Position numbers and translations under genes: made by a program
Source of the DNA: Candidatus Omnitrophota bacterium
GTDB taxonomy: Bacteria > Omnitrophota > Gorgyraeia > Duberdicusellales > Duberdicusellaceae
Assembly: GCA_021159015.1 (NCBI GenBank)
Contig: JAGGSQ010000069.1
Coordinates: 1,332-65,331 of the forward strand
Reading direction: 5' to 3'
DNA: 64,000 nt
Shown: one piece after another, positions 1 through 64,000 of the stretch
How the letters are laid out: every line of letters starts with the position of its first letter
How positions within the stretch are numbered: the first letter of the stretch is position 1
Notes under the pieces: model-generated
Databases searched by the model: none
What the model was told of the DNA's origin: nothing
What the model saw: only the letters and a program-made list of their open reading frames with translations

Positions 1-821
1 TATCTCCTCCGCAACCTTTTCCCACATCTGACCAGGACCATATTTAGGATAAAGAAACTGTTCTATAAGACTTGTTTCAATCTCTCTTTGTGCGATAGAT
101 TTAGAAGAAGAGAATAATTTCTTGAAGATATGGAGAATTGTTTTTACAATAGAAAGCCCTCTTACCCGTTGCGCTCCCCAATCGGCTTTGATTTCACGGC
201 AGGGAACCCCCATACCTTTTCCGTGTAGTTCTCGAAGAAGATTTTGTAGAGTTTTCTCCCGAAGCGGTTGACAAAAAAATCTTCCAAAGATTTTTCCGGT
301 TTGACAGGGAAAAGATAAACCCACCAATAGCTAATGCCGATTTTCAATATTCTTGTTATTCCGAGATTTTTTAATATTTCAAAACTTAACGTGATAGGAT
401 AATTGAACAACTTTCCGAGAAACAATATCCGTGAAAAACGTTTTCTTACAAGCATCACCGCATCAGTCATCTCTGGATCCGGAGCAGGAAATGCATATTC
501 CTTTCTTCCTCTGAGAGGCCTGTGTCGTCCCTCCTTAGCGAGAGGAATATTTCTGTTCAGTAAGATATCATCGCGTGATGGTTTCCCTTGAAGAGGCAAG
601 ATGTTTTGCCACCATTGCATAACCCGCTCAGATTTAGAAAAGAATCGATGCCCTCCGATATCAATTCGGTTTCCCTTATAGTTGATAGTTCTAGAAATTC
701 CTCCAATATCAGCAGTAGCTTCATAGATAACAATCTCAAAATCTGTCCGATCCAGTAACTCATAGGCAGCTGTTAATCCTGCTGGACCCGCCCCAATAAT
801 TACAGCTACTTTTCTACCCAT
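1..821 (-). CDS. FAD/NAD(P)-binding oxidoreductase (COG1232/amine-oxidase-like); frameshifted, and the C-terminal part runs off the window start
   Basis: N-terminal [13 protein letters not shown] dinucleotide-binding motif. The annotated frame ends ...[19 protein letters not shown] at 162. From ~nt 200 down to nt 1 the adjacent minus-strand frame reads [19 protein letters not shown]...[25 protein letters not shown], which is the expected continuation of this family. This points to a 1-nt indel near 196-200. Confidence 0.6.
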
Positions 822-997
822 AGTTGATTTCGTACATTTAAAATATCCCTACTATGTATTTCTGTAAACTTAAGAATACAACAATAATTCTAATCGTGCA
901 ATCTATCTTTTTCTATCCTTCATATGAGAGAAATATGCGAGTAAAACATTTCCTTTTTCTATAATTTATGCAATAAAAATAAAGGTGCAGTTGAATT

Positions 998-1026
998 TTG
1001 ACAAAATTATCCGGCTATGGTAGACT
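998..1026 (+). promoter_or_regulatory. putative sigma70-like promoter upstream of the ftsH-like gene (TTGACA-17-TAGACT)
   Basis: TTGACA at 998-1003, a 17-nt spacer, then TAGACT at 1021-1026. The -10 is weak and sits only ~10 nt from the ATG at 1036, so the mRNA would be leaderless or nearly so. Confidence 0.25.
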
Positions 1027-1035
1027 GATTTGGTT

Positions 1036-2712
1036 ATGACTAAAAAACAGATTAAAATATTTATCAAGCTCTACTGGATAAGAATACTGATAATTCTTGC
1101 TGCTTTTTTGTTTCTTGCCGCTGTAGGCATACTTTTAGTAGTGGGCTTAAGAAACTTTTTTACTCTTGAGTCATTCTACAAAAAAATGACCCTGGCCAGT
1201 ATCCCCTTACAGCTTTTTATCAGCATATTCTATACTCTCATGTTTGTTACTTTCATCCACCTTTTCAATGTTTGGTTCTATGCCGGAGGAGGAATGGCCA
1301 AAATGGGCCAGAAAAAAATAAAAAGCACCAAAGTCAACGTTAAATGGGAAGACGTCATTGGCATGGAATCAGTAAAACGAGAGGTTCTGGAAGTAATAAA
1401 GCTAATTAAGGATCGCTCTCAACTGAAGGAAGTAGGGGGAAAAATCATCAAAGGGGTATTAATGATCGGACCTCCCGGATGCGGCAAGACTTACCTGGCT
1501 AAAGCTATTGCTACCGAAACCGGCCTGCCTTTTTTAGCCAGTGTAGGAAGTGAATTTCAAGGTATCTTTGTAGGATTAGGTTCTTCCCGTATTCGTTCTC
1601 TATTTAAGCAGGCAAGAAACTTAGCTGAGATTTACGGAGGCTGTATAATTTTTATGGATGAAATCGACACTATCGCCCGTCCCCGCGTGGGTGTATCCGG
1701 ATTTGGTGCCGGTATGGATTATAATGCTACGGTAAATCAATTACTTACTGAACTGGACGGCCTAAAGCAGAGTGAGAGCAACATTGTAGTAATTGCCGCT
1801 ACTAATGTTTCTGAAAACGAGCTGGACGAAGCACTAATGAGGCCGGGAAGATTTGACCGTAAAATTTATGTAGGCAAACCTCCTCTGGAAGATAGAAAAA
1901 AACTTTTTGAATACTATCTGAAAAAAACCCGCTATGATAAAAGTATTAATCTGGAAGTACTTGCTAAACGCACAGTAGGTTTCTCGGCTGCTGATATTGC
2001 TAATATGGTAAGAGAAGCATCAATGGTTACTATAAGAAATAACCGTCAAGTTATAACCATGAAAGACCTCTCAGAAAGCTATGACCGCGTAGTATTTGGA
2101 CTTAAATCAGAAATAGTATTAAGCGAAAAAGAAAAACGCTGGACTGCTTATCATGAAGCAGGCCACGCTATAATCGCTTATATCACCCATCCCACGGATG
2201 ATGTAATTAAAGCTTCCATCATCCCCCGCAAAGGTGCCTTAGGATATGTAGGACACAGGCCTTCGGAAGAAATACATACCTACACTCGGGAATGGTTTCT
2301 GGCTAATATTAAAACAGCTCTGGGAAGTTATGTAGCAGAGAAACTCAAGTTTGGTACAACTTCTTCCGGCGTAGATGAAGATTTCACCCAGGCTCTGTCC
2401 TTAGCTTATGATATGGTCTGGCGCTTCGGCATGGGTGACTCAGGCATAGTAGGCAATTTCGGCCGCCTCACCCATAAACAAAACCCCTGGGCTATAAATA
2501 TATCAGACAAAACCAAAGAAAAATTAGACGAAGATGTACAGAAAATACTAAACCAATGTCTAAAAGAAGTAGAAGAAATTTTAACCCGCGAAAGAGAGCT
2601 ATTAGAATATTTTGCCCAAAAACTTTTAGAGAAGGGTGAGCTGGAATACGATGAAATAATAGAGATCTTCAACCAATATGGCAAAGAAAAGCCTCATCGC
2701 AATACTCCTTAG
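1036..2712 (+). CDS. ftsH: FtsH-family AAA+ zinc metalloprotease (short variant with a minimal periplasmic loop)
   Basis: Walker A GPPGCGKTYLAKAIA, Walker B IIFMDEIDT, second region of homology, HEAGHAI zinc motif, and IIPRKGALGY. Two N-terminal TM helices. The ORF track starts at a TTG at 1030; the ATG at 1036 is the likelier start. Confidence 0.85.
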   Translation: MTKKQIKIFIKLYWIRILIILAAFLFLAAVGILLVVGLRNFFTLESFYKKMTLASIPLQLFISIFYTLMFVTFIHLFNVWFYAGGGMAKMGQKKIKSTKVNVKWEDVIGMESVKREVLEVIKLIKDRSQLKEVGGKIIKGVLMIGPPGCGKTYLAKAIATETGLPFLASVGSEFQGIFVGLGSSRIRSLFKQARNLAEIYGGCIIFMDEIDTIARPRVGVSGFGAGMDYNATVNQLLTELDGLKQSESNIVVIAATNVSENELDEALMRPGRFDRKIYVGKPPLEDRKKLFEYYLKKTRYDKSINLEVLAKRTVGFSAADIANMVREASMVTIRNNRQVITMKDLSESYDRVVFGLKSEIVLSEKEKRWTAYHEAGHAIIAYITHPTDDVIKASIIPRKGALGYVGHRPSEEIHTYTREWFLANIKTALGSYVAEKLKFGTTSSGVDEDFTQALSLAYDMVWRFGMGDSGIVGNFGRLTHKQNPWAINISDKTKEKLDEDVQKILNQCLKEVEEILTRERELLEYFAQKLLEKGELEYDEIIEIFNQYGKEKPHRNTP

Positions 2713-3502
2713 CTGCCTTCTCTTTTCTGCCTGCCGACCCGTAAGTTCCAGTTACAAAAGAGAGAATGTAGAAGCAATTCTCAAGAATATCTGCCAAAAA
2801 GAATTTTCTATCAACGAAATAATCGTGAAAGAAATCAAAGATACTTTCTGGATATACCTGCCTCTTAAAAAATTTGTAGTAGCAAAAGGAAAGCTTGACC
2901 CTGAGGCTAAAAATAAAATTTCTCATATCTTTCTCGCCCTACGCCGCACAATTTTAAGTATGCAAAATCCCCCTAAATTTTACGCATTTGCCATCTCAGA
3001 TATAACTTATGGCTACGATTATATAGAGATAGGCTATGTAGACGATTTGAGAAAACTGGAAATGTTTTACATATCGCGCAATCAACTTTTAGAAAGGACC
3101 GTACGCATAATCCGCTGGGATGAAAATGCCAAAGGAGACCTCCAAGCCGCCCATTTAAAAATGTTTGACATAGATTTTCCTGACTTTCTCTCCTTACTAA
3201 TTGCTCAAAAGATACGCGAGAATCTTAGCCAGGGCCGGCTTGCTTCCTATTACATTCTTGTCTCATCTCAGGGAAAGTTCAACCCTGACACTAAGACAAT
3301 AGAAATACAATACTCCGCCTTTAAGAAAAATGAGGCAGAGAAAGCTCCTTCCTCTTTTCAAGAAGCATTAAAGATTGCTTATTATTTTATTGTTAAAGCG
3401 TATGATTTCGGTGGTTTCAACTATATAGAAATAAAGAATAACTACTCGGGAAAGTCTCGTTATTTAAGTCGTAAGGCTTTCTGGGAATTGAGACTAGATT
3501 GA
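2678..3502 (+). CDS. putative lipoprotein, function unknown
   Basis: N-terminal signal peptide MAKKSLIAILLSCLLFSAC with a lipobox-like FSAC. Overlaps the ftsH 3' end by 35 nt. I recognised no catalytic motif. Confidence 0.6.
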   Translation: MAKKSLIAILLSCLLFSACRPVSSSYKRENVEAILKNICQKEFSINEIIVKEIKDTFWIYLPLKKFVVAKGKLDPEAKNKISHIFLALRRTILSMQNPPKFYAFAISDITYGYDYIEIGYVDDLRKLEMFYISRNQLLERTVRIIRWDENAKGDLQAAHLKMFDIDFPDFLSLLIAQKIRENLSQGRLASYYILVSSQGKFNPDTKTIEIQYSAFKKNEAEKAPSSFQEALKIAYYFIVKAYDFGGFNYIEIKNNYSGKSRYLSRKAFWELRLD

Positions 3503-3943
3503 CACAGCGCCTTCCTCTATATCACTATCCTTCTGAGGTAAAGGGAGGGAATGCTTGATCTTTCCTTTAACTTTTATCTCTACGGAAGGGGTTGTGAACG
3601 TTTTGCCTCTATATTTAACTGAGACAGGAGGAAGAGTAAACTCCCCTTCCTTGATAGCTACCAGTTCTAGTTTCATAATTAAACTTATTTCTGTTTTTCC
3701 CCCTCTAATTACATAGTCTTGCTGGCTGCTTTGAGCCATAAGGCGGAAGTTGTGAAACTGAGGAAGTGTAAGTTGAGGCAGCTTCTGGGAGGAAACTTTA
3801 AGAATTATACGGTAGGTAAAACTTTGCCCGACTTTAACTTCCTTTCGGCTTACATTGGCGTCCAGCTTAAAATCCGAACCTTTACTTATAGCTACAGTAG
3901 ATATTCCCAACAAGATAAATAGATATAAAAATCTTCTAAACAA
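3494..3943 (-). CDS. secreted hypothetical protein (beta-rich; weak resemblance to the BatD N-terminal domain)
   Basis: Signal peptide MFRRFLYLFILLGISTVAIS. Same strand as purN, immediately downstream of it. Confidence 0.5.
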   Translation of the reverse strand: MFRRFLYLFILLGISTVAISKGSDFKLDANVSRKEVKVGQSFTYRIILKVSSQKLPQLTLPQFHNFRLMAQSSQQDYVIRGGKTEISLIMKLELVAIKEGEFTLPPVSVKYRGKTFTTPSVEIKVKGKIKHSLPLPQKDSDIEEGAVSI

Positions 3944-4556
3944 TTTTTACCTTCCTTCCCTTAACTTTTACTCCTCCCGATACAAAATAATTTATCACCT
4001 GAGGAAAAAGACGATGCTCTACTTTGTGGATTTCTTTCTCGAGGCGCTTAAGACTCCAGCCGGGATCAATAGATAAAGCTTCCTGCACAATTATAGGGCC
4101 CCGGTCTACTCTTTCATCTACAATATGCACCGTCACCCCCGTTACTTTTACGCCGTATTTATAGGCTCTCGCTATCGCCTCTTTCCCGCTAAAGGCGGGC
4201 AGAAGAGAAGGATGAATATTAATAATGCGGTTTTTGAACTTGGATATAAGATAAGGAGAAACTACCCTCATAAAACCTGCCAAAACTATCAAGTTTATCT
4301 TTTCTCTTTTTAGAATAGTATAGAGGGCTCTTTCATATTTTTCTTTAGAAGGATAACTGGCGGGAGAGATAAATACCTCTTTCACCCCTAATCTTCTGGC
4401 TCGCTGGCGCACATAGGCATCTTTAATATCAGTAATAAGCAAAGCTATCCTGCTATTCTTTATCTTACCCTCTCTTACTGCCCGAACAATAGCCTCAAAA
4501 TTACTGCCAAAACCCGAAGCAAACACGGCAATATTTACTATCTTTTTCTTAGACAT
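3936..4556 (-). CDS. purN: phosphoribosylglycinamide formyltransferase (GAR transformylase)
   Basis: NIAVFASGFGSNFEAI, NIHPSLLPAF, and an HIVDE..D.GPII catalytic region. The ORF-track N-terminal extension (MSFYCF...) overlaps the upstream gene, so I placed the start at MSKKKIV (ATG at 4556). Confidence 0.85.
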   Translation of the reverse strand: MSKKKIVNIAVFASGFGSNFEAIVRAVREGKIKNSRIALLITDIKDAYVRQRARRLGVKEVFISPASYPSKEKYERALYTILKREKINLIVLAGFMRVVSPYLISKFKNRIINIHPSLLPAFSGKEAIARAYKYGVKVTGVTVHIVDERVDRGPIIVQEALSIDPGWSLKRLEKEIHKVEHRLFPQVINYFVSGGVKVKGRKVKIV

Positions 4557-4833
4557 AACTCTTTTTTTTCCATAATAGCCGTAAAATAAAATAATATAAA
4601 GAGAGAAACAATAAAACGACAAAGAAAGAAACTAAAGGTTGCTGAGTATGCAGAATTAACAATCCCAAAATAAATATGACGGCCGGCAAAAAGAAAAGGA
4701 AAAATATATATCTAAGAAAACTTTGCGGCAGCTCTTTGATGTCAAAAGATATATCGGAAGAATTATAACTACGGCATTTAGAAAAAGCTATACATCTTTT
4801 ACACTCATGCTCTTTAGAAAGAGAGTCATTCAT
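4549..4833 (-). CDS. small Cys-containing membrane protein, unknown function, translationally coupled to rnfB
   Basis: The ATG lies 3 nt after the rnfB stop (TAA ATT ATG). The N-terminus contains CKRC...C, followed by two hydrophobic helices. It exactly fills the rnfB-purN gap. The C-terminal half is low-complexity, so this could be spurious. Confidence 0.4.
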   Translation of the reverse strand: MNDSLSKEHECKRCIAFSKCRSYNSSDISFDIKELPQSFLRYIFFLFFLPAVIFILGLLILHTQQPLVSFFVVLLFLSLYYFILRLLWKKKSYV

Positions 4834-4836
4834 AAT

Positions 4837-5655
4837 TTATACGACTTTTTCCTTTTTTATACAATGAGCAGGACATTTTTCTATAGCTATATTCATCGAG
4901 ACGGGATCTTGTATCTTTTCATAGTCCAAAGAAGAAAGGTTATTCTCTATAACAAAAGGGCTGTCTTTGATTATTTTCGTACATATCCCACCGCCAATGC
5001 ACCCCTCTGCACATTCTTTACGTACCTTTTGCGCTTCTTCCCGGTTATTGCACCCTACCCAGTAAAGATAACCCTCTCTTGTGTAATCTACAAGCTTTAA
5101 CACTCCCTGCGGACATACCGCTACACATTTTCCACAGCCAATACATTTGTGATAATCTACCTTCACTAGTCCCTTTTCTACTTTCAAGGCCCCTACGGGG
5201 CAGACCTTAACGCAATCACCCAGCCCCAAACAGCCATATTTGCAGTCATAAATCCCTCCCGCCAGCCTAGCCGACAAGCAGCTATTTACACCGCGCCAAT
5301 CAAAACTTCTCTTTTTGCTGCCTTCCTCGGCTGAGCACAACACAACTACTTTTTTGGCAGGAGCTTTTGCTGTTGCTTCAATACCTAAAAGTTCTCCTAT
5401 TTTTTTATTAACTGCATCACCTCCTGGAATACAGCCGCCGAAAAGCTTCTTTTCTCTCACCGCCGCTTCGGCAAAAGCTCGACACCCCGCAAAGCCACAG
5501 GCGCCGCAGTTTATGCCGGGAAGAACATCTAAAATTTTTTTTACCCGCTCATCTTGTTTTACCGCTAGAGTCCTATCGGCCAAAGAAAGAACCAGGCCAA
5601 AAAAAAGCCCCATAACCCCCAAACTGATAACTGATACCAACACCCTATCCATCAT
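4837..5655 (-). CDS. rnfB: Rnf electron transport complex subunit B (Fe-S cluster protein)
   Basis: N-terminal TM followed by the CGACGFAGCRAFAEA motif. Also carries 4Fe-4S ferredoxin motifs CIGCGKCVAVCP and CLGLGDCVKVCP. Confidence 0.9.
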   Translation of the reverse strand: MMDRVLVSVISLGVMGLFFGLVLSLADRTLAVKQDERVKKILDVLPGINCGACGFAGCRAFAEAAVREKKLFGGCIPGGDAVNKKIGELLGIEATAKAPAKKVVVLCSAEEGSKKRSFDWRGVNSCLSARLAGGIYDCKYGCLGLGDCVKVCPVGALKVEKGLVKVDYHKCIGCGKCVAVCPQGVLKLVDYTREGYLYWVGCNNREEAQKVRKECAEGCIGGGICTKIIKDSPFVIENNLSSLDYEKIQDPVSMNIAIEKCPAHCIKKEKVV

Positions 5656-6233
5656 CCGCTGATTAAACCGGAGAATCCCATAAAGGCCAAAGCCAATATC
5701 CCCGCCGTAATTAAAACAATAGGTGCGCCCTTGAAAGCAGCAGGAATATCAGAAAAATCCATCTCTTCTCTTATACCAGCCATAGCCACCAAAACCAGCA
5801 TAAACCCCAAGCCAGTGGCAAATCCGAATATTACTGACTGGACAAAATTATATTGGCGCAAAACCATAAATAACGCCAAGCCCAATATAGCACAGTTAGT
5901 AGTAATCAAAGGCAGGTATATTCCCAGAGCCTGGTAGAGAGGAGGGGAATATTTTTTTATAAACATCTCTACTATCTGCACTAAGGAAGCGATAACTAAG
6001 ATAAATACTACATACTCTAGAAACTCAATATGGAACCTGACCAGAATTAAATAATAAAACAGCCAAGTTATGGCAGCGGCTAGACTCATAACAAAAGTAA
6101 CCGCCATACCCATACCTAAAGAAGACTCCAGACGATTAGAAACTCCTAAAAAAGGACAAATGCCCAAAAAATAAGAAAGTACGAAATTGTTTACTAAGAC
6201 GGCACCAATAAAGATTAAAAAGATTTCTTTCAT
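5652..6233 (-). CDS. rnfA: Rnf complex subunit A
   Basis: MKEIFLIFIGAVLVNNFVLSYFLGICPFLGVS is the RnfA/NqrE family signature. Polytopic membrane protein, 193 aa. Confidence 0.9.
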   Translation of the reverse strand: MKEIFLIFIGAVLVNNFVLSYFLGICPFLGVSNRLESSLGMGMAVTFVMSLAAAITWLFYYLILVRFHIEFLEYVVFILVIASLVQIVEMFIKKYSPPLYQALGIYLPLITTNCAILGLALFMVLRQYNFVQSVIFGFATGLGFMLVLVAMAGIREEMDFSDIPAAFKGAPIVLITAGILALAFMGFSGLISG

Positions 6234-6832
6234 GTCTTAAAGCGTCTCTGTCTATCTAAAAAATTCATAAAAGCCACCACAAAACCTAAAGCAAAGAAGG
6301 CCCCCGCCGGAAGCAGCATAATAATCCAGGGCCGAAAATGTATGATGCCGAGTCTAAAACCAAAGATTGTCCCCCTTCCCAGAATCTCTCTCACAGCTCC
6401 TATTGCCATAAGCCCCCACATAAAGCCCAGGCTCATACCTAAAGCATCTAAGACTGAGTTGCCAACCGAATTGCGGGAAGCAAAGGCTTCCGCCCTTCCT
6501 AAAATAATGCAGTTTACCACGATTAGCGGCACATAAGGGCCAAGTGCGCGGCTGATTTGCGGAAAAAAGGCCTTCAAAGTAATATCAGCAATAGTAACAA
6601 AGGTAGCAATAATTATCGTGTAGACGGCAATTCTTACCTGATGAGGAATCAGACGTTTAATTAAAGCAACCATAAATGAAGAAAAAACCAGTACGAACAA
6701 AACCGCTGTCCCCATAGCAAAACCATTCCGCACTGATGTAGTTATAGCCAAGGTAGGACACATACCCAGAAGCTGGCGTAAATTAGGATGCTCTCTCCAC
6801 AACCCTGCTAAAAATATTGTCTTTTTGCTCAT
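6230..6832 (-). CDS. rnfE: Rnf complex subunit E
   Basis: LWREHPNLRQLLGMCPTLAITTS is the RnfE/NqrD signature. 200 aa, membrane protein. Confidence 0.9.
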   Translation of the reverse strand: MSKKTIFLAGLWREHPNLRQLLGMCPTLAITTSVRNGFAMGTAVLFVLVFSSFMVALIKRLIPHQVRIAVYTIIIATFVTIADITLKAFFPQISRALGPYVPLIVVNCIILGRAEAFASRNSVGNSVLDALGMSLGFMWGLMAIGAVREILGRGTIFGFRLGIIHFRPWIIMLLPAGAFFALGFVVAFMNFLDRQRRFKT

Positions 6833-7377
6833 GGTTGTAATATTTTTCTCACTTTAGTAATTTCCTTATTTAAGATTTCCACCACCGAGCGCGAAGAGAT
6901 AGTGGCTCCGCTAACAGCCTGAATCTCGTTATCCTGCCGGGACTTTCTCTTACTGTATACAATGCGGGGTAGCACCTTTATTCCCCGAAACTGTTTCTTA
7001 AACCAGTTGTCGTTAATATGTGCCCCCAGCCCCGGCGTTTCCGAAGAGGCAATTATCTCTATACCCAATATCTTCTCCAAATTTTTATCTAAACCGCAGA
7101 TTATCTTAATCTCGCCCTGATAGCCATAGCCTTTAGCTAAAAAAGCATAGCCAATTAAGTTTCCCTGTCCATCATAAAGCTTATAAATAGTCTTGCCTGC
7201 TGTTAATTTTTCTTCTACTTTTTTAGCTGCAGGGGCAACGACATATATAGCGCGTTCTATGGCTGCTTTCTCATTGTTCTCTATTCTGGCCTTAGCCAAA
7301 GAAGATACCAGACTCAAGCAAAATGCTGATATTAAAGATGTTACCAGTAAGACCAGAACTATCCTAAAATATTTCAT
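6829..7377 (-). CDS. rnfG: Rnf complex subunit G (FMN-binding)
   Basis: N-terminal TM and the C-terminal FMN-binding motif AVSGATISS. Confidence 0.85.
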   Translation of the reverse strand: MKYFRIVLVLLVTSLISAFCLSLVSSLAKARIENNEKAAIERAIYVVAPAAKKVEEKLTAGKTIYKLYDGQGNLIGYAFLAKGYGYQGEIKIICGLDKNLEKILGIEIIASSETPGLGAHINDNWFKKQFRGIKVLPRIVYSKRKSRQDNEIQAVSGATISSRSVVEILNKEITKVRKILQP

Positions 7378-8300
7378 CTCCCAAACGCTTTCTCTTTAGT
7401 CAAACGGTTAATCAAAGGCACAAAAGCATTCATAAAGAGAATAGAATACATCACTCCTTCTGGCAACCCACCCCATTTTCTGATTACCATCACCATTACG
7501 CCAATAAGAAAACCAAAGATAAATCTTCCCTTGCGGGTAGTGGGACTGGTTACCGGGTCAGTAACCATAAAGAAAGCTCCCAGCATTATCCCGCCCGCGA
7601 AAAGATGAAACAAAATTGAGCCATTCTGAGGGTTAAGGATTGACAAAATTCCGGCCAGAACACTTACTCCTATAAGCATACCCAAAGGCGCCCGCCAATC
7701 TGCAATTTTACGCCCGATGAGATAAAGACCGCCTATAATTAGGGCCAAAGCCGAAGTCTCTCCTAAACTTCCCGGGATATCTCCCAGGAAAAGATGCGAC
7801 AATTTTGTAAAAACATGATTGAACTTCCATAAAGCCAGAGGCGAAGCAGAAGTAACTGCATCCAGAGTATAAGGCTCAGTCCAACTGGTAAGAAGGGTAG
7901 GAAAAGAAGCTATTAAAAAAGCTCGTCCTACCAGAGCCGGATTAAATATGTTTTGACCCAGACCCCCAAATAATTGCTTACCTACCAAAATAGCCACCAC
8001 CGAACCCAGAAAGGCTACACTTAAAGGCAAAGCAGGAGGTAAAATTAAAGCCAGGAGGAGACCGGTAACTGTAGCACTTCCGTCCCAAAAGCGCTGGGGG
8101 CGGCGACGGAAAAACAGTACTGCTGCTTCGGTAAGATTAGTTCCTAAGACACAGACAGCAATTAATTTTACGGCAAGGAGTTTAAAGAAAATTATGGCGG
8201 CAAAACTTGGCGGCAGAAGAGCTATAACTACCTGCCACATTATATATTTCGTATCGTATCTCGCCTTCTGATGAGGGCTAATTTCTACTAAAAGTCTCAT
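7374..8300 (-). CDS. rnfD: Rnf complex subunit D
   Basis: NqrB/RnfD family with the TDPVTSP FMN-attachment motif. Polytopic, 308 aa. Confidence 0.9.
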   Translation of the reverse strand: MRLLVEISPHQKARYDTKYIMWQVVIALLPPSFAAIIFFKLLAVKLIAVCVLGTNLTEAAVLFFRRRPQRFWDGSATVTGLLLALILPPALPLSVAFLGSVVAILVGKQLFGGLGQNIFNPALVGRAFLIASFPTLLTSWTEPYTLDAVTSASPLALWKFNHVFTKLSHLFLGDIPGSLGETSALALIIGGLYLIGRKIADWRAPLGMLIGVSVLAGILSILNPQNGSILFHLFAGGIMLGAFFMVTDPVTSPTTRKGRFIFGFLIGVMVMVIRKWGGLPEGVMYSILFMNAFVPLINRLTKEKAFGR

Positions 8301-9622
8301 GCCAAACTTTTCAGTTTCGCCTTAGCTATTTTTATATAATTAACTAAGGGAATCTTCGCAGGACACACATAAGCACAATTGCCGCATTCAATACAGTCAG
8401 AAACATAGAATCTATCCAAGTCTTTCCACCTCTCTTTCTTTACCAGACGCACAAATTCCAAAGGCATAAGATTCATAGGGCAATTATCAACGCAACGGCC
8501 GCAACGAATACAAACATCTTCCGGCCTCTGATCGATATCAACCTCATCCATAAATAATACTCCTGAAGTCGTCTTAAGAATAGGATAATCCAGACAGTCA
8601 AGGCTCACGCCCATCATCGGCCCACCCATAATAACTTTGCGAGGCTGCTTTCTAAACTGAAGAATTCCTTTCTCAAAAAGCTCAGAAATTAAAGTTCCTA
8701 CGCGCAGACGGAGATTTTTCGGTTCTTTCAAACAAGAACCAGCAAAGGTAACTATTCTTTCAAAAAGCGGCTTGCCCAGATAGGTAGCTTCATAGATAGC
8801 AAAAGTTGTTGCTACATTCTGTACTAATACCCCCACGGAAAAAGGAAGGCCACCCGCCGGAACAATTCTTTTGGTAATATTATAAATAAGCTGCTTCTCC
8901 GCTCCCTGGGGGTAAGAAGATTTTAAAATCTTCACTTTGGCTCTAAAACCAAAGTCTTTGGTATTTATTTTATTATTAATCTTTCTAATAGCTTCCTTTT
9001 TATTATCTTCTATGGCGATAAAAACCTTACGGCAACTAAGAATCTTTACCAGTACTCCCACGCCGCGCAAAAGTTCTTCTGTATACTCAAGCATCAGGCG
9101 GTAATCACAACTCAAGTAAGGCTCGCATTCCGCCCCGTTAATTATTAAAACATCAATATTTTTGGGAGGCAGAAGCTTAATATGAGTAGGGAATCCTGCC
9201 CCACCCATACCCACAATGCCACTTTCCTTTACTATATTTACTAGGCTATCCCTTTCTAAATTCTCCTTTAAATCTCTTACTTCCCAGGCTTTTTCCTCTT
9301 TTAACTCTATGCCTCTAATTACTACCGCCGGAGCTTTAGCGAGAGTAGGATGATTAAAGATTTTGATGTCCTCTACTTTCCCCTCCCGGGAACTATGTAC
9401 CGCAGCGCTTACCTTAGCAGAAACTTGTCCTATAAGCTGACCTAATTTTAGTGCGTCACCTTTTTTAACTACTGCTTTAGCAGGAGCACCTATGTGTTGG
9501 GAAAGAGGAATGAATACTTTATCAGCTACATACGCCTCTATCTTCTGTTCTGCCTGAGGATATTTATAAGGGGCTACTTCTAACATTGTGCTTAATAAAT
9601 GAACTGGCAGAAAAAACGGCAA
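8297..9622 (-). CDS. rnfC: Rnf complex subunit C
   Basis: GMGGAGFPT NADH-binding motif and two 4Fe-4S motifs (CIRCGRCVDNCP, CIECGNCAYVCP). The start may be the internal MLEV at ~9586. The gene order rnfC-D-G-E-A-B is canonical. Confidence 0.9.
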   Translation of the reverse strand: MPFFLPVHLLSTMLEVAPYKYPQAEQKIEAYVADKVFIPLSQHIGAPAKAVVKKGDALKLGQLIGQVSAKVSAAVHSSREGKVEDIKIFNHPTLAKAPAVVIRGIELKEEKAWEVRDLKENLERDSLVNIVKESGIVGMGGAGFPTHIKLLPPKNIDVLIINGAECEPYLSCDYRLMLEYTEELLRGVGVLVKILSCRKVFIAIEDNKKEAIRKINNKINTKDFGFRAKVKILKSSYPQGAEKQLIYNITKRIVPAGGLPFSVGVLVQNVATTFAIYEATYLGKPLFERIVTFAGSCLKEPKNLRLRVGTLISELFEKGILQFRKQPRKVIMGGPMMGVSLDCLDYPILKTTSGVLFMDEVDIDQRPEDVCIRCGRCVDNCPMNLMPLEFVRLVKKERWKDLDRFYVSDCIECGNCAYVCPAKIPLVNYIKIAKAKLKSLA

Positions 9623-10850
9623 TTATTATAGCAGTAGAGACAATAATTGTAAAGTAACCGAACTTGTCTGCCAGGAAAGAAGCTAGAAACATAAAAAGCA
9701 AAAAAGCAAAATGCATCACTACCTCTAAAGAACTGAAGATTCTCCCCCAGAAATTCCCGTCACTCTTTTTATGAATAAGTGCATTGGCTCCCACTAGAAT
9801 AGGAGAAGCAAAACTACCTAAAAAGAAAGAAAATACCGAAGCTGTTATACGAGAAGGATTATATTTAAGCGAAAGAGCAAACATAATCAAAATTAGACTA
9901 TCAACGAACAACATCAGATAGATACTACGCGAAGCAGAAAAACGATCTCCAATCCGCCCGTAAACTAAGGAACCCACAAACAGCCCCATCCCCAGCCAGA
10001 TAGCTAAAAATCCCAAATCTTTAGTAGCACTATGAAGCTGAGATTGAATAAAAGCAATAAATACCGCATACAAAGAACCTAAAAAAGAAAATAAAATAAA
10101 AAACACCTTGAGACTAAATACGGTATCTTTGTGAGAAACAATATATTTTATTCCTTCTTTAAACTCATTTAAAAGAGACTTTTCTCTCTCTACAATCTCA
10201 CGACTTAGTTTAAGCACGTCTTTGGATATCTGAGCCAGATTGTGGGCTTTAAGAGGCAGGGGGATTAAAAATACACACAAGCTAGATAAGAAAAATGTGC
10301 CTGCATCTATCAAAAATCCTCCTTTGGGCCCCCACCTCTCTACAATCAGTCCTCCTAACCCCAGGCCGAACACGGCAGCTACATTAGCTGTAACAGAGAT
10401 CAAAGAATTTGCTAAATAAATATCGCCTTTTGTAGTTAAATTAGGCACTAAAGACATCTTGGCGGGAATAAAGAACCTACCGGCGGCGGAAGCCAACAAT
10501 ATCGTTAGATAAATCGGAATCATGCTTTTTATGCGGAGCATAAAAAGAGCCAAAACTAAAACAATAACACCTCTTAAAAAGTCAGAAACAAACATAGTAA
10601 TACGTTTATCCCATCTATCTACGTAAACGCCGGCTAAAGGATTTATCAACAATACCGGCAAGATAACAAAAAACATAATTTTGGTAAGAGCTAAGGCATT
10701 GACTCCTCCACTACGTTTGTAGACTAAACCAATAATAGCCATCTGAGTGAGGCGGTCGCCAAACTGAGAAATTATTTGGCTTAACCACAAAAGAAAAAAA
10801 CCTCTCTTGCTTAAAACATGGAGATAAGGTTTAAATGTCTTATCAAACAT
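9564..10850 (-). CDS. MFS transporter
   Basis: 428 aa with about 12 predicted TM segments and MFS-like loops. Lies upstream of the rnf operon on the same strand. Confidence 0.75.
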   Translation of the reverse strand: MFDKTFKPYLHVLSKRGFFLLWLSQIISQFGDRLTQMAIIGLVYKRSGGVNALALTKIMFFVILPVLLINPLAGVYVDRWDKRITMFVSDFLRGVIVLVLALFMLRIKSMIPIYLTILLASAAGRFFIPAKMSLVPNLTTKGDIYLANSLISVTANVAAVFGLGLGGLIVERWGPKGGFLIDAGTFFLSSLCVFLIPLPLKAHNLAQISKDVLKLSREIVEREKSLLNEFKEGIKYIVSHKDTVFSLKVFFILFSFLGSLYAVFIAFIQSQLHSATKDLGFLAIWLGMGLFVGSLVYGRIGDRFSASRSIYLMLFVDSLILIMFALSLKYNPSRITASVFSFFLGSFASPILVGANALIHKKSDGNFWGRIFSSLEVVMHFAFLLFMFLASFLADKFGYFTIIVSTAIIIAVFSASSFIKHNVRSSPL

Positions 10851-10882
10851 AAATTATGGCAGATGCTGGTTGTTAAAGAAAA

Positions 10883-10954
10883 GCCCGCGAGAGGATTTGA
10901 ACCTCCGACCTGAGCATTACGAATGCCCTGCTCTCCCAACTGAGCTACGCGGGC
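10883..10954 (-). tRNA. tRNA-Thr (anticodon CGU)
   Basis: Reverse complement is GCCCGCGTAGCTCAGTTGGGAGAGCAGGGCATTCGTAATGCTCAGGTCGGAGGTTCAAATCCTCTCGCGGGC. It has a 7-bp acceptor stem, a D-arm TAGCTCAGTTGGGAGAGC, anticodon loop TTCGTAA and a T-loop TTCAAAT. Confidence 0.8.
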
Positions 10955-10989
10955 AGAAATCTTTCATATCCCGTGATTAATAGAAAGGG

Positions 10990-11178
10990 TTAACGATTAT
11001 AGGGATTTTCTTCTTTGTCTGAATAACCTTCTGCTGCCCCTTCGGTTATGCCGCCCAAAGCTTTTGTCCCTTTCCCTACATATTCGCCAGCTTTCTGGGT
11101 CGTTTGGTGAACGGTTTCACACCCTAGAAAAGCAAACAACCAGAGAAAACAAAGAAGAAAACCTAAAAATATTTTCAT
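10990..11178 (-). CDS. small lipoprotein (62 aa)
   Basis: Signal peptide with an AFLGC lipobox. A strong RBS (AGGAGGAAAT) precedes the ATG. Lies immediately downstream of the CsgG-like gene. Confidence 0.65.
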   Translation of the reverse strand: MKIFLGFLLCFLWLFAFLGCETVHQTTQKAGEYVGKGTKALGGITEGAAEGYSDKEENPYNR

Positions 11179-11193
11179 ATTTCCTCCTAAACT

Positions 11194-12096
11194 TTAAGTG
11201 TTAGGTTGAGTCACTAAATCATCCTTTTGAATCCCCTCACTGGCGCTGATAATTTTTGCCTTAGAAAATTTATCCTGGACCTCTGTAACCTGTATTTCAC
11301 CTATCTTCTTAGATTCTCTTCCTAGTTCCATTCCTGTATCAGGATCAACTAACACTTCTCCTTCCCGAAGAACAAAGAAAATGTTGCCTGATTGCACGCC
11401 GGTATTGCGGCCCGCATTTATATATACCTGGTTATTCTTAACCAGAACCACCCTTCCCTTCCAGGGAATATGCGACATCTTATCGGCAATATATACTACA
11501 GCTCTATCTATGGCCATCTGTACCGCTTTGCCCAAGGGTGTCTTTTTAAAATTGGAGGTATCCAGGCTAAACGAGCCACTATAACCTAAAGAAAACCCTG
11601 AAGCATTGGCATTGCCTTCCACGCGTTTAGAATCAATGATTTCACCTGTAGTAGAATCTACCAGTTGAATGATGACGGCTACATGTGCGGAAGATTTTCG
11701 CGCACTCAAGCTAAAGCCATGAATACTTAAGCCCTGGCCTCCTCCGGAAGTATTCTCCTCAAATTCGGTAATTTTACCTTTAATTAGAATTTGGGCGGGG
11801 ATAATCTTCCCCAGGCGCGCCGCGTGAGCTTTAGCAAAACGATTGGAGTTAGCCAGATCCTGCTCCGCCATAACCGTATTAAGACTTTTACGGCTCAGAA
11901 CAATAAACTTCCCCGACTGGATTAAAGCATCAGAAAGTTGCATAGAAAAGTCTCGACCTAAATTAGGCAGGCTGTTGTAGCCGGAGTCATTACTGAAATC
12001 AATCACCGCTACTGTCTTCTTCATAGCTGAGAGCCCATAGACATTAAAAACCAGACAGAATATTAAGAAAAAAACTCCTAAAGCTTTTTCTTTCAT
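11194..12096 (-). CDS. CsgG-family (curli production assembly/transport component-like) lipoprotein
   Basis: KKTVAVIDFSNDSG...AEQDLANS... is characteristic of the CsgG/DUF-CsgG family. N-terminal signal/TM. I placed the start at MKEKALGV (ATG 12096), which is preceded by GAGGAGGTGGGT. Confidence 0.65.
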   Translation of the reverse strand: MKEKALGVFFLIFCLVFNVYGLSAMKKTVAVIDFSNDSGYNSLPNLGRDFSMQLSDALIQSGKFIVLSRKSLNTVMAEQDLANSNRFAKAHAARLGKIIPAQILIKGKITEFEENTSGGGQGLSIHGFSLSARKSSAHVAVIIQLVDSTTGEIIDSKRVEGNANASGFSLGYSGSFSLDTSNFKKTPLGKAVQMAIDRAVVYIADKMSHIPWKGRVVLVKNNQVYINAGRNTGVQSGNIFFVLREGEVLVDPDTGMELGRESKKIGEIQVTEVQDKFSKAKIISASEGIQKDDLVTQPNT

Positions 12097-12106
12097 ACCC
12101 ACCTCC

Positions 12107-12727
12107 TCAATTCTGACAATAGTGTTCTTTGAAAAACTCCAGTTCCTGATAACTGTCAAAAGATTTAATCTCGCCACTTTGGGGTGAATAAAGATAGTAA
12201 ACTTTCTGTTTCTGCTGCGGTAGATAATCTTTTATCAGAATATACTTTTGCGGTTGAGATAAATTCTGGCAGGAGATAATATCAGCAGAACCAGCCGTAG
12301 TAACTAACGTCCGGGTCTTTGAGGTCAGATTTACTTCGTAAACTTGAAAATTATCGCCACAGGGTAAGGTATAAAAAACAACGTCTTCCTGTGGTCCAAA
12401 CGCGAACCCTTCGGCTTCTTGATTCTCGCCGTTTATAGGATAACGTACGACAATATTCTGAGAACTGTCGCTGGTATTAGTTATTAAAATCGTTTCATAA
12501 CCAGAAGGAGCACCCTGAACCTGCGTTTTCTTAATTGCCCATTTTTTAGAAGGAGACACAGCTATAAACTGATTATGGGTATAATCAATAAGTTTCTTCT
12601 CGCCCTTTTCATTTTCAACTATTATCTTGCCGCCCTCTATATAGGCTTTATTCTGAGCAAAAATATAACTTCTGCCCGGAATAAAAAGCAAAATTCCTAG
12701 AATTATCCCTACTATTTTAGAACTCAT
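12107..12727 (-). CDS. secreted hypothetical protein
   Basis: Signal peptide [18 protein letters not shown]. The longer ORF-track N-terminus is Arg-rich and unlikely to be coding. Same strand as, and upstream of, the CsgG-like gene. Confidence 0.55.
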
Positions 12728-13245
12728 TATACCTCTCCTAATTATTTTAATTAAAACCCTCTTAGGTCTTTCGCCGTCAAATTCACCGTAGAATATCTGC
12801 TCGCCGGGGCCTAAATTCAGCAAACCTCTCACTACTACCTCACGCCTCATAACAGTCCGCCGCAAGTGAGCACAAGCATTGTCTTCGTTACTAAGGCTAT
12901 AGCGATAATTTCCTGCTTGAGGAACAATCCTTCTCTTATCCCGCTTTTCTTTACTATCTCCTCACCTTATGCGTAATACTTATAAATTCAGCCCGCCTCT
13001 TAGTATTAAAGTATTAAATAGAAATTTAGTTCTTCTATAGCTGAAGATAGATTCTGAGAAAAATTATTTACTTCTTCTGCTGCCTCCACAGACTCTCTCA
13101 CTACTAAGGCAAGATTCTGAATCATCCTGGTAGTACTTCTTGCTATTTCTTCTATTTCTCTAAGGTAGCAGATAAAATCTCAGGTGTAATTTTCACTCAT
13201 TTACATTATACTTTCTACGGGCCAAAAATCAAATCACTCTTTTTT

Positions 13246-13809
13246 CTATTCTCTATGAGAAAATATAAGTCTTAACGCTTCTTGTCTTGTCTTAGAATTC
13301 CGGCGGAAAACCCCTCTTACCACAGAAGTCACAGTAAGACTGCCGGGTTTTTTTACCCCTCGCATAACCATACATAAATGTTCTGCTTCCACTACTACCA
13401 TAACCCCTTTAGGACTAAGTTTCTTCATTATAACATCCGCTATCTGAGTAGTAAGCCTTTCTTGCACCTGGAGGCGGCGTGCCAAAGTATCGGCCACCCG
13501 TGCCAGCTTGCTTAAACCAGTTATGCGGCTGTCCGGTATATAAGCTATATGCGCACGGCCAAAAAAAGGCAGAAGATGATGCTCACAAAGGGAATATATA
13601 GGTATATCTCTAACCAAAATTATTTCATCATGGCGTTGCTCTAAAATTACATTGATTTCGTCTTCTACTTTTTTCTCTTCTCCTTTCAATATCTCCGCAT
13701 ACATCTCTGCCACGCGCTGAGGCGTCTTGGCTAAATCTTTATTCTTCAAATCTTTGCCCAGCGCTAACAAAAGCATTTGGGTAGCTTTAACAATTGCCTT
13801 CTTATCCAT
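13246..13809 (-). CDS. folE: GTP cyclohydrolase I
   Basis: IPIYSLCEHHLLPFFGRAHIAYIP contains the CEHH zinc motif. 187 aa. Confidence 0.9.
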   Translation of the reverse strand: MDKKAIVKATQMLLLALGKDLKNKDLAKTPQRVAEMYAEILKGEEKKVEDEINVILEQRHDEIILVRDIPIYSLCEHHLLPFFGRAHIAYIPDSRITGLSKLARVADTLARRLQVQERLTTQIADVIMKKLSPKGVMVVVEAEHLCMVMRGVKKPGSLTVTSVVRGVFRRNSKTRQEALRLIFSHRE

Positions 13810-15179
13810 TATTTACCTATACAAAAATCTCTAAAGACCTGCTCCAGCACATCGGCATTCTTATATACACCTTGTATATTATACAGCTTCTCCACAGCAG
13901 CCTGAAGCAAAAAATATGTTTTATCTAAATTAAACTTCAAGTTTTCTTTAGCCTGCTTTAGATAAGATAAAGCCTCTTCCATAAGCTGCTGCTGGCGCAG
14001 ACTCCCTAGATATACTTCATTCTTATTCAAATTAGAAGCTGACAATCTCTTGACTATCATCTTTTCTAAACGAGAAATTCCTTCTTTGGTCTTGGCGGAA
14101 ACTCTCACCTGAGGAACTCTTATTTGTCTCATATAGGGGGAAGAAAGACGGGTCTTCAAATCACACTTGTTAATAACTAAAACAGAATTAGACTGGTGGC
14201 TACTAATAAATTCTTTTTCCTCTTTAGTTAAGGAAGAGGAATTATCAATTACCACTAGCAGAATATCAGCTTCTTTTATTATCTGCTGAGATTTATTTTG
14301 GGCTTTCTCTTCTAAAAAATCATTCTTCCGCCCCAGGCCGGCTGTATCTACTAACCGCAAAGTGTAACCGCCTAAATTAAATTCTTCCTCAATAGTATCG
14401 CGGGTAGTACCGGCTAAAGTACTCACTATAACTCTCTCCTTATCTAAAATAGCATTAAATAAAGAAGACTTTCCCACATTAACTCGGCCGCACAAAACAC
14501 ACCTAAACCCTTCATACCAGCGCCGCATAGTACGGCTGCCCTTAGCTAACTTCTCTATCTGGCCTATAATGCCTGAGAGTATTTTTTCTATATCTCCCCT
14601 CTCTAGCTCTATATCTTCCAGAGGAAAACCTATACTTGCCTGGAGAGTAGCTAACATTTTTTCCAGCTTCTTAATGAAAGAACTTAATTTCTGGGAGAGA
14701 CCTCCTTCTAACTGTCTCAAGCTTTGCCTCAGGGTCCAATCATTCTTAGCGCGTGAGATATTATTAATTGCTTCCGCTTGTATCAGGTCTATTCTTCCCA
14801 GAAGATAAGCCCGTTGGGTAAATTCGCCTGGTTCTGCCAGACGCGCTCCTGCTCTAAGTGCTAAATTTAAAACTTTATTAAGAACGGCTGGCCCCGAATG
14901 AGTGTATATTTCTACCACATCCTGACGCGTATAGCTATGAGGGGCTTTCATTATGCTTATTAATACTTCATCTACTATCTCGCCGCCAGATTTTATCCAT
15001 CCGTAATGAAGAGTGTAGGTTTTTGCTTTTCTAATATTTTTAGGGCGCGCGGGGGAAAAAACTCTGGCAGCAATATCCAAAGCCTTCCTGCCAGAAATCT
15101 TTATTATCCCAATTGCCGCTCTCTGAGGGAAAGTGGCTAAAGAAGCAATGGTATCGTCTAAATTGTATTTCTTTTGCAT
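13809..15179 (-). CDS. mnmE: tRNA uridine-5-carboxymethylaminomethyl modification GTPase
   Basis: G-domain motifs GRVNVGKSSLFNA, DTAGL and NKCD. C-terminal CIGK. N-terminal THF-binding-domain-like region. Confidence 0.9.
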   Translation of the reverse strand: MQKKYNLDDTIASLATFPQRAAIGIIKISGRKALDIAARVFSPARPKNIRKAKTYTLHYGWIKSGGEIVDEVLISIMKAPHSYTRQDVVEIYTHSGPAVLNKVLNLALRAGARLAEPGEFTQRAYLLGRIDLIQAEAINNISRAKNDWTLRQSLRQLEGGLSQKLSSFIKKLEKMLATLQASIGFPLEDIELERGDIEKILSGIIGQIEKLAKGSRTMRRWYEGFRCVLCGRVNVGKSSLFNAILDKERVIVSTLAGTTRDTIEEEFNLGGYTLRLVDTAGLGRKNDFLEEKAQNKSQQIIKEADILLVVIDNSSSLTKEEKEFISSHQSNSVLVINKCDLKTRLSSPYMRQIRVPQVRVSAKTKEGISRLEKMIVKRLSASNLNKNEVYLGSLRQQQLMEEALSYLKQAKENLKFNLDKTYFLLQAAVEKLYNIQGVYKNADVLEQVFRDFCIGK

Positions 15180-16513
15180 AATAGGACTCTTGCCTCAGCC
15201 ACCAAATAGGTTGAACCGGTTATCAATAATAGCCCGTCTCTACCCGCCAAACCAAAAGCCTGCTTTATTGCTTCTGAGAGATTAGAGGTAATAATTGCCT
15301 TTTTGATTTCCAGGCGCCTCTTAAGTTCAGAAGGAGTTAGAAGACGCATATGGGCAAGGTGAGGAAAAATTACTGCCTTTGCTTCCTTTAGCAATTGTTT
15401 GATTTTCCCAACTTTTTTATCGCGGGCCAGCGCAAAAATAACAATAAATTGCCTATGGTAATAACATTCTAAGTTGTGAAAAAGACGTTCTAAAGAGAAG
15501 CTATTATGAGCTATATCTAAAATAACCAGAGGTTTCCTCTTTACTATTTCCCAGCGGCCGGGAAGGGCAAGTTTTTCTAAAGCTATTTTTGCCGCGCCAG
15601 AGGAGAATTTTCTTTTATGTCTATGAAGAAAGACTTTTGCTGCGCCCAGAGCTAAAGCAGCATTTTCTACTTGATAGTCTCCCCTCTGCTTAAGAGAAAA
15701 AGGGCCGCATTTTTCCTTATTAAAAGAGAACCAGAAACGGCTCTGTTGCGGACTAATTTGCACGCGGGAGGGATAAAAATCCTGTCCTTGTATATATAAA
15801 GGTGCTTTGCGGGCAATGCTTATCTGGCGAATAACTTCTAAAGCCGCGGTATGATGTTGATTAGTTAATACCGCTCCTCCTTCTTTTATGATACCAGCTT
15901 TAGCCTGAGCAATAGAGATTAGGGTGTGGCCTAATATCTCTTCATGGTCGTAATCAATTGGAGTAATTACGGCTAATTCATTTTGCGGGGATACATTAGT
16001 AGCGTCTAACTTTCCTCCTAAACCTGTCTCCAGTACTGCCAGGTTTACCTTCTTCTTCTGGAAATAATAAAAACCTAAAGCCGTAATCAATTCAAAAAAA
16101 CTAAGTCCCCTGCCTTTAGAAGAATAGTAAAAGCTCATAACGGCTTGAGAATAACGATGCCAGAACTCAGAAATATCTCTTGGGGAGATACATAAGTTTT
16201 TTATCTCTCCCTTTCTATAATAAACTATCCTTATTCTTTCCCGCCAGATAGAAAGATGTGGCGAAGTAAAAAGCCCTACCTTTAAGTGGTGAGCGCTCAA
16301 AATAGAGGCAAGAAAAATAGCTACTGATCCTTTACCTTTTGTACCGGCTATCTGGACTAAGCACAAAGAAGAGGGACTGAGCTTAAGCGTTTTCAATAAC
16401 TGCCGCAGACGCTGAAGCTTTAAGGAAGCAAGTTTGAATCTATCTCGCTGCTTTTCGTAATTTACTAACGCTTCCAAAAAGGACATTGCCTGTTTATAAT
16501 ACGATTTTCCCAC
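15158..16513 (-). CDS. folC: bifunctional folylpolyglutamate synthase / dihydrofolate synthase
   Basis: The Mur ligase family P-loop GTKGKGS. 451 aa. Confidence 0.85.
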   Translation of the reverse strand: MGKSYYKQAMSFLEALVNYEKQRDRFKLASLKLQRLRQLLKTLKLSPSSLCLVQIAGTKGKGSVAIFLASILSAHHLKVGLFTSPHLSIWRERIRIVYYRKGEIKNLCISPRDISEFWHRYSQAVMSFYYSSKGRGLSFFELITALGFYYFQKKKVNLAVLETGLGGKLDATNVSPQNELAVITPIDYDHEEILGHTLISIAQAKAGIIKEGGAVLTNQHHTAALEVIRQISIARKAPLYIQGQDFYPSRVQISPQQSRFWFSFNKEKCGPFSLKQRGDYQVENAALALGAAKVFLHRHKRKFSSGAAKIALEKLALPGRWEIVKRKPLVILDIAHNSFSLERLFHNLECYYHRQFIVIFALARDKKVGKIKQLLKEAKAVIFPHLAHMRLLTPSELKRRLEIKKAIITSNLSEAIKQAFGLAGRDGLLLITGSTYLVAEARVLLCKRNTI

Positions 16514-16904
16514 TTTGGATAAACCTTCTTATTTTTACGTCCAGCGGCGCAAAATTAACTGCTGAGAGTTCTTTTGGGGTAATAAATCTGAAACTCGCAC
16601 ATTCTCTTGCTTCTATTTTTCCTCCCTTTAAAAAACAACGGTAAAGATGCACCTTTATTTTTATCTCCTCGTTCTCATCAAAAAATACTCCCAAAGGCTC
16701 GCCTACTTCTATTTCTATATTAAGCTCCTCTTTAATCTCGCGCTTCAAAGCCTGCCAATGGCTTTCTCCTCTCTCTACCCTTCCTCCCGGAAACTCCCAT
16801 AAAAGTCCATAGCTATCTTTTGCCTCGCGCTGAGCAATAAGAATCTTCCCCGCATGAACCAATAAACATGCTACTATTTCTAAAATCTCTTTGGCTTTCT
16901 TCAT
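16494..16904 (-). CDS. NUDIX hydrolase (MutT-like)
   Basis: Nudix box GGRVERGESHWQALKREIKEELNIE (GX5EX7REUXEEXGU). Confidence 0.85.
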   Translation of the reverse strand: MKKAKEILEIVACLLVHAGKILIAQREAKDSYGLLWEFPGGRVERGESHWQALKREIKEELNIEIEVGEPLGVFFDENEEIKIKVHLYRCFLKGGKIEARECASFRFITPKELSAVNFAPLDVKIRRFIQSGKIVL

Positions 16905-16913
16905 AGAGAAATA

Positions 16914-18437
16914 TTAATGACGGAAATGACGTAGCGAGGTAAAAATCATAGAAAGATTCAGCTTGTCGGCTAACTTAATCAAATCTTTGTCCTTAAGCGA
17001 ACCTCCTGGCTGGATTAAAGCTTTAATTCCCGCAGATTTTGCTAATTCCAGATTGTCTTCCTTAGGGAAAAAACCGTCAGAAGCTAATACCGCTCCCTGC
17101 GTAGACTGACAAGATTTTCTGATGGCGATTTCCATAGCGCCAATGCGCGAAGGCTGGCCGCAGCCAATCCCTAAAGTCCTAAGGTTTTTAGCTACGACAA
17201 TAGCGTTGGACTTTGTATATTTGGCTACAAACCAAGCGAAAAGCAAATCTTCTATTTCTCTCGCCGTAGGCTTTTTTTTGGTTACAATCTGAAGCTTATG
17301 ATTATCTATAACCAATAAATCTTCTTCCTGAATTAAATAACCAAATGCGGTTTTTCTTATTTGTTGATTCGAGTTATGCTTCTTAAAATCAGCCTTAATC
17401 AAACGCAGATTCTTCTTTTCTCTCAATATATCTAAAGCTTCCCGGCTAAATCCCGGCGCTATTACCGCTTCTCGAAATCCACTTCTTATAACAGCTCTTG
17501 CCGTTTTCTCATCTACTTCCTTATTAAGGCCGATGATTCCTCCAAAACTGGAAAGGGCATCGCTCATAAAAGCCTTCCGGTAAGCTAAAACCAGATTGCC
17601 GGCCAGAGCTACGCCGCAGGGATTACCATGTTTTATTACGCAAGCGGCAGGCAATCTTTTAAAATAACGCACTAAAGACAGAGCTGCATCCAAATCCAGG
17701 AAATTGTTGTAAGAGAGCTCTTTGCCGCCTAATTGTTCAAAACTTACCTCGCCGCCGATTTTGTAGAGAGCAGCTTTCTGTTGAGGATTCTCGCCGTAGC
17801 GCAAAGAGTGATGTCTCCTAAAAACAACCTTTTTTGTCTCCTTATTAGACGCGGCCAGAAACTCAGCAATGGCAGAATCATACTGACTGACAAATGCGAA
17901 TGCTTCGCCGGCCAGCTTCTTTCGCAAAGCTAAAGACAGCTTCCCCCTTTCTCCCACTAATTCCCCCGCCACCATTTTATATTGGGAAGGACTACTAATT
18001 ACGGCTACGGACTGAAAATTTTTTGCCGCAGCGCGCAACATAGTAGGCCCGCCGATATCAATATACTCCTGCATCTGCTCCAGAGTAAGATTCTCGCGCC
18101 GTTTTTCTAGAAAAGGATAAAGATTTACTACCACCAAATCAAAAGGAGATATGCCTATTTTCTTAAGCTCGGCCATATGACGCGCATCATCTTTACGCGC
18201 TAAAATTGCGGCATGAATCAGAGGATGGAGCGTCTTTACTCTACCTCCTAACAATTGAGAAAACCCTGTTATCTTCTCTATATTTTGGGCTTTTATGCCT
18301 CTTGCTTCCAGAAAACGCCATGTGCCTCCGCTAGAATAAATCTCTATGTTAAATTTCGCCAAAGTCTGGCAAAAATCCCCTAAACCCCTTTTATCCCAAA
18401 CGCTCACTAAGGCTTTTTTAATCTCCAGATTCATCAT
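16914..18437 (-). CDS. purH: bifunctional AICAR transformylase / IMP cyclohydrolase
   Basis: N-terminal MGS-like domain (ALVSVWDKRGL...SSGGT) followed by the AICARFT domain. 507 aa. Confidence 0.9.
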   Translation of the reverse strand: MMNLEIKKALVSVWDKRGLGDFCQTLAKFNIEIYSSGGTWRFLEARGIKAQNIEKITGFSQLLGGRVKTLHPLIHAAILARKDDARHMAELKKIGISPFDLVVVNLYPFLEKRRENLTLEQMQEYIDIGGPTMLRAAAKNFQSVAVISSPSQYKMVAGELVGERGKLSLALRKKLAGEAFAFVSQYDSAIAEFLAASNKETKKVVFRRHHSLRYGENPQQKAALYKIGGEVSFEQLGGKELSYNNFLDLDAALSLVRYFKRLPAACVIKHGNPCGVALAGNLVLAYRKAFMSDALSSFGGIIGLNKEVDEKTARAVIRSGFREAVIAPGFSREALDILREKKNLRLIKADFKKHNSNQQIRKTAFGYLIQEEDLLVIDNHKLQIVTKKKPTAREIEDLLFAWFVAKYTKSNAIVVAKNLRTLGIGCGQPSRIGAMEIAIRKSCQSTQGAVLASDGFFPKEDNLELAKSAGIKALIQPGGSLKDKDLIKLADKLNLSMIFTSLRHFRH

Positions 18438-19114
18438 ACGCTAAATTTTATTTCGATAACATCCCCATCTTCTACTACATAATCTCTATCTACGCTTTTT
18501 ACTAAACCTTTGACTCTGGCTTCAGCCATATTGAACACTTTCAAGAGCTCTGCGCAGTTAATGACTTCCCCCTTTATAAAGCCACGTGCCAGATCACTAT
18601 GAATTTTAGCCGCGGCCTTCAATATGTTTTCGCCCCGGCGCAGCGACCAGGCATGAACTTCTTTGGGACCGGCGGTATAAAAAAGGAGAAATCCCGACTG
18701 CTCAAAAATCTGACCTATTACCTCTTTTTCATCCTCCCCTTTCTCAATCTCCACACAAGGACGTAGACTGAGCAAATTTAAATCACGCACCCTCTCTTTC
18801 TCCTCAGGGCTAAGCACTTCTGCAAGCAATTTGTTCTGTTCTAAGGCTGTCTGGAGCTTAACTAACAGCTTTTTTTCTTCTTCCCCGGCTTTGGAAAGGC
18901 GTTTCTCTATTAGGTCTAAATCGTTAATAATTAAATCTATCTTCCTCTCTTTACTATAGGCGATAACATCAGCACCAGAAAGATGAGAAATAATCTCAAT
19001 AAAGTAAGGGGAGGTTTTTTTGGGTTTGTATTTCTCTGCTAACTTTTGAAAACACTCTGTGGTATATTTATATTTTCCCGCCGCAATATCCAGGCCTAAA
19101 GAGGCAACTTTCAT
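18434..19114 (-). CDS. YchF-like protein with a degenerate, shortened G domain (coiled-coil and TGS domains intact)
   Basis: C-terminal TAGPKEVHAWSLRRGENILKAAAKIHSDLARGFIKGEVI...DYVVEDGDVIEIKFSV aligns to the YchF TGS domain. The middle region, LSPEEKERVRDLNLLSLRPCV, also matches YchF. The N-terminus has GLDIAAGKY in place of GxxxxGK[ST] and EIIS in place of the DxxG motif. About 30 aa spanning switch I are missing. The start overlaps the EF-G paralog stop as ATGA. Confidence 0.7.
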   Translation of the reverse strand: MKVASLGLDIAAGKYKYTTECFQKLAEKYKPKKTSPYFIEIISHLSGADVIAYSKERKIDLIINDLDLIEKRLSKAGEEEKKLLVKLQTALEQNKLLAEVLSPEEKERVRDLNLLSLRPCVEIEKGEDEKEVIGQIFEQSGFLLFYTAGPKEVHAWSLRRGENILKAAAKIHSDLARGFIKGEVINCAELLKVFNMAEARVKGLVKSVDRDYVVEDGDVIEIKFSV

Positions 19115-21147
19115 GCTTCTTTCTTCTTAGCTGCTTCTACAATGCTCTGGGTAATACGCTGCGGCACTATTTCGTAATGAGAAAAACTCATTAAATAACT
19201 ACCGCGTCCGCCAGTCACCGAACGCAAGTCTGAAGCATAACTAAACATTTCAGAAAGAGGAACCTGTGCTTTTACTACCTGCTTTGTACCCTTGGCTTCC
19301 ATTCCTAAAACACGACCGCGGCGAGAGTTTATGTCTCCGGTTATCTGGCCCATAAATTCTTCCGGCACGGTAATTTCTACATTCATTATTGGCTCCAACA
19401 TAACCACGCCTGCTTGCTCCATAGCTTTTTTAAATGCCATACTCCCTGCAATCTGAAAAGCCATATCTGAGGAGTCCACGGGATGATAAGAACCATCAAA
19501 AAGGGTCACTTTTATATCTACCAAAGGGTAACCGGCCAAAAATCCTTCCTCCATAGCTTTACGAATCCCCTTTTCCACTGAAGGTATAAAATTACGCGGT
19601 ATTCTGCCACCTACAATCTTATCTACAAATTCAAAATCTTTGCCTCTCTCCAAAGGCTCCACTTCAATCCACACATCGCCATATTGACCATGTCCTCCTG
19701 TCTGCTTTTTATATTTGCCCTGTACTTTTGCCGCTTTAGTAATTGTCTCTTTATAAGGGACCTTGGGGCGGCCCAAAGTTACCTCAGCCGAAAACCTTTC
19801 CTTCAGACGCCCAATTATGATATTAATATGTAGTTCTCCTGTGCCGGAAATTATCAGTTCTTTAGTCTGTGTATCGCGTGACACCCGCAAGGTAGGGTCT
19901 TCCAGAGTGAGTTTAGTTAAAGCCTGCGAAATCTTATCTTCATCCTGCCGTGTCTTAGGCTTAATGGAAGCCGAATAAGTAGGAACAGGAAATACCAGTC
20001 GTTCAAACAACACCTTAAAGGACTCCTCCGCCAGAGTATCTGAAGTTACCGCATTTTTTAATTTAGCTACTGCGGCTATATCCCCACAACTAACCACTTC
20101 CCTTGCCTGCTGTTCTTTACCTTGCAAGACAAAAATCTGGCTAAAACGCTCTTTAGTTTTTTGGCTCTGATTATAGAAAGTACTGTTGGGGGAGATCTTA
20201 CCGGAAAACACTCTAAATATACTTAGCTGCCCTACATAGGGATCAAATATGCTCTTTATTACCTGAGCCGCAAAGGGGCCGTCTGCTTTGGATTCTACTA
20301 ATATTTCCTTTCCTTCAGAATCTTTAACCTTTAGAGGCAAACGGTCACTAACCGCAGGCATAACTTCTGTCAACACCTGCAACAAAAGCTCTATGCCCAC
20401 ACCCGAAAGAGCATTTCCGGCTAAAACCGGAAAAAGCTGGCGTTGACGCACGGCTCTATTTAAGGCAGACAAAACCTCTTTAGGCTCCAGGCTACCTTTA
20501 TCCAAGTATTTCTCCAGAAGCGCATCGTCACTTTCTGCTACTATATCTACAATCTGAGAATAGAACTCTTCAAAACCTTTTTTCTCCTCTGCTCCCAAAG
20601 AATCCTTTTTGCTGCTATCAATTATACTCACTACATCTTTAAATGCGGTACCTTTTCCTAAAGGCAAGACTAAGCTTGCGGCTTTCTTAGTCAAATTATT
20701 TTTAATATCCTTTAGACATTGGCTAAAGTCTGCTTCTTCTTTATCCAACTTATTAATAAAAAATAAACAGGGAAGATTTTCTTTCTCAATTATTTCCCAG
20801 GCTTTTTCTGTTCCCACTTCTACTCCCGATGCCGCATCTACTACTATCACGGCAAAATCGCTCCCTCTCACCGCAGCAATTATTTCTCCTACAAAGTCCA
20901 GGTAGCCTGGCGTATCGATAAATTGTAAAGAATAATTTTTGTATTTACAGTTGAGAAAAGAAGCGTTTATGGAACTCTTCCTTTCTATTTCGTCTTTCTC
21001 ATAATCACTCACCGTATTGCCCTCATCTACTTTACCCCAGCGAGTGGTTGCGCCGCTCTGGTACAAAATAGCCTCAGCTAAAGACGTCTTACCGCATTGA
21101 GCATGACCGGCTAACATAAACACTCTTTTCTTATCCAATTCTGCCAT
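19111..21147 (-). CDS. elongation factor G family GTPase (EF-G paralog)
   Basis: G1 AGHAQCGKTS, G3 DTPGYLDF, G4 NKLD. Five-domain EF-G length (678 aa). The G1 motif deviates from the canonical AHIDAGKT. Confidence 0.85.
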   Translation of the reverse strand: MAELDKKRVFMLAGHAQCGKTSLAEAILYQSGATTRWGKVDEGNTVSDYEKDEIERKSSINASFLNCKYKNYSLQFIDTPGYLDFVGEIIAAVRGSDFAVIVVDAASGVEVGTEKAWEIIEKENLPCLFFINKLDKEEADFSQCLKDIKNNLTKKAASLVLPLGKGTAFKDVVSIIDSSKKDSLGAEEKKGFEEFYSQIVDIVAESDDALLEKYLDKGSLEPKEVLSALNRAVRQRQLFPVLAGNALSGVGIELLLQVLTEVMPAVSDRLPLKVKDSEGKEILVESKADGPFAAQVIKSIFDPYVGQLSIFRVFSGKISPNSTFYNQSQKTKERFSQIFVLQGKEQQAREVVSCGDIAAVAKLKNAVTSDTLAEESFKVLFERLVFPVPTYSASIKPKTRQDEDKISQALTKLTLEDPTLRVSRDTQTKELIISGTGELHINIIIGRLKERFSAEVTLGRPKVPYKETITKAAKVQGKYKKQTGGHGQYGDVWIEVEPLERGKDFEFVDKIVGGRIPRNFIPSVEKGIRKAMEEGFLAGYPLVDIKVTLFDGSYHPVDSSDMAFQIAGSMAFKKAMEQAGVVMLEPIMNVEITVPEEFMGQITGDINSRRGRVLGMEAKGTKQVVKAQVPLSEMFSYASDLRSVTGGRGSYLMSFSHYEIVPQRITQSIVEAAKKKEA

Positions 21148-21225
21148 AAAACCCTCCTAATGTTTTAAGCTGAGTTTTAATTATAGTAAAAATAAGTAGA
21201 GGCGTCAAACAAAAAGCTTTAGCTT

Positions 21226-21960
21226 TTAAAGAGGCTCGTGAGATACTGAGCTTATTTTCATATTTCCCCAAAGGCCAATTTGACTGTCCTTAACAATATA
21301 AATTCCTTCTATCCCTTCAAAACGGCGTCCGTAGGCTAAAGCCTTTTTTATATCACAAGGCGCTTTTACCATATTAGCCAGGCGCGTGCTGAGCCCATCG
21401 GACAAAATCGCCGAGCGGCTTACTACGGTAACCAAATCCGCCTGCCCCAGACTAAGGCTATGCCCGAAGGTAGAAGAAGAAGAACAAATGCCTAAAGGAT
21501 AGTCCCTTTCCTCCAGAACTAACACTACACGACTTAAGGAATTATGCGTTACTACCAAAGGTTGTATGAATATAGGTCCTTTTTTCGCCAGGAATATATC
21601 GCCGCCGTTCTCAACGATAAATTGAGGAGTCTGTTTTAAAAGCTCACGCCCCGAAAATTCGGCGATTGCCCCGGCTACCGTAGCTAAAGGGCCAATATCC
21701 AAAAGTTGAGATACAGCCAGCATTTCTTTCACTAAAGGATATTTTGTCTCTATTTCCAGGGGCGAAAGAGAAGTAGCAAAAGCAGGGTATTTCTCTACAA
21801 TTTCAGCTACCTGGTTATAATATTTCTGTATTATTTCCTGGGCGCAGTTGTCTAAAGGACGAGAAGAATAAATCACAACATCGGCTTCGTTTACCATCAC
21901 GCGGCAGGAAAAGAAGTTTTCCTTATTCAGGTAATTACGATAGAATCTCTCCTCATACAT
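21226..21960 (-). CDS. hypothetical protein, possibly UPF0280/ApbE-like family
   Basis: DIGPLATVAGAIAEFSGRELL...ENGGDIFL resembles the ApbE/UPF0280 GPMAAVAGA...NGGDI pattern. The family assignment is from memory only. Confidence 0.5.
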   Translation of the reverse strand: MYEERFYRNYLNKENFFSCRVMVNEADVVIYSSRPLDNCAQEIIQKYYNQVAEIVEKYPAFATSLSPLEIETKYPLVKEMLAVSQLLDIGPLATVAGAIAEFSGRELLKQTPQFIVENGGDIFLAKKGPIFIQPLVVTHNSLSRVVLVLEERDYPLGICSSSSTFGHSLSLGQADLVTVVSRSAILSDGLSTRLANMVKAPCDIKKALAYGRRFEGIEGIYIVKDSQIGLWGNMKISSVSHEPL

Positions 21961-21962
21961 AC

Positions 21963-22613
21963 CTAATGAGAAGGTCGAAGCACTACTACTTTAAGGGAAG
22001 AGGGAAGATTCTGAAAATTTATCTCTATCTGGCTCTGAGAAGAATATTCTACGGCACTAAACCGAGAGGCAAAATCTTCCACACCGGCTATATCAAAACC
22101 TAATTTCTCAGTCTTGAAATGCATGGGAATAACCAAACGAGGATTAACTTTTTCGCATACTAATTTAGCCTCTTGAGGCCCTAAGGTATACACTCCTCCT
22201 ACAGGTACCAGCAATGCCGCTGTGTTTTTTAAAGCGTCATAATCTATGAGCGTAGTTCCTAAGTCCCCTAAATGAACCACCTTAAGACCTTCCAGTTCAA
22301 AAATAAAAATAAGATTCGGACCCCTCTCTCTGCCTTGCTTTTCATCATGAAAAGAAGTTAAAGCTTTTATCTTTATCTCTCCCCGGCTGTATTCTCCCGC
22401 CTGGCGAAAAACTTGCGGTTTGGTTTTGAACCCGGCCAGATAGTTGTGGTCAAAATGTTCATGAGATATAGTGACTATGTCTGGCTCAATTTCTATCTTC
22501 CGGTATCGGACAGCCCCGCCATAACTTCCTGGTTCATAAGGGTCAGTAATAATCTTTACCCCTCTTTCTGTCTGCAACAGGAAACTAGCATGGCCTAACC
22601 ATTCAATAATCAT
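21963..22613 (-). CDS. MBL-fold metallo-hydrolase
   Basis: ISHEHFDHN, the HxHxDH metallo-beta-lactamase motif. 216 aa. Confidence 0.8.
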   Translation of the reverse strand: MIIEWLGHASFLLQTERGVKIITDPYEPGSYGGAVRYRKIEIEPDIVTISHEHFDHNYLAGFKTKPQVFRQAGEYSRGEIKIKALTSFHDEKQGRERGPNLIFIFELEGLKVVHLGDLGTTLIDYDALKNTAALLVPVGGVYTLGPQEAKLVCEKVNPRLVIPMHFKTEKLGFDIAGVEDFASRFSAVEYSSQSQIEINFQNLPSSLKVVVLRPSH

Positions 22614-22625
22614 TTCCCCCTCCTA

Positions 22626-23642
22626 TTAATATATCACCTTACTAAAATCTAATTCGTTTTTCTCCAGTTTCTCTGCCAGCGCTTTTACCCGCAAAAGCCG
22701 CTCGGTAGTGGTAGGATGATCGGCCAATAAAGAAGCGTTAAGGCTCTGAGGCAGCTCTATAGCAAAGCGTTCCCAGATCTCAATGCCTCTTTTTACATTG
22801 AACCCTCCCAGATAAGCAAAGATGACTCCGAAATAATCCGCCTCCCGTTCAAAATCCCGCGAGAATTTGGCATTAAATATACCACCCAACTGCCGACCGA
22901 TTTCTCCTCCTTGAGGAATATTCTGAGACAGGCCCCAATGAACCAGCGCGGCCAATAACCCTAATCCCTGACGTTTAAGCAGGTGCCCTTTAGCAATATG
23001 CGCCATCTCATGTCCTATTACTACCGCCAGCTCATCGTCGTTTTTTACAAAATTGAGCAGGCCGTAAGTAACCACCACTACACCTTCTCCCGCGGCAGCA
23101 TTTACCGCCTCAGAAGGAACAGTGCCAAAACGGACAAAATAACCCATCTTAAGCGGCCGGCATAAAAGGTTTACGGTTTCTTCCCCTCTTTTTACCTTCA
23201 AGCGCCATAGCTTTCTTTGCTTTTCTTTTATAAGCCAGCGGTAGTAATCCCCAACTCCGGAAAGAGCATGATTATTAATTTTAAGAATAATATCGCCTGT
23301 TTTTACGCCTGCCTCCGCCGCGGGCGAGCCGGGCACTACTCCGTAAACAACTGCCCCTTTGTCCGAAGGCAGAGACAATACGGCTTGAATATCTTTATTA
23401 TTGTCGGCAACTAAAGCACCTATATAGTTATAGTTAAGCCCCCGCCGCGGGCGCAGGGATTTTAATATCCTGAACCCGATGTTATTGACCCGCAGGTCCT
23501 TCTGCATACGGTAGTAAAGGGCTTTGCGGCGCAGCTGAGTCTCCGTCTGCTGAAGTGCCTGCTGCGAAGGATAAGGTCCTACCGTAACACAACCGGATAG
23601 AGACAAAAAAATAAAGACACTAAAGCTTCTTAAGAAATTCAT
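22626..23642 (-). CDS. M48-family zinc metallopeptidase with a PDZ domain (lipoprotein)
   Basis: HEMAHIAKGH (HEXXH) with a downstream E. PDZ-like GVKTGDIILKINNHAL. Signal peptide with an LSLSGC lipobox. Confidence 0.8.
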   Translation of the reverse strand: MNFLRSFSVFIFLSLSGCVTVGPYPSQQALQQTETQLRRKALYYRMQKDLRVNNIGFRILKSLRPRRGLNYNYIGALVADNNKDIQAVLSLPSDKGAVVYGVVPGSPAAEAGVKTGDIILKINNHALSGVGDYYRWLIKEKQRKLWRLKVKRGEETVNLLCRPLKMGYFVRFGTVPSEAVNAAAGEGVVVVTYGLLNFVKNDDELAVVIGHEMAHIAKGHLLKRQGLGLLAALVHWGLSQNIPQGGEIGRQLGGIFNAKFSRDFEREADYFGVIFAYLGGFNVKRGIEIWERFAIELPQSLNASLLADHPTTTERLLRVKALAEKLEKNELDFSKVIY

Positions 23643-24309
23643 AACCTATACCAATATCTACAACTACTGCCTCTCCCCAATAGGATTTAGTCGTAGGATA
23701 TAAAAGAGTGCGTTTGGGAGTAACAAAAGTTATAGTTAAATCGGCTTTTACCGCTGTATCTACTTCTCTTGAGTCGGCACTAAGGCCTGAGGGTATATCA
23801 AGAGAAACTACTCTGGCTTCTGCTTGATTTATTATCTCAAAAATATTACGGTAAAAAGGATGCAGGGGAAGATGAAAATTTATTCCGAAAATGCCATCAA
23901 TTACCACCTCTGTTTTTTTGAGTGCTTGTTTTAGCTTCCTGAGCGAAGCAGAGCTACCCAAATAAACAGGTGTAACCCTAAAGACTTTCTGCAGCACACT
24001 AAGCTCAAACTTAACCTGCGTGTTAACATCACTTCTTGCAGCTGCTATGAAAACTTTTGCCTTTTTGCCCGCATTCATGAGGTGGCGACAGGAAGCCAAA
24101 GCATCTGCCCCGTTATTGCCTTTTCCAGCAACAACTACGCATGTCTTAAATTTAAAGCGGCTGAGAATTACCCTACTCGCGCCCCGGCTGGCATTCTCAA
24201 TTAACAGCAACTCCGGCAAAAAACGTTTTGCCTTCTTGTCCAAACGGCGGACTTCGGCTTGCGTCAGATAAGGAATCTTGAGAGAATATTTCTGGTTTTG
24301 TCCAGGCAT
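23620..24309 (-). CDS. nnrE: NAD(P)H-hydrate epimerase (stand-alone YjeF-N domain)
   Basis: VVAGKGNNGADALA is the YjeF_N signature. I placed the start at MPGQNQ (ATG 24309). The ORF-track N-terminal extension overlaps the upstream gene and is not family-like. Confidence 0.75.
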   Translation of the reverse strand: MPGQNQKYSLKIPYLTQAEVRRLDKKAKRFLPELLLIENASRGASRVILSRFKFKTCVVVAGKGNNGADALASCRHLMNAGKKAKVFIAAARSDVNTQVKFELSVLQKVFRVTPVYLGSSASLRKLKQALKKTEVVIDGIFGINFHLPLHPFYRNIFEIINQAEARVVSLDIPSGLSADSREVDTAVKADLTITFVTPKRTLLYPTTKSYWGEAVVVDIGIGYEFLKKL

Positions 24310-24424
24310 AATAAAAGAGTATTTAGATCTATAGTATATCTCATTTTTTTTCTTCCTGTCAATTCTTCTTGCACTTTTAAGAAGGAGGTTTAAAATAGTT
24401 GAGAAAGCTAAAAAGGAGGAAAAA

Positions 24425-24742
24425 ATGCCAGAGTTTGCAAGTCCCTTTTCCGGTCTTACCCCCGCAAAGAAACTAAGCAGCGAAGAATTGATCCGGGCCA
24501 TCCGCTTCATGGTAGCAGCAGAATACGAAGCCGTACAGATGTATATGCAGGTGGCAGAATCAACCGATAACAAATTAGCAAAAGCAGTACTAAAAGATAT
24601 CGCCGACGAAGAAAAAGTTCATGCAGGAGAGTTTTTGCGCCTTTTAAAGGCTCTAGAGCCGGAAGAAGAAAAGTTTTATCAAGAAGGCGCAGAAGAGGTA
24701 GAAGAAGAAATTAAAAAGACCGGCCGAAAAGGAAAATTTTAG
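24425..24742 (+). CDS. small ferritin-like/rubrerythrin-like diiron-domain protein
   Basis: AAEYEAV...DIADEEKVHAGEF matches the E...EExxH half-site pattern. An AGGAGG RBS sits 6 nt upstream. 105 aa, one of the few plus-strand genes. Confidence 0.6.
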   Translation: MPEFASPFSGLTPAKKLSSEELIRAIRFMVAAEYEAVQMYMQVAESTDNKLAKAVLKDIADEEKVHAGEFLRLLKALEPEEEKFYQEGAEEVEEEIKKTGRKGKF

Positions 24743-25734
24743 TGGTCAAGACGCTTCTTGCGGAAGAGGTCTAAAAAGCGGTCTTCGTATTCAGCGTAAA
24801 CATTCCAGCTGTCTAAAAGCTTTTTAAGTTCAGAGGCAAAAGAAATATCTTTCTCTGCCTGGCGAAAAAGATCTTCGATCTTTGCTCTTACTGACTGCGG
24901 CAATTTACTATACTTATTTAATTCTTTCTTGATCCGTTGAATATCTTCCTCACTAAGCGGTGTCTGTTCAGGGAAAGATGCCTCTCCTTTTAGATAGCTA
25001 ATCAATTTATCTATCTCCTCTTTTATATAATTACTGCGTTGAATAAGCAAACTAAAATCTATGTCTAGATTAAGGTATCGCCTGAGAGTATCCAATACTT
25101 TTAAAGTAGCGCGGGGATTTTCAATCTGAATAGTATAAAAAGGAATTTCCCCCAGAAGGCAGGCTCCCCTCATTCCCATTTCTTTAGCTACCCCTAGAAG
25201 CAAACCATTAAGACCACTAATTTGCCCCTCGTTTAAAATCTCCCCCCCCAATTTCTGTATATCTTTCAGCACTGCTGTATGGCTGGCCACTACCCAAACA
25301 CGAGGGTCCTGATTGTGGTCAATAGGCTGCGGCATAGCCGCAAAAGTAAATACCTCTTTAATCTTAAGGCTGGCAGAAAACTCTAGAATCTGGCGTGAGA
25401 AAATATATCCTTTATCCAAAGGCGGCTGAGCTTGAGATATAAACAAAACAGCGTCTCTTTCTTTCTGACGGCTAAAATAAAACGTTCCTTCTTCTATTTT
25501 GGGCAGCTCCGCAATTCCCCGCTGGCTAATAATACCAATAGGCTCAAAAAGTCCGCTTTTTTCTACTCTGGCAAACTCTTGAAAATTAAGAGCATTTTTA
25601 AGGAAAAGACCGGCTTTAAGCGACACCTCTCCCATGCCTGGCCAGCAAGCAATTAAATAGGGCTTCTTTAGCCTGGGGGATTTAAGCTTTCTTATCATCA
25701 TCTGGGTTATACCATCAATCGCAAAAGATTGCAA
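24739..25734 (-). CDS. PAC2-family protein (proteasome-assembly-chaperone-2-like fold)
   Basis: KPYLIACWPGMGEVSLKAGLFL and GQISGLNGLLLGVAKEMGMRGACLLGE match PAC2 family signatures. 331 aa with a C-terminal coiled-coil-like extension. Confidence 0.6.
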   Translation of the reverse strand: MQSFAIDGITQMMIRKLKSPRLKKPYLIACWPGMGEVSLKAGLFLKNALNFQEFARVEKSGLFEPIGIISQRGIAELPKIEEGTFYFSRQKERDAVLFISQAQPPLDKGYIFSRQILEFSASLKIKEVFTFAAMPQPIDHNQDPRVWVVASHTAVLKDIQKLGGEILNEGQISGLNGLLLGVAKEMGMRGACLLGEIPFYTIQIENPRATLKVLDTLRRYLNLDIDFSLLIQRSNYIKEEIDKLISYLKGEASFPEQTPLSEEDIQRIKKELNKYSKLPQSVRAKIEDLFRQAEKDISFASELKKLLDSWNVYAEYEDRFLDLFRKKRLDH

Positions 25735-25743
25735 CTAATAAAA

Positions 25744-27207
25744 TCAGAAACCAAACCAGCCCTCAACTGGAGAGGGGCCGTTTCCTATACCAATATGTTT
25801 AATGTGGCAAAATTCGAAAAACCCCGCTGGCCCCAAAACTCTGGCCCAGCCACTTTGTTTCATACCTCCAAAAGGAGTAGCAGGAGACATCTCGGCAAAA
25901 GTATTTATCCAGACTGTGCCTGCCTGAGCTTTACGGGCTAAGTTTTCTGCCTGCGCCAGATCTGCGGTCCAGATTTGAAGAGTAAGGCCAGAGGGATTCT
26001 TCTCCAAAATTTCTTCCGCCTCTTCTGCTTCAAAACTCTTAATCATCAATACAGGAGCAAAGAACTCTTCCCATACCAACTCTCTCAACTCCAGTAAAGT
26101 GGGCAAATAAAAATTAGTCCCTTCCACCCTCCTGCCTCCGCTTATAATTTTAGCCTGAGCCTCCCCTACTAGTCTCTTTACTTTCTTATCCACTTCTTCC
26201 AGATAAGAAGAACTAATCAGCGCCGCCAGATTAGCAGAAGGATCCTGGGGATCACCTAAATGTATTTTTTCTACTTTTTCCTTTAGCATTGTTTTTACCT
26301 GAGAAAAGACTTCTTCTTCTATAAGCAAAAGACTAACCCCAATACATATTTGCCCCTGTTTCATAAACGCTGCCGCCAATATATTATCAACTGCTCTTTC
26401 TAAATGAGCCGATTTGAAAATAAACCCTACATTGCACCCTCCCAGTTCACAGATAATCTTCTTAGGGTGAGAGGCACTTTCCCGATATACCTGCATAAAA
26501 GTTTTGCGGCTGCCGGTAAAAGAAAGAATATCCACCTCACTCTGAGCTAAAGCCTTTCCTATCTTTTCCCCTCTTCCGCTGACTATATTAATAAGACCGG
26601 GCGGCAAATCAAGCTTGTCCAGAAATTGAGCCAGTTTAAGAAGGGAAAGGCTGGCAAATTCCGAAGGTTTTACAATTACAGCATTCCCTGCGGCCAGTGC
26701 GGCGGCTACACTAAATCCAAAAATCATCAGAGGCACATTGTAAGGAAGAATTATGCCTGCTACGCCATAAGGCTCATAAGTAAAAATATCCCACCCCTTT
26801 TGAGAAGCAGGAGAAACCACAGAAAGTGATTCTAAAAAAGAGGCATAGTATTTAAAACAATCAGCGGCCAGAGGGACATCAACAAAGAGAGATTCTTTCA
26901 TAATTTTACCCACATCTTTACTCTCTATTTCGGCAAGAAGGGAAAGATTATCCAGAATAGTCTCTCCTATCTGTCGCAAAGTTTGTGCCCGCGCAGAAAA
27001 AGGCGTATTTCTCCAAATGGCCAGGGCTTGGCGCGATTTCTCTAAAGCAAAAGCCAGGTCGCGCGCTTCTGTCTCAAACATATACCCTAATACTTCCCTC
27101 TTCGCCGCTGCCTCACAAACAAGCCTATTGTTACTCTTCCTAAATTCCCCTCCTACATAGTAGAGATATTCCTCCATAAAACCTCCTGCTGTTTTAGCCT
27201 TCGACAT
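25744..27207 (-). CDS. NAD(P)-dependent aldehyde dehydrogenase
   Basis: ALDH catalytic Cys in QGQICIGVS. Glu in ELGGCN. GSRKTF/SGRGEKIG NAD-binding region. 487 aa. Confidence 0.85.
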   Translation of the reverse strand: MSKAKTAGGFMEEYLYYVGGEFRKSNNRLVCEAAAKREVLGYMFETEARDLAFALEKSRQALAIWRNTPFSARAQTLRQIGETILDNLSLLAEIESKDVGKIMKESLFVDVPLAADCFKYYASFLESLSVVSPASQKGWDIFTYEPYGVAGIILPYNVPLMIFGFSVAAALAAGNAVIVKPSEFASLSLLKLAQFLDKLDLPPGLINIVSGRGEKIGKALAQSEVDILSFTGSRKTFMQVYRESASHPKKIICELGGCNVGFIFKSAHLERAVDNILAAAFMKQGQICIGVSLLLIEEEVFSQVKTMLKEKVEKIHLGDPQDPSANLAALISSSYLEEVDKKVKRLVGEAQAKIISGGRRVEGTNFYLPTLLELRELVWEEFFAPVLMIKSFEAEEAEEILEKNPSGLTLQIWTADLAQAENLARKAQAGTVWINTFAEMSPATPFGGMKQSGWARVLGPAGFFEFCHIKHIGIGNGPSPVEGWFGF

Positions 27208-27304
27208 TTACCATTATACTGATTTACACTTTGTAGTCCAGCCGTACTTCTAAATAACAATTTTTCTTCCCCCCTATCTCTTCGCTCTGATTTATATAAC
27301 TAAT

Positions 27305-28705
27305 TTAAAAAGTATACTTCAACTCGCAGACAATCTGATTGTTATTGCGATACTGGCCGTTAGAACCATAAGCCGGACCCCAAAAGTGATGATAGCCTAA
27401 GGTAAGCCAGAGATTATCCCGCATCTCAAACTTAGTCTTAAAAGAGACCCGTCCGTCGTTGTCGTCGCCATAAATTATCAGCACTTCCGGCTTAATCCTC
27501 TCATATACAAAGTCTGTGGCTACCTTAAGGGTAACGTAGCTTTCTACTTTATCCATAAGCCCGTAAGTATAAGAACTCAGAGCGTGTTTGCCTTTAAAGG
27601 TAGGGTTGTTATGAATAAACTGGGCAAACTGCAGAGAGAAAAGCCAGTTTGTAAAGTAATATTTATCAAATCCTAATACATAGGTATATTTGTCACTTCT
27701 TTCGGTGTAACTTCTGTGCCCCTGGCTGCCATAATAAGTAGGCTCATTACGCAAGTAAGCAAATTCTCCTCTCAACGTCAACCCTTTCAGGAGGCCGGCG
27801 TTGGTAAAAGACTTGTTGAAAGAAAAACCGATGAGCTGCATTAGCTTGTGCCGGCGGGAATAATAATAATTACCCTTAGGCATACCTAAGGCGGGAATCA
27901 GACCGCCGGTAATTACTACACCATCGGAATAGGTATAAGCACTGGTAGAATAACCATAAAGCCAGTTGAGAGTGTAGTCTATGCCGGCAAATATAGAACG
28001 CCAGCGCAGACCAACTCGCGAATTTTTCAGTTTAGAAGAAGGCCGGTAAATCGCCGTACTCATACTGCCGCCGGCGGCTTCCATAATGCTTTTTACCGTA
28101 TCAAAATCATTCACTGCTTTGAAAGCAAAGGTATCGCCGGCCTTAGCCGAACGCGAAGCTTCAAAGTCAGGAATCAAGAGAAACTGTAAAGTGGAATTCA
28201 GCCAGGGCGAATACTCCACCTTAATCATCCACAAAGGGATTCTGATATCGGCAAAGTCGGGCAGCCAGTAGCGGGTCAAATCAAAAGGCATAACCCGGTC
28301 TAAAAAAGGCAGGCCGTCGGCCTGGCCCCAAACAACTTGCTGTTTGCCAATTCTCACATCCAGCTGGTCTGAAATATAATCCAGGTAGCAGTCGCGCAGC
28401 CATTCTGTTCTCTGCGTAGTGCCGGCTTTTTCCTGATTTCTGTCAAACGCCCCCTCTCTTATGCCGTAGGCAAAATCGTAAAAATAGCGCGGATGCACAA
28501 AGAGAGTCCATTCGTCTGAGATGCGGTATTGCGCTTCTAAATCAAGCGTATTGCGGAAAGATGAAAGGAACTGATGAGAGTTGTCATTGTTAGTCTGGAC
28601 CCATACTTCGGTTTTAACATAGCTGGAATATTCAAAATTATTGCCGGTTTGAGCCGCCAGAACAGATAAAGGAAATAAAAAACAGAAAAGTAATAGCTTC
28701 TTCAT
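27305..28705 (-). CDS. outer-membrane beta-barrel protein (DUF1302-like)
   Basis: Signal peptide MKKLLLFCFLFPLSVLAAQT. Aromatic-rich with alternating hydrophobic pattern. C-terminal ...CELKYTF, ending in the terminal Phe typical of OMPs. Confidence 0.6.
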   Translation of the reverse strand: MKKLLLFCFLFPLSVLAAQTGNNFEYSSYVKTEVWVQTNNDNSHQFLSSFRNTLDLEAQYRISDEWTLFVHPRYFYDFAYGIREGAFDRNQEKAGTTQRTEWLRDCYLDYISDQLDVRIGKQQVVWGQADGLPFLDRVMPFDLTRYWLPDFADIRIPLWMIKVEYSPWLNSTLQFLLIPDFEASRSAKAGDTFAFKAVNDFDTVKSIMEAAGGSMSTAIYRPSSKLKNSRVGLRWRSIFAGIDYTLNWLYGYSTSAYTYSDGVVITGGLIPALGMPKGNYYYSRRHKLMQLIGFSFNKSFTNAGLLKGLTLRGEFAYLRNEPTYYGSQGHRSYTERSDKYTYVLGFDKYYFTNWLFSLQFAQFIHNNPTFKGKHALSSYTYGLMDKVESYVTLKVATDFVYERIKPEVLIIYGDDNDGRVSFKTKFEMRDNLWLTLGYHHFWGPAYGSNGQYRNNNQIVCELKYTF

Positions 28706-28720
28706 TTTCTTACCTCCTTT

Positions 28721-29599
28721 TTACCAGCGGGAACGCATTAAGGCTTTTACGGTAAAATTATATTCACTAACCCCCTGGTCGTACTTTGTATCTTTCATCA
28801 AAATATCAGTGCGGTGGCCGGTCCGCAAATCTTTACACTCTAAAGACATCTGAGCAGGATATTTCTTATCGCCGGCTTTAGTCCAGACCCATTCCCGAAA
28901 AAGCGTCTTAAACAGCTTCCCGTTTTTATCGTAATACTCCTCAAAAATGCCGCCGCCGGTATCTTTATCTATCCACACCTTTCTTTTGGCATAATACCAG
29001 TGCGGCCTTTGGGGATAGCATTCTATAATAAAACACGGCTTGCCGGCGAGTTTAGTTTCTCCTGTTGCTTCAAACTTGTAGCCTTTAAAATTTTCTTCCC
29101 CAACTAATTTATAACTTTCATCTTCAAAACGGCGGGTAGACACCTCTTCTACGGTCATATCCGAGCCCAGAAAAGCATCGTCATTCTGAGAAGCAGAAAT
29201 CTTTCTTACCTTCTTAAGGGAAGGCAGCCAGAGCCAGACATCCTGCTCTCTTTTGGCATCTTCATAAGTCCAAGTTAGAACCGCTAATCCTTTAAGCGCT
29301 GTAGGGTAAGTAAAAGCTACGATATCTTTGTAAGAAATTCCCTCCTGACCTCCTTTTATCATCCGCATTCTTTTCCATATTCGTTTGCGCGTAAATCCAC
29401 TGCGGTCTACATATAAAACCTCCCCTATCTGCATATAATCACGGGCGAAAAAGGAATATTTGTTGTAGTAGGCAATGCGCATAATCTCATCGGCACTCAT
29501 TCCCTCCTGCGGTCGGTAAACTTTATAGTATTCCAGATTGGCCGCAAAAACTAAACTGCCAGCAAACAGCATTCCCCACAAAAGTCCTAGTTTTTTCAC
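28721..29599 (-). CDS. LolA-like outer-membrane lipoprotein-sorting / lipid-carrier protein (DUF1329-like)
   Basis: WLWLPSLKKVRKISASQNDDAFLGSDMTVEEV is characteristic of the LolA-like proteins encoded next to MMPL exporters. The likely start is the GTG (VKKLGLLWGMLFAGSLVFAANL signal peptide) at 29599, overlapping the MMPL stop. The ORF track extends the start to 29704. Confidence 0.6.
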   Translation of the reverse strand: MKKLGLLWGMLFAGSLVFAANLEYYKVYRPQEGMSADEIMRIAYYNKYSFFARDYMQIGEVLYVDRSGFTRKRIWKRMRMIKGGQEGISYKDIVAFTYPTALKGLAVLTWTYEDAKREQDVWLWLPSLKKVRKISASQNDDAFLGSDMTVEEVSTRRFEDESYKLVGEENFKGYKFEATGETKLAGKPCFIIECYPQRPHWYYAKRKVWIDKDTGGGIFEEYYDKNGKLFKTLFREWVWTKAGDKKYPAQMSLECKDLRTGHRTDILMKDTKYDQGVSEYNFTVKALMRSRW

Positions 29600-32046
29600 A
29601 CTCCACCTCCTGTTTTGAAAAAACTTACTTTTCTTCCCCGTCTCTCTACCCCCTTTTTTAATCTTCTCTTTACTCTTCCCCACAAAAAGGCCGGCTTTAG
29701 CCACCAGACCAGCAACGGAACCATTACTAAGGAGATAACCATATTAAGCACCAAGGACAGGCACAAAATTATCCCCAGCTTTGCCTGAAAGAGAATAGGA
29801 GAAAAAACCCATACCAGTATCCCCAGAGAAACTACTGCCCCACTGAAAAATACCGCTTTGCCGCTGGTAATCAAAGTATAATGGAGTATATCCTTATAAG
29901 TATGACGTTTCTGGCGCATCTCATCATACAAACGAGCCAGAATATAAATGCCGTAATTAATCCCCAGCCCTTCGCTTAAAGAGACCAGGGGAAGAATCTC
30001 GGTGGTAATAGAAATCCCCAGAAATCCCAAAAGAGAAAAAATAACTAAGTTGCTAAGAACAAGAGGCAGAAGCAGAAACCAGCCGGCAGTAAAAGAGCGG
30101 TAAATAAAGCTGACATAAAAGAAAATTAAAAGAGAGATAAAGAGAGCATTGGGAAGAATAGTTTTTTTAATGATATCGTTTATGGCATAGAAAATGCCAA
30201 TGTCTCCCCCCGCATAGAGAAATTTTATATCCTTGAATTTATGCTTTTGAAAGTACTGATGCGTTTTCTCCACCGCTAAATTTACCGTAGTTGATTTATG
30301 GTCGCGGAAATCAAATTTAATATTGCAGGATTTCTCGTCGCGGCTGATTAGATGGTCATAATCAGAGGGAAATCCCGAAAGCGTATAAAGAAACCAGTAT
30401 TGGGCAATAACATCGTCTTGGGAAGGAATTTTAAAATATTCTCTCTTGCCAGCAAACATAAACATATTTAAAGCTTTGACTGCATCTACCACGGACAAAG
30501 ACGATCCGACTTGTAGCACCTGCTGCTGGAGATACCTCTGAAAACTATCGATAGCCCTTAATTTATCAGCTTTAAGCAAAGAAGAGGAGGATTTTGCTAG
30601 AATATAGTAGGAATTTGTTCCTCCGAAATTGTCGTTAATAAATTTCTCGGCCCGGTTATAAGGGCTGTGGGGATAAAGATAACTTGAGCCTTCTGTATTG
30701 TCGCCAATAACTATTTTTTTTATCCCTCCCAGAGAAAGCAGGCCGGCAATAATGAAACCCGTAATTAAAATTGTGCCGGCTCTCTTATTCAAAGAGAAAA
30801 TACTTATCTTCGCCAGCATCCTATCTACCCACAGATGCCGTTCTTCTCTTTCCACGGCCAATATTTTAGGCCGGTGCAAAAATGACAAAACACAAGGCGT
30901 AAACATAAAGGAAGTGAAGAAGTTGGCGAAAATGCCCAGCCCGCTGGCCAGAGCCATACTTTTTATGGTAGAAAGAGGCACCATTACCAAAGATAAAAAC
31001 CCGAACCCGTCTGTAAATACACAGGCGAGCCCCGGCAGAAACAAATAGGCCATGGTATTTACTATAGCGTGCTTGCTTTTCATTTTAGGGCTGCGCATTT
31101 CCTCATAATAACGCTTAAGTGTGTGCACAGAATGGCTGATACCTAAAGAAAGAACAATAAAGGGCACCAAGATTGTAGCCGGGTCAAGCCGCAGGCCTAG
31201 AAGTTTCATTGTTCCCATACCCCAGATAGTAGCCATAGAAGAATCTAAAAGAGGCAGGAGTATGCCGCGGCGGGAACGAAAGGTAAAAAACAGAATAAGG
31301 GAAATCACCAGCATACTTACTGCCAATACCTTAAACATAGAAGGAAGGTAAAAATTAAGCCAGCCTTCTAAAATAGGACGGCCGGCAATATAAATCTCGG
31401 TGTTTTTGTCTTCATATTTTTTCTTCAACTTCTGCAAAGTAGAGAATATATAGCTGGTTTTTACTCCCGAATTAAAATCTACCTGGATAAAAGTGGACCG
31501 GAAATCACGCGAGACCATTTTGCCGTAAACATTGGGGTTAATCTCAATTTTTCTTTTCAATTCCTCCCTGCCTCTTTCGTCCTGAGGCGGATAACGCAAA
31601 AGGCGTTCTACAAAAAAACCCTCTTCGTCAGCTACAATATGTTTTATATGGCGGCTGGCTAAAGAATAAACGCGGCTGATATTTACACCCTTAACCAAAT
31701 ACAAATCTTCCGTTAAAGATATCAGCTTATCCAAAAACTTAGCATTAAGAATTGTCCCTTCCTTAACCCGCAGGGCCAAAGATACCTGGTTAAGGCCGCC
31801 GAAGATATGCGTAAGCTGGTGCTGCACTTCTACAAAGGGATGTTTCTGAGGCAGGAAATCTTCCAGGTGTGTTTCTACCTTTATCGTACCTAACACACTA
31901 AGAAAAAATACTGTTAACGCTGTGCAAGCTATAATGATATATATCCGCAGATGCACTATCCTGCGTGCCAGTCTATACTGCCAGCTACTGGTTAGACCTC
32001 TGCTTTCGCCTGAAGCATACTTTATTCTACCGGTGCCTGCTCCCAT
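29596..32046 (-). CDS. MMPL/RND-superfamily exporter (HpnN-like putative lipid exporter)
   Basis: 816 aa with two blocks of ~6 TM helices separated by large periplasmic domains, as in MMPL/SSD-type RND pumps. The start overlaps the upstream aldolase gene by 25 nt. Confidence 0.75.
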   Translation of the reverse strand: MGAGTGRIKYASGESRGLTSSWQYRLARRIVHLRIYIIIACTALTVFFLSVLGTIKVETHLEDFLPQKHPFVEVQHQLTHIFGGLNQVSLALRVKEGTILNAKFLDKLISLTEDLYLVKGVNISRVYSLASRHIKHIVADEEGFFVERLLRYPPQDERGREELKRKIEINPNVYGKMVSRDFRSTFIQVDFNSGVKTSYIFSTLQKLKKKYEDKNTEIYIAGRPILEGWLNFYLPSMFKVLAVSMLVISLILFFTFRSRRGILLPLLDSSMATIWGMGTMKLLGLRLDPATILVPFIVLSLGISHSVHTLKRYYEEMRSPKMKSKHAIVNTMAYLFLPGLACVFTDGFGFLSLVMVPLSTIKSMALASGLGIFANFFTSFMFTPCVLSFLHRPKILAVEREERHLWVDRMLAKISIFSLNKRAGTILITGFIIAGLLSLGGIKKIVIGDNTEGSSYLYPHSPYNRAEKFINDNFGGTNSYYILAKSSSSLLKADKLRAIDSFQRYLQQQVLQVGSSLSVVDAVKALNMFMFAGKREYFKIPSQDDVIAQYWFLYTLSGFPSDYDHLISRDEKSCNIKFDFRDHKSTTVNLAVEKTHQYFQKHKFKDIKFLYAGGDIGIFYAINDIIKKTILPNALFISLLIFFYVSFIYRSFTAGWFLLLPLVLSNLVIFSLLGFLGISITTEILPLVSLSEGLGINYGIYILARLYDEMRQKRHTYKDILHYTLITSGKAVFFSGAVVSLGILVWVFSPILFQAKLGIILCLSLVLNMVISLVMVPLLVWWLKPAFLWGRVKRRLKKGVERRGRKVSFFKTGGGV

Positions 32047-33008
32047 AATTTGAAAGTCCTTACTAATACCGGATACCAGCGGCTCATCTTAGTAAAATCA
32101 CCTTTAGTCTTTACCTTGCCTTGCGTAGAGGCGACAAAAGCATCCAGCTTGCGGTTGAAAACTTTTTTTAATATATCCGCGCGGCCAATGATTAAGAAAT
32201 CCACCCCTTCTGCTTCCTCGCTTACCTTAACTATGCGCCCAGCCTGGTAATGAAAGCAAACTGCCCTGCCGCTATCCTGGTCTTTAACCGCCAGCCGGCA
32301 GGTCAAATCATATTTCCTTCCCAGCTCCTGGGCCTGAGGGTCATTGTTAACCAATTCCGCCAGTTTAGCTATATGCGCGGGTGAAAGCAGTTTGTACTTC
32401 TTTAACGATCCCGGCTCCTGAGGCAGCTCTCTATCCGCGGCCAAAGCGGTGCGGGACTGAGATTTCAGAATCAGGTTTATTTTTGCCTGCTCCTCTAAAA
32501 GTTCAATGAGGCTGAACGCTTCTTTGAAATCCTGGCCTATGCTTACCACCCCGTGCTGTCCTAAAACTACTATATTGGAATCAGCCAGCGCCTCTAAAAC
32601 CGGTGCAATATGGGTAACCGTAGGAGTCTCCTGAGGAACAACTTTTATTTCTCCCAAATAAAATTTCGCCTCAAAAGAAAATATGTCCAGCCTGCCAAAA
32701 TAATGAAAAAAGGCTACTGTATAAGGAGAATGCGAATGCAGGACGACTTTGACGTGAGGGAATTTACTATGTATGCCTAAATGCAAACCCTTCTCGCTGG
32801 TAGCTTCTCCTTTTCCCTCCAAAACATTGCCCTTGCTGTCAACCATAAGAATATCTTCATAAGAAAGCTCTCCCAAATAACAGTCGTGAGAAGTTATAAG
32901 AATACCTTCGTCTACTTTTAAAGAAATATTGCCGCTTCTGGCGCTAACTAAACCCCGTTCATTCAGGCGGCGGGCCCAATAGATTATTTGTTCTTTTTGC
33001 TTATCCAT
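32022..33008 (-). CDS. class II aldolase/adducin-fold protein fused to a C-terminal SCP2-like sterol/lipid-carrier domain (Ald2/DrdA-like)
   Basis: N-terminal half has RRLNERGLVSARSGNISLK and the HSHSPY metal-binding histidines of class II aldolases. C-terminal ~110 aa (DFLIIGRADILKKVFNRKLDAFVASTQGKVKTKGDFTKM) resembles SCP2. I placed the start at MDKQKEQ (ATG 33008). Confidence 0.65.
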   Translation of the reverse strand: MDKQKEQIIYWARRLNERGLVSARSGNISLKVDEGILITSHDCYLGELSYEDILMVDSKGNVLEGKGEATSEKGLHLGIHSKFPHVKVVLHSHSPYTVAFFHYFGRLDIFSFEAKFYLGEIKVVPQETPTVTHIAPVLEALADSNIVVLGQHGVVSIGQDFKEAFSLIELLEEQAKINLILKSQSRTALAADRELPQEPGSLKKYKLLSPAHIAKLAELVNNDPQAQELGRKYDLTCRLAVKDQDSGRAVCFHYQAGRIVKVSEEAEGVDFLIIGRADILKKVFNRKLDAFVASTQGKVKTKGDFTKMSRWYPVLVRTFKLWEQAPVE

Positions 33009-33486
33009 CTCCTTCCTCCTTAATGAGATCAAGCCGAGGCTTCTCGACCTCCCCCAGAAGACTTTCTGCATACATAGGACGTCCGGCTAAAGTAGAAGCA
33101 TCACTATCAGAAAATTTATCTAAATCCAGCTCTGTCCCTGCTGCAAATTTCACATCCACATTGTGATATTTAGCTAATTCATATACATACAAAGAACTAC
33201 TTAAACACAAATATCCATCGTCCATCTTCTTCTGATAAAGAATCAGAAGCTCCTTTATTTTTTGCTGGTAAAAAAGATGCCCCAGCATATTATCAGTACA
33301 ATATAAAAATTCTAAACCAGCAGCAGATAAAGCATCTCTATTCCATCCCAGTCCCAATAAATACGGCCGCAACTCAGGATTTACCAATACGAACCCCCTA
33401 TGAAATTTCTCTTTCAAATAAATAACGGCCTCTTCAGACAAAATTCCCCAAAACAAAACAGCTTTTTTTATATTCGTTATTTCCAT
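33001..33486 (-). CDS. truncated eIF2B/MtnA-like paralog (C-terminal Rossmann-like half only; catalytic motifs absent)
   Basis: ALSAAGLEFLYCTDNMLGHLF...IKELLILYQKKMDDGYLCLSSSLYVYELAKYHNVDVKFAAGTELD parallels the GADR...NKIGTY...VPFYVAA region of MtnA, but lacks the GADR Asp and the upstream CN(T)G Cys. 161 aa. Confidence 0.5.
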   Translation of the reverse strand: MEITNIKKAVLFWGILSEEAVIYLKEKFHRGFVLVNPELRPYLLGLGWNRDALSAAGLEFLYCTDNMLGHLFYQQKIKELLILYQKKMDDGYLCLSSSLYVYELAKYHNVDVKFAAGTELDLDKFSDSDASTLAGRPMYAESLLGEVEKPRLDLIKEEGDG

Positions 33487-34430
33487 TTCCTCTTATCGTT
33501 CAGGCGCAGCTCCTCCAGCCCTACCCAGCCGCTAATCAGTTCTTGGGGCACAATGTCAAAACTGGGATATATAGCCTCTATATTCTCTTTATCAGGTATA
33601 TTCTCTAAAAACATAAAAACTTCCTGCGGGGGACGCTCTTCAATTCCAACCTTTTCTATAGAAAAATCATAAGGATATTGTACAAAAGCATAGACAGGAA
33701 TGTTGTAGATGCCAGCCAGACAGCTTAAAGCATAAGTTCCAACTTTATTAATAATATCTCCCTGTAAATTCGCCCTGTCCGCGCCACAAACTACAGCGTT
33801 AACTTTTTTCTCAGCCATAACTTTAGCAACCTGGTTGTCACAGATAAGAATAGTATTTACCCCTGCTCGCTGCAACTCCCACGTAGTAAGACGTGCTCCT
33901 TGCAGATAAGGACGTGTCTCGCTAACATAAAACCTGTATTCTTTACCTAAATTCCTCAAAGCCTCAGCCAGATAAATTAGCTCCCCGTTAATATTACATA
34001 TGGTAAGAATAGAACTTTGCTGTGGCAAGACCTCAGCTAAGGCGGCGCAGCGCCTGCGGCGGGCTTTGTCAAAACCGTCCAAAAATGTGGCGATTATTTC
34101 AGATAATGGCTTATCTTCTCTCAAAGACTTTTTAAGAAGAGAGGAAAGAGAAAAAAAATCAAAGGTAGGACGCGTGGCTTTGAATTTCTTGGCCACCAAG
34201 TCCGCCAGAGTACTTTTATCCTGGTACTCCTCCTCTAGCAGCTGGCAAGTATAGAAATATAAAAGCACCTGGCCGAAGGCCCGTGTCTTCATCTCGCGCA
34301 GGCAAAACAGGGCATCTTCTAAATTAAGCACCTCCAGATACTTCTCTTCCCAGGGCAGAAGTGTCTCATCCAGAACCAGAATTTTTTTGCCCTGCATCCT
34401 GACTGGAAACGAAAGAGGTGAATTAAACAT
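33477..34430 (-). CDS. mtnA: S-methyl-5-thioribose-1-phosphate / 5-deoxyribose-1-phosphate isomerase (eIF2B-family, MtnA/DrdI-like)
   Basis: LVLDETLLPWEE at the N-terminus. TICNINGELIYLAEA with the catalytic Cys. SETRPYLQGARLTTWEL. CGADRANLQGDIINKVGTY with the catalytic Asp. Confidence 0.75.
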   Translation of the reverse strand: MFNSPLSFPVRMQGKKILVLDETLLPWEEKYLEVLNLEDALFCLREMKTRAFGQVLLYFYTCQLLEEEYQDKSTLADLVAKKFKATRPTFDFFSLSSLLKKSLREDKPLSEIIATFLDGFDKARRRRCAALAEVLPQQSSILTICNINGELIYLAEALRNLGKEYRFYVSETRPYLQGARLTTWELQRAGVNTILICDNQVAKVMAEKKVNAVVCGADRANLQGDIINKVGTYALSCLAGIYNIPVYAFVQYPYDFSIEKVGIEERPPQEVFMFLENIPDKENIEAIYPSFDIVPQELISGWVGLEELRLNDKRKWK

Positions 34431-35163
34431 CTGAATCTAAAACAAATTCGAATACTCCCTTAATCATTTTCTCCTGAGCCTCGAACAGCTTAAAATCAGA
34501 AAAACCTAATTCTCCGGTTATTAGATTATCGGAAGCCAGAAGCACCGCACAACTCTTTTTGCCGTAAAGGTTAGCCAGGGTAACAAAGGGACTGGTCACC
34601 ATATCCACAGCAATGGCCCCTTTGGCGATGTAAGAGTTGACTATTTCTTTTGCCTCCCGGAACAAAGCGTCTGTTGTCCATATGCCGCCTCTATGCACTT
34701 TGCCTTTTTTCTCCATAACTTTACACAGCTTATCTGACAAGTCTTTATCTACCGCAGGCGAGAAATCATCCTTGACATAATAACGCGTAGCACCATCTCC
34801 CCGCAGGATTTTATCGGCAATAATAAAATTTCCTATCTCAATATCTTCTCGCAATGCCCCGCAGGAGCCCAGCCGCACCAATATGTCTATGCCGGCATTA
34901 CAGAGAAGCTCGGTAACAAAGGCGGAGTCGGGAGAATAAAAGCCGCCGTTGCCTACGGTAATCTTTCTGCCCTTATAGAACCCTGTCCAGAAAGTATAGC
35001 CTAAGAAGGTAAAATTCTTCGTCGGCCTCTCCAGCATATCCAGGCACAATTTAGCTCTCTGCGGCTGGCCGGAGACAAGAGCAATCTTGCCAAAATCGCC
35101 TTCTTTGAACTGTAAGTGCTCCAGCAAATCTTTCGGTTTTAAGTGGACATCCCGCTGCATCAT
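34423..35163 (-). CDS. DeoD-type purine/5'-deoxynucleoside phosphorylase (PNP/UDP family I)
   Basis: GQPQRAKLCLDML...TGFYKGRKITVGNGGFY...VRLGSCGAL aligns to E. coli DeoD (GDPLRAKYIAE...TGTYKGRKISVMGHGMG...RVGSCGA). 246 aa. Confidence 0.75.
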   Translation of the reverse strand: MMQRDVHLKPKDLLEHLQFKEGDFGKIALVSGQPQRAKLCLDMLERPTKNFTFLGYTFWTGFYKGRKITVGNGGFYSPDSAFVTELLCNAGIDILVRLGSCGALREDIEIGNFIIADKILRGDGATRYYVKDDFSPAVDKDLSDKLCKVMEKKGKVHRGGIWTTDALFREAKEIVNSYIAKGAIAVDMVTSPFVTLANLYGKKSCAVLLASDNLITGELGFSDFKLFEAQEKMIKGVFEFVLDSDV

Positions 35164-35213
35164 AACAAATTTCCTCCTTAATGTTTTTACTACCCCTGCT
35201 GCTCTGCAAAAGT

Positions 35214-36686
35214 TTAGACGTAAAGTTCGTCGGTTTGAGATGCTTTCTCAAAACGTGACATATTCTCCATATAAGAACGGAAGCAAAGCCCTACTAAAGG
35301 ATGATAAATCCTATTGTGCAGTATCCTTTCTACGCGTCCGGGCTTAGAATAGAATTCCCGCAAGGCCCAGGCTCCCAGCCTCCCAATAGCTTCCTGGGAC
35401 AAATGTTCAGTAGGAACCACAGGATGGTGAAAGTCCCAGGTTTTTAAATCGTCGAATTTGACCCAGCCTCTTTCTACATATTTAGGCCATATAGGAGAGC
35501 CAGGCATAGGCGTAAGATACTGTAGGGCGCAGATATCCGGGTCTATTCTGTCTACCGCTTCAAAACGCTTCTTTATTCTATATTCATCATCATTCTCAAA
35601 GCCCATCATCCAGGTAAGGACAGTAGCAATCCCTGCTTCTTTCAATTTAGCTACTGTCTCCTCTACCTGTTCTACGGTAATACCTTTGCCTAACTCCTCT
35701 AACTCTTCGTCCGTGGCTACCTCAATTCCCGCCAAAGCTAAAAAACAGCCTGCCTCTTTCATTTTAGGAAATAAATCTACATCCCGCAGGTAATAAGGAG
35801 CACGGCCTAAAAAGCACCAGGAAACCTTTTTGCTCAGACCCCGCTTAATCATATCCTCAATAAACTCTTCCATGCGCTGACGGGAGACATTGAAGCAGTC
35901 GTCCATCATGGTAACTACTTTTACCCCGAACTTATCGTGAAGAAGCTCCAGCTCGTCCGCTACGAGTTTGCCAGAACGAGCCCGAAAAAATCTTAAATCA
36001 GCGTTTCCCCGCGAGTCAAACTGCGACCACTCATAGCAAAAATTGCAACCGGCCGGACATCCCCGCGAGTTCCAGGTTTCTGTATAATGCTTCCAATAAT
36101 CATGCCCTACATATTTCTCCATAGGAAACAAATCATAAGCGGGCATAGGCAGTTCGTCCAGATTCTTTATTAACCCACGGTAGGAGGTAAGCACTATCTC
36201 TTCTCCCTCACGGAAAGCAAGACCTTTCACCTCTTTTACCTCTCTGCCGGACGCTATTGCTTCCACCAGCTCCACAAAGCTTATGTCCTGCTCTCCTACC
36301 AGACAATAATCAATCCAGGGGTTCCTCCTGAGAATCTGGCGCGGTGCAGAAGCATAAACCAAGCCGCCAGCAATAATAGTAATTTCGGGATACTTCTCTT
36401 TAACCAGCTTGGCTGCCTGATTATAACGGTAAACCACTGCCGCCCCTCCGGTAGTATGCAGAATATCTCCTATATGAATGATGTCCGGACGGGCTTTACC
36501 AATCTCCTCCAGCATCTGCTCGTTGCTCATTTCCCAGGCGCGACAGTCCAGAACCTGCAAAGCATATTCGGGATGCTTCTGGCGCAGAAGCGCGGCTATT
36601 TGCGCCTGCCCTATATTGGGCGCACGGTGTTTCCCCCAGGTTGACCAGGCACCTAAATTGGGCTGAAGAAACATTACTTTCATCAT
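35214..36686 (-). CDS. B12-binding-domain radical SAM protein (class B rSAM)
   Basis: N-terminal cobalamin-binding Rossmann-like domain, then the CPAGCNFCYEW CxxxCxxC rSAM cluster motif. 490 aa. Confidence 0.8.
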   Translation of the reverse strand: MMKVMFLQPNLGAWSTWGKHRAPNIGQAQIAALLRQKHPEYALQVLDCRAWEMSNEQMLEEIGKARPDIIHIGDILHTTGGAAVVYRYNQAAKLVKEKYPEITIIAGGLVYASAPRQILRRNPWIDYCLVGEQDISFVELVEAIASGREVKEVKGLAFREGEEIVLTSYRGLIKNLDELPMPAYDLFPMEKYVGHDYWKHYTETWNSRGCPAGCNFCYEWSQFDSRGNADLRFFRARSGKLVADELELLHDKFGVKVVTMMDDCFNVSRQRMEEFIEDMIKRGLSKKVSWCFLGRAPYYLRDVDLFPKMKEAGCFLALAGIEVATDEELEELGKGITVEQVEETVAKLKEAGIATVLTWMMGFENDDEYRIKKRFEAVDRIDPDICALQYLTPMPGSPIWPKYVERGWVKFDDLKTWDFHHPVVPTEHLSQEAIGRLGAWALREFYSKPGRVERILHNRIYHPLVGLCFRSYMENMSRFEKASQTDELYV

Positions 36687-36697
36687 AAACTCCTTTT

Positions 36698-38254
36698 TCA
36701 GTTTTTTATTCGGTTTTCTGCCATATGCTTCAATCTGCCTTCAGCAATCTTGCCGCTGCGCGTCTTGGGAAGCTCTTTCACAAACTCAAAGTAATGGGGG
36801 ATTTTAAAATGCGCCAGCTTCTTCTTCAAAAATTCTCTTAATTCTTCCTCTTTGACTTCTGTATCTTCTTTACTTACTATAAATACTTTGGGCACTTCTC
36901 CCCGCAAGCGGTCAGAAACACCCACAGCGGCACACTCCTGCACCGCCGGATGCTCGGACAAAGCTTTCTCTATCTCCCACAAAAAAACTATCTCTCCTCC
37001 TACTTTCAGCATCTGCTTCTTCCTTCCGGCAATGTAATAAAATCCTTTCTCATCTCTGTAGGCTAAATCGCCGGTGCGAAAAAAACCCTCTGGCGTAAAA
37101 GAGGCTTCATTTAAAGAGGGATTTTTATAATAGCCTTTGAATACGGCTTTGCCTCTGATTAACAACTCACCTACCTCGCCTTCTTTCACCTCCTCTCCTT
37201 CCTCATTAACAAGTTTTACTTCTACATCGGGCGAAGACACGCCGATACTCTCGATATTAGCAGAATCGGGCGGCGTAACAATGTTAGGAGGAGAAGTTTC
37301 GGTCATCCCCCAACCGTTGAGAAGTTTTGCCTGTGGACAAAGTTTGTGGAATTTCTTAAGCAAGCGCGGCGAAGAGGGAGCGCCAAAAACGACTACATAC
37401 CTCAAGGTTTTTAGATTAAATCCCTCCAAATCTTTAAGGGTAAACAGCGCTACATACATAGAAGGCACTATCCAGAAAAAGGTAATCTTAAATTGCTCAA
37501 TATTCTTAAGGAACTGGCGGGGAGCAAATCTTTCCATTAACACAACCTGCAGACCAAAATATACCATTAACAGAAAATACACCCATCCCCCTGCATGAGA
37601 AAGAGGAATAGCACAAAGAACATTATCGTTCTCATTGATATCGGAAAGGAAATACTTTACTTGCCGCGGCGAATACTCAAGATTGTCGTAAGTAATAACT
37701 ACGGCTTTAGGCTGGCCGGTGGTTCCGGAAGTATAAGAAATTATAGCCTCCTCACCCCGAGCATTGTCTATAAAGGCTCCTGCCTTTTCCTCTGCCCCGT
37801 TCTTTATCAGCTGAGAAAAACTCAAAAAATCACCCTCCCGAGTTTCTTGTGTTTCATCAACTAACACTATCTTCACCCCTGTATCTCTCTCCAGCCTGTC
37901 ATAATTTATATTGATACGCCTCCTGGCAATAAGGATATCTACCTGGGCGTGTTTCAAAATGCTTATTAATTCCTCCTCGCTCAACATAAAATCAAGCGGC
38001 ACAGCACAAAAGTGCAAAGAGAATATAGCCGTGTAGGCTACTATATACTCCCAGCTATTGGGAAGAAATATACCTATGCGTGCCGGTTGGCAAGGAGTTA
38101 ATTCCCAAAGGCCTGCCGCACACTTAAGGCCTAATTGGTGCAGCTGGCCAAAGGTTATTTTTTTCTCTCCTGAAATAAGAGCCACCTTATCAGGGAATAA
38201 TTTACTCTTATTTTTTAGAAGAAGAGTAAAATTAAAGATTTTTCTCTCTTCCAT
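36698..38254 (-). CDS. AMP-dependent acyl-CoA synthetase/ligase (adenylate-forming enzyme)
   Basis: YTSGTTGQPKAVV (AMP-binding P-loop), GWGMTETS, FRTGDLAY and PKTRSGKI motifs. 518 aa. Confidence 0.85.
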   Translation of the reverse strand: MEERKIFNFTLLLKNKSKLFPDKVALISGEKKITFGQLHQLGLKCAAGLWELTPCQPARIGIFLPNSWEYIVAYTAIFSLHFCAVPLDFMLSEEELISILKHAQVDILIARRRININYDRLERDTGVKIVLVDETQETREGDFLSFSQLIKNGAEEKAGAFIDNARGEEAIISYTSGTTGQPKAVVITYDNLEYSPRQVKYFLSDINENDNVLCAIPLSHAGGWVYFLLMVYFGLQVVLMERFAPRQFLKNIEQFKITFFWIVPSMYVALFTLKDLEGFNLKTLRYVVVFGAPSSPRLLKKFHKLCPQAKLLNGWGMTETSPPNIVTPPDSANIESIGVSSPDVEVKLVNEEGEEVKEGEVGELLIRGKAVFKGYYKNPSLNEASFTPEGFFRTGDLAYRDEKGFYYIAGRKKQMLKVGGEIVFLWEIEKALSEHPAVQECAAVGVSDRLRGEVPKVFIVSKEDTEVKEEELREFLKKKLAHFKIPHYFEFVKELPKTRSGKIAEGRLKHMAENRIKN

Positions 38255-38332
38255 AAGTTAATTTTTATTAATAAAATTTTAATAATAATTTAAAAATACA
38301 CTACCCTTTTTCTTCCTCTGACCATAAATAAT

Positions 38333-38551
38333 TTATTTACGCGCTATATCTTGAATATTTAAGGCAATATTAATAAGGATAGAGGTTACACCCAAAATAA
38401 ATACACTTTTAGGAGTGACACTGGTTAAACCTAAATTGTAGTTGATACTCCATAATTTCAAAATAACGCTGGTAACAATAAGGATAAAACCCACGCTTAA
38501 GAAAAAATCTTCGAAAACGCGGTAATAATTTTTAAAACTCCCGCTTTCCAC
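38333..38551 (-). CDS. small 2-TM membrane protein (72 aa), paralog 1
   Basis: GTG start preceded by GGAGGCGAGG. Shares FEDFFLxxGFxLIxxSVxxxL...LGxTxVTxK..F......L.N..LNIQ with the adjacent ORF. Confidence 0.55.
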   Translation of the reverse strand: MESGSFKNYYRVFEDFFLSVGFILIVTSVILKLWSINYNLGLTSVTPKSVFILGVTSILINIALNIQDIARK

Positions 38552-38573
38552 AGCCTCGCCTCCTTTTTCATAT

Positions 38574-38786
38574 TTATACTTTATAAAAGGCCTTCACTAA
38601 ATTCTGGATATTGAGGGACAAATTAAAAAGTAAACAGGTGATAGCTGCCGCAAATATATCTTTAGCCGTAACGGTTGTAAAACCTAAATCATATTCCACA
38701 CCCAATAGCCGCATAGCTACGCTGGCAATTACTAATACAAAACCTGCTCCTAAAAAGAAATCTTCGAATAATTTATATTCTTTCAT
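38574..38786 (-). CDS. small 2-TM membrane protein (71 aa), paralog 2
   Basis: I placed the start at MKEYKLFEDFF (ATG 38786), preceded by GGGGGAGG. The ORF-track extension would overlap the divergent nfeD gene. ~45% identical to paralog 1. Confidence 0.55.
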   Translation of the reverse strand: MKEYKLFEDFFLGAGFVLVIASVAMRLLGVEYDLGFTTVTAKDIFAAAITCLLFNLSLNIQNLVKAFYKV

Positions 38787-38796
38787 CCTCCCCCTT

Positions 38797-38826
38797 TTTA
38801 CTAAAACAGCTTTTTTAGAATATAAT
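38797..38826 (+). promoter_or_regulatory. putative promoter of the nfeD-stomatin operon (TTTACT-18-TATAAT)
   Basis: Consensus -10 TATAAT at 38821-38826. Weak -35 TTTACT 18 nt upstream. About 57 nt upstream of the ATG at 38884. Confidence 0.35.
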
Positions 38827-38883
38827 AAAACCCTTAACCTGTCAACTGAAATTTTAAAGGGAAGCAATTTGACAGCTAAAAAA

Positions 38884-40209
38884 ATGGCAGCTATAATGAG
38901 AACGATGAAAAATTGGTACATAAAGCTTGGGGTAGGAGTTTTCTTTCTTCTTAGCCCCTCCTTTCTATTTGCCTCAACTCTTAATGTCTTAACTATAAAG
39001 GGGCTAATAATAAATCCGGTAATACAGGAATACATAGAAGAAGGTATAAGAAAAACCGAACAAATCCAGGGCTATCTCTTAATTCGCATTGATACGCCGG
39101 GCGGACTGCTGAAGCCTACAGAAAATATTGTAAAAATGCTCCTTAATGCCAGAGTGCCCGTAATATGTTATGTTTGGCCGCAAGGAGCCAGAGCTGCTTC
39201 GGCGGGTAGCTTTATTGCTTACGCCGGTAATATCCTGGCTATGGCCCCTAATACCCACATTGGAGCAGCTCATCCTGTAATAGGAGGAGGGCGCTGGGAA
39301 GAGATAGGAAAGACTTTGCAAGAGAAAATTACTAACGATACCTTAGCTTTGGCCCGTAATATCGCTCACGCGCGCTCGCGCCCTTACTCCTTTATTAAAA
39401 AGACGATAAAAGAAAGCCTTTCTTTTACAGCAGAAGAAGCTAAAGCCCAGAAAGCGGTAGATTTTATTGCCTCTAATCTGAAGGAATTACTAAGAGATAT
39501 CAATAACTTTCATATAGTATTAGAAGGAGACAGAACTATCGTATTGCATACTAAAGATATAGATATAAACTATATAACCTTTAGCCCGCGGCAAAAATTT
39601 TTAAATGCTATAACTGACCCTAACATTGCCTATTTATTATTTAGCTTAGGATTTTTAGCACTACTATTTGAAATAACCCATCCCGGTTTCGGCCTGGCGG
39701 GAGTAAGCGGGATTATCGCCTTACTGCTTGCTTTCTATGCCTTTCAGATTTTACCTACTAATTATACAGGTTTGGCGTTAGTAGGAGTAGGTATAATTTT
39801 TCTCATCGCGGAAGCTTTTACACCCACGTTTGGGCTACTTACAGGAGCAGGATTAATCTGTTTTATCCTGGGATCAGTTATGCTTTTTCCCCATTCTAAG
39901 ATTATACATCTATCACTAAAAACCATTATTCCTTTAGCCGTTTTAGCCTTTATCTGGACTAATTTTATCCTGGTAAAACTAATTCAGACAAGAAAACAAA
40001 GACCTCTCAACGGGAAAGAAGCTCTGGTAGGAAAAATTGGCACCGCCAAGACAAATATTTTGCGCCACGGCAAAGTGAATGTAGAAGGTGAAACCTGGAA
40101 TGCTAAAAGCAGTCGTTTAATTAAAGCTGGTGCGGAAGTAGTGATTAAAAAAGTGGAAGGGCTTAGGTTAATAGTAGAACCACTTATGGTAACAAAAAAG
40201 GAGGAGTGA
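38884..40209 (+). CDS. NfeD-family membrane-bound ClpP-class serine protease (long form, with C-terminal OB-fold)
   Basis: [47 protein letters not shown] is ClpP/NfeD-like. Followed by multiple TMs and a C-terminal beta domain. I placed the start at [11 protein letters not shown] (38884; alternatives 38899/38905). The ORF-track start at 38611 overlaps the divergent gene. Confidence 0.8.
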
Positions 40210-40943
40210 TGGTATACACAGTATTGCTTGTGGGTATATTTTATATAATAAGCTGTATAAAGATAGTTAACGAATACGAACGGGCGGTAATCTTTCGTTT
40301 GGGCAGAGTGCTTAAGAATCCTAAAGGACCGGGCATATTTTTTATTCTCTGGCCCTTAGACAGAATGATTAAACTGTCACTGCGCACAATTACCTTAGAT
40401 GTCCCTCCTCAAGATATCATCACTAAAGATAATGTTTCAGTAAAAGTTAATGCCGTTGTCTACTACCGCGTAATGGATCCTATAAAAGCTGTGGTTTCAG
40501 TAGAAGACTATAACTTTGCTACTTCTCAAATCTCGCAAACTACCTTAAGAAGTGTAATTGGTCAGGTAGAACTAGACGAGCTCCTCTCCAATCGAGAAAA
40601 AATAAACTCCTCCTTGCAAGAAATTATCGACAAGCAGACTGATCCCTGGGGAATTAAAGTATCCCTGGTAGAGATAAAACATGTTGATCTGCCGCAAGAG
40701 ATGCAAAGAGCTATGGCCCGGCAGGCGGAAGCTGAAAGAGAAAGAAGAGCAAAAGTAATCTCGGCGGAAGGAGAAGCTCAGGCGGCAGCTAAATTAAAAG
40801 AGGCGGCAGAAGTAATAAGCGGTCATCCGGTAGCTCTGCAGATGCGCTACCTCCAGACTTTAATAGATATGTCCTCTGAAAAAGCATCAACGGTAATTAT
40901 TCCTCTGCCTCTGGAATTTTTAAAAGCATTCGGAAAAGAATAA
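40206..40943 (+). CDS. SPFH/Band-7 stomatin-like protein
   Basis: N-terminal TM and an SPFH domain ([15 protein letters not shown]...[17 protein letters not shown]...) with an AEAE-rich C-terminal coiled coil. Overlaps nfeD by 4 nt. Confidence 0.85.
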
Positions 40944-40961
40944 ATCTTAAAATAAGAAAAT

Positions 40962-42365
40962 TTATTCAGACTTTACTTTCAATACTTCGCGAATAAATTT
41001 TTCTCCTTCTCCCTGTGGATGGAGGCTTCTCTTGATATATATATCTTCCGAAGAAGATAAGTCTACTATATAGCTATGAGCTAAACGGTTGTAGCCTGCA
41101 TCATAGCATATTTCCACTTGAGGTTGTTTAATAAGGGGAGGGTTCTGAGCTACGACCATACCAATATAATTATTATTTAACTTTACTATTGTGCCTAGCG
41201 GCCAAACACCAATCAAAGTAAAGAATCTATCTAACAACACCGGGTCAAACAAGCGACCTTTTTCATTAACCATAATTTGGTAAATTTGCTCTACTAAAAC
41301 TTCACTTTTATAAGGACGCCGGCTACGCAACGCATCGTAAACATCGGCAATAGTTACTAAACGCGAAAGAAAATTCGGAGGGCGCAAAAATCTGCTCCTG
41401 GGATATCCTCCCCCTATTTTAAAATGCCGGTGGTGCTGAAAAGCAATCAAAGGTACGATCTTACCGAAACCTCCTCTCTGAATAAGTAGTTTCGCTCCTT
41501 CTATAGCATGACTTTTAATCCGTTCAAACTCAGCAGCTGATATTTCTGATTTACGGTTCAATAGGTACTTTGAGATATAAATCTTCCCTATATCATGCAG
41601 CAACCCTCCCAGAGTAACTTGCAACAGATTCTCTCCTTCCAACCCTAAACCGCGCGCTTGCAAATTAGTCAAAAGAGCTACATTCAAGCAGTGCACAAAT
41701 GTATAGTCATCGTGTTTTTTAAGAGAACCTATCGCAGAGAGGAAGTTAAGTTGCATGTTATCCTGGGTAACAATACTTTCCGCCATCGCTCGCCACTCCT
41801 CTCCCTGCGACTGCTTGCTAAAAAAATCACCAAAAGCTCCTTCTAAAGTCGCTAAAGACTTTTGGTACTGATTAAGATAAAAAACAAGCTGTTCCCGGAA
41901 GGCAGGAGAAGAAACGAGTTTCTCTTCCTGCGGTGCGTTTTTACTCCTGATTTTATCTGTCTCTATATGAATAATGCCTTTTTTCTTTAAGTATTGAGAA
42001 AAATCATCTCCTTTAAGAGAAATATTCTTGTCGCTGAGAATAATCAAAAATCTTTCTAACTCCTCTTTTGTCAGCCCTCTCTTTATCCGCAGAACTGATA
42101 AGGTACGGTTTTCGAATTCTTTTAGGAAATCTTTCAAGCGTAAGCTCAAATCAAAAAATATCTGGTTCTGATAAAAAACTTCATCTTTTATAAACCCAAT
42201 CTCTATTTCACTTTGTGTACCTAAGGCTACTCTCATCTTATCGTATAAACTGCTTATCTCTTCTTGCGCCCGCGGATGACTGCAAGAGTACATTTTCACC
42301 AGCTGCAAACAGGATGCCAGTTGTTTAACTATATATTGTATATTCTCGTGTTTACTTTCCGGCAT
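40962..42365 (-). CDS. HD-GYP domain protein (probable c-di-GMP phosphodiesterase) with an uncharacterised N-terminal domain
   Basis: LHDIGKIY (HD), AFQHHRHFKIGGGYP (HH...GYP) and ADVYDALRSRRPYK. 467 aa. Confidence 0.8.
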   Translation of the reverse strand: MPESKHENIQYIVKQLASCLQLVKMYSCSHPRAQEEISSLYDKMRVALGTQSEIEIGFIKDEVFYQNQIFFDLSLRLKDFLKEFENRTLSVLRIKRGLTKEELERFLIILSDKNISLKGDDFSQYLKKKGIIHIETDKIRSKNAPQEEKLVSSPAFREQLVFYLNQYQKSLATLEGAFGDFFSKQSQGEEWRAMAESIVTQDNMQLNFLSAIGSLKKHDDYTFVHCLNVALLTNLQARGLGLEGENLLQVTLGGLLHDIGKIYISKYLLNRKSEISAAEFERIKSHAIEGAKLLIQRGGFGKIVPLIAFQHHRHFKIGGGYPRSRFLRPPNFLSRLVTIADVYDALRSRRPYKSEVLVEQIYQIMVNEKGRLFDPVLLDRFFTLIGVWPLGTIVKLNNNYIGMVVAQNPPLIKQPQVEICYDAGYNRLAHSYIVDLSSSEDIYIKRSLHPQGEGEKFIREVLKVKSE

Positions 42366-44343
42366 GAGAAAGCGCCTTCTCCTCTATATTTTTTAAAGCG
42401 TTTGTAGCCTGTTTTATCAACTCTGCCTTAAAAACAGAAAATACTCTGCCTCGCTGTACAAACTCTCTTAAAATATCCGTGGCTTCTTCGATATGGTTTT
42501 TTTTGACTATTGAAATATTCTCTCTAATGAAGCTGTTGCACAAACCAAAAATATTAAACGGTAAAATAAGTTTTCGGAGATATTTTTTTGCTGCAACCTT
42601 ATCTGTCTTAAGCAACCCCCGTAAGGCTGCTTCCCGTACGGGGAGGTATTTATTCAGAACAAAGCGTGCGAAGAAAGAAGCATCAGCCAGGCCTTTTTCT
42701 GCCAGTATTTCTATTGCTTGAGCAAGCACAAACTCACGCCGGCGATAGAAATCCGCTATCCAGAGCAAGGCATTCTTGTTTTTTTCCAAAGGCAATTGTG
42801 CCAGAAAATTCAGATATTCTTTTACCCAAAAAATGTTATCTTTATTAGCCAACAGTTGCTGAGTGCGCCGGACAATAACTGGAGGGGAGGAAAGAGATAG
42901 AAATACTTTGTAGATATGCTCGTAAATAAGCTGGGGGTGACGCATAAGTCTATCCCAGAGACGTTCAATACCTCCTTCCATATTCTGCAAAATCCCACTT
43001 ATCACTATCTTTGCTTTCTGGCTCTTACCAGCCAGACTCAACAAATTATCTAACTTTTCCTTTAGAGCAGTACATACATAATTTACCATATTCTCTCCTT
43101 CTGTTCCTTTATGAGAACGCAGAGAAGAGAAAGTCTCCCATAAATTAGCTAAGCCCTCTATATCTTCCCGCTCTACCATTACCACTAATTCTCTTTTTAG
43201 TTCCTCTGCCAACCAAGGGCTTATATTAGGTTCTAAAAAAAGCATATCTAAAATCATATACAAATATTCCTCCTCTATTTCCTGAAGTTTTACTTCATAA
43301 TGATATTTAGGAACTATCTTGTCTAAAAAGGTCGTAAGTGAATCAAGAAAGCGACAATAGGAAGCAGAAATAAATTTCTCTGTGACAGTTTCTTGCATAA
43401 GCTGTTGGGCAGCTTCTTGTAAAGCATGCAGGCGCCTAGTGTCCATCTGCCTTAATTTCTTCTCTCCCTGAGGAGACAATTTCCCAAAGGGATTTTGTTC
43501 AGTAAGAAAGGCGATTTTTCTTAAAATATCTATATTAAAAGATTTGTCAGTAGAAATAAAATCAAAAAATGATGCTTCCAAATCAGTGCTGCTAATATCC
43601 TGCAGTAGCTTCGCTATCTTGTCCCATTCTAAATTTTCTTTCTTATCAAAATTTCTTCCCAGAAAAACTTTAAGGGCTATCTGCAAGAACTTACCCGTTT
43701 TATCAGGATATTTTTGCTGTAAATAACTTTTAACCTTATCCAACAAAGAAGATAAAGAGCGCGTTTCAATACCTGAGAGTTTCTTCTCTAAAAAATCCTC
43801 TTTCTCAAGCAGATATTCTATTTCCTCTCTGCTCACATTGATACTATCTCTGCTCTCTTTCCTAACCTCTTGGCTAAAAAAATCCCAAAATGCCTCAATT
43901 GCTTCTCCTTCACTATCTAAATAACGCTGATAATCAATCTCTTCTATCTTAGCGTTTCTTACTCTTTGGTTCTCAAGCATTCTTTTTGCTCCCCCCTCTT
44001 TCCATATTTCTCGTGGCGCAGAAGCAAGAATACTAGCTAATATTCTAATTTCTTCTTTACTAATCCCCCGCAGATTTATATGTAAACTTTCTATGCGCCG
44101 CTGATGCAGATAAAGACCCAAGAAGAAGCCTCTTTCATGTTTTATCTCTTCTCCGTTTACTATTATAGATTGGGGAGTAGCATAGATATCCAGAGAAGAA
44201 GCTAGAGAGCCAATCTGTTTCAAGTACTGGTAGAATTCCTCTATGGTCTTCTGGAAACTAGGATGCTGGGGAGGATACATAGCAATGCGGTTAAATAAAA
44301 CTCCAAAGTGGCGCGAGACTTCTCCTGCCCTTATCTTAGCCAT
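42352..44343 (-). CDS. large hypothetical cytoplasmic protein (663 aa), translationally coupled to the HD-GYP gene
   Basis: No recognisable catalytic motif. Helical and acidic. Its 3' end overlaps the HD-GYP start by 14 nt. Confidence 0.6.
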   Translation of the reverse strand: MAKIRAGEVSRHFGVLFNRIAMYPPQHPSFQKTIEEFYQYLKQIGSLASSLDIYATPQSIIVNGEEIKHERGFFLGLYLHQRRIESLHINLRGISKEEIRILASILASAPREIWKEGGAKRMLENQRVRNAKIEEIDYQRYLDSEGEAIEAFWDFFSQEVRKESRDSINVSREEIEYLLEKEDFLEKKLSGIETRSLSSLLDKVKSYLQQKYPDKTGKFLQIALKVFLGRNFDKKENLEWDKIAKLLQDISSTDLEASFFDFISTDKSFNIDILRKIAFLTEQNPFGKLSPQGEKKLRQMDTRRLHALQEAAQQLMQETVTEKFISASYCRFLDSLTTFLDKIVPKYHYEVKLQEIEEEYLYMILDMLFLEPNISPWLAEELKRELVVMVEREDIEGLANLWETFSSLRSHKGTEGENMVNYVCTALKEKLDNLLSLAGKSQKAKIVISGILQNMEGGIERLWDRLMRHPQLIYEHIYKVFLSLSSPPVIVRRTQQLLANKDNIFWVKEYLNFLAQLPLEKNKNALLWIADFYRRREFVLAQAIEILAEKGLADASFFARFVLNKYLPVREAALRGLLKTDKVAAKKYLRKLILPFNIFGLCNSFIRENISIVKKNHIEEATDILREFVQRGRVFSVFKAELIKQATNALKNIEEKALSHAGK

Positions 44344-44396
44344 ATATTTATTTTCTCAAAAGAAGACACTTTTGCAACCTTCTTCCTGAGGACAAT

Positions 44397-45266
44397 TTAG
44401 GTTAAATATGAGGCAGCCTGATAAGAGCTTCTTACCCAGGGAGAGCTTTTTACGGCTTTAAATCCCATTGTTTCCGCTATCTCTCTCCATTTATCAAATT
44501 CTTGGGGGTGGACATATTGCTGCACGGGAACATGACGGAAGGAAGGTGCCAAATATTGTCCCAGGCTCAGGAAATCACATCCTACCCCTCGTAAATCCTC
44601 CAAAACTTTGATAACTTCCTCTTTTGTTTCTCCTAACCCTAACATAAGCCCTGACTTAGTGCAGAGATGAGGATTTATTTTTTTTAAATAGGCAAGTACT
44701 TCTAAAGAACGCCGGTAGACAGCTTCGGGACGCAACCTTTTATAAAGCGAAGGGACCGTTTCTATATTGTGCCCGATAACTTCTGCCCCGCTTAAAGCAA
44801 CTTTTTCTAGCGCCTGGCGGTTAAACAAAAAATCAGGTATTAAGAGCTCTACTTTTATGGTTTTGTCTATCTGTTTTATCAAACTTACACAACGAGAGAA
44901 TATTTCTGCACCTCCATCCGCTAAGTCATCACGGCTGACGCTGGTAAGCACTACATAATGCAGTCCGAGTTCGGCCACACACTTCTTTATTCTCTCCGGC
45001 TCTTCCGGATCCAGCCGGCCGGGTTTACCTTTCCCCACATTACAAAAACGGCAGTGGCGGGTACAGACATCACCCAAAAGCAGAAAAGTAACTTCTCCTG
45101 CTCTGAAACACTCGCCTATGTTAGGACACCTTGCTTCCTCACATACGCTATGCAAATTCCAACGGCGCAACGTCTGCTTCATATAGCGCAACAGGTCTAG
45201 ATTTACCGGTTTCCGCAGCCAATCTGGTTTAAGGTAATTTAGTCTCGCGACAGTAATTCCATTCAT
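44397..45266 (-). CDS. lipA: lipoyl synthase
   Basis: CEEARCPNIGEC (auxiliary cluster) and CTRHCRFC (rSAM cluster). C-terminal VRSSYQA. Confidence 0.9.
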   Translation of the reverse strand: MNGITVARLNYLKPDWLRKPVNLDLLRYMKQTLRRWNLHSVCEEARCPNIGECFRAGEVTFLLLGDVCTRHCRFCNVGKGKPGRLDPEEPERIKKCVAELGLHYVVLTSVSRDDLADGGAEIFSRCVSLIKQIDKTIKVELLIPDFLFNRQALEKVALSGAEVIGHNIETVPSLYKRLRPEAVYRRSLEVLAYLKKINPHLCTKSGLMLGLGETKEEVIKVLEDLRGVGCDFLSLGQYLAPSFRHVPVQQYVHPQEFDKWREIAETMGFKAVKSSPWVRSSYQAASYLT

Positions 45267-46044
45267 AAGTACTATACTTATTTTTTGCCAAAAATCTTGC
45301 TCTTTCTTCCTCTTCTGCTGTTAGAGGCCTTTCGTCTAAATCTACCCCCAAATTTTGCCTCAAGCATTCTTGCAGTAGCTGACGTAGGTTCTCCGCGTCT
45401 ATTTCTACAAATTCAGCCAAAGAAGCTATCTCTTGCTTTTCTTTATCTTTATATTCTTCCTGAACGAAATGATTTAAAGCATAATCTCTCTTGCCTAAAG
45501 GAATGAAGCCTTGCTGAAAAATAAAATGCTTTTTCCTCCGCTGGGCGTGTCCTCCTATCTTCTTGCCTGCTACTATAATATCACCTTCTTCTTTGCCATA
45601 AGCACATATGTGGCTAAAGGCAGAAGAAAGAAAAGCCCCTCTTTCATAGGCAAAATGCGCCTCCAAACCCAGGTGGCGTAGAGCATCTCTAACAAAAGCC
45701 GTAAGCTGAAAGTAGCTTTCTCTAACTCTCCTCGGCTTAAGAATCTGGTCAAAACACATAATGCTGTAGGTAACCTCATCATTATGCAAGACCAGTCCTC
45801 CTCCGCTCAAGCGGCGGACTAAAGAAACCCCTGCTTGTTGCATCTTGTTTTCGTCTACAATTTTATGCGGGTCTTGAAAATACCCGCAGGAAAGCCAGGC
45901 ACAGCTCCAACCATAAAAGCGGATGAATCCTGCATATTTTCTAAAACCGCTCTCCTGGAATGACTGGGCTAAAGCCTCATCGATAGCCATATTAAGAAAG
46001 CCGTCGGAAGCTCCCGTTATAATCAGGCGGAAGGCGGTACCCAT
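45229..46044 (-). CDS. lipoate-protein ligase / octanoyltransferase family protein (LplA/LipM-like)
   Basis: BPL/LPL catalytic domain with RRLSGGGLVLHND and KKIGGHAQRR (active-site Lys). Confidence 0.75.
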   Translation of the reverse strand: MGTAFRLIITGASDGFLNMAIDEALAQSFQESGFRKYAGFIRFYGWSCAWLSCGYFQDPHKIVDENKMQQAGVSLVRRLSGGGLVLHNDEVTYSIMCFDQILKPRRVRESYFQLTAFVRDALRHLGLEAHFAYERGAFLSSAFSHICAYGKEEGDIIVAGKKIGGHAQRRKKHFIFQQGFIPLGKRDYALNHFVQEEYKDKEKQEIASLAEFVEIDAENLRQLLQECLRQNLGVDLDERPLTAEEEERARFLAKNKYSTYEWNYCRETKLP

Positions 46045-47480
46045 CTTAGCTGTGGCTGGCGGGCCGCTTTAGCTTCATCTAAACGCCCCACAGGCGTGGT
46101 ATGAGGAGCTTCTTTCACCAGTTGTGGGTTATCAACCGCTTCTTTAGCAATAGCCTCCATAACGCCAGCGAATTCATCTAAAATTTGTTTGCTTTCTGTT
46201 TCCGTCGGCTCAATCATCAGAGCCTCCTTCACAATAAGAGGGAAATAAACGGTAGGAGGGTGAACGCCGTAATCAATCAGCCTTTTAGCTATATCAAAAG
46301 TCCTCACATTTGTAGTTTTGTTCTTCAGCCCGGCAAAAACTACCTCGTGCCAGCACGGTTTATCTGTAGCGGGTTCATAATAATTTTTTAACTTCTCCTT
46401 CAGATAATTGGCATTTAGCACCGCATGCTCTGCTACTCTCAAGAGCCCTTCTTTTCCTAAACGCAATAAATAGGCAAAAGCCTTAACCATTACGGGGATA
46501 TTGCCGTAAAAGGAACGTACGCGCCCAATAGAATTAGGCAGTTTATATTCTAGATAAAACCTATCCTCGCTTTTACCTATTAGGGGTAAGGGTAAGAATT
46601 CCTTCAATTTTCCTCTCGCTCCTACGGGGCCTCCACCCGGCCCCCCTCCGCCATGAGGTGTAGCAAAAGTTTTATGCAAATTGATGTGCATAATATCAAA
46701 TCCCATATCTGAAATTCTCACCTTGCCCAAAAGAGGATTAAGATTAGCCCCATCGTAATAGAGCAGGCCGCCTTGCTTATGAACTATTTCTGCCATATCC
46801 CATATTTTCTCTTCAAACAGCCCTAAAGTATTAGGATTGGTAAGCATCAGGGCCGCAGTACGAGAACCGCAGATTCTGCTTAATGCATCTATATCCACAA
46901 GTCCTTCTTGGCTGCTTTTTATAGTTACGACTTTAAACCCAGCTAAAGTGGCGGAAGCCGGATTTGTGCCATGACTGGAATCAGGTACGATAACTTCTTG
47001 GCGTAAGAAATCTTTCCTCTGCAAAAAAAACTTTTTTATCATTAGCATACCGCTTAACTCTCCTGCTGCCCCTGCTGCCGGCTGAAAGCTAAAATGCTCC
47101 ATTCCCGTAATCTCCACCAAAACTTTCTCTAATAAATACAACAGCTCCAACATCCCCTGCACATCTTCTTCCTCCTGATAGGGATGCAGTTGAGAAAAAC
47201 CCCTCTCTTCTGCGGCTAATTCATTCATCTTAGGATTATACTTCATGGTGCAAGAACCGAGGGGATAGAAGTTTTTATCCACAGAAAAATTCATCTCCGC
47301 TAAACGGCTGTAATGTCTTACCACATCTAGTTCCGAGAGCTGAGGGAAGTATAATTTCTCCTTTCGCTTTAACTCCGCAGGAAGAAAATCTTCCCATAAG
47401 TACCTGGGTACATCATCTTTACTAAAACTAAAACCTCTGCGGCCTGCTACGTTCTTTTCAAAAATCAATTTTTTCTTCAT
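46023..47480 (-). CDS. gcvPB: glycine dehydrogenase (decarboxylating) subunit 2
   Basis: PLP-lysine region NLHKTFATPHGGGGPGGGPVG. 485 aa. Confidence 0.9.
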   Translation of the reverse strand: MKKKLIFEKNVAGRRGFSFSKDDVPRYLWEDFLPAELKRKEKLYFPQLSELDVVRHYSRLAEMNFSVDKNFYPLGSCTMKYNPKMNELAAEERGFSQLHPYQEEEDVQGMLELLYLLEKVLVEITGMEHFSFQPAAGAAGELSGMLMIKKFFLQRKDFLRQEVIVPDSSHGTNPASATLAGFKVVTIKSSQEGLVDIDALSRICGSRTAALMLTNPNTLGLFEEKIWDMAEIVHKQGGLLYYDGANLNPLLGKVRISDMGFDIMHINLHKTFATPHGGGGPGGGPVGARGKLKEFLPLPLIGKSEDRFYLEYKLPNSIGRVRSFYGNIPVMVKAFAYLLRLGKEGLLRVAEHAVLNANYLKEKLKNYYEPATDKPCWHEVVFAGLKNKTTNVRTFDIAKRLIDYGVHPPTVYFPLIVKEALMIEPTETESKQILDEFAGVMEAIAKEAVDNPQLVKEAPHTTPVGRLDEAKAARQPQLRWVPPSA

Positions 47481-48817
47481 ATAAGTTTTTCTAATGTCTG
47501 GACAAAACTGTCTAAGTCTTTCTTGCTCTTATCGCCATCTACAAAAACCAGGAGGCAATTTTCTAATTGAGGATATAACTTGCCCAATTTGACGCCAGCC
47601 AATATGCGATGCTTCTTCATTTCTTTCCCTACTTGCTCTAAATGAGGAATTTTCACTACAAACTCCCCCCAAAAATGTGACCCAAATACTTCCTGGACCA
47701 GTTTTTTGCTTACCAATTGTTCATAGAGATAGTGGGCGCGGGAGAAAATTCGTTCGGCGAGCGCCTTAATGCCCTGTTCTCCCAAAAGGGAAAGGTATAC
47801 ACTGCAGGCTAAAGCATTAAGAGATTGATTGGAACAGATATTAGAAGTAGCTTTCTCCCTTCTTATATGCTGCTCACGCGCCTGCAGAGTTAAAACAAAA
47901 CCTTCCTCCCCTTTTTTGTCCGTGGTGCGGCCGACAATACGTCCGGGAATTTTACGCAGGAATTCTTGCCGCGTGGCTATAAAACCAAAAGTCTCCCCTC
48001 CCCAATATGCTCTCTGCCCCAGAATTTGCCCTTCACCACACACAATATCTACTTCATAATAAGAAAGAGGTTGCACTAAAGAAAGAAAAAGAGGATTAGC
48101 TACCACTATAACCAAGGCATTATGTTTGTGGGCTAAAGTAGTTATCGTTTTTATATCTTCTACTAACCCAAAGAAATTAGGCAAAGCTACCACTACAGCG
48201 CTTACGTCGTCATTAAGGTTCATTTCTAACTCTGGCAGCAAAATTTTACCTTCCTTATCCCATTTTAATTCTTCTATATCTATTTCTATCCCGGCCGTAT
48301 AAGTTTTCACCACCTGGCGGTACTCAGGATGGAGACTGCGTCCTAATAATACTTTTTTTCTCTTATTGATGCGCCGGGCCATAAGAATACTTTCCGCCAC
48401 AGCAGAAGCCCCATCATATAAGGAAGCAGACGTAACATCCATTCCTGTAAGCAGACAAATATAACTTTGATATTCATATATCGCCTGTAGCGTGCCCTGC
48501 GAAGCTTCGGCTTGATAAGGAGTATAACTGGTATAAAACCCTCCCTGCTGCAAAATGGCCTTGAGAGCGGCAGGGACAAAATGAGGATAAACACCGCCGC
48601 CTAAAAAAGAGTTATATGCGTCGAGGTTTTTGTTTTTAGCCGCAAGTTGTTTTATAAAATCTAAGGCTTCCTTTTCTGAAAGTCCTCTATCTAAATTTAG
48701 TTCCTTCCTCAAGCGCAAATCTACAGGTAAAGTTTCAAAAAGTTGGCACAGACTTTTTTTGCCTATGGTCTCAAGCATTTCTTGCCTTTCCTTAGGAGTA
48801 TGAGGGATATAAGGCAT
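47477..48817 (-). CDS. gcvPA: glycine dehydrogenase (decarboxylating) subunit 1
   Basis: GcvP N-terminal subunit signatures (YTPYQAE...SQGTLQ). 446 aa. Overlaps gcvPB by 4 nt. Confidence 0.9.
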   Translation of the reverse strand: MPYIPHTPKERQEMLETIGKKSLCQLFETLPVDLRLRKELNLDRGLSEKEALDFIKQLAAKNKNLDAYNSFLGGGVYPHFVPAALKAILQQGGFYTSYTPYQAEASQGTLQAIYEYQSYICLLTGMDVTSASLYDGASAVAESILMARRINKRKKVLLGRSLHPEYRQVVKTYTAGIEIDIEELKWDKEGKILLPELEMNLNDDVSAVVVALPNFFGLVEDIKTITTLAHKHNALVIVVANPLFLSLVQPLSYYEVDIVCGEGQILGQRAYWGGETFGFIATRQEFLRKIPGRIVGRTTDKKGEEGFVLTLQAREQHIRREKATSNICSNQSLNALACSVYLSLLGEQGIKALAERIFSRAHYLYEQLVSKKLVQEVFGSHFWGEFVVKIPHLEQVGKEMKKHRILAGVKLGKLYPQLENCLLVFVDGDKSKKDLDSFVQTLEKLI

Positions 48818-49194
48818 TAGTGTTCCTGGGCAATAAAACTACGGTAATCCTGAGGAGAAAGTAGTTCTTCCAGTTGAGTTTTATCCTCTATCTCTATTTC
48901 CACCAGCCATCCTTCTCCTTCGGGATCTTGATTGACCAGCGCCGGATTATCGATAACCGCCTGATTAACCGCAACTATCTTCCCTGCCAGAGGCAGAAAA
49001 AGTTCACTCACCGATTTAGTAGATTCAATCGTCCCGAACTGTTCGGCTTTATGAAACTCCTTCCCAACATCAGGAAGCTCCAAAAAAACAATATCTCCCA
49101 ATTCCTTCTGAGCATAATCACTAACCCCTACACGCGCCCGACTGCCTTCTTGCACTTCCACCCATTCATGACTCTTAGAATAAAGCTTAGCCAT
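48817..49194 (-). CDS. gcvH: glycine cleavage system H protein (lipoyl carrier)
   Basis: The lipoyl-lysine motif ESTKSVSELF. 125 aa. Confidence 0.9.
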   Translation of the reverse strand: MAKLYSKSHEWVEVQEGSRARVGVSDYAQKELGDIVFLELPDVGKEFHKAEQFGTIESTKSVSELFLPLAGKIVAVNQAVIDNPALVNQDPEGEGWLVEIEIEDKTQLEELLSPQDYRSFIAQEH

Positions 49195-50298
49195 TTAGCC
49201 CTCCTTTTTCACTCCTAATTTCAGAAAGGGAAATTTCTTAGTGAGAGCTAGATAAGGTTTATTTCTTATCTTAATAAATACCTCTTTTCCCTCCACAGCA
49301 TACTCACTATCTAAAAAACCATTCCCAATAAACTGAGCTAAATTAGGCGAATAAACCCCGCTCTTCACTACCCCCAGTTCCTGTCCCGCCGCATCCAAAA
49401 TAGGATAACCACTCCGAGCAAAACCCCTCTCTTTCATTACAAACCCAAAGCGACGGCGTCTTATCTTACATTTTAACTTTTCTAAAGAAGAGCGACCGAT
49501 AAAATCTTTATACTCCAATTTCACTGCCCAGCCCAACCCTGCCTCATAGGGGTTTGTTTCCTCATCCATATCTGTTCCATAAAGAGGATATCCTGCTTCC
49601 AAGCGGAGGATATCTCGCGCCCCCAGCCCGCAAAGAGCTAGATGGTAGTTACGGCCTACCTCTTGCAGGCGTTGCCAAAGCCGGCGGGCAAACTCATTTT
49701 CCACCCATATCTCAAAGCCGTCTTCACCGCTGTAACCGCTACGGGAGATAAGGAGAGAACCAAAATCGGAATAATAAAATACCCCACAGCTCATATAAGA
49801 AAGCGTCAAGACCGAGCTATCCAAGGTCTGCTCTAAAATAGGGGCGGCGGCCTTACCTTGCAAAGCCAAAAGAGCATAGAAACTAGCTTTATCCTCTATT
49901 GCTACCTCAAACTTTTCCCCCTGCACCCTAAGCCAGCTAAAGTCTTTAGAGGCACAAGCGGCATTAACTACTAATAGAAAATAACTGCCTAAGTTATACA
50001 CCATAACATCGTCGATTATGCCGCCCCTCTCGTTTAATAAAAGATTGTACTGCATTCTCCCTCTCTGGAGGCTAGCAATGTCGTTGCTACAAAGATACTG
50101 CAAAAACTTCTCCGCTTGAGCTCCCTTTATTTCTATCTTGCCCATATGGGAGACATCAAATAAACCTGCCGTCTTGCGTACTTGAGTTGCCTCTTTAAGC
50201 ATACTCGTATATTCTAGGGGCATAGACCAACCCGCAAAATCAACGAGTTTTGCTCCCTGGTTTATATGCTCAGGATATAAAGGGGTTTGAAACAACAT
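49195..50298 (-). CDS. gcvT: glycine cleavage system aminomethyltransferase T
   Basis: N-terminal FDVSHMGK and a folate-binding domain. 367 aa. Confidence 0.9.
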   Translation of the reverse strand: MLFQTPLYPEHINQGAKLVDFAGWSMPLEYTSMLKEATQVRKTAGLFDVSHMGKIEIKGAQAEKFLQYLCSNDIASLQRGRMQYNLLLNERGGIIDDVMVYNLGSYFLLVVNAACASKDFSWLRVQGEKFEVAIEDKASFYALLALQGKAAAPILEQTLDSSVLTLSYMSCGVFYYSDFGSLLISRSGYSGEDGFEIWVENEFARRLWQRLQEVGRNYHLALCGLGARDILRLEAGYPLYGTDMDEETNPYEAGLGWAVKLEYKDFIGRSSLEKLKCKIRRRRFGFVMKERGFARSGYPILDAAGQELGVVKSGVYSPNLAQFIGNGFLDSEYAVEGKEVFIKIRNKPYLALTKKFPFLKLGVKKEG

Positions 50299-50383
50299 AT
50301 ATTGTAAAAGGTTTGCCGCTTAAGAAAAGATATTTTATCACCAAAAACACTTTTTTCCAGATGTTTCCTCTTTTTTATAAAAA

Positions 50384-50410
50384 ATCCCCACGCTAGAATA
50401 ACGTGGGGAT
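50384..50410 (-). terminator. rho-independent terminator hairpin between the RRM-protein gene and gcvT
   Basis: Perfect 9-bp stem ATCCCCACG/CGTGGGGAT with loop CTAGAATAA. On the minus strand it is followed by TTTTTATAAAAAA, and on the plus strand by TTTAAA. Confidence 0.6.
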
Positions 50411-50436
50411 TTTAAACTGCCGTCTATACTTGCCGT

Positions 50437-50736
50437 CTACCGAAATCTGTCGCCAGAATTATAGCGAGGGCGAGAGTTTGTATCGCGCTTGCGCGCCTTG
50501 CTCACTTTAAGTTTGCGCCCATTTAAATCCTGTCCATCCAAAGCATCTATAGCTTGCTGCACTTGCTCGTCGGTCTCAAATTCCGCAAAACCAAAGCCTT
50601 TAGAGCGGCCGCTAAATTTATCTTTAATAATTTTAAGGTCCTTTATCTGGATACCTTTCCCCTCAATCACCTTCTGCAAATCATCTTCTGTTACACCATA
50701 TTCCAAGTTACCTATATAGACTTTCTTTTCTTCCAT
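50437..50736 (-). CDS. RRM-domain RNA-binding protein
   Basis: RNP-2 KVYIGNL and RNP-1 KGFGFAEF, with an R/G-rich C-terminus. AAGGAG RBS. Confidence 0.85.
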   Translation of the reverse strand: MEEKKVYIGNLEYGVTEDDLQKVIEGKGIQIKDLKIIKDKFSGRSKGFGFAEFETDEQVQQAIDALDGQDLNGRKLKVSKARKRDTNSRPRYNSGDRFR

Positions 50737-50938
50737 TTCTTTCTCCTTTTATCAGAATCACCAAACACTACAAAAACCTTTTCTTCCTTTTACTCTCTAC
50801 ATTAATCCTCCTTCTTAGAAACTCTCTAAATCTAGCCCTAAGATTTTTGTCTTTCGGGCCCTCTATTCCGCAGCTACGCCCTCTCTCTGGCTCAGAGAAG
50901 AGAGGTGCTGTAAAGACTCTTTTTCAAAGAACCAAGCG

Positions 50939-50967
50939 ATTATACACCGCCTCCTGCATTTTGCCAA
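50939..50967 (-). promoter_or_regulatory. near-consensus sigma70 promoter (TTGGCA-17-TATAAT) for the RRM-protein gene, implying a ~195-nt 5' UTR
   Basis: Minus-strand read: TTGGCA AAATGCAGGAGGCGGTG TATAAT. The -35 is at 50962-50967 and the -10 at 50939-50944. It sits just downstream of the era stop. Confidence 0.5.
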
Positions 50968-50980
50968 GAAAAACTTAAAA

Positions 50981-51898
50981 TTAAATGTTAAGGCCCAATT
51001 GGCGTAGAATACGTAGGTTACTACTCCAACGGGCGAGAATTTTTACCTTCAAGTCCAGAAAAACTTTCTTAGCCAAAATTTTTTCTATCTGAGGACGACT
51101 CCTTATACCCACTTCTTTTATCAAGTTGCCCTTTTTGCCCAGAACAATTGCTTTCTGAGAAGCACGGTTTACATACACAACAGCTCTTATATAAACCCTG
51201 TCATTCTGAGAAGAAATTTCATCTACGTAAACCGCTAAATCATGTGGTACTTCCTTGGCCAAGCGTCGAAAAAATGCTTCGCGGATAATATCAGCTATCC
51301 TAAGTTCTAAAGGAAAATCTACTCTGTCTGGGGTAGGATAATAAGCTTGTTGAGGGGGCAAAATTTCTACTAAGGCTTCCTGGAGTGCTGCTAAATTGTC
51401 GCCGCGCCGCGCCGAAATAGGAATGAAATATTTTACCAGAGGATATTTGTCCTGGGCTAATTCTCGCCAAAGTTCTAAGTAGTCACTCAGGTATCTTTTG
51501 CTCAGGTCTATTTTATTTAAAGCCATAATAAGAGGAGCGTCTTGCTGCAGAAGAATCTTTACTATGGCTCTTTCTTCTCGCTGTGGCATGCGACTTACAT
51601 CAACCACGTAAACCACCGCATCTATCCCCTCCAGAGCCTGCCGTGCTGCTTGGTTAAGATAATGGCAAAGCTTATGCCGGAACAGATGAAAACCAGGTAC
51701 ATCTACAAATACTACTTGAGCCTGAGGCAGATTGAGTATGGCTCTGACTAAATACCGCGTAGTCTGAGGAACGGAAGAAACAATACTAACTTTTTCTCCT
51801 ACTAAGGCGTTTACTAGCGTTGACTTACCTACATTAGGCCGGCCAAATAAAGTTACAAAACCACAACGAAATTTGCTCTTATCTTCCATCCGTGGCAA
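50981..51898 (-). CDS. era: GTPase Era
   Basis: G1 GRPNVGKSTLVNAL, G3 DVPG, G4 NKID, and a C-terminal KH domain. 305 aa. Confidence 0.9.
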   Translation of the reverse strand: MPRMEDKSKFRCGFVTLFGRPNVGKSTLVNALVGEKVSIVSSVPQTTRYLVRAILNLPQAQVVFVDVPGFHLFRHKLCHYLNQAARQALEGIDAVVYVVDVSRMPQREERAIVKILLQQDAPLIMALNKIDLSKRYLSDYLELWRELAQDKYPLVKYFIPISARRGDNLAALQEALVEILPPQQAYYPTPDRVDFPLELRIADIIREAFFRRLAKEVPHDLAVYVDEISSQNDRVYIRAVVYVNRASQKAIVLGKKGNLIKEVGIRSRPQIEKILAKKVFLDLKVKILARWSSNLRILRQLGLNI

Positions 51899-53015
51899 TA
51901 TCGAGAAGTTCTAAAAAATCCTTAAGTACGTTTACACCCTTAATAAGATTTGCTACTCTGACATACTCATCTTTAGTATGCTCTTGACCACAAGTAGCAA
52001 AACCAAATATTGCCGTAGGAATCCGGCGACGTAGGAGAAAACTCATAACCGTGGCACCACGGATAGTTTTCAGTCTAGGCCGTAGATAGTTCTTTACTAA
52101 ACTACTCTTAAGTATCCTTATTAAGACCGTATCTTTACTAGTTAAAGCCGGCTCCTGGTAAGCTAGTATCTTAAAGTGTACGGCGGCACGGCTGAGACGA
52201 ATAGCTTTTTTTACCAGTTGCAAAGCCCTGGCTTTAGTCCAGCCAAAAGGAAGACGTAAATCTACCTGCACCAAGCAGCTTTCTGCTACCATGTTCACTT
52301 TCTCTCCTCCCTGAATCCATCCACAGTTAAAAGTAAGGGATGAAGGCTGAGCGGGAGGAAGAAGCTTTATTAACTCTTGCATCTTGCGAATAAAAAGTGC
52401 CGCTTTATGAATGGCGTTGGCCCCTTTTTCAGGATAAGCCGCATGGGCTTTTTTACCTTGGAATTCCAATTCTATATGAAGCACTCCTTTCTGGCCAAAG
52501 ATTATCTCAAAATCACACCCGTCCAGAATCAAAGCATAATCCAGAGCAGGAAGCTCTTTCACTAAAGGCAAAAAGCCTGCCTTACTGCCACTTTCTTCGT
52601 CAGCCGTGGCAACCCAAAGCACATCTATATTTTTCATCCCCCCTTTCGCTTTTAATTCTTTGAGTACCTGCAGAGAAACGGCCAAATTTGACTTGCAGTC
52701 ACTGGCTCCCCGTCCGTAAAGGCGCCCTTTGACAATTTTGCCTCCAAAAGGGTCGTGTTGCCAGTGGTTACCGGCCGGAACCGTATCCAGATGAGGAGAG
52801 ATAAGTATGGTCTTTTTGCGACTTTGGGAATTCAGGCGGCAAAGTATATTGGGACGCCCTTTCACATACTCCTTCTTCTGAGGCCTAAGACCTGCTTCTT
52901 TTAAGAAGTCCGCGATAAAAGCAACTATTTCCTTCTCGCGTCCGGGAGGGTTCTCGGAATTAATCTGCACTAGCTTTTGCGCTAGCTCTACTACTTCTTC
53001 ATTCTTGCTGTCCAT
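51879..53015 (-). CDS. M20-family metallopeptidase (ArgE/DapE-like deacylase)
   Basis: SPHLDTVPAG, GRGASDCKSNLA and ATADEESG metal-binding motifs. 378 aa. Confidence 0.8.
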   Translation of the reverse strand: MDSKNEEVVELAQKLVQINSENPPGREKEIVAFIADFLKEAGLRPQKKEYVKGRPNILCRLNSQSRKKTILISPHLDTVPAGNHWQHDPFGGKIVKGRLYGRGASDCKSNLAVSLQVLKELKAKGGMKNIDVLWVATADEESGSKAGFLPLVKELPALDYALILDGCDFEIIFGQKGVLHIELEFQGKKAHAAYPEKGANAIHKAALFIRKMQELIKLLPPAQPSSLTFNCGWIQGGEKVNMVAESCLVQVDLRLPFGWTKARALQLVKKAIRLSRAAVHFKILAYQEPALTSKDTVLIRILKSSLVKNYLRPRLKTIRGATVMSFLLRRRIPTAIFGFATCGQEHTKDEYVRVANLIKGVNVLKDFLELLDIATDGR

Positions 53016-55086
53016 AGAATTTCTTCAGGCTACAAGCTCTAACGCTGAAATTAAGCGGGTTGTATCCATAATAACTCAGGATATAATAGGCATTACCGGC
53101 AATACATCCGGTACGGTCTCCCTGAGGAGTACGCCAGCCATGCCCCGTATCTACATTAGCTTGCGAAGCATAAACCAATACTCCCCGCCCCAGGCCCACA
53201 GGAGAAGGGGAGCTAACAACCATCTTCTTTAACTCGTTAAAATAGAAACGCGCCAGTTTAAAGTAATAATTATAGCGTTCCAGGTCTCCTTTCTCTTTAT
53301 AAAAAGCGGCCATAATTTCAAAGGCAAGAATCATTTGAGATGTCCATTCAGAAGAAACTACGCCGCCGCGGGCTAAATTTTGACTTTTGGCAAAATCAAA
53401 TCCTTCTAACTCTACCTCTCCTTCGGGACGATGAAAAGAGGTTTTAACATGGCAGTTCTCCAAAGCAAAACTCATTATCTCATCTATATCCATACCCAAC
53501 AACAGCAATTTCTCTGGCCCAATGGCAGTAATAGACCAAGCATAAGTATCCGTAGCAATAGTAGCATCTCCTTTACCTCTGTTAACAGGGATACTCTGGC
53601 GGGAGTAAGCATATTTCTTCAGCCAAGCCAAAATACGTTCTGCCTGGTGAAGATAACGTACCTGATGCGTAATGAGATACAAGTCAGAAAAAAAAGCATA
53701 AGCATCAAGATTATGCTCGGTAGAATACCATTCTACGTTTGGCCCTCCCCTAATACCTCCTTCCTTGTCTTGCAGAGAAGTGATAAATTGTGCTACACCT
53801 AAGGCAATAGGAAGATATTTTTTATTGCCAGTAGCCTTTATAAAATTAAGGCTAGCTAACCCTATCCAGATATTAGGACCCGCATGCGCAATATACTCAC
53901 ATATGCCACCCTCCGAGGCATAATAAGCGTTTAGATAACCTCGACGATAAAGAGAGGCTTTTTTAAGATAGAACTCTAAAATTCTCTCAGCCGCAGGATA
54001 ATTCTTCATAATAGTAAACACAATCGCCGCCAGAGCCTGGTCATAAGTAAAAGCCCGGTCAGCCAAATTCTTGTCTCCTTCAAAGCTAGCAATTAGACCT
54101 GTACGCAGATTCTGATGCACCCTTATCCACTCGTACATATCTTCTATACTCACTTGTTCTGTCTGGGCCAGCCTCAAGTCGGCTTTAATCGCAGCGGCGG
54201 CTGTCTTTTTCTGCGCGGCAGAGGCTTTGGATAAGGCAAGGGTTAACTTTTTATTCTCTTTACTCAGGCGTTGTAATTCTTTCTGGAGCTCGGCTATTTT
54301 CTTCTCCGCCTTAATCTTTTTCTCTTGAATAGCTGACATCTCTTTCTGAGTCTGATTAAGCATTTTCTCAGACTGCAAGGCGCGGCGGTACTCGTTCTGC
54401 CAAAATCCTAACTTATGCCGAATCAGCTTAAATCTCTCCTCCTGCCGCTGTAAATGTTCACGCAGCAAATTCACCGCTGTCTTCTTTCTATTTAATTCTT
54501 CCTGTTGCAAGGCCGCAGCCTGGTTTGCTTCTAAAAGCTCCTGTACGTATCGCTGATGCAAATGTATCAATTTATGATTTTCTTGCCAGACTAAAAAACT
54601 AAAGATAAGACTGGTAGTAATTACTAGCGGGACAAATAAATTTAATATTCTCTTCAGGCGACCCTGCTTGACTAATTTTCGCCCTAAAGCTCCATAATTT
54701 GAATCGAACTTTATCCCTAAATAAAACTTAGCTTCTCGCTCCAGCCGTCCACCAGTTTCTTTCCACACTACTACTCCCCGGCCGTACATCTTCTGGGCAG
54801 AAAAGGGGCGATTAATATACAACTCCATACGGCTCTTCCCTGCGGCTATCCTCTGCCAAACTCCTAAAGGAATTAGCTCGGAAAGTACACAAATCCCTTC
54901 CTTAGCTACATCGTGAGAAAATCCCCCTATCCAATCCGAAAGTAGCTCTCCTTCCTCATCTAGAAAGCGAAAGCGTAGAGGGAAAATAGTATTTACACGT
55001 AAATATTTTCTTCGATTTCTAATTCTGGCTTGCAACATAGCGGTAGATTTTTCTAATCCTCTCGGCCAGAGGAGGATGAGTAGCAA
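52999..55086 (-). CDS. multidomain protein: PilZ-like N-terminus, TM, long coiled coil, and a C-terminal (alpha/alpha)6-barrel glycoside-hydrolase-like domain
   Basis: RNRRKYLRV (RRxxxR) and HDVAKEG (a degenerate DxSxxG). Q/E/K-rich heptad region from ~180 to 300. C-terminal ~380 aa has W/Y-rich helix-hairpin repeats (WYSTEHNLDAYAFF, DTYAWSI, NAYYI). Confidence 0.6.
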   Translation of the reverse strand: MLLILLWPRGLEKSTAMLQARIRNRRKYLRVNTIFPLRFRFLDEEGELLSDWIGGFSHDVAKEGICVLSELIPLGVWQRIAAGKSRMELYINRPFSAQKMYGRGVVVWKETGGRLEREAKFYLGIKFDSNYGALGRKLVKQGRLKRILNLFVPLVITTSLIFSFLVWQENHKLIHLHQRYVQELLEANQAAALQQEELNRKKTAVNLLREHLQRQEERFKLIRHKLGFWQNEYRRALQSEKMLNQTQKEMSAIQEKKIKAEKKIAELQKELQRLSKENKKLTLALSKASAAQKKTAAAAIKADLRLAQTEQVSIEDMYEWIRVHQNLRTGLIASFEGDKNLADRAFTYDQALAAIVFTIMKNYPAAERILEFYLKKASLYRRGYLNAYYASEGGICEYIAHAGPNIWIGLASLNFIKATGNKKYLPIALGVAQFITSLQDKEGGIRGGPNVEWYSTEHNLDAYAFFSDLYLITHQVRYLHQAERILAWLKKYAYSRQSIPVNRGKGDATIATDTYAWSITAIGPEKLLLLGMDIDEIMSFALENCHVKTSFHRPEGEVELEGFDFAKSQNLARGGVVSSEWTSQMILAFEIMAAFYKEKGDLERYNYYFKLARFYFNELKKMVVSSPSPVGLGRGVLVYASQANVDTGHGWRTPQGDRTGCIAGNAYYILSYYGYNPLNFSVRACSLKKFYGQQE

Positions 55087-56125
55087 ATAACACCTTTTTC
55101 CACTGTGGCATACTGAAGGTAACTAGGTTTCTCTTGCCCAGTTTTTCCAAAGCACTGATAAACTTTTGTGCTTCAGGGTAAAGTTTCATACTATAATTAT
55201 CTGCTTCACTCTCCCAATGGCGCAAGAGTACGTTTCTCAGGGGCAAAGAAATTATAAAAAAGAAGGTGCCGTTTAAAACTAAAAGAGGCAGCGTAGTTAT
55301 ATGAGAGGGGGTAAGGGCCAAATGTAAACAGCTGTAACGGAAGGCGTAGGCAGTAAGAAAGAAAATGCAAAAAGAAACAGCTGCAGAAGCTAAAAAAATC
55401 TTCCACGCATGGCCATATTTTATATGCCCTAGTTCATGAGCAAAAACGGACTTGATTTCTTCTGGAGTTAACTCCTGGCATAAACTATCGGCAAGAGCCA
55501 GGTAGCGCCCCTTACCCCAACCTGCCACAAAGGCATTAAGCTTGGTAGTTTTTTGCGAGAAAATAACTTTGTATATGTCTTTTAACCTAACGCCGGCCTG
55601 AGAAGCTAACGCTAACAATTCACGCTTGAGCTCTCCTTCCTCCCAAGGCCTAAGGGGATAAAAAAGAGGGATAAGCACATAAGGGGCCAACTTAGTAAGT
55701 ATGAACATTAAAACTACCCAGAAACTCCAAGCCTCTAGCCACCACAACTCTGAGCGTGCCAAAAAGAAATAAATAACCTCAACCAAAACTACAAAGAGCA
55801 AAACGCTCAAGATGTAGCTTTTCACATAATCGACCATCCAGGCAGCAAGGTTCTGCCTCAAGAGACCAAATTTCTTCTCATAATAAAAACTCTCCGCCCC
55901 CTCGAGAGGCAAACTCACTATATAATAAGCACTCAGAAAAACAAAGGCATAAAGAAAGCGGATAAAAAATATATTTAGGCTCCCCTCGTGCAAAAAATCC
56001 CCCAGATCCTGAGCCAGATGGCTGAGGATAAAAAAAACGAGATAAGCAATAGATAAAATAAAGCGGGCGAGCAAAAATACATCTTTTCCTTTCTGATAAG
56101 AAAACGCCTTAGCGTTCCTTGCCAT
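55019..56125 (-). CDS. M48-family (HtpX/Ste24-like) integral-membrane zinc metalloprotease
   Basis: Multi-TM N-terminus, AHELGHIKYGH (HEXXH) and a downstream ESEADNYS glutamate. 368 aa. Confidence 0.8.
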   Translation of the reverse strand: MARNAKAFSYQKGKDVFLLARFILSIAYLVFFILSHLAQDLGDFLHEGSLNIFFIRFLYAFVFLSAYYIVSLPLEGAESFYYEKKFGLLRQNLAAWMVDYVKSYILSVLLFVVLVEVIYFFLARSELWWLEAWSFWVVLMFILTKLAPYVLIPLFYPLRPWEEGELKRELLALASQAGVRLKDIYKVIFSQKTTKLNAFVAGWGKGRYLALADSLCQELTPEEIKSVFAHELGHIKYGHAWKIFLASAAVSFCIFFLTAYAFRYSCLHLALTPSHITTLPLLVLNGTFFFIISLPLRNVLLRHWESEADNYSMKLYPEAQKFISALEKLGKRNLVTFSMPQWKKVLFATHPPLAERIRKIYRYVASQN

Positions 56126-56507
56126 TTCTCTTAACTATACTCCTAACAAATCTTTGGAAACGCCGGTCGCGGCGTAAGTTTTCCAAGTCTGCATCGGCAT
56201 AGGCATAGTTAAAATCCCGATACCCCAGCTTAACTGCTTTTTTAAAAGCCGCCAAGGCCGCCTCAATTCTGCCCAGTAGAGAATAACTGCAAGCTAAATT
56301 ATAAAATACTACCGGATCATAGGGGCGGAGATGGCAAAGCTTTTTATCTACTACTAAACCTTCCTCCCAGAACCCCGCCCTGGTATAGGCGTCGCCCAAA
56401 CATACCAAGGCTTGATAGAAATTAGGAGACTCTTTTACAATATTCTCATAAAATTTAATCTCGCGGCTTTTGCGCCGCCGATAATTTAAAAGCGGCCTTC
56501 TTTTCAC
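56109..56507 (-). CDS. TPR-repeat protein
   Basis: Three TPR-like units (ALVCLGDAYTRAGFWEEG...). 132 aa. Confidence 0.7.
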   Translation of the reverse strand: MKRRPLLNYRRRKSREIKFYENIVKESPNFYQALVCLGDAYTRAGFWEEGLVVDKKLCHLRPYDPVVFYNLACSYSLLGRIEAALAAFKKAVKLGYRDFNYAYADADLENLRRDRRFQRFVRSIVKRNGKER

Positions 56508-58846
56508 TTAAATTTCTCCAGGATAATCTGTTGTTTTAAAATCTGAAGAGCCTTGGCTACCGCGGCTTTAAACTGAGGATAACCCGCCGCGCTAACTTCC
56601 CATCTCTTAATATGCAATAATTGCTTAAAAATTATATCTTTTGCTCCCCCGCGACGATAGTTAAGACATAAGTCAAACCATTCTGTATCCAGCTTCAAAT
56701 CATCAGGTAAATACTCAGGCCGGAAATGGTTTCCTAAATGTATTTCTGCCTCTAAATTTACCTGGGAGAGCCCGCCTAAATCCAGAGGAAAATTGCGCTT
56801 GTCTTTTGCAATCAGGGAAGCCTGAAGAGGAGTCTGGGTGAGTACAGGTAAAATACGTAACTGCTTTGCCTTACTTAAGAAGGAGTAAGCTATAAATTCA
56901 TAGCTAAGGATAGGAGGATTGCGCAAAGAGTCCTTGTTGAGAATCTTCCACTTAACCAGCTTTGATAAAGCAGAAAAGTTCCTCATTTTTTCTTTGACAT
57001 CTTGCTCGATAAGTGAAGGAGGAGTAAATCGGAAGTAATATCGTTGACCGGCAGCGTAAAATCCCTCTGCAGCAATTTCTCTTCTTATGTAAACATTGTC
57101 ATCTGCCTTAATATCTATGTGCATTTTTATGTCCAAACGATTCTGCTTTTGGTAAGGGATGCGTAGAAGCTGCGGACTTTGAGAAGTAAATACCAGAACT
57201 TCTCTTCCCTGATCTGCCAAGGGTACATCACCAAAAGACACTACAAAAGAAGTGGGGTCCATAAAAATAATCCGCTGGTCTATTTTTACCGCAGCAATAG
57301 CATGATTGAAATAAAGGGCCGGAAATTCTTTATCCAAATTAAAGACATCCTTAGTAGGTACCAGTACCGGCCATGCTTCAAGTTTTGCCAAACGCAACAG
57401 AGCTACTAAAAGAATGGCTTGATCTTTGCAATCACCGTAGCGGTTAAAAAATACTTCTGCCGCCTTATGAGGTTCATAACCGCCTTCTCCGTATTCCACC
57501 CCTACATATCTTATCTTGGTAGCGCAAAATTCATATATACGGCGGGCTTTCTCATAGCTACTTTTTGCGCCCTGCAGGAGATGAGATAAAAAATTCTTCA
57601 TAGATATAGAAGGCGAAAGTTTATCCTGGTAGAGACTGTCCCACCACTTATAAATATCATCCCACGCATCAAAGGTAGAAATAACAATAGCGGGATTAAC
57701 AAATGAAGTTGGCACCATGTTGCTCTCAGGAATAATCTGGGGGATATTCTCAAAGCTCCACCTATACACATCAACCCCCTCCTGTTTATAGCGGTGCGGC
57801 TTAAGAGAAATACCCTGAGGTAAATATTTTCGATTAAGGATGTGGAAGTTTACTCTTCTATTCTGAGGCACTTCAAGAGTAAACGTAGCCTTCAAAATAG
57901 GAAAATCTTCCTCTAGGGGATAAGTAAAAGAGAAATCTTCTCCGCGGATAAGTTTAGAGCGGTAAATTTTGGCCCGATACTCAATAATAGAACCCTGAGA
58001 TATTTGAGGAAAGGAAATAATTCTTACCCGCACATTACTATAAAGGGGGAACCCCAAATATTTTGACACATCCCTAATATTTTCCTTACCTACATATACC
58101 ACGCGTCCATCTGGCCTAATAACTCTGGCTTGCTCTATCTCTATACGTTCATAGGTAGAATCATAACTTAAATGTAGCTCCGCCCAGCGTTCTTTACCTT
58201 TATCATTAAGTATTTTTACTATCATATGACTGTGGTCAATTTCGGCGTTCTTTCCTTTTATCTGCACACTCTCTTCGGAAAGCAAAACCACAGAGTCAGC
58301 ATCAGGAAAATCCTGCGGCTGAGGAGCACTCTTTACTAAGCGTAAAAGGCTTTTCGGTAACTTCTCCTTTTTCAGAACTGAAACCAACGCCTTCAAGCGG
58401 CGTTGGGCGTCTTGATAGTAAGGAGGCTGTTTTATCTGTTGGTAGAGTTTTGCTGCTTCGGAAAAGAGATTCTTTTCTTCCAGCGTAAGCCCATAGAGAT
58501 AAAGATACTCATTATCCGCAAAATACTCCACCCTATTAAACAACTCCAATGCCTGGGTATAATCTTTCCGTCTGGCTAAAGCCATAGCCCGCAGGCTCAA
58601 AGCTCTCTTAGAGCTTAATCCTGCCAGCACATTTATGGTATCCTGCCAGCGGCGCTGAGAATAGTAAAAACGAGCCAGCTCAATTTTAAGGCCTGCCTTG
58701 TCCGGGTGGCGGCGGATTAATTCTAAATAAGCCTGCTCTGATTTTTTAAGAAAATACTCACCCGTCTGACGATAAGAGCGGGCATCCTTTAGCAGAACAA
58801 AACCCATTAGTGGCAAAAGGAAAAATATCCAGCTATTTTTTCTCAT
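56504..58846 (-). CDS. TPR + DUF3857-like + transglutaminase-like cysteine protease domain protein
   Basis: N-terminal signal and TPR repeats. YGDCKDQAILLVALLRLAKLEAWPV is the transglutaminase-core Cys motif. 780 aa. Confidence 0.75.
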   Translation of the reverse strand: MRKNSWIFFLLPLMGFVLLKDARSYRQTGEYFLKKSEQAYLELIRRHPDKAGLKIELARFYYSQRRWQDTINVLAGLSSKRALSLRAMALARRKDYTQALELFNRVEYFADNEYLYLYGLTLEEKNLFSEAAKLYQQIKQPPYYQDAQRRLKALVSVLKKEKLPKSLLRLVKSAPQPQDFPDADSVVLLSEESVQIKGKNAEIDHSHMIVKILNDKGKERWAELHLSYDSTYERIEIEQARVIRPDGRVVYVGKENIRDVSKYLGFPLYSNVRVRIISFPQISQGSIIEYRAKIYRSKLIRGEDFSFTYPLEEDFPILKATFTLEVPQNRRVNFHILNRKYLPQGISLKPHRYKQEGVDVYRWSFENIPQIIPESNMVPTSFVNPAIVISTFDAWDDIYKWWDSLYQDKLSPSISMKNFLSHLLQGAKSSYEKARRIYEFCATKIRYVGVEYGEGGYEPHKAAEVFFNRYGDCKDQAILLVALLRLAKLEAWPVLVPTKDVFNLDKEFPALYFNHAIAAVKIDQRIIFMDPTSFVVSFGDVPLADQGREVLVFTSQSPQLLRIPYQKQNRLDIKMHIDIKADDNVYIRREIAAEGFYAAGQRYYFRFTPPSLIEQDVKEKMRNFSALSKLVKWKILNKDSLRNPPILSYEFIAYSFLSKAKQLRILPVLTQTPLQASLIAKDKRNFPLDLGGLSQVNLEAEIHLGNHFRPEYLPDDLKLDTEWFDLCLNYRRGGAKDIIFKQLLHIKRWEVSAAGYPQFKAAVAKALQILKQQIILEKFK

Positions 58847-59050
58847 ATAATACTAAATCAACTTCTCTGGTGTTTCTCTCCCCCCGCATGCCTCTTCTTA
58901 CTCCGCATCTGGCAGCCTGAGGGGTTAAACCTGAGACCTCTTTCTCTCGCATCTCCTCTAGAGAATCTATTCCCTTAACCCTCACCATAGTGTCTCTTAA
59001 CTGAGTGGCTGCAGACAAACTAAAATATCCGCACCCCGCGTAACCAAAAT

Positions 59051-59071
59051 TGTCCACCCGCCGGGTGGACA
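59051..59071 (-). terminator. candidate terminator hairpin downstream of the aminotransferase gene
   Basis: TGTCCACC-CGCCG-GGTGGACA gives an 8-bp GC-rich stem. On the minus strand it is followed by AATTTTGG. The T-tract is short. Confidence 0.35.
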
Positions 59072-59101
59072 AAAGGGCTTTTAGTTTTATCAATTTTTCT
59101 C

Positions 59102-60274
59102 TCATCTGCTTTTATTGGCTGCGGCGAGAAAATCTTTTATGCGGCTTATGGCTGTTTTTAATTCTTCCAAAGGAGAAGCAAAGGAAATACGCACAAAATT
59201 CTTATATTCTGCCCCAAAAGCCTCTCCCGGTACGACGGCCACCTTCTTCTGGTAAAGAAGCCGGCTGGCAAACTCCAGCGATTCCATACGGGCTGCCTTT
59301 ATAGAACTAAAACAATAAAATGCTCCTTGAGGCATAGGGGTAGTAAGACCTAGCTCATTAAGAGATTTGACAATAAAGTCGCGGCGGCGGCGATATTCTC
59401 TCACCATAAGATGCGCTTCTGTCTCGGAAACAAGCGCTTCGCTAGCCGCAATCTGAGAAACAATCGGTGCGCAGAGCATAGTAAAAGAGTGAATTTTAGT
59501 CATAGCGGAAATTATTTCTTCTGGCCCGCAGGCGAATCCCAGCCGGAAACCGGTCATGGCAAAATTTTTAGAAAATCCTCCTAAATAAATTGTATGTTTT
59601 TTAGCTCCCCTCAAGGAAGCAAAAGGAGTATGAGGAAAATCGTAACTAATTAAGTCGTATATCTCATCGCTCACTATGTAGATATCGCTACGGCGCAGCA
59701 GGCTCCACAACTCGCGCAGCTGCGGCCTCGTGAAAGAGATGCCGGTAGGATTATTGGGATAATTAAGAATAATTAATTTGGGTCTCTGGACCAGGAGTTT
59801 TTCCAGCTGTTCCATGTCAATCTGAAAATTGTCTTTATCAGAACAAAAAAGCGGCAATATCTCTCCCCCCGCTAAACTAACTACCGCCGGATAGGCTACA
59901 TAAGCGGGATAAGACACAATGGCTCTCTCGCGCTCTTCTAAAAGTACCCGGCAGGCCAAATCTAAACCTTCGCTTACTCCTGCCGTAATTAGAATCTCCT
60001 TTTCGGGGTTGTAAACTAAATTGTATTTGCGCTTGAGGAAACGGCTCAAGGCGCGACGTAGAGAAAGCAAACCTTTATTAGAAGTATAAGAAGTATAACC
60101 TTCCTCCAGGGCGAATATGGCCTTCTCTCTTATTTTCCAAGGCGTAACAAAATCCGGCTCGCCTACCCCCAGAGAAATTACCTCCTTCATGCCTAAGACT
60201 AAATCAAAAAACTTACGGATGCCAGAAGGAGCCAAATTGTTAACTCTTCGGTTCAATTTCATTTTAATAAGCAA
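59102..60274 (-). CDS. pyridoxal-phosphate-dependent aminotransferase, class I (aspartate/aromatic type)
   Basis: GFSKNFAMTGFRLGF PLP-lysine region and an N-terminal LAPSGIRKF substrate motif. 390 aa. Confidence 0.85.
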   Translation of the reverse strand: MLIKMKLNRRVNNLAPSGIRKFFDLVLGMKEVISLGVGEPDFVTPWKIREKAIFALEEGYTSYTSNKGLLSLRRALSRFLKRKYNLVYNPEKEILITAGVSEGLDLACRVLLEERERAIVSYPAYVAYPAVVSLAGGEILPLFCSDKDNFQIDMEQLEKLLVQRPKLIILNYPNNPTGISFTRPQLRELWSLLRRSDIYIVSDEIYDLISYDFPHTPFASLRGAKKHTIYLGGFSKNFAMTGFRLGFACGPEEIISAMTKIHSFTMLCAPIVSQIAASEALVSETEAHLMVREYRRRRDFIVKSLNELGLTTPMPQGAFYCFSSIKAARMESLEFASRLLYQKKVAVVPGEAFGAEYKNFVRISFASPLEELKTAISRIKDFLAAANKSR

Positions 60275-60749
60275 TGCTTAGCCTTCTTTTGCCTTTGGTC
60301 TTTTCAAAAATAACTCCGTCTTCTTTGTATTTCTTGAGAAGAAAATGAGTAGTAGTACCCCGGACTGAATTTAAAGGCGCCAGTTTCTCAGCCACAAAGT
60401 TAGCTACCGTTTGAATATCCTTCCCCTCTACCACTAAAAGCAAATCAAAAGTTCCTGAAACCAAATAGCAAGTCTTCACCTCTTCAAATTTATAAATCCG
60501 CTCCGCGATATAATCAAACCCTAAGTCTTTTTGGGGTGTAATTTTTACCTCGATTAAGGCAAGAACTTTGTCTTTTTCTTCTCTGAGTTTGTTTTTATTA
60601 ATGAGAGTTTTATATTTGAGGATAATTCCTTTCTTTTCATACTTTTTGATGCGACTGGCTACTTCTTTTTGACTGCGACCTGTAACTTTGGCTAGGTCTT
60701 CTAAAGATATACGCGCATTGTTTTCTAATAACTCTAACAGCTCATCCAT
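60264..60749 (-). CDS. Lrp/AsnC-family transcriptional regulator
   Basis: N-terminal HTH (LENNARISLEDLAKVTGRSQKEVASRIKK) and a C-terminal RAM/AsnC_trans_reg domain. Overlaps the aminotransferase start by 11 nt. Confidence 0.85.
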   Translation of the reverse strand: MDELLELLENNARISLEDLAKVTGRSQKEVASRIKKYEKKGIILKYKTLINKNKLREEKDKVLALIEVKITPQKDLGFDYIAERIYKFEEVKTCYLVSGTFDLLLVVEGKDIQTVANFVAEKLAPLNSVRGTTTHFLLKKYKEDGVIFEKTKGKRRLSIAY

Positions 60750-60838
60750 CTTTCCCCCTTTTGATTAATTAAAAGTTCTTTCCCAAATTATATATAAATT
60801 ATATAGGTATAGCAATATCTATTTACGAGCAGAAAAAG

Positions 60839-60913
60839 TAGCCCCAACGGGATTTGAACCCGTGTCTGATGGCTGAGAACCACCTGTCCTAGGCCGGGCT
60901 AGACGATGGGGCC
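60839..60913 (-). tRNA. tRNA-Glu (anticodon CUC)
   Basis: Reverse complement is GGCCCCATCGTCTAGCCCGGCCTAGGACAGGTGGTTCTCAGCCATCAGACACGGGTTCAAATCCCGTTGGGGCT. TCGTCTAG...AGGAC is the Glu-type D-arm. Anticodon loop TTCTCAG. Followed by CTTTTTCT. Confidence 0.75.
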
Positions 60914-60927
60914 ACAAGAAAAGACTT

Positions 60928-61009
60928 TGCCGGGAGAGGGATTTGAACCCTCACGCCTTGCGGCATACGCCCCTCAAACGTATGTGTCTGCCAATTCCAC
61001 CATCCCGGC
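60928..61009 (-). tRNA. tRNA-Leu (anticodon GAG), class II with a long variable arm
   Basis: Reverse complement is GCCGGGATGGTGGAATTGGCAGACACATACGTTTGAGGGGCGTATGCCGCAAGGCGTGAGGGTTCAAATCCCTCTCCCGGCA. 7-bp acceptor stem, anticodon loop TTGAGGG, a 14-nt variable arm and T-loop TTCAAAT. Confidence 0.75.
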
Positions 61010-61400
61010 AAAAGCGTCTCACTTGACACAGAACCCAATCTAAAACAACAACCTTTGTCTTTCTGCCGCAGAGTGTGGGCAGTTTAATAATATAAACCGC
61101 TTTGCGGTAAAACTGTCCAACATCCCGGCGACAACGTCTATCTTAAAACAAAACTAATCTAAAAGAACTGCGTTTATCTTACCGCTAAACAACGTGGGCA
61201 ATGTAATATAAAAGATTACTTTGTAATAACATTGTCCAACATCCCGGCGACAACGTCTATCTTAAAATAAGGTCCAAATTTAAAAGAGCAGCGTTTATCT
61301 TTTTTCCGCCAGACTTGCGGGCAGAAGAAATATACACCTGCTTCGCAGATACTTCTGTCCAACATCCCGGCAGCAACCTAATTCCCACGAAAAACACTTA
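61010..61400 (-). repeat. tandem array of ~120-bp repeat units, each reiterating the first ~16 nt of tRNA-Leu (GCCGGGATGTTGGACA) plus a short hairpin and a TATATT box
   Basis: CATCCCGGC recurs at 61001 (the true tRNA), 61121, 61240 and 61363. Units B and C share the 35-nt CTGTCCAACATCCCGGCGACAACGTCTATCTTAAAA. Each unit has its own hairpin (ACCGC-AAAG-GCGGT, ATTAC-AAAG-GTAAT or CTGC-GAA-GCAG) next to TATATT or TAATAT. None has a T-arm or anticodon arm. Confidence 0.6.
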
Positions 61401-61828
61401 TCCCAAAGAACACCTTAGCAGTGAGATAAATTATAGCATAAAACCTTTCTGCCGCAATTATTTTAAAGTCCAAAATTTTTTCTTAATCAGATAAAACAAT
61501 CTTTCTCATGACGCTTTTCTTCTCCCGCAATCTCTTTCACCTCTGCATCTAAATATGCTATGCGGGCTCTCCGTAAAGCTCAAACCAAATACCCGCCCCA
61601 AAATAAAAAGAAATAAACTTTAAGCCAGTTTGGTGTTACTTCTTTTCTCACATCAGCAAGTTTGTGTCAGAAACGATAATGGGCATATTCTTCCTCGGCA
61701 ATCTTAGCTAGAATAGCTTTGGTTTTTTGTCTTTTACCATCTCGCCCAACTTTCTATAAATAAAATGTTCGTCATCTCGTTGCGTTGAAAACGGCGCAAT
61801 TTCTCTAATAATTCTGGCCCGTTTTTGT

Positions 61829-62065
61829 TCATACGGCTTCCACCCGCTTAATCTGCGGCACTCTCTCCCGCAAGGCTTGCTCTACTACCATCTTCAAAGT
61901 AAACTCCCCCATAAAACAACTGCTGCAGGCTCCTCTAAGTCTCACTTTTACTTCTCCTTCTCCAGTTACCTCTACTAGCTCTAAATCTCCTCCATCCGCT
62001 ACTAAGTAAGGCTTTATTTCCTCAAGAGCCGCAGTAACCTTTTCTGGCAAACTTTTCTTTTCCAT
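61829..62065 (-). CDS. NifU-like (Nfu-type) Fe-S cluster carrier domain protein
   Basis: EEIKPYLVADGGDLELVEV...GACSSC matches the Nfu C-terminal domain with its CxxC. I placed the start at MEKKSLPEK (ATG 62065). Confidence 0.7.
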   Translation of the reverse strand: MEKKSLPEKVTAALEEIKPYLVADGGDLELVEVTGEGEVKVRLRGACSSCFMGEFTLKMVVEQALRERVPQIKRVEAV

Positions 62066-62081
62066 AAATAGGTTGCTTAAA

Positions 62082-63578
62082 CTATTCTTTATTTGCCCAG
62101 CGGCGCGCCGCAATAACTACGGCGAAAAAAAGAGTAAAAAGCAGCCAATCACGTCCTACCAGGATTAAAGTCAAGGGAGGATATTGACCATAAGGAGCGG
62201 AAAACTCCTTGATTAAGGCGTTGATAAAAAGTATCCCTAAAGTAAAAGGGATTATGGCTTTGATTGTCCAGTCCCAAAAAGAAGGAAGACTGGCCTGGGC
62301 TGCAGAATTTATATGCGAGCGTAACTTTTCAGCCCCCCAGAACCAACCCACTACCAATGCCTCTAATAGACCCGCTAAGACCAAGCCGTATTGGGTAAGG
62401 AAGTGGTCTACAATATCCAAAAGTAAAAGACCTGCTTGCGTAGCAAAAATAATACTGCCCAAAAAACCGCTTACCGCCAGCACTGAGACTACACTGCGGC
62501 GTCGGTAGTTAAACTTATCAATTACAGCTGAGGTAAATGCTTCCATAATGGAGATGGAAGAAGAAAGGCCGGCAATTACTAAGATACCAAAAAAAACCAC
62601 TCCAAATAAAGAAGCAAAGGCCGGCAACAAGCTTATGGCCTGAGGATAACTGACAAAAGCTAGCCCCACTGCCTGGGTCACCACCTTATCTATAGGTTGG
62701 TGTGACTGATAGGACATATACCCTAATATTGCAAACACTCCTAACCCCGCAAATATAGAAAAGAAGCAATTTACCAAACTAATAGAAGTAGCATCTTTAA
62801 GTATCTGGCTGCGGCGTGGTAGGTAAGAAGCATAAGCAATCATAATGCCAAAGCCTAAGCTCAATGTAAAAAATATCTGCGAAAAAGCATCTAACCATAC
62901 TCCTACCTGTTTCAACTTATCAAAGTCCGGCCGGAGATAAACCTCTAAACCTTCTCGGGCACCGGGAAGACGCAGGCTCCAAAATACCAAGAAGCCTGTA
63001 AGAATAAACAGTAGAGGCATAAAGATTTTATTAGCGCGTTCCAAGCCTTTCTCCACCCCCAAAAACACAATAAGCCAGTTGAGAAACCAAATAATACCTA
63101 AAGAAAAAAGAATCTGGGGACGAATATTACCCCAGTCAAAAGGACCTTTGCTTACCGCTAAAAACTGATGAAAAAAGAAGTGGTTGGGATTGTGGCCCCA
63201 ACTGAGATTAAAGGAAAAGTAAAAATAGTTCAGACACCAGGCAATCACTACCGAATAATAAAGCACAATACCGAACATAACAAAAATAACCTGCCACCAG
63301 CCTAACCATTCCCAATGTGGACTAATATCAGCAAAAGCAGCCGGAGCAGAGCCTCGCATTTTATGACCTAGGGATATCTCTAAAATCATAAGAGGTAGTC
63401 CCACCACTAACAGCGCGGTGAAATAGGGTATTAAAAACGCTCCTCCTCCATTCTTATAGCAAAGATAAGGAAAGCGCCAGATATTACCTAAGCCTACCGC
63501 GGAACCAATAGCCGCCAGAATAAACCCTATATGGGTACGCCATTGAGGTCGGTGGTGAGTTAGAAGCGTCTTAGGCAT
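62082..63578 (-). CDS. sodium-dependent transporter, NSS (neurotransmitter:sodium symporter) family
   Basis: GFILAAIGSAVGLGNIWRFPYLCYKNGGGAFLIPY is the NSS signature. About 12 TM, 498 aa. Confidence 0.85.
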   Translation of the reverse strand: MPKTLLTHHRPQWRTHIGFILAAIGSAVGLGNIWRFPYLCYKNGGGAFLIPYFTALLVVGLPLMILEISLGHKMRGSAPAAFADISPHWEWLGWWQVIFVMFGIVLYYSVVIAWCLNYFYFSFNLSWGHNPNHFFFHQFLAVSKGPFDWGNIRPQILFSLGIIWFLNWLIVFLGVEKGLERANKIFMPLLFILTGFLVFWSLRLPGAREGLEVYLRPDFDKLKQVGVWLDAFSQIFFTLSLGFGIMIAYASYLPRRSQILKDATSISLVNCFFSIFAGLGVFAILGYMSYQSHQPIDKVVTQAVGLAFVSYPQAISLLPAFASLFGVVFFGILVIAGLSSSISIMEAFTSAVIDKFNYRRRSVVSVLAVSGFLGSIIFATQAGLLLLDIVDHFLTQYGLVLAGLLEALVVGWFWGAEKLRSHINSAAQASLPSFWDWTIKAIIPFTLGILFINALIKEFSAPYGQYPPLTLILVGRDWLLFTLFFAVVIAARRWANKE

Positions 63579-63590
63579 AACGAAATAATT

Positions 63591-63992
63591 CTAACATTCT
63601 TTCAGTTGCAGGTAAATACTTTTGTGAACAAGTGTCTTGAAAGTAGCCTGACTTATTTTTTTCAGCAACTCTTCATTCCTTCTAGAGACACCTATAAACT
63701 CAGCCGGCACCTCTGCCTTCTGAGCACACAGAGCAAATACATACAATGTATTTCTGTCGCTGAAAGCTGCTTGATAGGAATGATGATTCCAGTCACTTCC
63801 CTCAAAAATTAATATTTCCTTATCTCCAAACTCCTGACCCAAAATCTCTTTTAATTTTTGCTTCAGAGACTCTGAGGGGGGAAAATATAACACTATTTCA
63901 ATAAAGCGCTGAGAGGCTTGAATTTTTTTAGCAACGGCCTCTTTCAATCCCTCTAAATCTACCGCGGGAGGCAAATCTAAAGAACCCCTCAT
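63591..63992 (-). CDS. hypothetical protein (the reading frame stays open to the window end, so it may extend beyond nt 64000)
   Basis: 133-aa ORF with no recognisable motifs. No in-frame stop between 63993 and 64000. Confidence 0.45.
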   Translation of the reverse strand: MRGSLDLPPAVDLEGLKEAVAKKIQASQRFIEIVLYFPPSESLKQKLKEILGQEFGDKEILIFEGSDWNHHSYQAAFSDRNTLYVFALCAQKAEVPAEFIGVSRRNEELLKKISQATFKTLVHKSIYLQLKEC

Positions 63993-64000
63993 ATCGTTCA

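What the first reader, a model, noticed from the sequence alone, without database searches (positions are those of the whole stretch)
32022..35163. DHAP-shunt-like 5'-deoxyadenosine/MTA disposal module placed directly behind a radical-SAM gene
The three enzymes are a DeoD-type nucleoside phosphorylase, an MtnA/DrdI-type isomerase (catalytic Cys and GADR Asp present) and a class-II aldolase (HSHSPY). These are exactly the three activities of the DHAP shunt and the 5-deoxyribose salvage route. In those pathways MTA or 5'-deoxyadenosine is converted to a 1-phosphate sugar, then to the ketose, then to DHAP plus (methylthio)acetaldehyde or acetaldehyde. 5'-dAdo is the inhibitory by-product of every radical-SAM turnover, and the B12-rSAM gene sits immediately upstream. 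The ALDH a few genes downstream could oxidise the released aldehyde. No MtnK, MtnB, MtnC or MtnD homologs are nearby, which argues against a classical methionine-salvage cycle.
Basis: partly seen in the sequence, partly recalled or inferred. Interest (0 to 1): 0.7.

Follow-up and report, generated by a model that had tools for sequence, protein, structure and literature searches.

The report
Nucleoside-to-DHAP module inside Omnitrophota lipid cluster
The three genes are real and look like the known route that breaks 5'-deoxyadenosine-type nucleosides into DHAP plus an aldehyde, but in this uncultured Omnitrophota bacterium they are built into a conserved lipid/polyketide synthesis-and-export gene cluster and carry a lipid-binding domain, so they may serve that cluster's chemistry rather than general waste disposal.

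Summary
On the minus strand, 32022-35163 encodes a DeoD-type nucleoside phosphorylase, an MtnA-like isomerase with its catalytic Cys and Asp, and a class II aldolase with all metal and acid-base residues. A B12 radical-SAM gene lies upstream and an ALDH downstream.

- The aldolase is fused to a strongly conserved SCP2 lipid-binding domain.
- A fourth gene (33001-33486) encodes a truncated, non-catalytic isomerase paralogue.
- The phosphorylase lacks canonical Arg43 and the ribose-binding Glu181.

About 45 related Omnitrophota loci show a conserved cluster: AMP-ligase or type II PKS, B12-rSAM, isomerase pair, aldolase-SCP2, ALDH, and often an HAE3 RND/LolA-like/DUF1302 exporter. The SCP2 domain, the isomerase pair and the rSAM occur together or are absent together.

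I conclude the chemistry is DHAP-shunt-like (phosphorolysis, isomerisation, retro-aldol, oxidation). However, the module is a dedicated part of a lipid/polyketide pathway. Its substrate is probably a hydrophobic 5'-substituted nucleoside rather than plain 5'-deoxyadenosine, but that rival is not excluded.

Verdict: partly supported; new variant of a known kind; interest 0.6.

The parts
36698..38254 (-). AMP-forming acyl ligase (FadD/MenE-like), first gene of the operon
   Evidence: Pfam AMP-binding plus AMP-binding_C. The best NCBIfam match is long-chain-fatty-acid-CoA ligase PRK06187, 389.7 bits against a cut-off of 476. An AMP-ligase lies beside or near the phosphorylase gene in most related loci and directly precedes it in variant-B genomes.
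35214..36686 (-). B12-binding radical-SAM enzyme (BchE/HpnJ-like)
   Evidence: Pfam B12-binding plus Radical_SAM, with a CxxxCxxC motif. NCBIfam BchE scores 218 bits (cut-off 481) and HpnJ 141.7 (cut-off 577.6). PDB matches are TokK and AprD4. It is linked to the aldolase-SCP2 gene in 22 of 28 loci with enough flank.
34423..35163 (-). DeoD-type nucleoside phosphorylase of an Omnitrophota-specific subfamily
   Evidence: PNP_UDP_1. Against curated E. coli DeoD it keeps His4, Gly20, Arg24, Arg87, Ser90, Met180 and Asp204. It has the substitutions R43L, M64F, F159L, E179D, E181V and R217K. The 'DMV' motif and the N-terminal MMQRDxH motif are conserved in orthologues. There are 461 homologues with E below 1e-10; the 120 listed are 65-96% identical and every named one is Omnitrophota/Omnitrophica.
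33477..34430 (-). MtnA-like aldose-1-phosphate/ketose-1-phosphate isomerase (IF-2B family), catalytic subunit
   Evidence: Pfam IF-2B. NCBIfam MtnA subfamily scores 172.8 bits (cut-off 271). PDB matches are 1t9k and 2yrf. It is 30% identical to E. coli S88 MtnA. The Cys and Asp are kept, and there is a 7-residue deletion after the catalytic Cys.
33001..33486 (-). Small IF-2B-like protein (161 aa): truncated, non-catalytic paralogue of the isomerase C-terminal half
   Evidence: It has no Pfam hit on its own. The profile of 37 orthologues aligns to isomerase residues 166-255 with 96.6% probability and E 6.9e-10. The ExRPxxxG and CTDN motifs are kept; the Cys and the GADR Asp are absent. It lies immediately upstream of the aldolase-SCP2 gene in 35 of 40 loci. 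Its ends overlap both neighbouring genes.
32022..33008 (-). Class II (metal-dependent) aldolase fused to a C-terminal SCP2 lipid-binding domain. The aldolase domain is about 32440-33008, the linker about 32415-32450 and the SCP2 domain about 32022-32400.
   Evidence: Pfam Aldolase_II plus SCP2. Glu72, His91, His93 and His152 are invariant. The whole-protein AF2 model has pLDDT 86.7 and pTM 0.75, with residues 187-198 disordered. The SCP2 domain modelled alone has pLDDT 90.2, and its top Foldseek hits are SCP2 and UbiJ-SCP2. The nearest solved sequence is DrdA, but the family forms its own clade.
29596..32046 (-). HAE3-family RND (MMPL) inner-membrane transporter; its start overlaps the aldolase stop by 25 nt
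   Evidence: Pfam MMPL plus sterol-sensing domain. NCBIfam HAE3 TIGR00921 scores 190.5 bits (cut-off 351.9). The same arrangement is seen in L005-L014 and many variant-B loci.
28721..29704 (-). Periplasmic LolA-like/DUF1329 protein (true start probably downstream of 29704)
   Evidence: Pfam LolA_like (E 3e-41) and DUF1329. It has a signal-peptide-like N-terminus.
27305..28705 (-). DUF1302 outer-membrane protein
   Evidence: Pfam DUF1302 (E 3e-23), with a signal peptide. HAE3 RND plus DUF1302 plus DUF1329 resembles the AmeABCD hydrophobe efflux system (PMC6394551).
25744..27207 (-). NAD(P)-dependent aldehyde dehydrogenase
   Evidence: Pfam Aldedh (E 3.5e-112); it reaches no curated NCBIfam cut-off. 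It is present downstream of the aldolase-SCP2 gene in 20 of 26 loci with enough flank.

Best explanation
The three genes are part of a ten-gene, tightly overlapping operon (38254 to 25744, minus strand). This operon is the 'reduced' form of a gene cluster conserved across Candidatus Omnitrophota.

**Proposed pathway**
1. The phosphorylase removes adenine from a 5'-substituted 5'-deoxyadenosine-type nucleoside, giving a 5-substituted ribose-1-phosphate.
2. The MtnA-like isomerase, working with its non-catalytic small paralogue, converts this to the ribulose-1-phosphate.
3. The DrdA-like class II aldolase cleaves it to DHAP plus an aldehyde, X-CH2-CHO.
4. The ALDH oxidises the aldehyde to X-CH2-COOH.

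This is the chemistry of the DHAP shunt and the fluoroacetate pathway.

The module is not general housekeeping. It is a dedicated limb of a lipid or polyketide pathway, together with the B12 radical-SAM enzyme, the AMP-ligase (or a type II PKS in relatives) and the HAE3/LolA-like/DUF1302 exporter. I infer that X is hydrophobic (lipid- or polyketide-borne) and that the SCP2 domain holds this tail while the aldolase works on the sugar phosphate.

**Shown versus inferred**
- Shown: the gene families, the catalytic residues, the SCP2 fold, the conserved synteny and the joint presence or absence of the parts.
- Inferred: the order of the steps, the direction of the pathway, the hydrophobic nature of X, and how X comes to be attached to C5'.
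For: - **Families and residues.**
- **The full four-step chain has a biosynthetic precedent.** Phosphorylase, isomerase, aldolase and NAD-dependent ALDH make fluoroacetate in S. cattleya (PMC8945431).
- **Conserved cluster.** It appears in about 45 loci. One contig carries cupin, AMP-ligase, PNP, ApbA, KS, CLF, ACP, cyclases, MFS, KR, rSAM, decarboxylase, aminotransferase, IF2B, IF2Bs, AldSCP2 and ALDH as a single co-directional block.
- **The SCP2 domain is real and constrained.** Its mean column identity is 75%, against 61% for the whole protein. Its structural neighbours all bind lipids: SCP2, UbiJ and alkylsulfatase SCP2 domains.
- **Co-variation.** IF2Bs accompanies 35 of 40 SCP2-bearing aldolases and none of the 7 SCP2-less ones. 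The SCP2-less loci also lack the B12-rSAM.
- **Translational coupling.** Overlapping genes run from the phosphorylase through to the RND exporter, including a 25-nt overlap between aldolase and MMPL.
- **The phosphorylase pocket is more hydrophobic.** The changes are R43L, M64F and E181V.
- **Possible second route in variant-B loci.** They add a Zn-ADH and a protein that passes the NCBIfam cut-off for LsrF thiolase (361.9 bits against 297). I infer these could convert the same ribulose-1-phosphate to DHAP plus X-CH2-CO-CoA. That would converge with the aldolase, ALDH and AMP-ligase route of the window.
- **Lipid precedent.** The hopanoid pathway combines HpnH (rSAM adenosylation), HpnG (PNP homologue) and HpnN (HAE3) (PMC13459092 and PMC6394551).
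Against: - No enzyme in the cluster is known to attach a hydrophobic group to C5' of adenosine. Known adenosylating radical-SAM enzymes (HpnH, MqnE, ArsS) lack a B12 domain, whereas BchE/HpnJ-type enzymes normally release plain 5'-deoxyadenosine.
- Every characterised phosphorylase/MtnA/aldolase trio acts on small 5'-deoxy nucleosides.
- The phosphorylase is widespread in Omnitrophota. It also occurs far from the isomerase and aldolase, and with an aldolase but no isomerase (L035, L051, L054). It may therefore have a separate or housekeeping role.
- SCP2-aldolase fusions also occur alone in other phyla (L045, L046).
- Nothing here measures a substrate.
- The SCP2 domain could serve docking or oligomerisation instead of ligand binding.
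Confidence: 0.45

Rival explanations
1. The trio, with the ALDH, is a DHAP shunt or 5-deoxyribose-type salvage route for plain 5'-deoxyadenosine (and/or MTA), the by-product of the adjacent B12 radical-SAM enzyme. It yields adenine, DHAP and acetaldehyde (or methylthioacetaldehyde), which the ALDH oxidises. It sits in the cluster because a high-flux lipid-modifying rSAM makes stoichiometric 5'-dAdo.
For: - The enzyme families, catalytic residues and gene order match.
- DrdA is the nearest solved aldolase by sequence.
- The S. solfataricus hexameric MTAP is among the best PNP matches.
- The rSAM, isomerase pair and ALDH are present or absent together, as expected if acquiring the rSAM brought its disposal steps along.
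- BchE/HpnJ-type rSAMs are expected to release 5'-dAdo.
- There are no methionine-salvage genes in the window.
- Phosphorylase-type three-gene clusters of this kind are known (PMC6079011).
Against: - A conserved SCP2 lipid-binding fusion has no role with C2 aldehydes.
- The extra IF2B-like subunit is unexplained.
- The phosphorylase lacks Glu181 and Arg43. It is coupled to the AMP-ligase rather than to the rSAM.
- Loci L050 and L053 keep AMP-ligase, a degenerate PNP, the aldolase and the exporter with no rSAM and no isomerase.
- Detoxification needs only the first step in E. coli (PMC10986504).
- All scores are below the curated cut-offs, and the MtnP model is essentially unmatched (17.9 bits against 274.85).
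Confidence: 0.33
2. The aldolase runs in the synthetic direction. DHAP plus a fatty or polyketide aldehyde, held by the SCP2 domain, condense to a 5-alkyl-ketose-1-phosphate. The isomerase turns this into the furanose-1-phosphate, and the phosphorylase may couple it to a base. The result would be a polyol or ribosyl-type head group on a lipid that the RND system exports.
For: - Class II DHAP aldolases favour condensation thermodynamically (general knowledge).
- The SCP2 domain and the exporter point to a lipid product.
- An HpnJ-like rSAM could then remodel a sugar head group, as proposed for the hopanoid cyclitol ether (PMC13459092).
- In L018, L026 and L027 the rSAM gene sits between the two isomerase genes.
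Against: - The conserved ALDH (20 of 26 loci) fits removal of an aldehyde product better than supply of an aldehyde substrate.
- No acyl-CoA or ACP reductase was seen in the cluster.
- There is no precedent for MtnA-family enzymes working in the ketose-to-aldose direction in biosynthesis.
Confidence: 0.08
3. This is ordinary nucleoside carbon catabolism, akin to the non-carboxylating pentose bisphosphate pathway of haloarchaea. Adenosine or AMP (for example the AMP released by the ligase) is phosphorolysed, isomerised and cleaved to DHAP plus glycolaldehyde, which the ALDH oxidises.
For: - The same three families are used in that pathway.
- There is a weak NCBIfam match to the haloarchaeal ribulose-1-phosphate aldolase (51.3 bits) and to AMP nucleosidase (43.9 bits).
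- The phosphorylase is adjacent to an AMP-forming ligase.
Against: - No ribose-1-phosphate kinase or RuBP phosphatase is present.
- The isomerase matches MtnA (172.8 bits) far better than ribose-1,5-bisphosphate isomerase (79.9 bits).
- The ribose-hydroxyl-binding Glu181 is lost.
- It does not explain the SCP2 domain, the rSAM or the exporter.
Confidence: 0.06

Closest known systems
DHAP shunt (MtnP, or Pfs plus MtnK; MtnA; Ald2) of Rhodospirillum rubrum, R. palustris and ExPEC E. coli
   Same: - It uses the same three reaction types and protein superfamilies.
- Phosphorylase-initiated variants exist.
- The products are adenine, DHAP and an aldehyde (PMC10986504).
- The catalytic Cys and Asp of MtnA and the metal ligands of the aldolase are conserved.
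   Different: - The phosphorylase is DeoD-type and not MtnP (TIGR01694, 17.9 bits against 274.85).
- The isomerase is only 30% identical to E. coli MtnA. It has a 7-residue deletion and an extra non-catalytic partner.
- The aldolase lies outside the (DrdA,(Ald2,FucA)) group and is fused to SCP2.
- The module is embedded in a lipid/polyketide cluster with an rSAM, ALDH and exporter rather than standing alone or with sugar transporters.
5-deoxyribose salvage, DrdK-DrdI-DrdA (Bacillus thuringiensis; PMC6079011)
   Same: - DrdA (PDB 6btd/6btg) is the best solved sequence match of the aldolase domain.
- The logic is the same: isomerise the 1-phosphate, then cleave to DHAP plus an aldehyde.
   Different: - There is no kinase gene.
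- Identity to DrdA is only 26.5%.
- The SCP2 fusion, the IF2B-like extra subunit and the cluster context are absent from Drd clusters.
Fluoroacetate/4-fluorothreonine pathway of Streptomyces cattleya (fluorinase, 5'-FDA phosphorylase FlB, isomerase, aldolase, NAD-dependent aldehyde dehydrogenase)
   Same: It is the only known pathway with the full four-step series of phosphorylase, isomerase, aldolase and ALDH used biosynthetically. It turns a 5'-X-5'-deoxyadenosine into X-CH2-COOH (PMC8945431). This is the best model for how the module may work.
   Different: - No fluorinase, chlorinase or other SAM C5'-substituting enzyme is in the cluster.
- X is unknown here.
- The phylum, the anaerobic lifestyle and the SCP2 fusion all differ.
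Hopanoid side-chain pathway (HpnH radical-SAM adenosylation, HpnG phosphorylase homologue, HpnJ B12-type radical SAM, HpnN HAE3 exporter)
   Same: It is a lipid pathway that combines a radical-SAM enzyme, a PNP-family enzyme acting on an adenosylated lipid, and an HAE3 RND exporter (PMC13459092 and PMC6394551). HpnJ is the second-best NCBIfam match of the window's rSAM.
   Different: - All Hpn models are far below cut-off: HpnG 42.6 against 187, HpnJ 141.7 against 577.6 and HpnN 52.3 against 751.9.
- There is no squalene-hopene cyclase or HpnH in the window.
- The hopanoid pathway keeps the ribose carbons, whereas here an isomerase and aldolase would cut them off.
AmeABCD-type HAE3 RND efflux systems with DUF1302 and DUF1329/LolA-like partners
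   Same: The same three families are encoded together. AmeABCD is implicated in efflux of hydrophobic compounds (PMC6394551). In Pseudomonas putida the DUF1302/DUF1329 genes PP_0765/6 are reported with similar fitness scores in a fatty-acid and fatty-ester catabolism screen.
   Different: - No AmeC-like fourth component is present.
- Here the transporter gene overlaps the aldolase-SCP2 gene.
- The transported compound is unknown.

Membership tests
DHAP shunt (MtnP/MtnA/Ald2) | MtnP-type MTA/5'-dAdo phosphorylase (or Pfs plus MtnK) as the entry enzyme | tested here: not met
   TIGR01694 MTAP scores 17.9 bits against a cut-off of 274.85. The best match is DeoD-type (101.7 against 230). No MtnK is present. 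A hexameric DeoD-like MTAP (1jds) is among the top PDB hits, so the activity is still possible.
DHAP shunt (MtnP/MtnA/Ald2) | MtnA isomerase with catalytic Cys and Asp | tested here: inconclusive
   The Cys (ICN) and Asp (GADR) are present. Identity to E. coli S88 MtnA is 30%, with a 7-residue deletion after the Cys. NF004326 scores 172.8 against 271 and TIGR00512 scores 165.2 against 279.
DHAP shunt / Drd salvage | Ald2/DrdA-type class II aldolase (metal ligands plus catalytic Glu; groups with Ald2 or DrdA) | tested here: inconclusive
   Glu72, His91, His93 and His152 are invariant. BLAST scores are DrdA 78.6, Ald2 52.8, FucA 47.0, AraD 32.3 and RhaD 28.9 bits. In an NJ tree the family is its own clade outside (DrdA,(Ald2,FucA)). 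E. coli Ald2 and FucA are sister paralogues, so phylogeny alone cannot assign the substrate.
DHAP shunt / Drd salvage | Conversion of 5'-dAdo or MTA to DHAP plus acetaldehyde or methylthioacetaldehyde | not testable with these tools
   This needs enzyme assays.
5-deoxyribose salvage (DrdK-DrdI-DrdA) | DrdK/MtnK-family kinase in the cluster | tested here: not met
   No kinase family was found among the operon genes or elsewhere in the window.
Classical methionine salvage pathway | MtnB dehydratase, MtnC or MtnW/X, and MtnD present | tested here: not met
   None is in the 64-kb window. The aldolase domain matches the MtnB models only weakly (66.4 against 226; 56.5 against 137). Absence from the whole genome is not testable here.
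Fluorinase-type 5'-X-5'-deoxyadenosine pathway | Phosphorylase, isomerase, aldolase and NAD-dependent ALDH in series | tested here: met
   All four families are encoded in one operon. The ALDH is conserved in 20 of 26 loci. This is a match at family level only.
Fluorinase-type 5'-X-5'-deoxyadenosine pathway | SAM-dependent halogenase/hydroxide adenosyltransferase that makes the 5'-X nucleoside | tested here: not met
   No such family appears among the operon or window ORFs scanned with Pfam.
Hopanoid side-chain system (HpnG/HpnJ/HpnN) | Proteins reach the HpnG, HpnJ and HpnN equivalog scores, with a squalene-hopene cyclase in the neighbourhood | tested here: not met
   HpnG scores 42.6 against 187.1, HpnJ 141.7 against 577.6 and HpnN 52.3 against 751.85. 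No cyclase is in the window.
SCP2 sterol/lipid-carrier domain | SCP2 alpha/beta fold with a sequence match above the Pfam threshold | tested here: met
   PF02036 scores 27.0 bits against 21.3. The AF2 model has pLDDT 90.2. Foldseek matches T. thermophilus SCP2 with TM 0.76-0.79 and UbiJ-SCP2 with E 4e-7. Ligand binding was not tested.
eIF2B/MtnA family (for the 161-aa ORF) | Homology to the Rossmann-like C-terminal domain, and presence of the catalytic Cys and Asp | tested here: inconclusive
   Homology is met: hhalign gives 96.6% probability and E 6.9e-10 to isomerase residues 166-255. The catalytic residues and the whole N-terminal domain are absent. It is therefore a family member by descent but probably not an enzyme.
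HAE3 RND + DUF1302 + DUF1329 (AmeABCD-like) transporter | The three families encoded together | tested here: met
   HAE3 TIGR00921 scores 190.5 against 351.9, so this holds at family level only. No AmeC-like gene is present.
Non-carboxylating pentose bisphosphate pathway | Ribose-1-phosphate kinase, R15P isomerase, RuBP phosphatase and Ru1P aldolase | tested here: not met
   The kinase and phosphatase are absent. The e2b2 model scores 79.9 against 314 and the Ru1P aldolase model 51.3 against 300.
Ladderane-type lipid cluster (antiSMASH-style call) | TIGR04072 B12-rSAM of ladderane clusters | tested here: not met
   It scores 85.1 bits against a cut-off of 360. 'Ladderane-like' clusters have been reported in Omnitrophota MAGs (PMC9902471). 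Whether those calls are this cluster was not checked.

The most novel reading that the evidence does not exclude
The cluster may encode a new lipid or polyketide tailoring logic. A hydrophobic substrate becomes linked to C5' of an adenosyl group, for example by 5'-deoxyadenosyl radical addition from the B12-type radical-SAM enzyme, as HpnH and MqnE do. The nucleoside is then trimmed by the phosphorylase, the heteromeric isomerase, the SCP2-tethered aldolase and the ALDH. In relatives a Zn-ADH plus LsrF-like thiolase could do part of this job. Only ribose C5' and C4' would remain on the product. The net result is a radical two-carbon (carboxymethyl or acetyl-CoA-type) extension that releases DHAP, and the product is then exported to the outer membrane by the HAE3/LolA-like/DUF1302 system.
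Probability: 0.22. Interest if true: 0.9.

Novelty: new variant of a known kind. Interest (0 to 1): 0.6.

Why it matters
- **If the dedicated-substrate reading is right**, this would be the first case where DHAP-shunt chemistry is used as a biosynthetic tool on a lipid or polyketide. SAM-derived ribose would act as a disposable handle or two-carbon donor. It would also give a function to a phylum-wide cluster in Omnitrophota, an uncultured group whose envelope lipids are unknown.
- **If the by-product reading is right**, it would be a clear example of a biosynthetic cluster that carries its own complete 5'-deoxyadenosine salvage route. It would also show that DeoD-type phosphorylases can feed it.
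- **Either way, two new protein architectures are defined.** One is a class II aldolase fused to SCP2. The other is an MtnA-like isomerase paired with a truncated non-catalytic paralogue. Both can be tested directly in vitro.

Tried and rejected
- **Whole-protein fold search.** FucA, YgbL, DrdA and the Aquifex protein all match about equally. Fold does not discriminate substrate.
- **Promoter and terminator scans.** Counts equal the shuffled expectation, so operon limits rest on gene spacing only.
- **SCP2 profile against PDB sequences.** Only marginal hits to alkylsulfatase SCP2 domains (E 0.13-0.58). The structural route was needed.
- **Literature.** No paper holds both 'SCP2' and 'class II aldolase'. 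No paper links LsrF with MtnA or with 5-deoxyribulose. The one 'Omnitrophota'+'polyketide' paper I opened (PMC9902471) gives only generic BGC counts and 'ladderane-like' calls; the rest I saw only as titles and abstracts.
- **Amidohydro_2 as a phosphorylase substitute in variant-B loci.** Rejected. It is an ACMSD/IDCase/LigW-type decarboxylase, and those genomes have an orthologous phosphorylase elsewhere.
- **A classical or anaerobic methionine-salvage variant built on the class IV aminotransferase.** Not pursued. The aminotransferase is absent from the window, optional in relatives, and fits starter-unit supply together with the ApbA reductase and the AMP-ligase.
- **Acyl-adenylate as the phosphorylase substrate.** Considered because of the AMP-ligase/PNP coupling. 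Judged chemically unlikely because the mixed anhydride is labile.
- **Genome-wide absence of mtn, pfs or luxS genes.** This could not be tested because only loci, not whole genomes, are accessible.

Full report
**1. What is in the sequence**

Homologue names place the window in a Candidatus Omnitrophota genome of about 41-45% GC.

Between 38254 and 25744 the minus strand carries ten closely spaced or overlapping genes. By Pfam and NCBIfam they are:
- AMP-forming acyl ligase (36698-38254)
- B12-binding radical-SAM enzyme (35214-36686)
- PNP_UDP_1 phosphorylase (34423-35163)
- IF-2B/MtnA-like isomerase (33477-34430)
- a 161-aa ORF (33001-33486)
- class II aldolase with a C-terminal SCP2 domain (32022-33008)
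- MMPL/HAE3 RND transporter (29596-32046)
- LolA-like/DUF1329 protein (28721-29704)
- DUF1302 protein (27305-28705)
- aldehyde dehydrogenase (25744-27207)

The aldolase ORF as listed starts at 33071. However, the Pfam match begins at residue 27, and Met22 at 33008 is preceded by AAGGAGG. Homologues also start there.

The rest of the window is housekeeping: Rnf complex, FtsH, PurN/PurH, FolE, MnmE, EF-G, LipA/LipB, glycine cleavage genes and others. It contains no methionine-salvage genes.

**2. Check of the three enzymes**

*Phosphorylase.* The best matches are hexameric DeoD-type enzymes, including B. cereus adenosine phosphorylase and the S. solfataricus hexameric MTAP. I aligned it to curated E. 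coli DeoD taken from NC_000913.3.
- It keeps His4, Gly20, Arg24, Arg87, Ser90, Met180 and Asp204.
- It has R43L, M64F, F159L, E179D, E181V and R217K.
- From established knowledge of E. coli PNP, Arg43 binds phosphate from the neighbouring subunit and Glu181 binds the ribose 2'/3'-hydroxyls.
- The 'DMV' motif (in place of 'EME') and an N-terminal MMQRDxH extension are conserved in orthologues.

*Isomerase.* It is 30% identical to E. coli S88 MtnA, a real DHAP-shunt enzyme (L062). It retains the catalytic Cys and Asp but has a 7-residue deletion just after the Cys.

*Aldolase.* Glu72, His91, His93 and His152 are invariant. The best solved sequence match is DrdA (6btd/6btg). BLAST gives DrdA 78.6, E. 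coli Ald2 52.8, FucA 47.0, AraD 32.3 and RhaD 28.9 bits. In an NJ tree the Omnitrophota family is its own clade outside (DrdA,(Ald2,FucA)).

None of the three reaches any curated NCBIfam cut-off. E. coli Ald2 and FucA are sister paralogues, so this test has little power.

**3.

(a) *The SCP2 fusion.*
- Pfam SCP2 is above threshold.
- The whole-protein model has pLDDT 86.7 and pTM 0.75. It shows two domains joined by a disordered linker at residues 187-198.
- The domain modelled alone has pLDDT 90.2. Foldseek matches T. thermophilus SCP2 (TM 0.76-0.79), UbiJ-SCP2, alkylsulfatase SCP2 domains and eukaryotic SCP2. All of these bind lipids.
- The domain is more conserved than the protein as a whole: 75% against 61% mean column identity.

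(b) *The 161-aa ORF.* Its profile aligns to the C-terminal half of the isomerase (96.6% probability, E 6.9e-10). It lacks the N-terminal domain, the catalytic Cys and the GADR Asp. I read it as a non-catalytic partner subunit. That role is an inference.

**4. Comparative context**

I retrieved about 55 related loci through protein homologues and a scan of one genome per species. Nearly all are Omnitrophota. I annotated them by BLAST against reference proteins.

The arrangements are:
- **Variant A** (the window; L005-L014): AMP-ligase, rSAM, PNP, IF2B, IF2Bs, Ald-SCP2, ALDH, MMPL, LolA-like, DUF1302, and sometimes an omptin.
- **Variant B** (the commonest): KS, CLF, ACP, PF04199 cyclase, SRPBCC, MFS, KR, rSAM, Amidohydro_2, class IV aminotransferase, IF2B, IF2Bs, Ald-SCP2, ALDH. 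Some add an LsrF-like gene plus a Zn-ADH, and some add MMPL, LolA-like and DUF1302.
- **Variant C** (L018, L026, L027): the rSAM gene lies between IF2B and IF2Bs.
- **Reduced forms:** L050 and L053 have AMP-ligase, a PNP-like gene, an aldolase without SCP2, MMPL, LolA-like and DUF1302. L051 has only PNP and an aldolase without SCP2.

Among 40 species-level loci with a full Ald-SCP2, the counts where enough flank is available are:

| Gene | Loci with it |
|---|---|
| IF2Bs | 35 of 40 |
| IF2B | 34 of 38 |
| rSAM | 22 of 28 |
| ALDH | 20 of 26 |
| MMPL | 13 of 24 |

None of the 7 loci whose aldolase lacks SCP2 has IF2B, IF2Bs or the B12-rSAM.

Variant-B genomes do have an orthologous phosphorylase (65-73% identical). 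It always lies directly after an AMP-ligase, and in L059 the two genes overlap by 4 nt. In some genomes this pair heads the same mega-cluster (WJJJ01000007.1: L060 plus L002). In others it lies elsewhere in the chromosome.

The Amidohydro_2 gene is an ACMSD/IDCase/LigW-type decarboxylase. The 'DeoC' gene passes the curated cut-off for LsrF thiolase (361.9 against 297).

**5. Interpretation**

It is precedented three times:
- the DHAP shunt (PMC10986504)
- the Drd salvage route (PMC6079011)
- the fluoroacetate pathway, which includes the ALDH step (PMC8945431)

What the comparative data change is the role. The module co-evolves with a B12-rSAM, an acyl-activating or polyketide-forming unit and a hydrophobe exporter. 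Its aldolase carries a constrained lipid-binding domain that appears only where the isomerase pair and the rSAM are present.

I therefore favour (0.45) a dedicated pathway limb acting on a nucleoside whose 5'-substituent is hydrophobic. The plain 5'-deoxyadenosine/MTA by-product route is the main rival (0.33).

Points for the rival:
- BchE/HpnJ-type enzymes are expected to release 5'-dAdo.
- No known adenosylating rSAM has a B12 domain.

Points against it:
- the SCP2 fusion
- the extra isomerase subunit
- the altered phosphorylase pocket
- coupling of the phosphorylase to the AMP-ligase rather than to the rSAM
- the reduced loci that lack both rSAM and isomerase yet keep ligase, phosphorylase-like gene, aldolase and exporter
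- the E. coli result that detoxification needs only the first step

An additional inference concerns the Zn-ADH plus LsrF-like pair of variant B. Oxidising C4 of the ribulose-1-phosphate and then thiolysing it would give DHAP plus X-CH2-CO-CoA. The window's aldolase, ALDH and AMP-ligase would reach the same end point. This is untested.

**6. Comparison with known systems and novelty**

The module works like a DHAP shunt or fluoroacetate-type route. It fails or leaves open most membership tests for the named families:
- The MtnP model is unmatched.
- The MtnA and Ald2/DrdA assignments are inconclusive.
- The Hpn models are far below cut-off.

The hopanoid system (HpnH, HpnG, HpnJ, HpnN) is the nearest lipid analogue in composition but not in sequence.

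I found no description of an aldolase-SCP2 fusion or of this cluster. 'Ladderane-like' BGC calls have been reported in Omnitrophota MAGs, and variant B has a FabF-like KS, an ACP and a B12-rSAM. Whether those calls correspond to this cluster was not checked.

I rate it a new variant of a known kind, with interest 0.6. The most novel reading not excluded is a radical adenosylation followed by trimming to a two-carbon extension. I give that probability about 0.22.

**7. Limits**

- No substrate was measured.
- Whole genomes could not be searched for alternative salvage genes.
- The tree uses few references and NJ only.
- The roles assigned to E. coli PNP residues, to FucA Tyr113 and to the futalosine and arsenosugar precedents rest on my own knowledge of the literature, not on tool output.

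Noticed in passing
window 33001-33486 (-): A 161-aa ORF lies between the isomerase and the aldolase and overlaps both. It is a truncated IF-2B paralogue without catalytic residues and is conserved in 35 of 40 related loci. It is possibly a regulatory or structural partner, recalling the non-catalytic eIF2B subunits.
   Followed up: yes
L021:11049-12887; also L001, L019, L023, L028, L030, L036: Many variant-B clusters add a protein that passes the curated NCBIfam cut-off for LsrF (3-hydroxy-5-phosphonooxypentane-2,4-dione thiolase; 361.9 bits against 297) next to a Tdh/IolM-like Zn-dehydrogenase. Together they could turn a 5-substituted ribulose-1-phosphate into DHAP plus an acyl-CoA.
   Followed up: partly
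L002/L060 (WJJJ01000007.1), L020, L021, L028, L034, L037 and others: Omnitrophota carry a conserved type II PKS-like set (KS, CLF, ACP, PF04199 cyclase, SRPBCC cyclase, MFS, KR) directly upstream of the rSAM/isomerase/aldolase block. An ACMSD/LigW-type decarboxylase, a class IV aminotransferase and an ApbA-type reductase are also present. The product is unknown.
   Followed up: partly
L050:756-5359 and L053:7790-15184: These are reduced clusters: AMP-ligase, a PNP-like gene that has lost Arg24 and Ser90, an aldolase without SCP2, MMPL, LolA-like and DUF1302. They have no rSAM, isomerase or ALDH. This unit is unexplained by any salvage model.
   Followed up: partly
L058:9904-13073 (CP070807.1): Next to the AMP-ligase/PNP pair of a variant-B genome, on the opposite strand, lie four genes: a Radical_SAM+DUF3641 protein, a fatty-acid hydroxylase-family protein, a DUF547 protein and a GT2 glycosyltransferase. 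From memory, the Radical_SAM+DUF3641 architecture is that of the adenosyl-transferring ArsS family.
   Followed up: no
L031 (JAIWAR010000017.1) and several 'uncultured Planctomycetia', 'Desulfobacteraceae', 'Victivallales' and 'Clostridia' records: An Omnitrophota-type cluster (61% identity) sits on a contig binned as a Methanosarcinales archaeon. This may be mis-binning or a physical association, since some Omnitrophota are reported to attack methanogens (my own knowledge). Many other record titles carry taxonomic labels that look inconsistent with the gene content.
   Followed up: no
L006:11041-11766 and 16637-17812: A Y1 transposase and an IS110 transposase are inserted between cluster genes (after the aldolase, and between the LolA-like and DUF1302 genes) without removing any of them.
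   Followed up: no
L045:8521-9483 and L046:8036-8998: Aldolase-SCP2 fusions (45% identical) occur alone, without isomerase, phosphorylase or rSAM, in MAGs labelled Clostridia and Elusimicrobia. Their neighbours are OsmC, a small OMP and QueH. The fusion therefore has a life outside this cluster.
   Followed up: partly
window 4837-9622 (-): A complete Rnf-type complex operon (RnfC, D, G, E, A, B families) is present, consistent with an anaerobic, ferredoxin-based energy metabolism.
   Followed up: no
window 42352-44343 (-) and 52999-55086 (-): Two large ORFs (663 aa and 695 aa) have no significant Pfam match; the first has only a sub-threshold DUF7700 hit.
   Followed up: no
window 38574-39035 (-) / 38611-40209 (+): A 153-aa membrane-protein-like ORF upstream of the AMP-ligase overlaps the long N-terminal extension of the divergent NfeD ORF. 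The true NfeD start is probably much further downstream, because its Pfam match begins at residue 134. A perfect sigma-70-like site (TTGACA-17-TATAAT) lies at 38869-38897 (+).
   Followed up: no

Follow-up and report, generated by a model that had tools for sequence, protein, structure and literature searches.

DrdA and Ald2 are aldolases of 5-deoxyribulose-1-phosphate (and of MTRu-1-P) that act in 5-deoxyribose salvage, or the DHAP shunt; their settings are DrdKIA in B. thuringiensis and MtnP/K-MtnA-Ald2 in R. rubrum and E. coli. As a 5-deoxyribulose-1-P aldolase, DrdA disposes of a by-product of radical SAM enzymes (PMC6079011). A phosphorylase, an MtnA-like isomerase and an aldolase of class II together are a signature of the processing of 5-deoxyribose, MTA or 5'-fluorodeoxyadenosine (PMC6079011; PMC6302742). 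The fluorometabolite pathway of Streptomyces cattleya consists of 5'-FDA phosphorylase, 5-FDRP isomerase, a fuculose-type aldolase and fluoroacetaldehyde dehydrogenase, and an order of this type makes an X-CH2-COOH unit out of C4'-C5' of the ribose in a SAM-derived nucleoside (PMC6079011; PMC6302742). The hopanoid side-chain system comprises adenosylation by HpnH, the phosphorylase HpnG, the B12-binding radical SAM enzymes HpnJ/HpnR and the RND exporter HpnN. SCP2 domains are found in Thermus SCP2 (2cx7), at the C-terminus of alkylsulfatases, in UbiJ/UbiT and in SCPx/MFE-2, and they serve alkylsulfatases or UbiJ/UbiT.

The metabolism of the Omnitrophota, a widespread phylum without cultured members, has been deduced almost wholly from annotation. 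Here we describe a gene in which a class II aldolase domain is fused to an SCP2-type domain. It lies in a 64,000-nt stretch of DNA from a Candidatus Omnitrophota bacterium (GCA_021159015.1 JAGGSQ010000069.1:1332-65331), the whole of which is called the window below.

Results

The aldolase-SCP2 fusion is real and conserved

The original prediction held that a single ORF carries a complete class II aldolase with its metal His triad followed by an SCP2 domain, an unusual fusion. As shown in Table 1, the gene encodes 328 residues. A Pfam scan of the protein matched both Aldolase_II (PF00596, 125.6 bits against a GA of 22.2, profile positions 1-182 of 183) and SCP2 (PF02036, 27.2 bits against a GA of 21.3, profile positions 6-93 of 101), which bore out both domain assignments. 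Structure prediction gave a confident two-domain model. Its N-terminal domain has the class II aldolase/adducin fold and its C-terminal domain, far from being disordered, has the SCP2 alpha/beta fold; pLDDT fell below 50 at residues 187-198 of the linker. The pTM of 0.82 for the two-domain chain suggests a defined interdomain packing in the model. The protein consists of two soluble folds throughout, with no predicted membrane segment. When the whole model was compared with the PDB by Foldseek, aldolases only were found among the 50 matches listed.

Table 1. Position of the fusion gene, its domains and the operon genes in the window.
Feature	Position	Strand	Remarks
Aldolase-SCP2 fusion gene	32022..33008	-	328 aa + stop codon; ORF with Shine-Dalgarno
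Class II (metal-dependent) aldolase domain	32463..33008	-	residues 1-182
Interdomain linker, variable and disordered	32394..32462	-	residues 183-205
SCP2-fold domain	32025..32393	-	residues 206-328; C-terminal LWxx(A/V)PVE conserved
Degenerate half-copy of MtnA/eIF2B-like Rossmann domain	33001..33486	-	161 aa; translationally coupled on both sides
MtnA-like (5-substituted ribose-1-phosphate) isomerase	33477..34430	-	Pfam IF-2B E=7.4e-38
Hexameric-type purine nucleoside/MTA phosphorylase	34423..35163	-	Pfam PNP_UDP_1 E=5e-33
B12-binding radical SAM enzyme, BchE/HpnJ-like	35214..36686	-	Pfam B12-binding + Radical_SAM
AMP-forming acyl-CoA ligase (fatty/aryl-acid type)	36698..38254	-	operon's first gene; Pfam AMP-binding E=1e-78
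Hydrolytic (non-acylating) aldehyde dehydrogenase (ALDH)	25744..27207	-	Pfam Aldedh E=3.5e-112
Accessory exporter trio	27305..32046	-	Pfam and NCBIfam
HAE3/MMPL-type RND	29596-32046	-	member of exporter trio
LolA-like/DUF1329	28721-29704	-	member of exporter trio
DUF1302 outer-membrane protein	27305-28705	-	member of exporter trio

The same architecture was sought in other genomes, and the homology search returned 180 full-length homologs. A frameshift or the merging of two separate genes, which would have overturned the original prediction, was rejected, the unbroken ORF being found again in 131 species genomes. The sole seeming split (P0122/L083) was a run of N within an intact gene. A 694-aa protein (P0138) that joins radical SAM, aldolase and SCP2 domains in the manner of a "Rosetta stone" was set aside as a probable chimera because its internal domains are both truncated and its 3.4-kb contig has a coverage of 2.3x. 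In the family alignment, mean identity was 52.9% in the catalytic domain, 53.0% in the SCP2 domain and 18% in the linker, which also differs in length among the aligned members. The fusion of an aldolase with an SCP2-type domain is real and kept across the Omnitrophota, and within the enzyme the SCP2 domain is integral and co-evolving. In the searchable literature neither the fusion nor the gene combination was found described, no paper bringing class II aldolase and SCP2 together; the fusion of a class II aldolase with SCP2 appears to be undescribed until now, in keeping with its having been called unusual. The present annotation of the protein reads only 'class II aldolase/adducin family protein'.

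Aldolase domain

E72, H91, H93 and H152, the catalytic Glu and the metal His triad, did not vary in either set of family members compared (45 and 79); from alignments, we take them to correspond to E73, H92, H94 and H155 of E. coli FucA. The best solved sequence relative was DrdA (6btd/6btg; E=1e-17 for 6btd, 26-27% identity). Enzymes of the class II aldolase superfamily are homotetramers with active sites at the subunit interfaces, and the fusion protein is probably tetrameric as well.

The best-scoring curated models were NF040649 and PRK08333/PRK08660 (112, 104 and 97 bits), all under half of their cut-offs. The L-fuculose-1-phosphate aldolase equivalogs were missed (NF040649, 112 against 250; TIGR01086, 45 against 400; PRK06833, 70 against 264), and no fucose isomerase or kinase genes were found near the fusion gene in the window. 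A model of 3-oxo-tetronate-4-P decarboxylase reached 99 bits on the aldolase domain, close to the best model. No protein of the module reached a curated equivalog model, and with the best aldolase model at 112 bits against a cut-off of 250 the chemistry could therefore differ. Aldolase chemistry is favoured over that of a dehydratase or decarboxylase, and the reaction would be the cleavage of 5-deoxy- or 5-methylthio-ribulose-1-phosphate to DHAP and an aldehyde.

SCP2 domain

The PF02036 match was precomputed in 76 of the 120 homologs listed; the remaining 44 are of equal length, with query coverage of 98-100%. F252, F284, W311, F319 and W322 are invariant, a set of aromatics compatible with a putative hydrophobic cavity for lipids, sterols or acyl-CoA. 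Conservation is unusually high for an SCP2, and the sequence subfamily is nearly limited to the aldolase fusion. A hydrophobic ligand, which we infer, is plausible because the module always has lipid or aromatic company, either a fatty/aryl acyl-CoA ligase or KS/KS/ACP/cyclases, with an RND exporter in some cases.

Operon genes

The operon genes overlap or lie less than 100 bp apart. No internal terminators were found in the operon, the promoter/terminator scan being at chance level, nor was any riboswitch or other regulatory RNA element found for it. The isomerase keeps Cys145 of TICN and Asp218 of GADR, and its closest PDB entries are the MTR-1-P isomerases 1t9k and 2yrf; on the NCBIfam MtnA models it scored 165-173 bits, under the cut-offs of 271-279. 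The adjoining half-copy gave no match in the Pfam scan of its window version, while its positional orthologs in two other loci (L012, L070) match IF-2B (E=1.8e-7 and 4.4e-9). It is related to the neighbouring isomerase (BLASTP, E=3e-4), lacks the TxCN and GADR motifs and, as its sequence reads, is catalytically dead. The phosphorylase is closest in the PDB to Bacillus adenosine/purine phosphorylases and to the S. solfataricus MTA phosphorylase 1jds (E=4e-28). The radical SAM enzyme has the cluster motif CPAGCNFC at residue 210 and scored 218 bits on the NCBIfam BchE model (cut-off 481) and 142 bits on HpnJ. The closest PDB entry to the CoA ligase was the A. fulgidus long-chain FadD-1 (E=4e-67), followed by oxalate-, OSB-, feruloyl- and 4-coumarate-CoA ligases; it belongs to the medium/long-chain or aryl type and is not an acetyl-CoA synthetase.

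The ALDH has Glu254 in ELGG and Cys288 in GQIC. It reached no curated equivalog cut-off; its best matches were non-acylating families, and models of phenylacetaldehyde dehydrogenase scored well. Since both the Cys and the hydrolytic Glu are present, flux should run from aldehyde to acid. Action as an acyl-CoA reductase, so that the aldolase would receive a fatty aldehyde and run in the synthetic direction, was disfavoured because the enzyme has the hydrolytic Glu and fits non-acylating families best. In the window the exporter trio looks like an insertion between the aldolase and its customary ALDH partner.

Neighbourhood of the fusion gene across the Omnitrophota

Synteny was kept down to 40% identity. 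The MtnA-like isomerase adjoins the fusion gene in 66/71 loci, and its catalytically dead half-copy counts among the conserved partners. The ALDH is present in 58 of 65 loci, typically 10-30 bp downstream of the aldolase. The B12-radical SAM enzyme was found in 32 of the 39 well-flanked loci, the phosphorylase in 39/67 and the acyl-CoA ligase in 34/60. Two cluster variants were distinguished. One has the adenosine/MTA-type phosphorylase and the acyl-CoA ligase, and the other has a type II PKS-like set (KS-KS-ACP-cyclase-SRPBCC-KR-MFS) with an aromatic-acid-type decarboxylase. The phosphorylase and the class-IV aminotransferase of the other variant never co-occur in a locus. The isomerase and phosphorylase cluster in the style of DrdA/Ald2 in the window, while type-B loci, about one third of the total, have no phosphorylase or kinase nearby.

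Discussion

Proposed route and alternatives

In our best reading, the module serves a radical SAM pathway to a hydrophobic metabolite. The route would start from a SAM-derived 5'-deoxynucleoside (5'-deoxyadenosine released by the radical SAM enzyme of the operon, or an analogue with a 5' substituent), which the adenosine/MTA-type phosphorylase would phosphorolyse to the ribose-1-phosphate. The MtnA-like enzyme, probably together with its dead half-paralog, would convert this to the ribulose-1-phosphate, and the metal-dependent aldolase domain would cleave the latter to DHAP and an aldehyde. The aldehyde would be oxidised to the acid by the ALDH of the adjacent gene, and in clusters of the window's type the acid could become a CoA thioester through the acyl-CoA ligase. 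The SCP2 domain, placed on a tetrameric aldolase scaffold much as SCP2 serves alkylsulfatases or UbiJ/UbiT, would most likely hold a hydrophobic molecule of the pathway, be it what the radical SAM enzyme acts on or makes, or what lies on the aldehyde side when the aldolase reacts. That the aldolase step of a DHAP-shunt-like module is hard-wired in this way to a B12-radical SAM pathway, with SCP2 holding a hydrophobic pathway molecule, has in our estimate a probability of about 0.5. The original prediction had spoken of a salvage enzyme, and salvage fits better because the conserved neighbours are the phosphorylase, the MtnA-like isomerase, the ALDH and the B12-radical SAM enzyme.

Several points weigh against this reading. 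In type-B loci, which lack a nearby phosphorylase or kinase, it leaves the source of the sugar-1-phosphate without explanation. There is no obvious need for an SCP2 domain if the substrate is 5-deoxyribulose-1-P and the product acetaldehyde; the known DrdA/Ald2 enzymes do without it, and the CoA ligase is not of the acetyl-CoA synthetase type. The enzymes may instead perform plain by-product salvage, with SCP2 having no small-molecule ligand and acting as a structural cap, oligomerisation or docking module, for example by replacing the C-terminal tail of FucA over the aldehyde pocket or by docking the ALDH or the radical SAM enzyme; we regard this as unlikely, though worth keeping in view. Another scheme supposes a lipidic or aromatic substrate. 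The radical SAM enzyme would put a 5'-deoxyadenosyl group on a hydrophobic scaffold, the phosphorylase would strip the adenine, the isomerase and aldolase would trim the ribose to -CH2-CHO while SCP2 grips the hydrophobic tail during the cut of the sugar head, so that the aldolase could act on an amphiphilic, lipid-tailed ribulose-1-phosphate, and the ALDH and CoA ligase would yield the acid and its CoA ester. Adenosylating radical SAM enzymes are exemplified by HpnH (hopanoids) and MqnE (futalosine); to our knowledge, none is of the B12-binding class, to which the BchE/TokK-like enzyme of the cluster belongs. This one scheme would cover the SCP2 fusion, the order from ALDH to fatty/aryl-CoA ligase and the lipid, PKS and exporter company, and the good scores of the ALDH on phenylacetaldehyde dehydrogenase models agree with it. 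There are weak matches to HpnG (phosphorylase, E=5e-11 to 1e-15), HpnJ (radical SAM enzyme) and HpnN (RND, E=2.5e-14), but all score far under the cut-offs, and no squalene-hopene cyclase, HpnH or other hopanoid gene and no MqnE-like gene was found within the window. For SAM ribose carbons used as a C2 unit, the fluoroacetaldehyde pathway gives a precedent (PMC6079011). Against the scheme, the folds of hexameric PNP and MtnA are known for small 5'-substituents. Such a scheme, which would be a hitherto undescribed SAM-based building of carbon chains on a polyketide- or lipid-type scaffold, strikes us as distinctly improbable.

Two further explanations are very unlikely. From the adjacency of the exporter gene, the original prediction had argued that SCP2 passes a lipid to the MMPL/RND exporter or else keeps the enzyme tethered near this membrane machinery. 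The window's RND gene does overlap the aldolase gene at its 3' end, with the LolA-like and DUF1302 genes after it, and in Pseudomonas fatty-ester phenotypes go with DUF1302/DUF1329/RND sets (bioRxiv 10.1101/2020.07.04.188060). The same trio was found again in a minority of related loci, only 9/39 of those well flanked and at variable positions, against a universal fusion; in most genomes it is the ALDH, not an exporter, that directly follows the aldolase. The functional argument is weakened because the adjacency is not conserved, and with a protein that has no predicted membrane segment we hold the idea to be very unlikely. We give as little credence to the view that the N-terminal domain, in place of an aldolase, is the methylthioribulose-1-phosphate dehydratase (MtnB) of methionine salvage or else some decarboxylase or epimerase from that superfamily. 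The MtnB models lie far under their cut-offs (TIGR03328, 56.8 against 137; PRK09220, 64.6 against 226, N-terminal half only) and under the aldolase models. No MtnC/D/W/X-type genes, enolase-phosphatase or dioxygenase among them, were found within the window, and a hydrolytic ALDH so tightly linked points to an aldehyde as the product. Tetronate-pathway genes for a four-carbon acid-sugar kinase or isomerase are lacking as well.

Significance

The fusion protein belongs to a gene module, tightly conserved throughout the phylum, in which 5'-deoxynucleoside (DHAP-shunt) type enzymes stand together with a B12-radical SAM enzyme, an ALDH and lipid/polyketide machinery. Should SCP2 bind a pathway intermediate, this is possibly the first case in which the salvage of a by-product is physically tied to a biosynthetic pathway of hydrophobic compounds or, the more interesting option, an aldolase that cuts a lipid-tailed sugar phosphate. 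As a soluble protein of 328 residues, it offers a testable handle on what is produced by the 'ladderane-like' KS/B12-rSAM clusters that have been reported in anoxic environments.

Comparison with known systems

The fusion protein shares with DrdA/Ald2 the class II aldolase fold, the His triad and the catalytic Glu, the clustering with an MtnA-like isomerase and a phosphorylase and a logical tie to the disposal of radical SAM by-products. Its identity to them is low (~26-28%), however, and the C-terminal SCP2 is found in none of the described enzymes. Whereas DrdA/Ald2 belong to a three-gene unit, the fusion gene lies amid a B12-radical SAM gene, an ALDH gene, a dead isomerase paralog and lipid/PKS genes. 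The short archaeal-type FucA (M. jannaschii-type, NF040649) and PRK08333/PRK08660 resemble it in having a core of ~180 residues and no counterpart of E. coli FucA's long C-terminal tail; the extra SCP2 domain, the lack of fucose-pathway genes nearby and the low model scores set it apart from the archaeal type. Unlike in FucA, the residues aligned to the aromatics of the aldehyde pocket differ (F112 beside the invariant E113; P129). In contrast to other enzyme-attached or chaperone SCP2s, the partner here is a sugar-phosphate aldolase. With the hopanoid side-chain system the locus shares a PNP_UDP_1 phosphorylase, a B12-radical SAM enzyme, an RND exporter and a carrier fold of the sterol/triterpenoid type, but that system has nothing to match the isomerase, aldolase and ALDH, neither a cyclase nor HpnH is nearby, and we take this likeness as a lead only. 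The S. cattleya pathway has the same order of phosphorylase, MtnA-like isomerase, class II aldolase and aldehyde dehydrogenase. Its aldolase has no SCP2 fusion, and the Omnitrophota module lacks a fluorinase or chlorinase-type gene, the B12-radical SAM enzyme standing in that place; the likeness between the two is one of enzyme order.

Gene and domain architecture

The aldolase-SCP2 region was covered by a single minus-strand ORF (33071..32022). AAGGAGGAAGGAG lies in front of the ATG at 33008, which also overlaps the upstream ORF's stop codon (ATGGATAA); it was therefore kept as the start, giving a protein of 328 aa. Pfam searches matched Aldolase_II at residues 6-178 (E=2.7e-36) and SCP2 (PF02036) at residues 218-308 (E=5.2e-6; 27.2 bits against the curated 21.3). 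An AlphaFold2 model built from 45 homologs (pLDDT 89.8, pTM 0.82) showed two folded domains and a disordered linker at residues 187-198. The original prediction of an aldolase and an SCP2 domain in one ORF was thus borne out by the Pfam matches and by the structure model, and the start at 33008 is the one that its coordinates imply.

Conservation was analyzed in 79 species-level sequences with the window protein as reference. Mean identity was 52.9% for the aldolase domain, 53.0% for the SCP2 domain and 18.1% for the linker; the corresponding domain values were 43.5% and 43.1% in the distant clade. These near-equal values indicate that the two domains have evolved together, as parts of a single functional unit. 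The invariant positions were G26, N27, S29, L45, E72, H76, H91, H93, E113, Q126, H152 and G153 in the aldolase domain, and D223, F252, G257, F284, N285, A293, Q296, K298, W311, F319 and W322 in the SCP2 domain, where the C-terminal LWxx(A/V)PVE was likewise conserved.

Distribution of the fusion

The full window protein matched 180 protein-database clusters; among the 120 matches listed, nearly all were 320-345 aa long with query coverage of 98-100%. The search for the same two-domain architecture in other genomes was positive: 131 genomes, scanned at one per species, carried a relative. Named records were nearly all Candidatus Omnitrophota, and many bins labelled uncultured Planctomycetia/Planctomycetales bear the same gene cluster. 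Dozens of 'binchicken' records with relatives have these labels, and one Omnitrophota-type cluster lies on a contig assigned to a Methanosarcinales archaeon MAG (L022, JAIWAR010000017.1). Such labels probably stem from placeholder taxonomy and contaminated bins.

Only one gene appeared to be split (P0122), and a run of N in the scaffold accounts for it. A 694-aa triple fusion (P0138), composed of a truncated Radical_SAM_N2/B12-type radical SAM enzyme, a truncated aldolase and an SCP2 domain, was set aside: with truncated internal domains on a 3.4-kb contig at 2.3x coverage, it probably arose as a chimera during assembly. A genuine gene of this kind would link the radical SAM enzyme and the aldolase in Rosetta-stone fashion.

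Two Desulfobacterota bins encode stand-alone aldolases without SCP2 (192-209 aa, 60-64% identical to the window aldolase domain), which stop just past the ELLEEQAK helix and have no partner genes nearby. They may represent the catalytic module transferred alone, or a remnant. An exhaustive SCP2-domain profile search of 1.84 billion representatives returned only 94 proteins, mostly the same aldolase fusion or its fragments, with a few stand-alone SCP2 proteins of 141-151 aa; this SCP2 subfamily is therefore almost private to the enzyme. Two full-length, 45%-identical fusions in bins labelled Clostridia and Elusimicrobia lacked all the usual neighbours (those in L038 being QueH, OsmC, a Na/H exchanger-EIIA protein and a Big_7-repeat protein), so the fusion can exist outside the operon.

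Genes and loci described in the text
Feature	Location	Coordinates	Strand
Gene 1, AMP-forming acyl-CoA ligase	window		-
Gene 2, B12-binding radical SAM enzyme	window		-
Gene 3, PNP_UDP_1 phosphorylase	window		-
Gene 4, IF-2B/MtnA-like isomerase	window		-
Gene 5, 161-aa ORF (half-isomerase)	window	33001-33486	-
Gene 6, aldolase-SCP2	window	33008..32022	-
Gene 7, HAE3/MMPL-type RND transporter	window		-
Gene 8, LolA-like/DUF1329 protein	window		-
Gene 9, DUF1302 protein	window		-
Gene 10, aldehyde dehydrogenase (ALDH)	window		-
Exporter trio (genes 7 to 9)	window	27305-32046	-
RnfC-like subunit	window	8297-9622	-
ORFs overlapping with RnfC-like gene	window	4837-8300	-
663-aa ORF	window	42352-44343	-
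Lipoate and glycine-cleavage block	window	44397-50298	-
695-aa ORF	window	52999-55086	-
Type B cluster	L012	70-12435	
Type B cluster	L083	1-10884	
Stand-alone aldolase, Desulfobacterota bin	L069	9986-10564	
Stand-alone aldolase, Desulfobacterota bin	L077	9935-10564	
Aldolase-SCP2 outside operon, bin labelled Clostridia or Elusimicrobia	L037	8521-9483	
Aldolase-SCP2 outside operon, bin labelled Clostridia or Elusimicrobia	L038	8036-8998	
P0138, apparent triple fusion	L082	590-2674	

Operon and conserved neighbourhood

The fusion is the sixth gene of a tight 10-gene operon whose members overlap or lie <100 bp apart; neither a riboswitch nor a convincing internal terminator was found in it, and none of its proteins reached a curated NCBIfam equivalog cut-off. 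The phosphorylase was nearest to hexameric adenosine/purine phosphorylases and Sulfolobus MTA phosphorylase, and the ligase to long-chain fatty-acid CoA ligase and aryl-acid ligases. The isomerase was nearest to solved MTR-1-P isomerases and keeps TICN (Cys145) and GADR (Asp218), motifs that carry the catalytic Cys and Asp in B. subtilis M1Pi. The 161-aa ORF encodes half of the isomerase's Rossmann domain in degenerate form (BLASTP against the adjoining isomerase, E=3e-4; orthologs in L012 and L070 match IF-2B) in which both catalytic motifs (TxCN, GADR) are missing. It is translationally coupled between isomerase and aldolase, a position kept family-wide including the 40%-identity clade (L070), and its product may serve as a non-catalytic partner subunit. 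In ALDH, the nucleophilic Cys (GQIC) is accompanied by the hydrolytic Glu (ELGG), and non-acylating families are its best matches; the enzyme hence yields the free acid.

Synteny was surveyed in 80 loci, each count being restricted to loci with enough flank. The isomerase was present in 66/71 loci, ALDH in 58/65 (usually starting 10-30 bp past the aldolase stop) and the B12-radical SAM gene in 32/39. Type A clusters, comprising the window and the entire 40%-identity clade, have in that clade the order PadR, CoA ligase, phosphorylase, isomerase, half-isomerase, aldolase-SCP2, ALDH, B12-radical SAM. In type B clusters (about 15-20 loci from Omnitrophota species) ligase and phosphorylase are absent, and the core lies directly 3' of a type II PKS/FAS-like set: KS, second KS, ACP, PF04199 cyclase, SRPBCC polyketide cyclase, MFS and ketoreductase-type SDR, followed by B12-radical SAM, Amidohydro_2, class-IV aminotransferase-fold protein, isomerase, half-isomerase, aldolase-SCP2 and ALDH. 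The Amidohydro_2 protein, nearest to aromatic-acid decarboxylases, and the aminotransferase-fold protein occupy the place of phosphorylase and ligase; phosphorylase and class-IV aminotransferase never occurred together (0/39 loci), one or the other being present in 35/39. B12-radical SAM, isomerase with its dead paralog, aldolase-SCP2 and ALDH, common to both types, form the shared core. Type B loci may be among the 'ladderane-like' antiSMASH-type clusters of unknown function reported in Omnitrophota MAGs (PMC9902471).

Elsewhere in the window, no significant Pfam domain was found in either of two large ORFs, of 663 and 695 aa, the former giving only a sub-threshold DUF7700 match. An RnfC-like gene (Complex1_51K, RnfC_N, 4Fe-4S), the member that was checked, leads a run of five co-directional ORFs that overlap; together they probably encode an Rnf complex, in keeping with an anaerobic way of life.

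Proposed pathway and alternatives

Radical SAM enzymes are inhibited by the 5'-deoxyadenosine that they release (PMC6079011), so a dedicated disposal route beside a B12-radical SAM enzyme in one operon is a coherent design. A phosphorylase/isomerase/aldolase logic is common to the S. cattleya fluoroacetaldehyde route and the DHAP shunt for MTA, the former continuing with an aldehyde dehydrogenase after the aldolase (PMC6079011; PMC6302742). On this pattern the phosphorylase would convert a 5'-deoxynucleoside to 5-deoxy/5-substituted ribose-1-P, the isomerase would form ribulose-1-P, the aldolase domain would release DHAP and an aldehyde, ALDH would oxidize the aldehyde to an acid, and in type A the ligase would turn this acid into acyl-CoA. 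The folds, catalytic residues, linkage and aldehyde-to-acid direction of the module are established by the data; the nucleoside identity and the retro-aldol chemistry are what we infer. A further source of 5'-deoxyadenosine lies 8-10 kb from the operon: the radical SAM enzyme LipA, encoded in a block of lipoate and glycine-cleavage genes (lipoyl synthase, LplA/LipB-type ligase, two glycine dehydrogenase subunits, T-protein).

We put at about 0.5 the probability that the protein is the aldolase of a DHAP-shunt-like, radical SAM-linked module with a functional hydrophobic-ligand domain. The SCP2 domain is as strongly conserved as the catalytic domain, its invariant aromatics fit a hydrophobic cavity, and the module's company is invariably hydrophobic or aromatic (fatty/aryl-CoA ligase, type II PKS-like set, RND/LolA-like/DUF1302 or MFS transporters); these features argue for a genuine function involving a hydrophobic molecule. 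The window aldolase core belongs to a short (~180-aa) subgroup without the C-terminal tail that in E. coli FucA closes over the aldehyde pocket. HMMER alignment to DrdA placed F112 (beside invariant E113) and P129 at the positions of the FucA pocket aromatics Tyr113 and Phe131. The pTM of 0.82 suggests that SCP2 packs on the aldolase in a fixed manner, and so placed it could extend or cap this pocket. As further options, it might carry a hydrophobic compound that the radical SAM enzyme uses or makes, like a UbiJ/UbiT chaperone on a scaffold that we infer to be tetrameric, or accept a hydrophobic aldehyde. A purely structural SCP2 domain, a cap or docking module binding no ligand, appears unlikely.

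Less likely still is a lipidic substrate, in which the radical SAM enzyme would adenosylate a hydrophobic scaffold (HpnH/MqnE logic) that is then trimmed to a C2 extension; this accounts for every gene, including SCP2, ALDH and ligase, and echoes weak HpnG/HpnJ/HpnN similarities, but cyclase, HpnH and MqnE genes were not found nearby in the window, and to our knowledge no adenosylating radical SAM enzyme is of the B12 class. The original prediction argued functionally from the adjacent MMPL exporter, to which SCP2 would hand over a lipid. The window RND protein has an additional sterol-sensing-domain-like match, and the RND, LolA-like/DUF1329 and DUF1302 families together show fatty-ester fitness phenotypes in Pseudomonas (bioRxiv 10.1101/2020.07.04.188060). 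However, an RND exporter occurred in only 9/39 loci. The trio is a mobile three-gene cassette, located past ALDH in most loci having it and between aldolase and ALDH in the window, where it appears to be an insertion. The adjacency is thus local rather than family-wide, which makes hand-over improbable; the prediction held as an observation, and its interpretation only in part. An MtnB-type dehydratase or OtnC-type decarboxylase is equally improbable: the MtnB models scored far under the aldolase models, the later genes of methionine salvage are missing, and an aldehyde product is implied by the linked ALDH.

Comparison with known aldolases

DrdA, the aldolase of the 5-deoxyribose salvage pathway, was the best solved sequence relative of the window aldolase domain (E=1e-17, 26-27% identity); curated thresholds for FucA or MtnB were not reached by the protein. 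The gene neighbourhood that characterizes DrdA/Ald2 was found around the window enzyme, which would work like this group and may be a divergent member of it. We know of no described DrdA, Ald2 or FucA with an SCP2 domain, and a literature search combining class-II aldolase and SCP2 terms found no paper. The aldolase-SCP2 architecture is conserved phylum-wide and as yet uncharacterised; the mechanism proposed for it is plausible but unproven. Compared with known systems, its novelty lies in the combination of domains, the presence of a dead isomerase paralog and the radical SAM/ALDH/lipid-PKS context.

Follow-up and report, generated by a model that had tools for sequence, protein, structure and literature searches.

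A predicted catalytically dead half-domain of the IF-2B/MtnA family accompanies a divergent clade of bacterial MtnA-like isomerases

The window analysed here is a 64,000-nucleotide stretch of a Candidatus Omnitrophota contig, and the features that concern us are listed in Table 1. Between the genes for an MtnA-like isomerase and a class II aldolase lies a short gene, here called ORF161, that is deposited as GenBank MCD6135036.1 and annotated 'hypothetical protein'. The original prediction, made from the letters of the sequence, was that a 161-aa ORF at this position overlaps both of its neighbours by 8-10 nt. The ORF list confirmed that the ORF exists, and the overlap is 10 nt with the isomerase gene and 8 nt with the aldolase gene, the latter figure presupposing that the aldolase starts at ATG 33008. 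This start is the one chosen by gene callers on the near-identical contigs L001-L005, and it yields a conserved N-terminus (MDKQKEQ; MDKQKEQ/MDKEKEQ in L006/L007); the start at 33071 given by the longest ORF was rejected as an over-extension. A Shine-Dalgarno-like run, GGAGGAAGGAG, precedes the 8-nt overlap. The reading frame of ORF161 is -1 with respect to that of the isomerase, and in 31 of 43 loci where the two genes are split its start overlaps the isomerase stop, by 4 nt in 15 of those. The 10-nt overlap in the window is consistent with translational coupling.

Table 1. Features at the ORF161 locus, with coordinates given in the window.
Feature	Size	Coordinates	Strand	Evidence
Aldehyde dehydrogenase		25744..27207	-	ORF; Pfam Aldedh on near-identical contig L001; synteny
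Class II aldolase with C-terminal SCP2	328 aa	32022..33008	-	Pfam Aldolase_II 3e-36, SCP2 5e-6
ORF161 stop / aldolase start overlap, ATGGATAA	8 nt	33001..33008	-	Sequence
ORF161, predicted CTD-only dead IF-2B/MtnA-family domain	161 aa	33001..33486	-	ORF call, profile, hhalign, dN/dS
Isomerase stop / ORF161 start overlap, ATGGAAATAA	10 nt	33477..33486	-	Sequence
MtnA-like isomerase	317 aa	33477..34430	-	Pfam IF-2B 7e-38; PDB 1t9k 2e-33, 2yvk 2e-31
PNP_UDP_1 (DeoD-like) nucleoside phosphorylase	246 aa	34423..35163	-	Pfam 5e-33
B12-binding radical SAM enzyme	490 aa	35214..36686	-	Pfam B12-binding and Radical_SAM; conserved in related loci
AMP-binding (acyl/acetyl-CoA synthetase-like) enzyme	518 aa	36698..38254	-	Pfam AMP-binding 1e-78; operon head

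The isomerase is a member of a divergent clade whose signature is MKTRAFGQ, and it scores below the NCBIfam MtnA equivalog cut-offs; it retains R50, R87, C145, Q177, D218, N228 and K229, all in invariant columns, and its predicted substrate is 5-deoxyribose-1-P or methylthioribose-1-P. The phosphorylase, which matches the NCBIfam DeoD-type model below its cut-off and has a conserved position upstream of the isomerase, is predicted to catalyse the first step, from a 5'-deoxynucleoside to a sugar-1-phosphate and base, and the aldolase is predicted to act on 5-deoxyribulose-1-P or methylthioribulose-1-P. An aldehyde dehydrogenase, which would oxidise the aldehyde product, directly follows the aldolase in most relatives, whereas in the window an MMPL/DUF1329/DUF1302 set intervenes. 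The gene for the AMP-binding enzyme lies directly downstream of the aldolase in loci of the fused type described below, and the B12-radical SAM enzyme is the likely source of 5'-deoxyadenosine. Clusters for the DHAP shunt or 5-deoxyribose disposal have been defined previously (PMC6079011, PMC10986504) by neighbouring genes for a nucleoside phosphorylase (or kinase), an MtnA-family isomerase and a class II aldolase; PNP_UDP_1, IF-2B and Aldolase_II genes are all found here in one overlapping operon. From its domain families and synteny, the operon appears to encode a salvage route for 5'-deoxynucleosides of the DHAP-shunt type.

The similarity of ORF161 to the IF-2B/MtnA fold is faint when the single sequence is used. 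BLASTP gave a weak pairwise match to the neighbouring isomerase (residues 38-81 with 171-214, E 3e-4), Pfam IF-2B (PF01008) scored 10.6 bits, below its cut-off of 22.4, and phmmer of ORF161 alone against the PDB returned nothing but spurious Fab matches at E 2. A word-indexed homologue search found four close relatives only; an exhaustive search of representatives gave a family of 69 at 50% clustering, many members of which carry precomputed PF01008 matches. A profile built from 44 stand-alone members matched the MtnA-like structure 1t5o (E 4.4e-13, 52 bits), 1t9k (3.9e-9), eIF2B-beta (1.7e-6) and R15Pi (6e-5) in the PDB, and in hhalign the family aligned with the partner isomerase at 97.8% probability (E 8e-13; ORF161 residues 31-119 with isomerase residues 164-253), a match that a glocal alignment stretches to residues 1-161 and 126-300. 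Membership of the IF-2B superfamily is therefore evident at the profile level. As had been claimed, the similarity is confined to the C-terminal half of the isomerase, and the two-domain architecture of the superfamily is absent: ORF161 matches isomerase residues ~126/138-300 only and has 161 aa as against 317-370 for full-length members. NCBIfam holds no model for ORF161, we found no family model or publication that describes its domain, and a literature search covering shortened, lengthened and fused forms of MtnA, as well as fusions of an aldolase with SCP2, gave nothing relevant.

Structure prediction agrees with the profile matches. When the isomerase and ORF161 were concatenated and natural fusions served as the alignment, AF2 gave a model with pLDDT 89.8 and pTM 0.90, in which disorder is limited to the junction (312-322). 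It can be seen that the strands (E) and helices (H) of the ORF161 part, namely E326-330, H335-345, E350-354, H362-372, E377-380, H382-390, E394-405/408-411, H415-424 and E428-433 (pLDDT about 90), parallel the Rossmann-like beta-alpha order of the isomerase from E138-143 through E246-249; a model of ORF161 alone from a five-sequence alignment was unusable (pLDDT 45.6). We conclude from these alignments and models that ORF161 spans the whole of the predicted Rossmann-like C-terminal domain (CTD) and has no N-terminal domain.

The residues on which catalysis depends in this family are missing from ORF161. In the R15Pi of P. horikoshii the catalytic cysteine is Cys135, the CTD comprises residues 123-324, and the 1-phosphate and sugar ligands have been assigned (PMC5789824); the catalytic Asp of the G(A/S)DR motif is Asp204 in PH0208 and D218 in the partner isomerase. 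The original prediction held that ORF161 lacks an N-terminal domain carrying the catalytic Cys. The absence of that domain is borne out, but the Cys belongs to the CTD, where it sits just past the first strand (C145, in 'LTICN', in the isomerase). Because ORF161 covers this position and has W13 there, the Cys has been lost by substitution rather than by truncation; the pairing of C145 with W13 comes from the low-confidence glocal extension of the alignment, and across the ORF161 family the column is W/Y/F/H, with no conserved Cys within the N-terminal 30 residues. D218 pairs with Q85 in the high-confidence hhalign core, in a column that varies within the family, and G216-A217-D218-R219 aligns with L83-Y84-Q85-K86, so that LYQKKM does stand in the place of GADR as predicted. 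The ligand Gln Q177 (RPxxQG) pairs with L44 and the ligand Asn-Lys N228/K229 (NKxGT) with C94/L95, and the two ligand Arg of the N-terminal domain are absent along with the domain itself. The columns of C145, Q177, D218, N228 and K229 are invariant in the partner isomerases and unconserved in the ORF161 family. By the measure of an active MtnA/M1Pi or DrdI isomerase, then, the Cys, the Asp and the 1-phosphate and sugar ligands are all lacking, and we conclude from the alignment that ORF161 is a catalytically dead pseudo-enzyme, predicted to be no isomerase by the known mechanism. What the family does keep, invariant or nearly so, are E38, R40, P41, D65, N66 and H108, and its best-conserved segments are 65-73 (DNMLGxLFY) and 97-108 (GSLYxxLLxxxH).

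Loss of catalytic residues has not been accompanied by decay. Against orthologues of 70-76% identity the dN/dS of ORF161 is 0.13-0.18, similar to the values of about 0.10-0.14 for the flanking genes, and a start codon of its own is conserved in the 43 species genomes with split genes. On these estimates ORF161 is a real conserved gene under purifying selection, and the view that it is not a decaying pseudogene stands. The proposal that it arose by half-duplication fared less evenly: ORF161 is a CTD-only paralogue, but an ancient one rather than a recent copy of its neighbour. We rejected a recent origin by duplication of the adjacent gene because the profile alignment shows only ~19% identity between the two, and because the family profile scores the archaeal MtnA 1t5o at 52 bits as against 23-43 bits for the partner isomerases. 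Across related clusters the ORF161 family also diverges faster than its partner (27-42% as against 48-54% identity).

This isomerase clade is represented by no fewer than 303 genomes at the species level, drawn from several mostly uncultured phyla. Related loci were gathered by alignment of the partner isomerase, and co-occurrence was assessed in the best 80 of the 303 species genomes, which span Omnitrophota, Planctomycetia, Desulfofervidaceae, Syntrophobacter, Binatia and Verrucomicrobiia MAGs and of which 79 were assessable. The dead domain is kept in all 79 orthologous loci, as an adjacent gene in 41, as a nearby gene in two and fused to the isomerase C-terminus in 36. Two loci with members of 181-186 aa (L013 and L014) were left out of the synteny because genes on their contigs are visibly fragmented. 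Such strict co-occurrence, together with the dN/dS values above, is what would be expected of a pseudo-enzyme partner.

Natural fusions with the domain on the isomerase C-terminus number at least 120, each about 500 aa long, and the isomerase tree holds at least two independent changes of fusion or fission. The fused forms (for example P0155 and P0038) are annotated 'methylthioribose-1-phosphate isomerase', come from Binatia and Deltaproteobacteria MAGs, and match the pair in the window in their components, the order of these and the operon context; the invariant residues E, R, P, G, D and G recur in their dead domain. They differ in being one polypeptide where the window has two overlapping genes, and their isomerase part is 38-44% identical to that of the window, P0038 being the exception at 52%. 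With P0038 the isomerase and ORF161 of the window are colinear, with zero length difference.

Taken overall, the best explanation is that ORF161 is an obligate non-catalytic companion of this one divergent clade of MtnA-like isomerases, a reading to which we give a probability of about 0.75. That it serves as a partner subunit, as first proposed, has strong indirect support from the fusions, found in 36 of the 80 sampled loci and in at least 120 proteins, and from the colinearity with P0038. The pTM of 0.90 for the concatenated model and the ExRP interface residues that ORF161 retains are further indirect signs of a putative physical complex. The isomerase and ORF161 would be made by coupled translation from one mRNA and would bind stoichiometrically; about half of the related genomes have the domain as a C-terminal fusion to the isomerase instead. 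The complex would then run the isomerase step in the salvage of 5'-deoxyadenosine or MTA by a DHAP-shunt-type route, in the order phosphorylase, isomerase, aldolase and aldehyde dehydrogenase or acyl-CoA ligase, and the salvaged byproduct would stem from the adjacent B12-radical SAM enzyme.

How the two might fit together is suggested by the residues that ORF161 has kept. The ExRP motif takes its E and R from E38 and R40, and in the R15Pi of P. horikoshii the ExRP Arg162 and Glu160 form salt bridges between the subunits of the dimer, which is held together through the CTD (PMC5789824). The conserved segments 65-73 and 97-108 may map to the a9 and a10 helices, which lie in the canonical dimer interface (PMC4787765). 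We tentatively propose, at somewhat less than even odds, that the dead CTD takes up this CTD-CTD interface to form a pseudo-homodimer with one active site, in which it would support the catalytic subunit's ExRP loop, the 'active-site floor'. Since this loop also lines the floor of the active site, it could have been conserved for reasons of the fold alone. When mean-field DCA was applied to 202 paired sequences (Neff 127 at 80% identity and 32 at 62%), the pairs between the two domains were only scattered, and we judged them to be phylogenetic noise. A stronger version of the proposal, which we consider unlikely, is that the dead half-domain is an obligatory activating subunit: the clade would be unable to homodimerise, its paralogue on the canonical interface would hold the ExRP floor in place, and it would perhaps tether the aldolase-SCP2 protein too, in a channelling complex.

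ORF161 is homologous to the Rossmann-like CTD of MtnA/M1Pi (5-methylthioribose-1-phosphate isomerase; PDB 2yvk, 1t9k, 1t5o) and DrdI (5-deoxyribose-1-phosphate isomerase; PMC6079011), with which it shares the ExRP..G, (T)DN and H-x-(V/I)-P motifs and the beta-alpha order, and it sits in a phosphorylase-isomerase-aldolase cluster as in DHAP-shunt and drd clusters; unlike them it has no N-terminal helical domain, and the catalytic Cys and Asp, like the Gln and Asn-Lys ligands, are replaced. By analogy, eIF2B offers a precedent for heteromeric pairing of diverged paralogues, since its beta/delta heterodimer and regulatory subunits are non-catalytic members of the same fold family that pair with paralogues by CTD-CTD contacts (PMC4787765). 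The eIF2B subunits, however, keep both domains and act in eukaryotic translation control, whereas ORF161 is bacterial, CTD-only and encoded beside a metabolic enzyme that is still catalytic. The AdoMetDC 'prozyme' of trypanosomatids is a dead paralogue that heterodimerises with, and is required by, its active paralogue. The logic proposed here is alike, but the fold is unrelated, ORF161 keeps only half of its parent, and activation is in this case hypothetical.

How enzymes can become regulatory subunits is classically illustrated by the eIF2B/MtnA fold family, and a bacterial pair of catalytic and dead paralogues, available both split and fused, would be a simple system for this transition. 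If ORF161 is indeed an activating subunit, the pair would illustrate, in bacteria living today, the path by which a catalytic enzyme of the MtnA/R15Pi type became a non-catalytic, eIF2B-like subunit that forms heteromers. The DHAP shunt has been described as three stand-alone enzymes, to which this isomerase clade adds a fourth component. Current annotation hides the domain as a 'hypothetical protein' or as part of an over-long 'MtnA', which a dedicated family model would correct; and should activity or assembly depend on the dead domain, expressing the isomerase alone in a heterologous host would fail or mislead.

A potential explanation that is compatible with the partner reading, though of rather low probability in our estimate, is that the dead CTD is an adaptor or scaffold that bridges the isomerase to the SCP2-tagged aldolase and channels the labile ketose-1-phosphate. 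The gene does lie between the two and overlaps both, most of the 79 loci have the SCP2-fused aldolase after the pseudo-domain, and the short gene of L024 and L052, though apart from the isomerase, still lies directly upstream of the aldolase, an arrangement that counts against an isomerase partner and suits an aldolase-related role equally well. However, L087 and L090 retain the fused pseudo-domain although their aldolase has no SCP2, L029 and L039 retain the isomerase and short-gene pair with no aldolase within the 12-kb locus, the short gene of L038 and L043 keeps its place by the isomerase with the aldolase further downstream, and a fusion of the domain to the aldolase was never seen among the loci examined.

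Less probable again is that ORF161 is an allosteric sensor, which would regulate the isomerase on binding a small molecule, be it a sugar phosphate, a nucleoside or AMP. The conservation of E38, R40, P41, D65, N66 and H108 would fit such a site, and there is precedent in eIF2B, of which a sugar-phosphate-bound structure exists (title of PDB 7kmf) and whose alpha subunit binds sugar phosphates, and in the AMP bound between R15Pi protomers, at CTD interfaces (PMC5789824); ORF161 has, however, lost the N-terminal domain and the Gln, Asn and Lys.

The same invariant polar residues could be taken to mean that ORF161 is an enzyme of new activity using E38/R40/D65/N66/H108, but this is very improbable: the shunt encoded by the operon has no missing step, the family evolves faster than its partner, and the retained residues are a subset of the motifs common to all family members, which suggests roles in the fold or interface. 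Finally, the existence of fused versions, the colinearity with P0038 and the -1 frame could point to a decaying remnant of a broken fused gene, or to a fusion made by programmed frameshifting at the 10-nt overlap, where no canonical X XXY YYZ heptamer is visible; these readings were rejected, and we give them almost no weight, on the dN/dS, on the retention of the split state in 43 species genomes, each with its own ATG/GTG start and a conserved N-terminus, and on split junctions that range from 23-nt overlaps to 83-nt gaps and therefore rule out a conserved slippery site.

ORF161, the 161-aa ORF that the original prediction had described as overlapping both of its neighbours by 8-10 nt, is indeed present on the minus strand. 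It belongs to a single, tightly packed minus-strand operon that runs from the ligase through the radical SAM enzyme, the phosphorylase, the IF-2B/MtnA-like isomerase (the partner isomerase), ORF161, the aldolase-SCP2 fusion and the MMPL/DUF1329/DUF1302 genes to the aldehyde dehydrogenase. The ATG of ORF161 lies 10 nt inside the 3′ end of the partner isomerase gene and its stop 8 nt inside the aldolase gene, given an aldolase start at ATG 33008. That start is the choice of the gene callers on five near-identical contigs, and the N-terminus it gives (MDKQKEQ) is kept by two diverged orthologues; we therefore regard the start at 33071 (the longest ORF, with a 71-nt overlap with ORF161) as an over-extension. 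The MMPL, DUF1329 and DUF1302 set (27305-32046) parts the aldolase from the aldehyde dehydrogenase, and these two adjoin in most relatives. Two tandem paralogous small membrane proteins, at 38333-38551 (-) and 38574-39035 (-), share 42% identity over 71 aa (E 2e-22) and had no Pfam family when looked up on a near-identical contig. Three tRNA genes, at 10882-10954 (-), 60839-60913 (-) and 60928-61009 (-), are the window's only Rfam matches above the gathering score.

Positions of ORF161 and the genes of its operon in the window
Feature	Position	Strand	Remarks
Aldehyde dehydrogenase	25744-27207	-	
DUF1302 protein	27305-28705	-	
DUF1329/TP_0789-like protein	28721-29704	-	
MMPL/RND-like transporter	29596-32046	-	
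Class II aldolase with C-terminal SCP2 domain	32022-33008	-	Pfam SCP2 E 5e-6
ORF161	33001..33486	-	161 aa, ORF; exact protein GenBank MCD6135036.1, 'hypothetical protein', Candidatus Omnitrophota MAG
IF-2B/MtnA-like isomerase	33477..34430	-	317 aa, upstream of ORF161
PNP_UDP_1 phosphorylase	34423-35163	-	
B12-binding radical SAM enzyme	35214-36686	-	
AMP-binding ligase	36698-38254	-	

Taken as a single sequence, ORF161 shows marginal similarity to the isomerase: BLASTP in a single comparison gave 27% identity over 44 residues (E 3e-4), the Pfam IF-2B model scored 10.6 bits against a threshold of 22.4, with the match in the right place (profile positions 123-216 of 280), and NCBIfam returned no match. 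An exhaustive profile search recovered a family for which there is no Pfam or NCBIfam model. Clustered at 50%, it has 69 representatives, most of them stand-alone and 145-170 aa in length. A structure search with a profile built from 44 of these (alignment A2) matched A. fulgidus MtnA-like 1t5o (E 4.4e-13), T. maritima MtnA 1t9k (E 3.9e-9), eIF2B-beta (E 1.7e-6), B. subtilis MtnA 2yvk (E 7.6e-6) and R15P isomerase (E 6e-5). In profile-profile comparison, ORF161 31-119 aligned with residues 164-253 of the partner-isomerase clade at 97.8% probability (E 8e-13), so that the proposed match to the C-terminal Rossmann-like half of the isomerase is significant at profile level, and a glocal run widened the alignment to ORF161 1-161 against isomerase 126-300. 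Since these alignments cover isomerase 126-300, we conclude from sequence comparison that ORF161 consists of one entire C-terminal Rossmann-like domain (CTD), its 'arm' somewhat shortened, and of no other part.

Where the alignment is confident, in its core, L83-Y84-Q85-K86 of ORF161 faces G216-A217-D218-R219 of the isomerase, which bears out the earlier reading of LYQK in place of GADR; likewise L44 faces Q177 (the Gln of RPYLQG), and C94 and L95 face N228 and K229 (the Asn-Lys of INKVGTY). The low-confidence N-terminal extension places 'L-FWG' opposite 'LTICN', with W13 opposite C145. None of the columns at these catalytic or ligand positions is conserved within the ORF161 family. In P. horikoshii R15Pi the catalytic residues are Cys135 and Asp204, the 1-phosphate is bound by Arg22, Arg65, Gln166 and Lys215 and the sugar by Asp204, Asn214 and Lys215, and the CTD comprises residues 123-324 (PMC5789824), so that the catalytic Cys is part of the CTD. 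The catalytic Cys is thus missing as predicted, as far as the low-confidence stretch indicates, but through substitution and not through absence of the N-terminal domain as had been supposed. Within the clade of the partner isomerase, R50, R87, C145, Q177, D218, N228 and K229 do not vary; the enzyme matches MtnA structures at E 2e-33, and on these grounds it is predicted to be active.

Two ORF161 orthologues (76% and 70% identity), with the same flanking genes, were found on short metagenome contigs. They gave dN/dS values of 0.13, 0.16 and 0.18 at dS ~1.0-1.3, the adjoining isomerase fragments gave ~0.10-0.14, and the family remains recognisable to ~27% identity. By these sequence measures ORF161 is a protein under purifying selection. 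This selection, the separate start codons of the short gene and the variable junctions together rule out a remnant or a programmed frameshift, and the view that ORF161 is not a decaying pseudogene holds.

When one genome per GTDB species was scanned with an alignment of the partner-isomerase clade (signature peptide MKTRAFGQ), the clade was found in 303 genomes. Stop-to-stop ORFs of the best 80 of these 303 loci were searched with HMMs of the isomerase and of the ORF161-type domain. The domain was present in all 79 assessable loci (the other lay at a contig edge), and the short ORF is thus retained in syntenic clusters. It was the adjacent downstream gene in 41 of the best 80, lay 1.6-2.6 kb from the isomerase in 2, and was fused in frame to the isomerase C-terminus in 36; its start overlapped the isomerase stop in 31/43 split loci, by 4 nt in 15. 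The aldolase-SCP2 fusion lies downstream in most of the 79. Annotated hosts include Omnitrophota, Planctomycetia, Deferribacterales, Desulfofervidaceae, Syntrophobacter, Binatia, Verrucomicrobiia and 'Deltaproteobacteria' MAGs. Even for distant family members (33-39% identity), each locus looked up carried, in the same order, genes for a B12-radical SAM enzyme, PNP_UDP_1, isomerase (281-301 aa), short protein (154-156 aa), aldolase(-SCP2) and aldehyde dehydrogenase. Among variant arrangements, a radical SAM gene lies between isomerase and short gene in L024 (2289-6240), 2.6 kb separates the two in L052 (5977-11126), and radical SAM and phosphorylase genes separate short gene and aldolase in L038 and L043 (5974-10525). 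Members of 181-186 aa in L013 and L014 sit on contigs where adjacent genes, H_PPase and aldolase, each appear broken into two pieces; these contigs probably represent fused-type loci in long-read assemblies riddled with indels.

Four of the 50%-cluster representatives (467-511 aa) consist of a full isomerase followed by the dead domain, and an alignment of these four matched at least 120 further proteins of ~500 aa, which, where named, are called 'methylthioribose-1-phosphate isomerase'. In source annotation, ORF161-type proteins are 'hypothetical' or hidden inside over-long MtnA. The isomerase part of one fusion, P0038, is 52% identical to the window's and has the same operon context on 6 contigs; the window isomerase C-terminus plus the ORF161 N-terminus equals the P0038 linker in length, residue for residue. 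A neighbour-joining tree of isomerase domains requires at least two fused/split transitions. The fusions are a classical Rosetta-stone signal, at the level of sequence, that the isomerase and ORF161 products act together.

ORF161 alone, modelled by AF2 with five sequences, folded poorly (pLDDT 45.6). When the window isomerase and ORF161 were concatenated (478 aa) and aligned with 120 natural fusions, mean pLDDT was 89.8 and pTM 0.90, with only the junction (312-322) below 50. The ORF161 part has the strand-helix order of the isomerase CTD, and the whole model best matched the MtnA structures 2yvk, 6a34 and 1t9k (E ~1e-23). A pTM of 0.90 over 317 + 161 residues suggests that the second domain is confidently placed in the model. 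All known oligomerisation in the eIF2B/MtnA fold family is via CTDs; aIF2B, R15Pi and M1Pi form 'canonical' homodimers through CTD helices a9 and a10 and the arm, and eIF2B beta and delta pair in the same way to make a heterodimer (PMC4787765). In the P. horikoshii R15Pi dimer, Arg162 makes salt bridges with Glu160 of the other subunit (PMC5789824). The Q of ETRPxxQ is Gln166, which shares one loop with Thr161, Arg162 and Lys164 (PMC6423476), so that Glu160 and Arg162 supply E and R in the ExRP motif. E38 and R40, the E and R of this motif, are invariant in the ORF161 family along with P41 and G45, and all four residues are likewise unchanged across 121 fusion sequences. The family has lost the ligand Gln next to them. 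The family's two best-conserved stretches, 65-73 (DNMLGxLFY) and 97-108 (GSLYxxLLxxxH), would correspond to the helices that follow strands 3 and 5 and that we equate with a9 and a10. From the invariant E and R and these mapped stretches, the dead CTD may dock on the isomerase's canonical dimer interface. The resulting pseudo-homodimer would have a single active site, its ExRP 'active-site floor' loop propped by the dead CTD (loop: PMC6423476); we hold this geometry tentatively, at slightly short of even odds.

That ORF161 is a non-catalytic partner physically associated with the isomerase we consider likely (probability roughly 0.75-0.85). Retention of a dead paralogue as a partner is a well-known principle, and heteromers are a familiar feature of the fold family; in full-text literature of incomplete coverage we found no account of MtnA at half size or in tandem, nor of an aldolase fused to SCP2. 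An attractive alternative is a scaffold bridging the isomerase and the SCP2-tagged aldolase, as the ORF161 gene sits between the two and the short gene remains with the aldolase in L024 and L052; however, in two loci from Binatia (L087, L090) the domain is still fused although the aldolase has no SCP2, and L029 and L039 retain the isomerase/short-gene pair where no aldolase lies nearby. ORF161 might instead be a ligand sensor, although it no longer has the canonical pocket. A new enzyme activity would have no missing step of the shunt to fill.

A nucleoside phosphorylase, MtnA-family isomerase and class II aldolase in a row are the mark of the DHAP shunt, or 5-deoxyribose disposal, in which 5′-deoxyadenosine or MTA is converted to DHAP plus acetaldehyde or methylthioacetaldehyde (PMC6079011, PMC10986504). 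The isomerase and phosphorylase fall below NCBIfam equivalog cut-offs, and the assignment, with the substrates it implies, is putative, based on domain families and synteny. On the same basis, 5′-deoxyadenosine could plausibly come from the adjacent B12-radical SAM enzyme, and the aldehyde dehydrogenase and AMP-binding ligase could take the aldehyde to acyl-CoA. Taken with the B12-radical SAM enzyme and the ligase, the MMPL/DUF1329/DUF1302 set is a hint that the salvage genes serve a pathway for a lipid or a hydrophobic product. At the P0038 locus (L016, 1-8008) molybdenum-cofactor genes, radical SAM MoaA among them, and another B12-radical SAM gene stand immediately upstream of the fused isomerase, the salvage module again lying beside 5′-deoxyadenosine producers.
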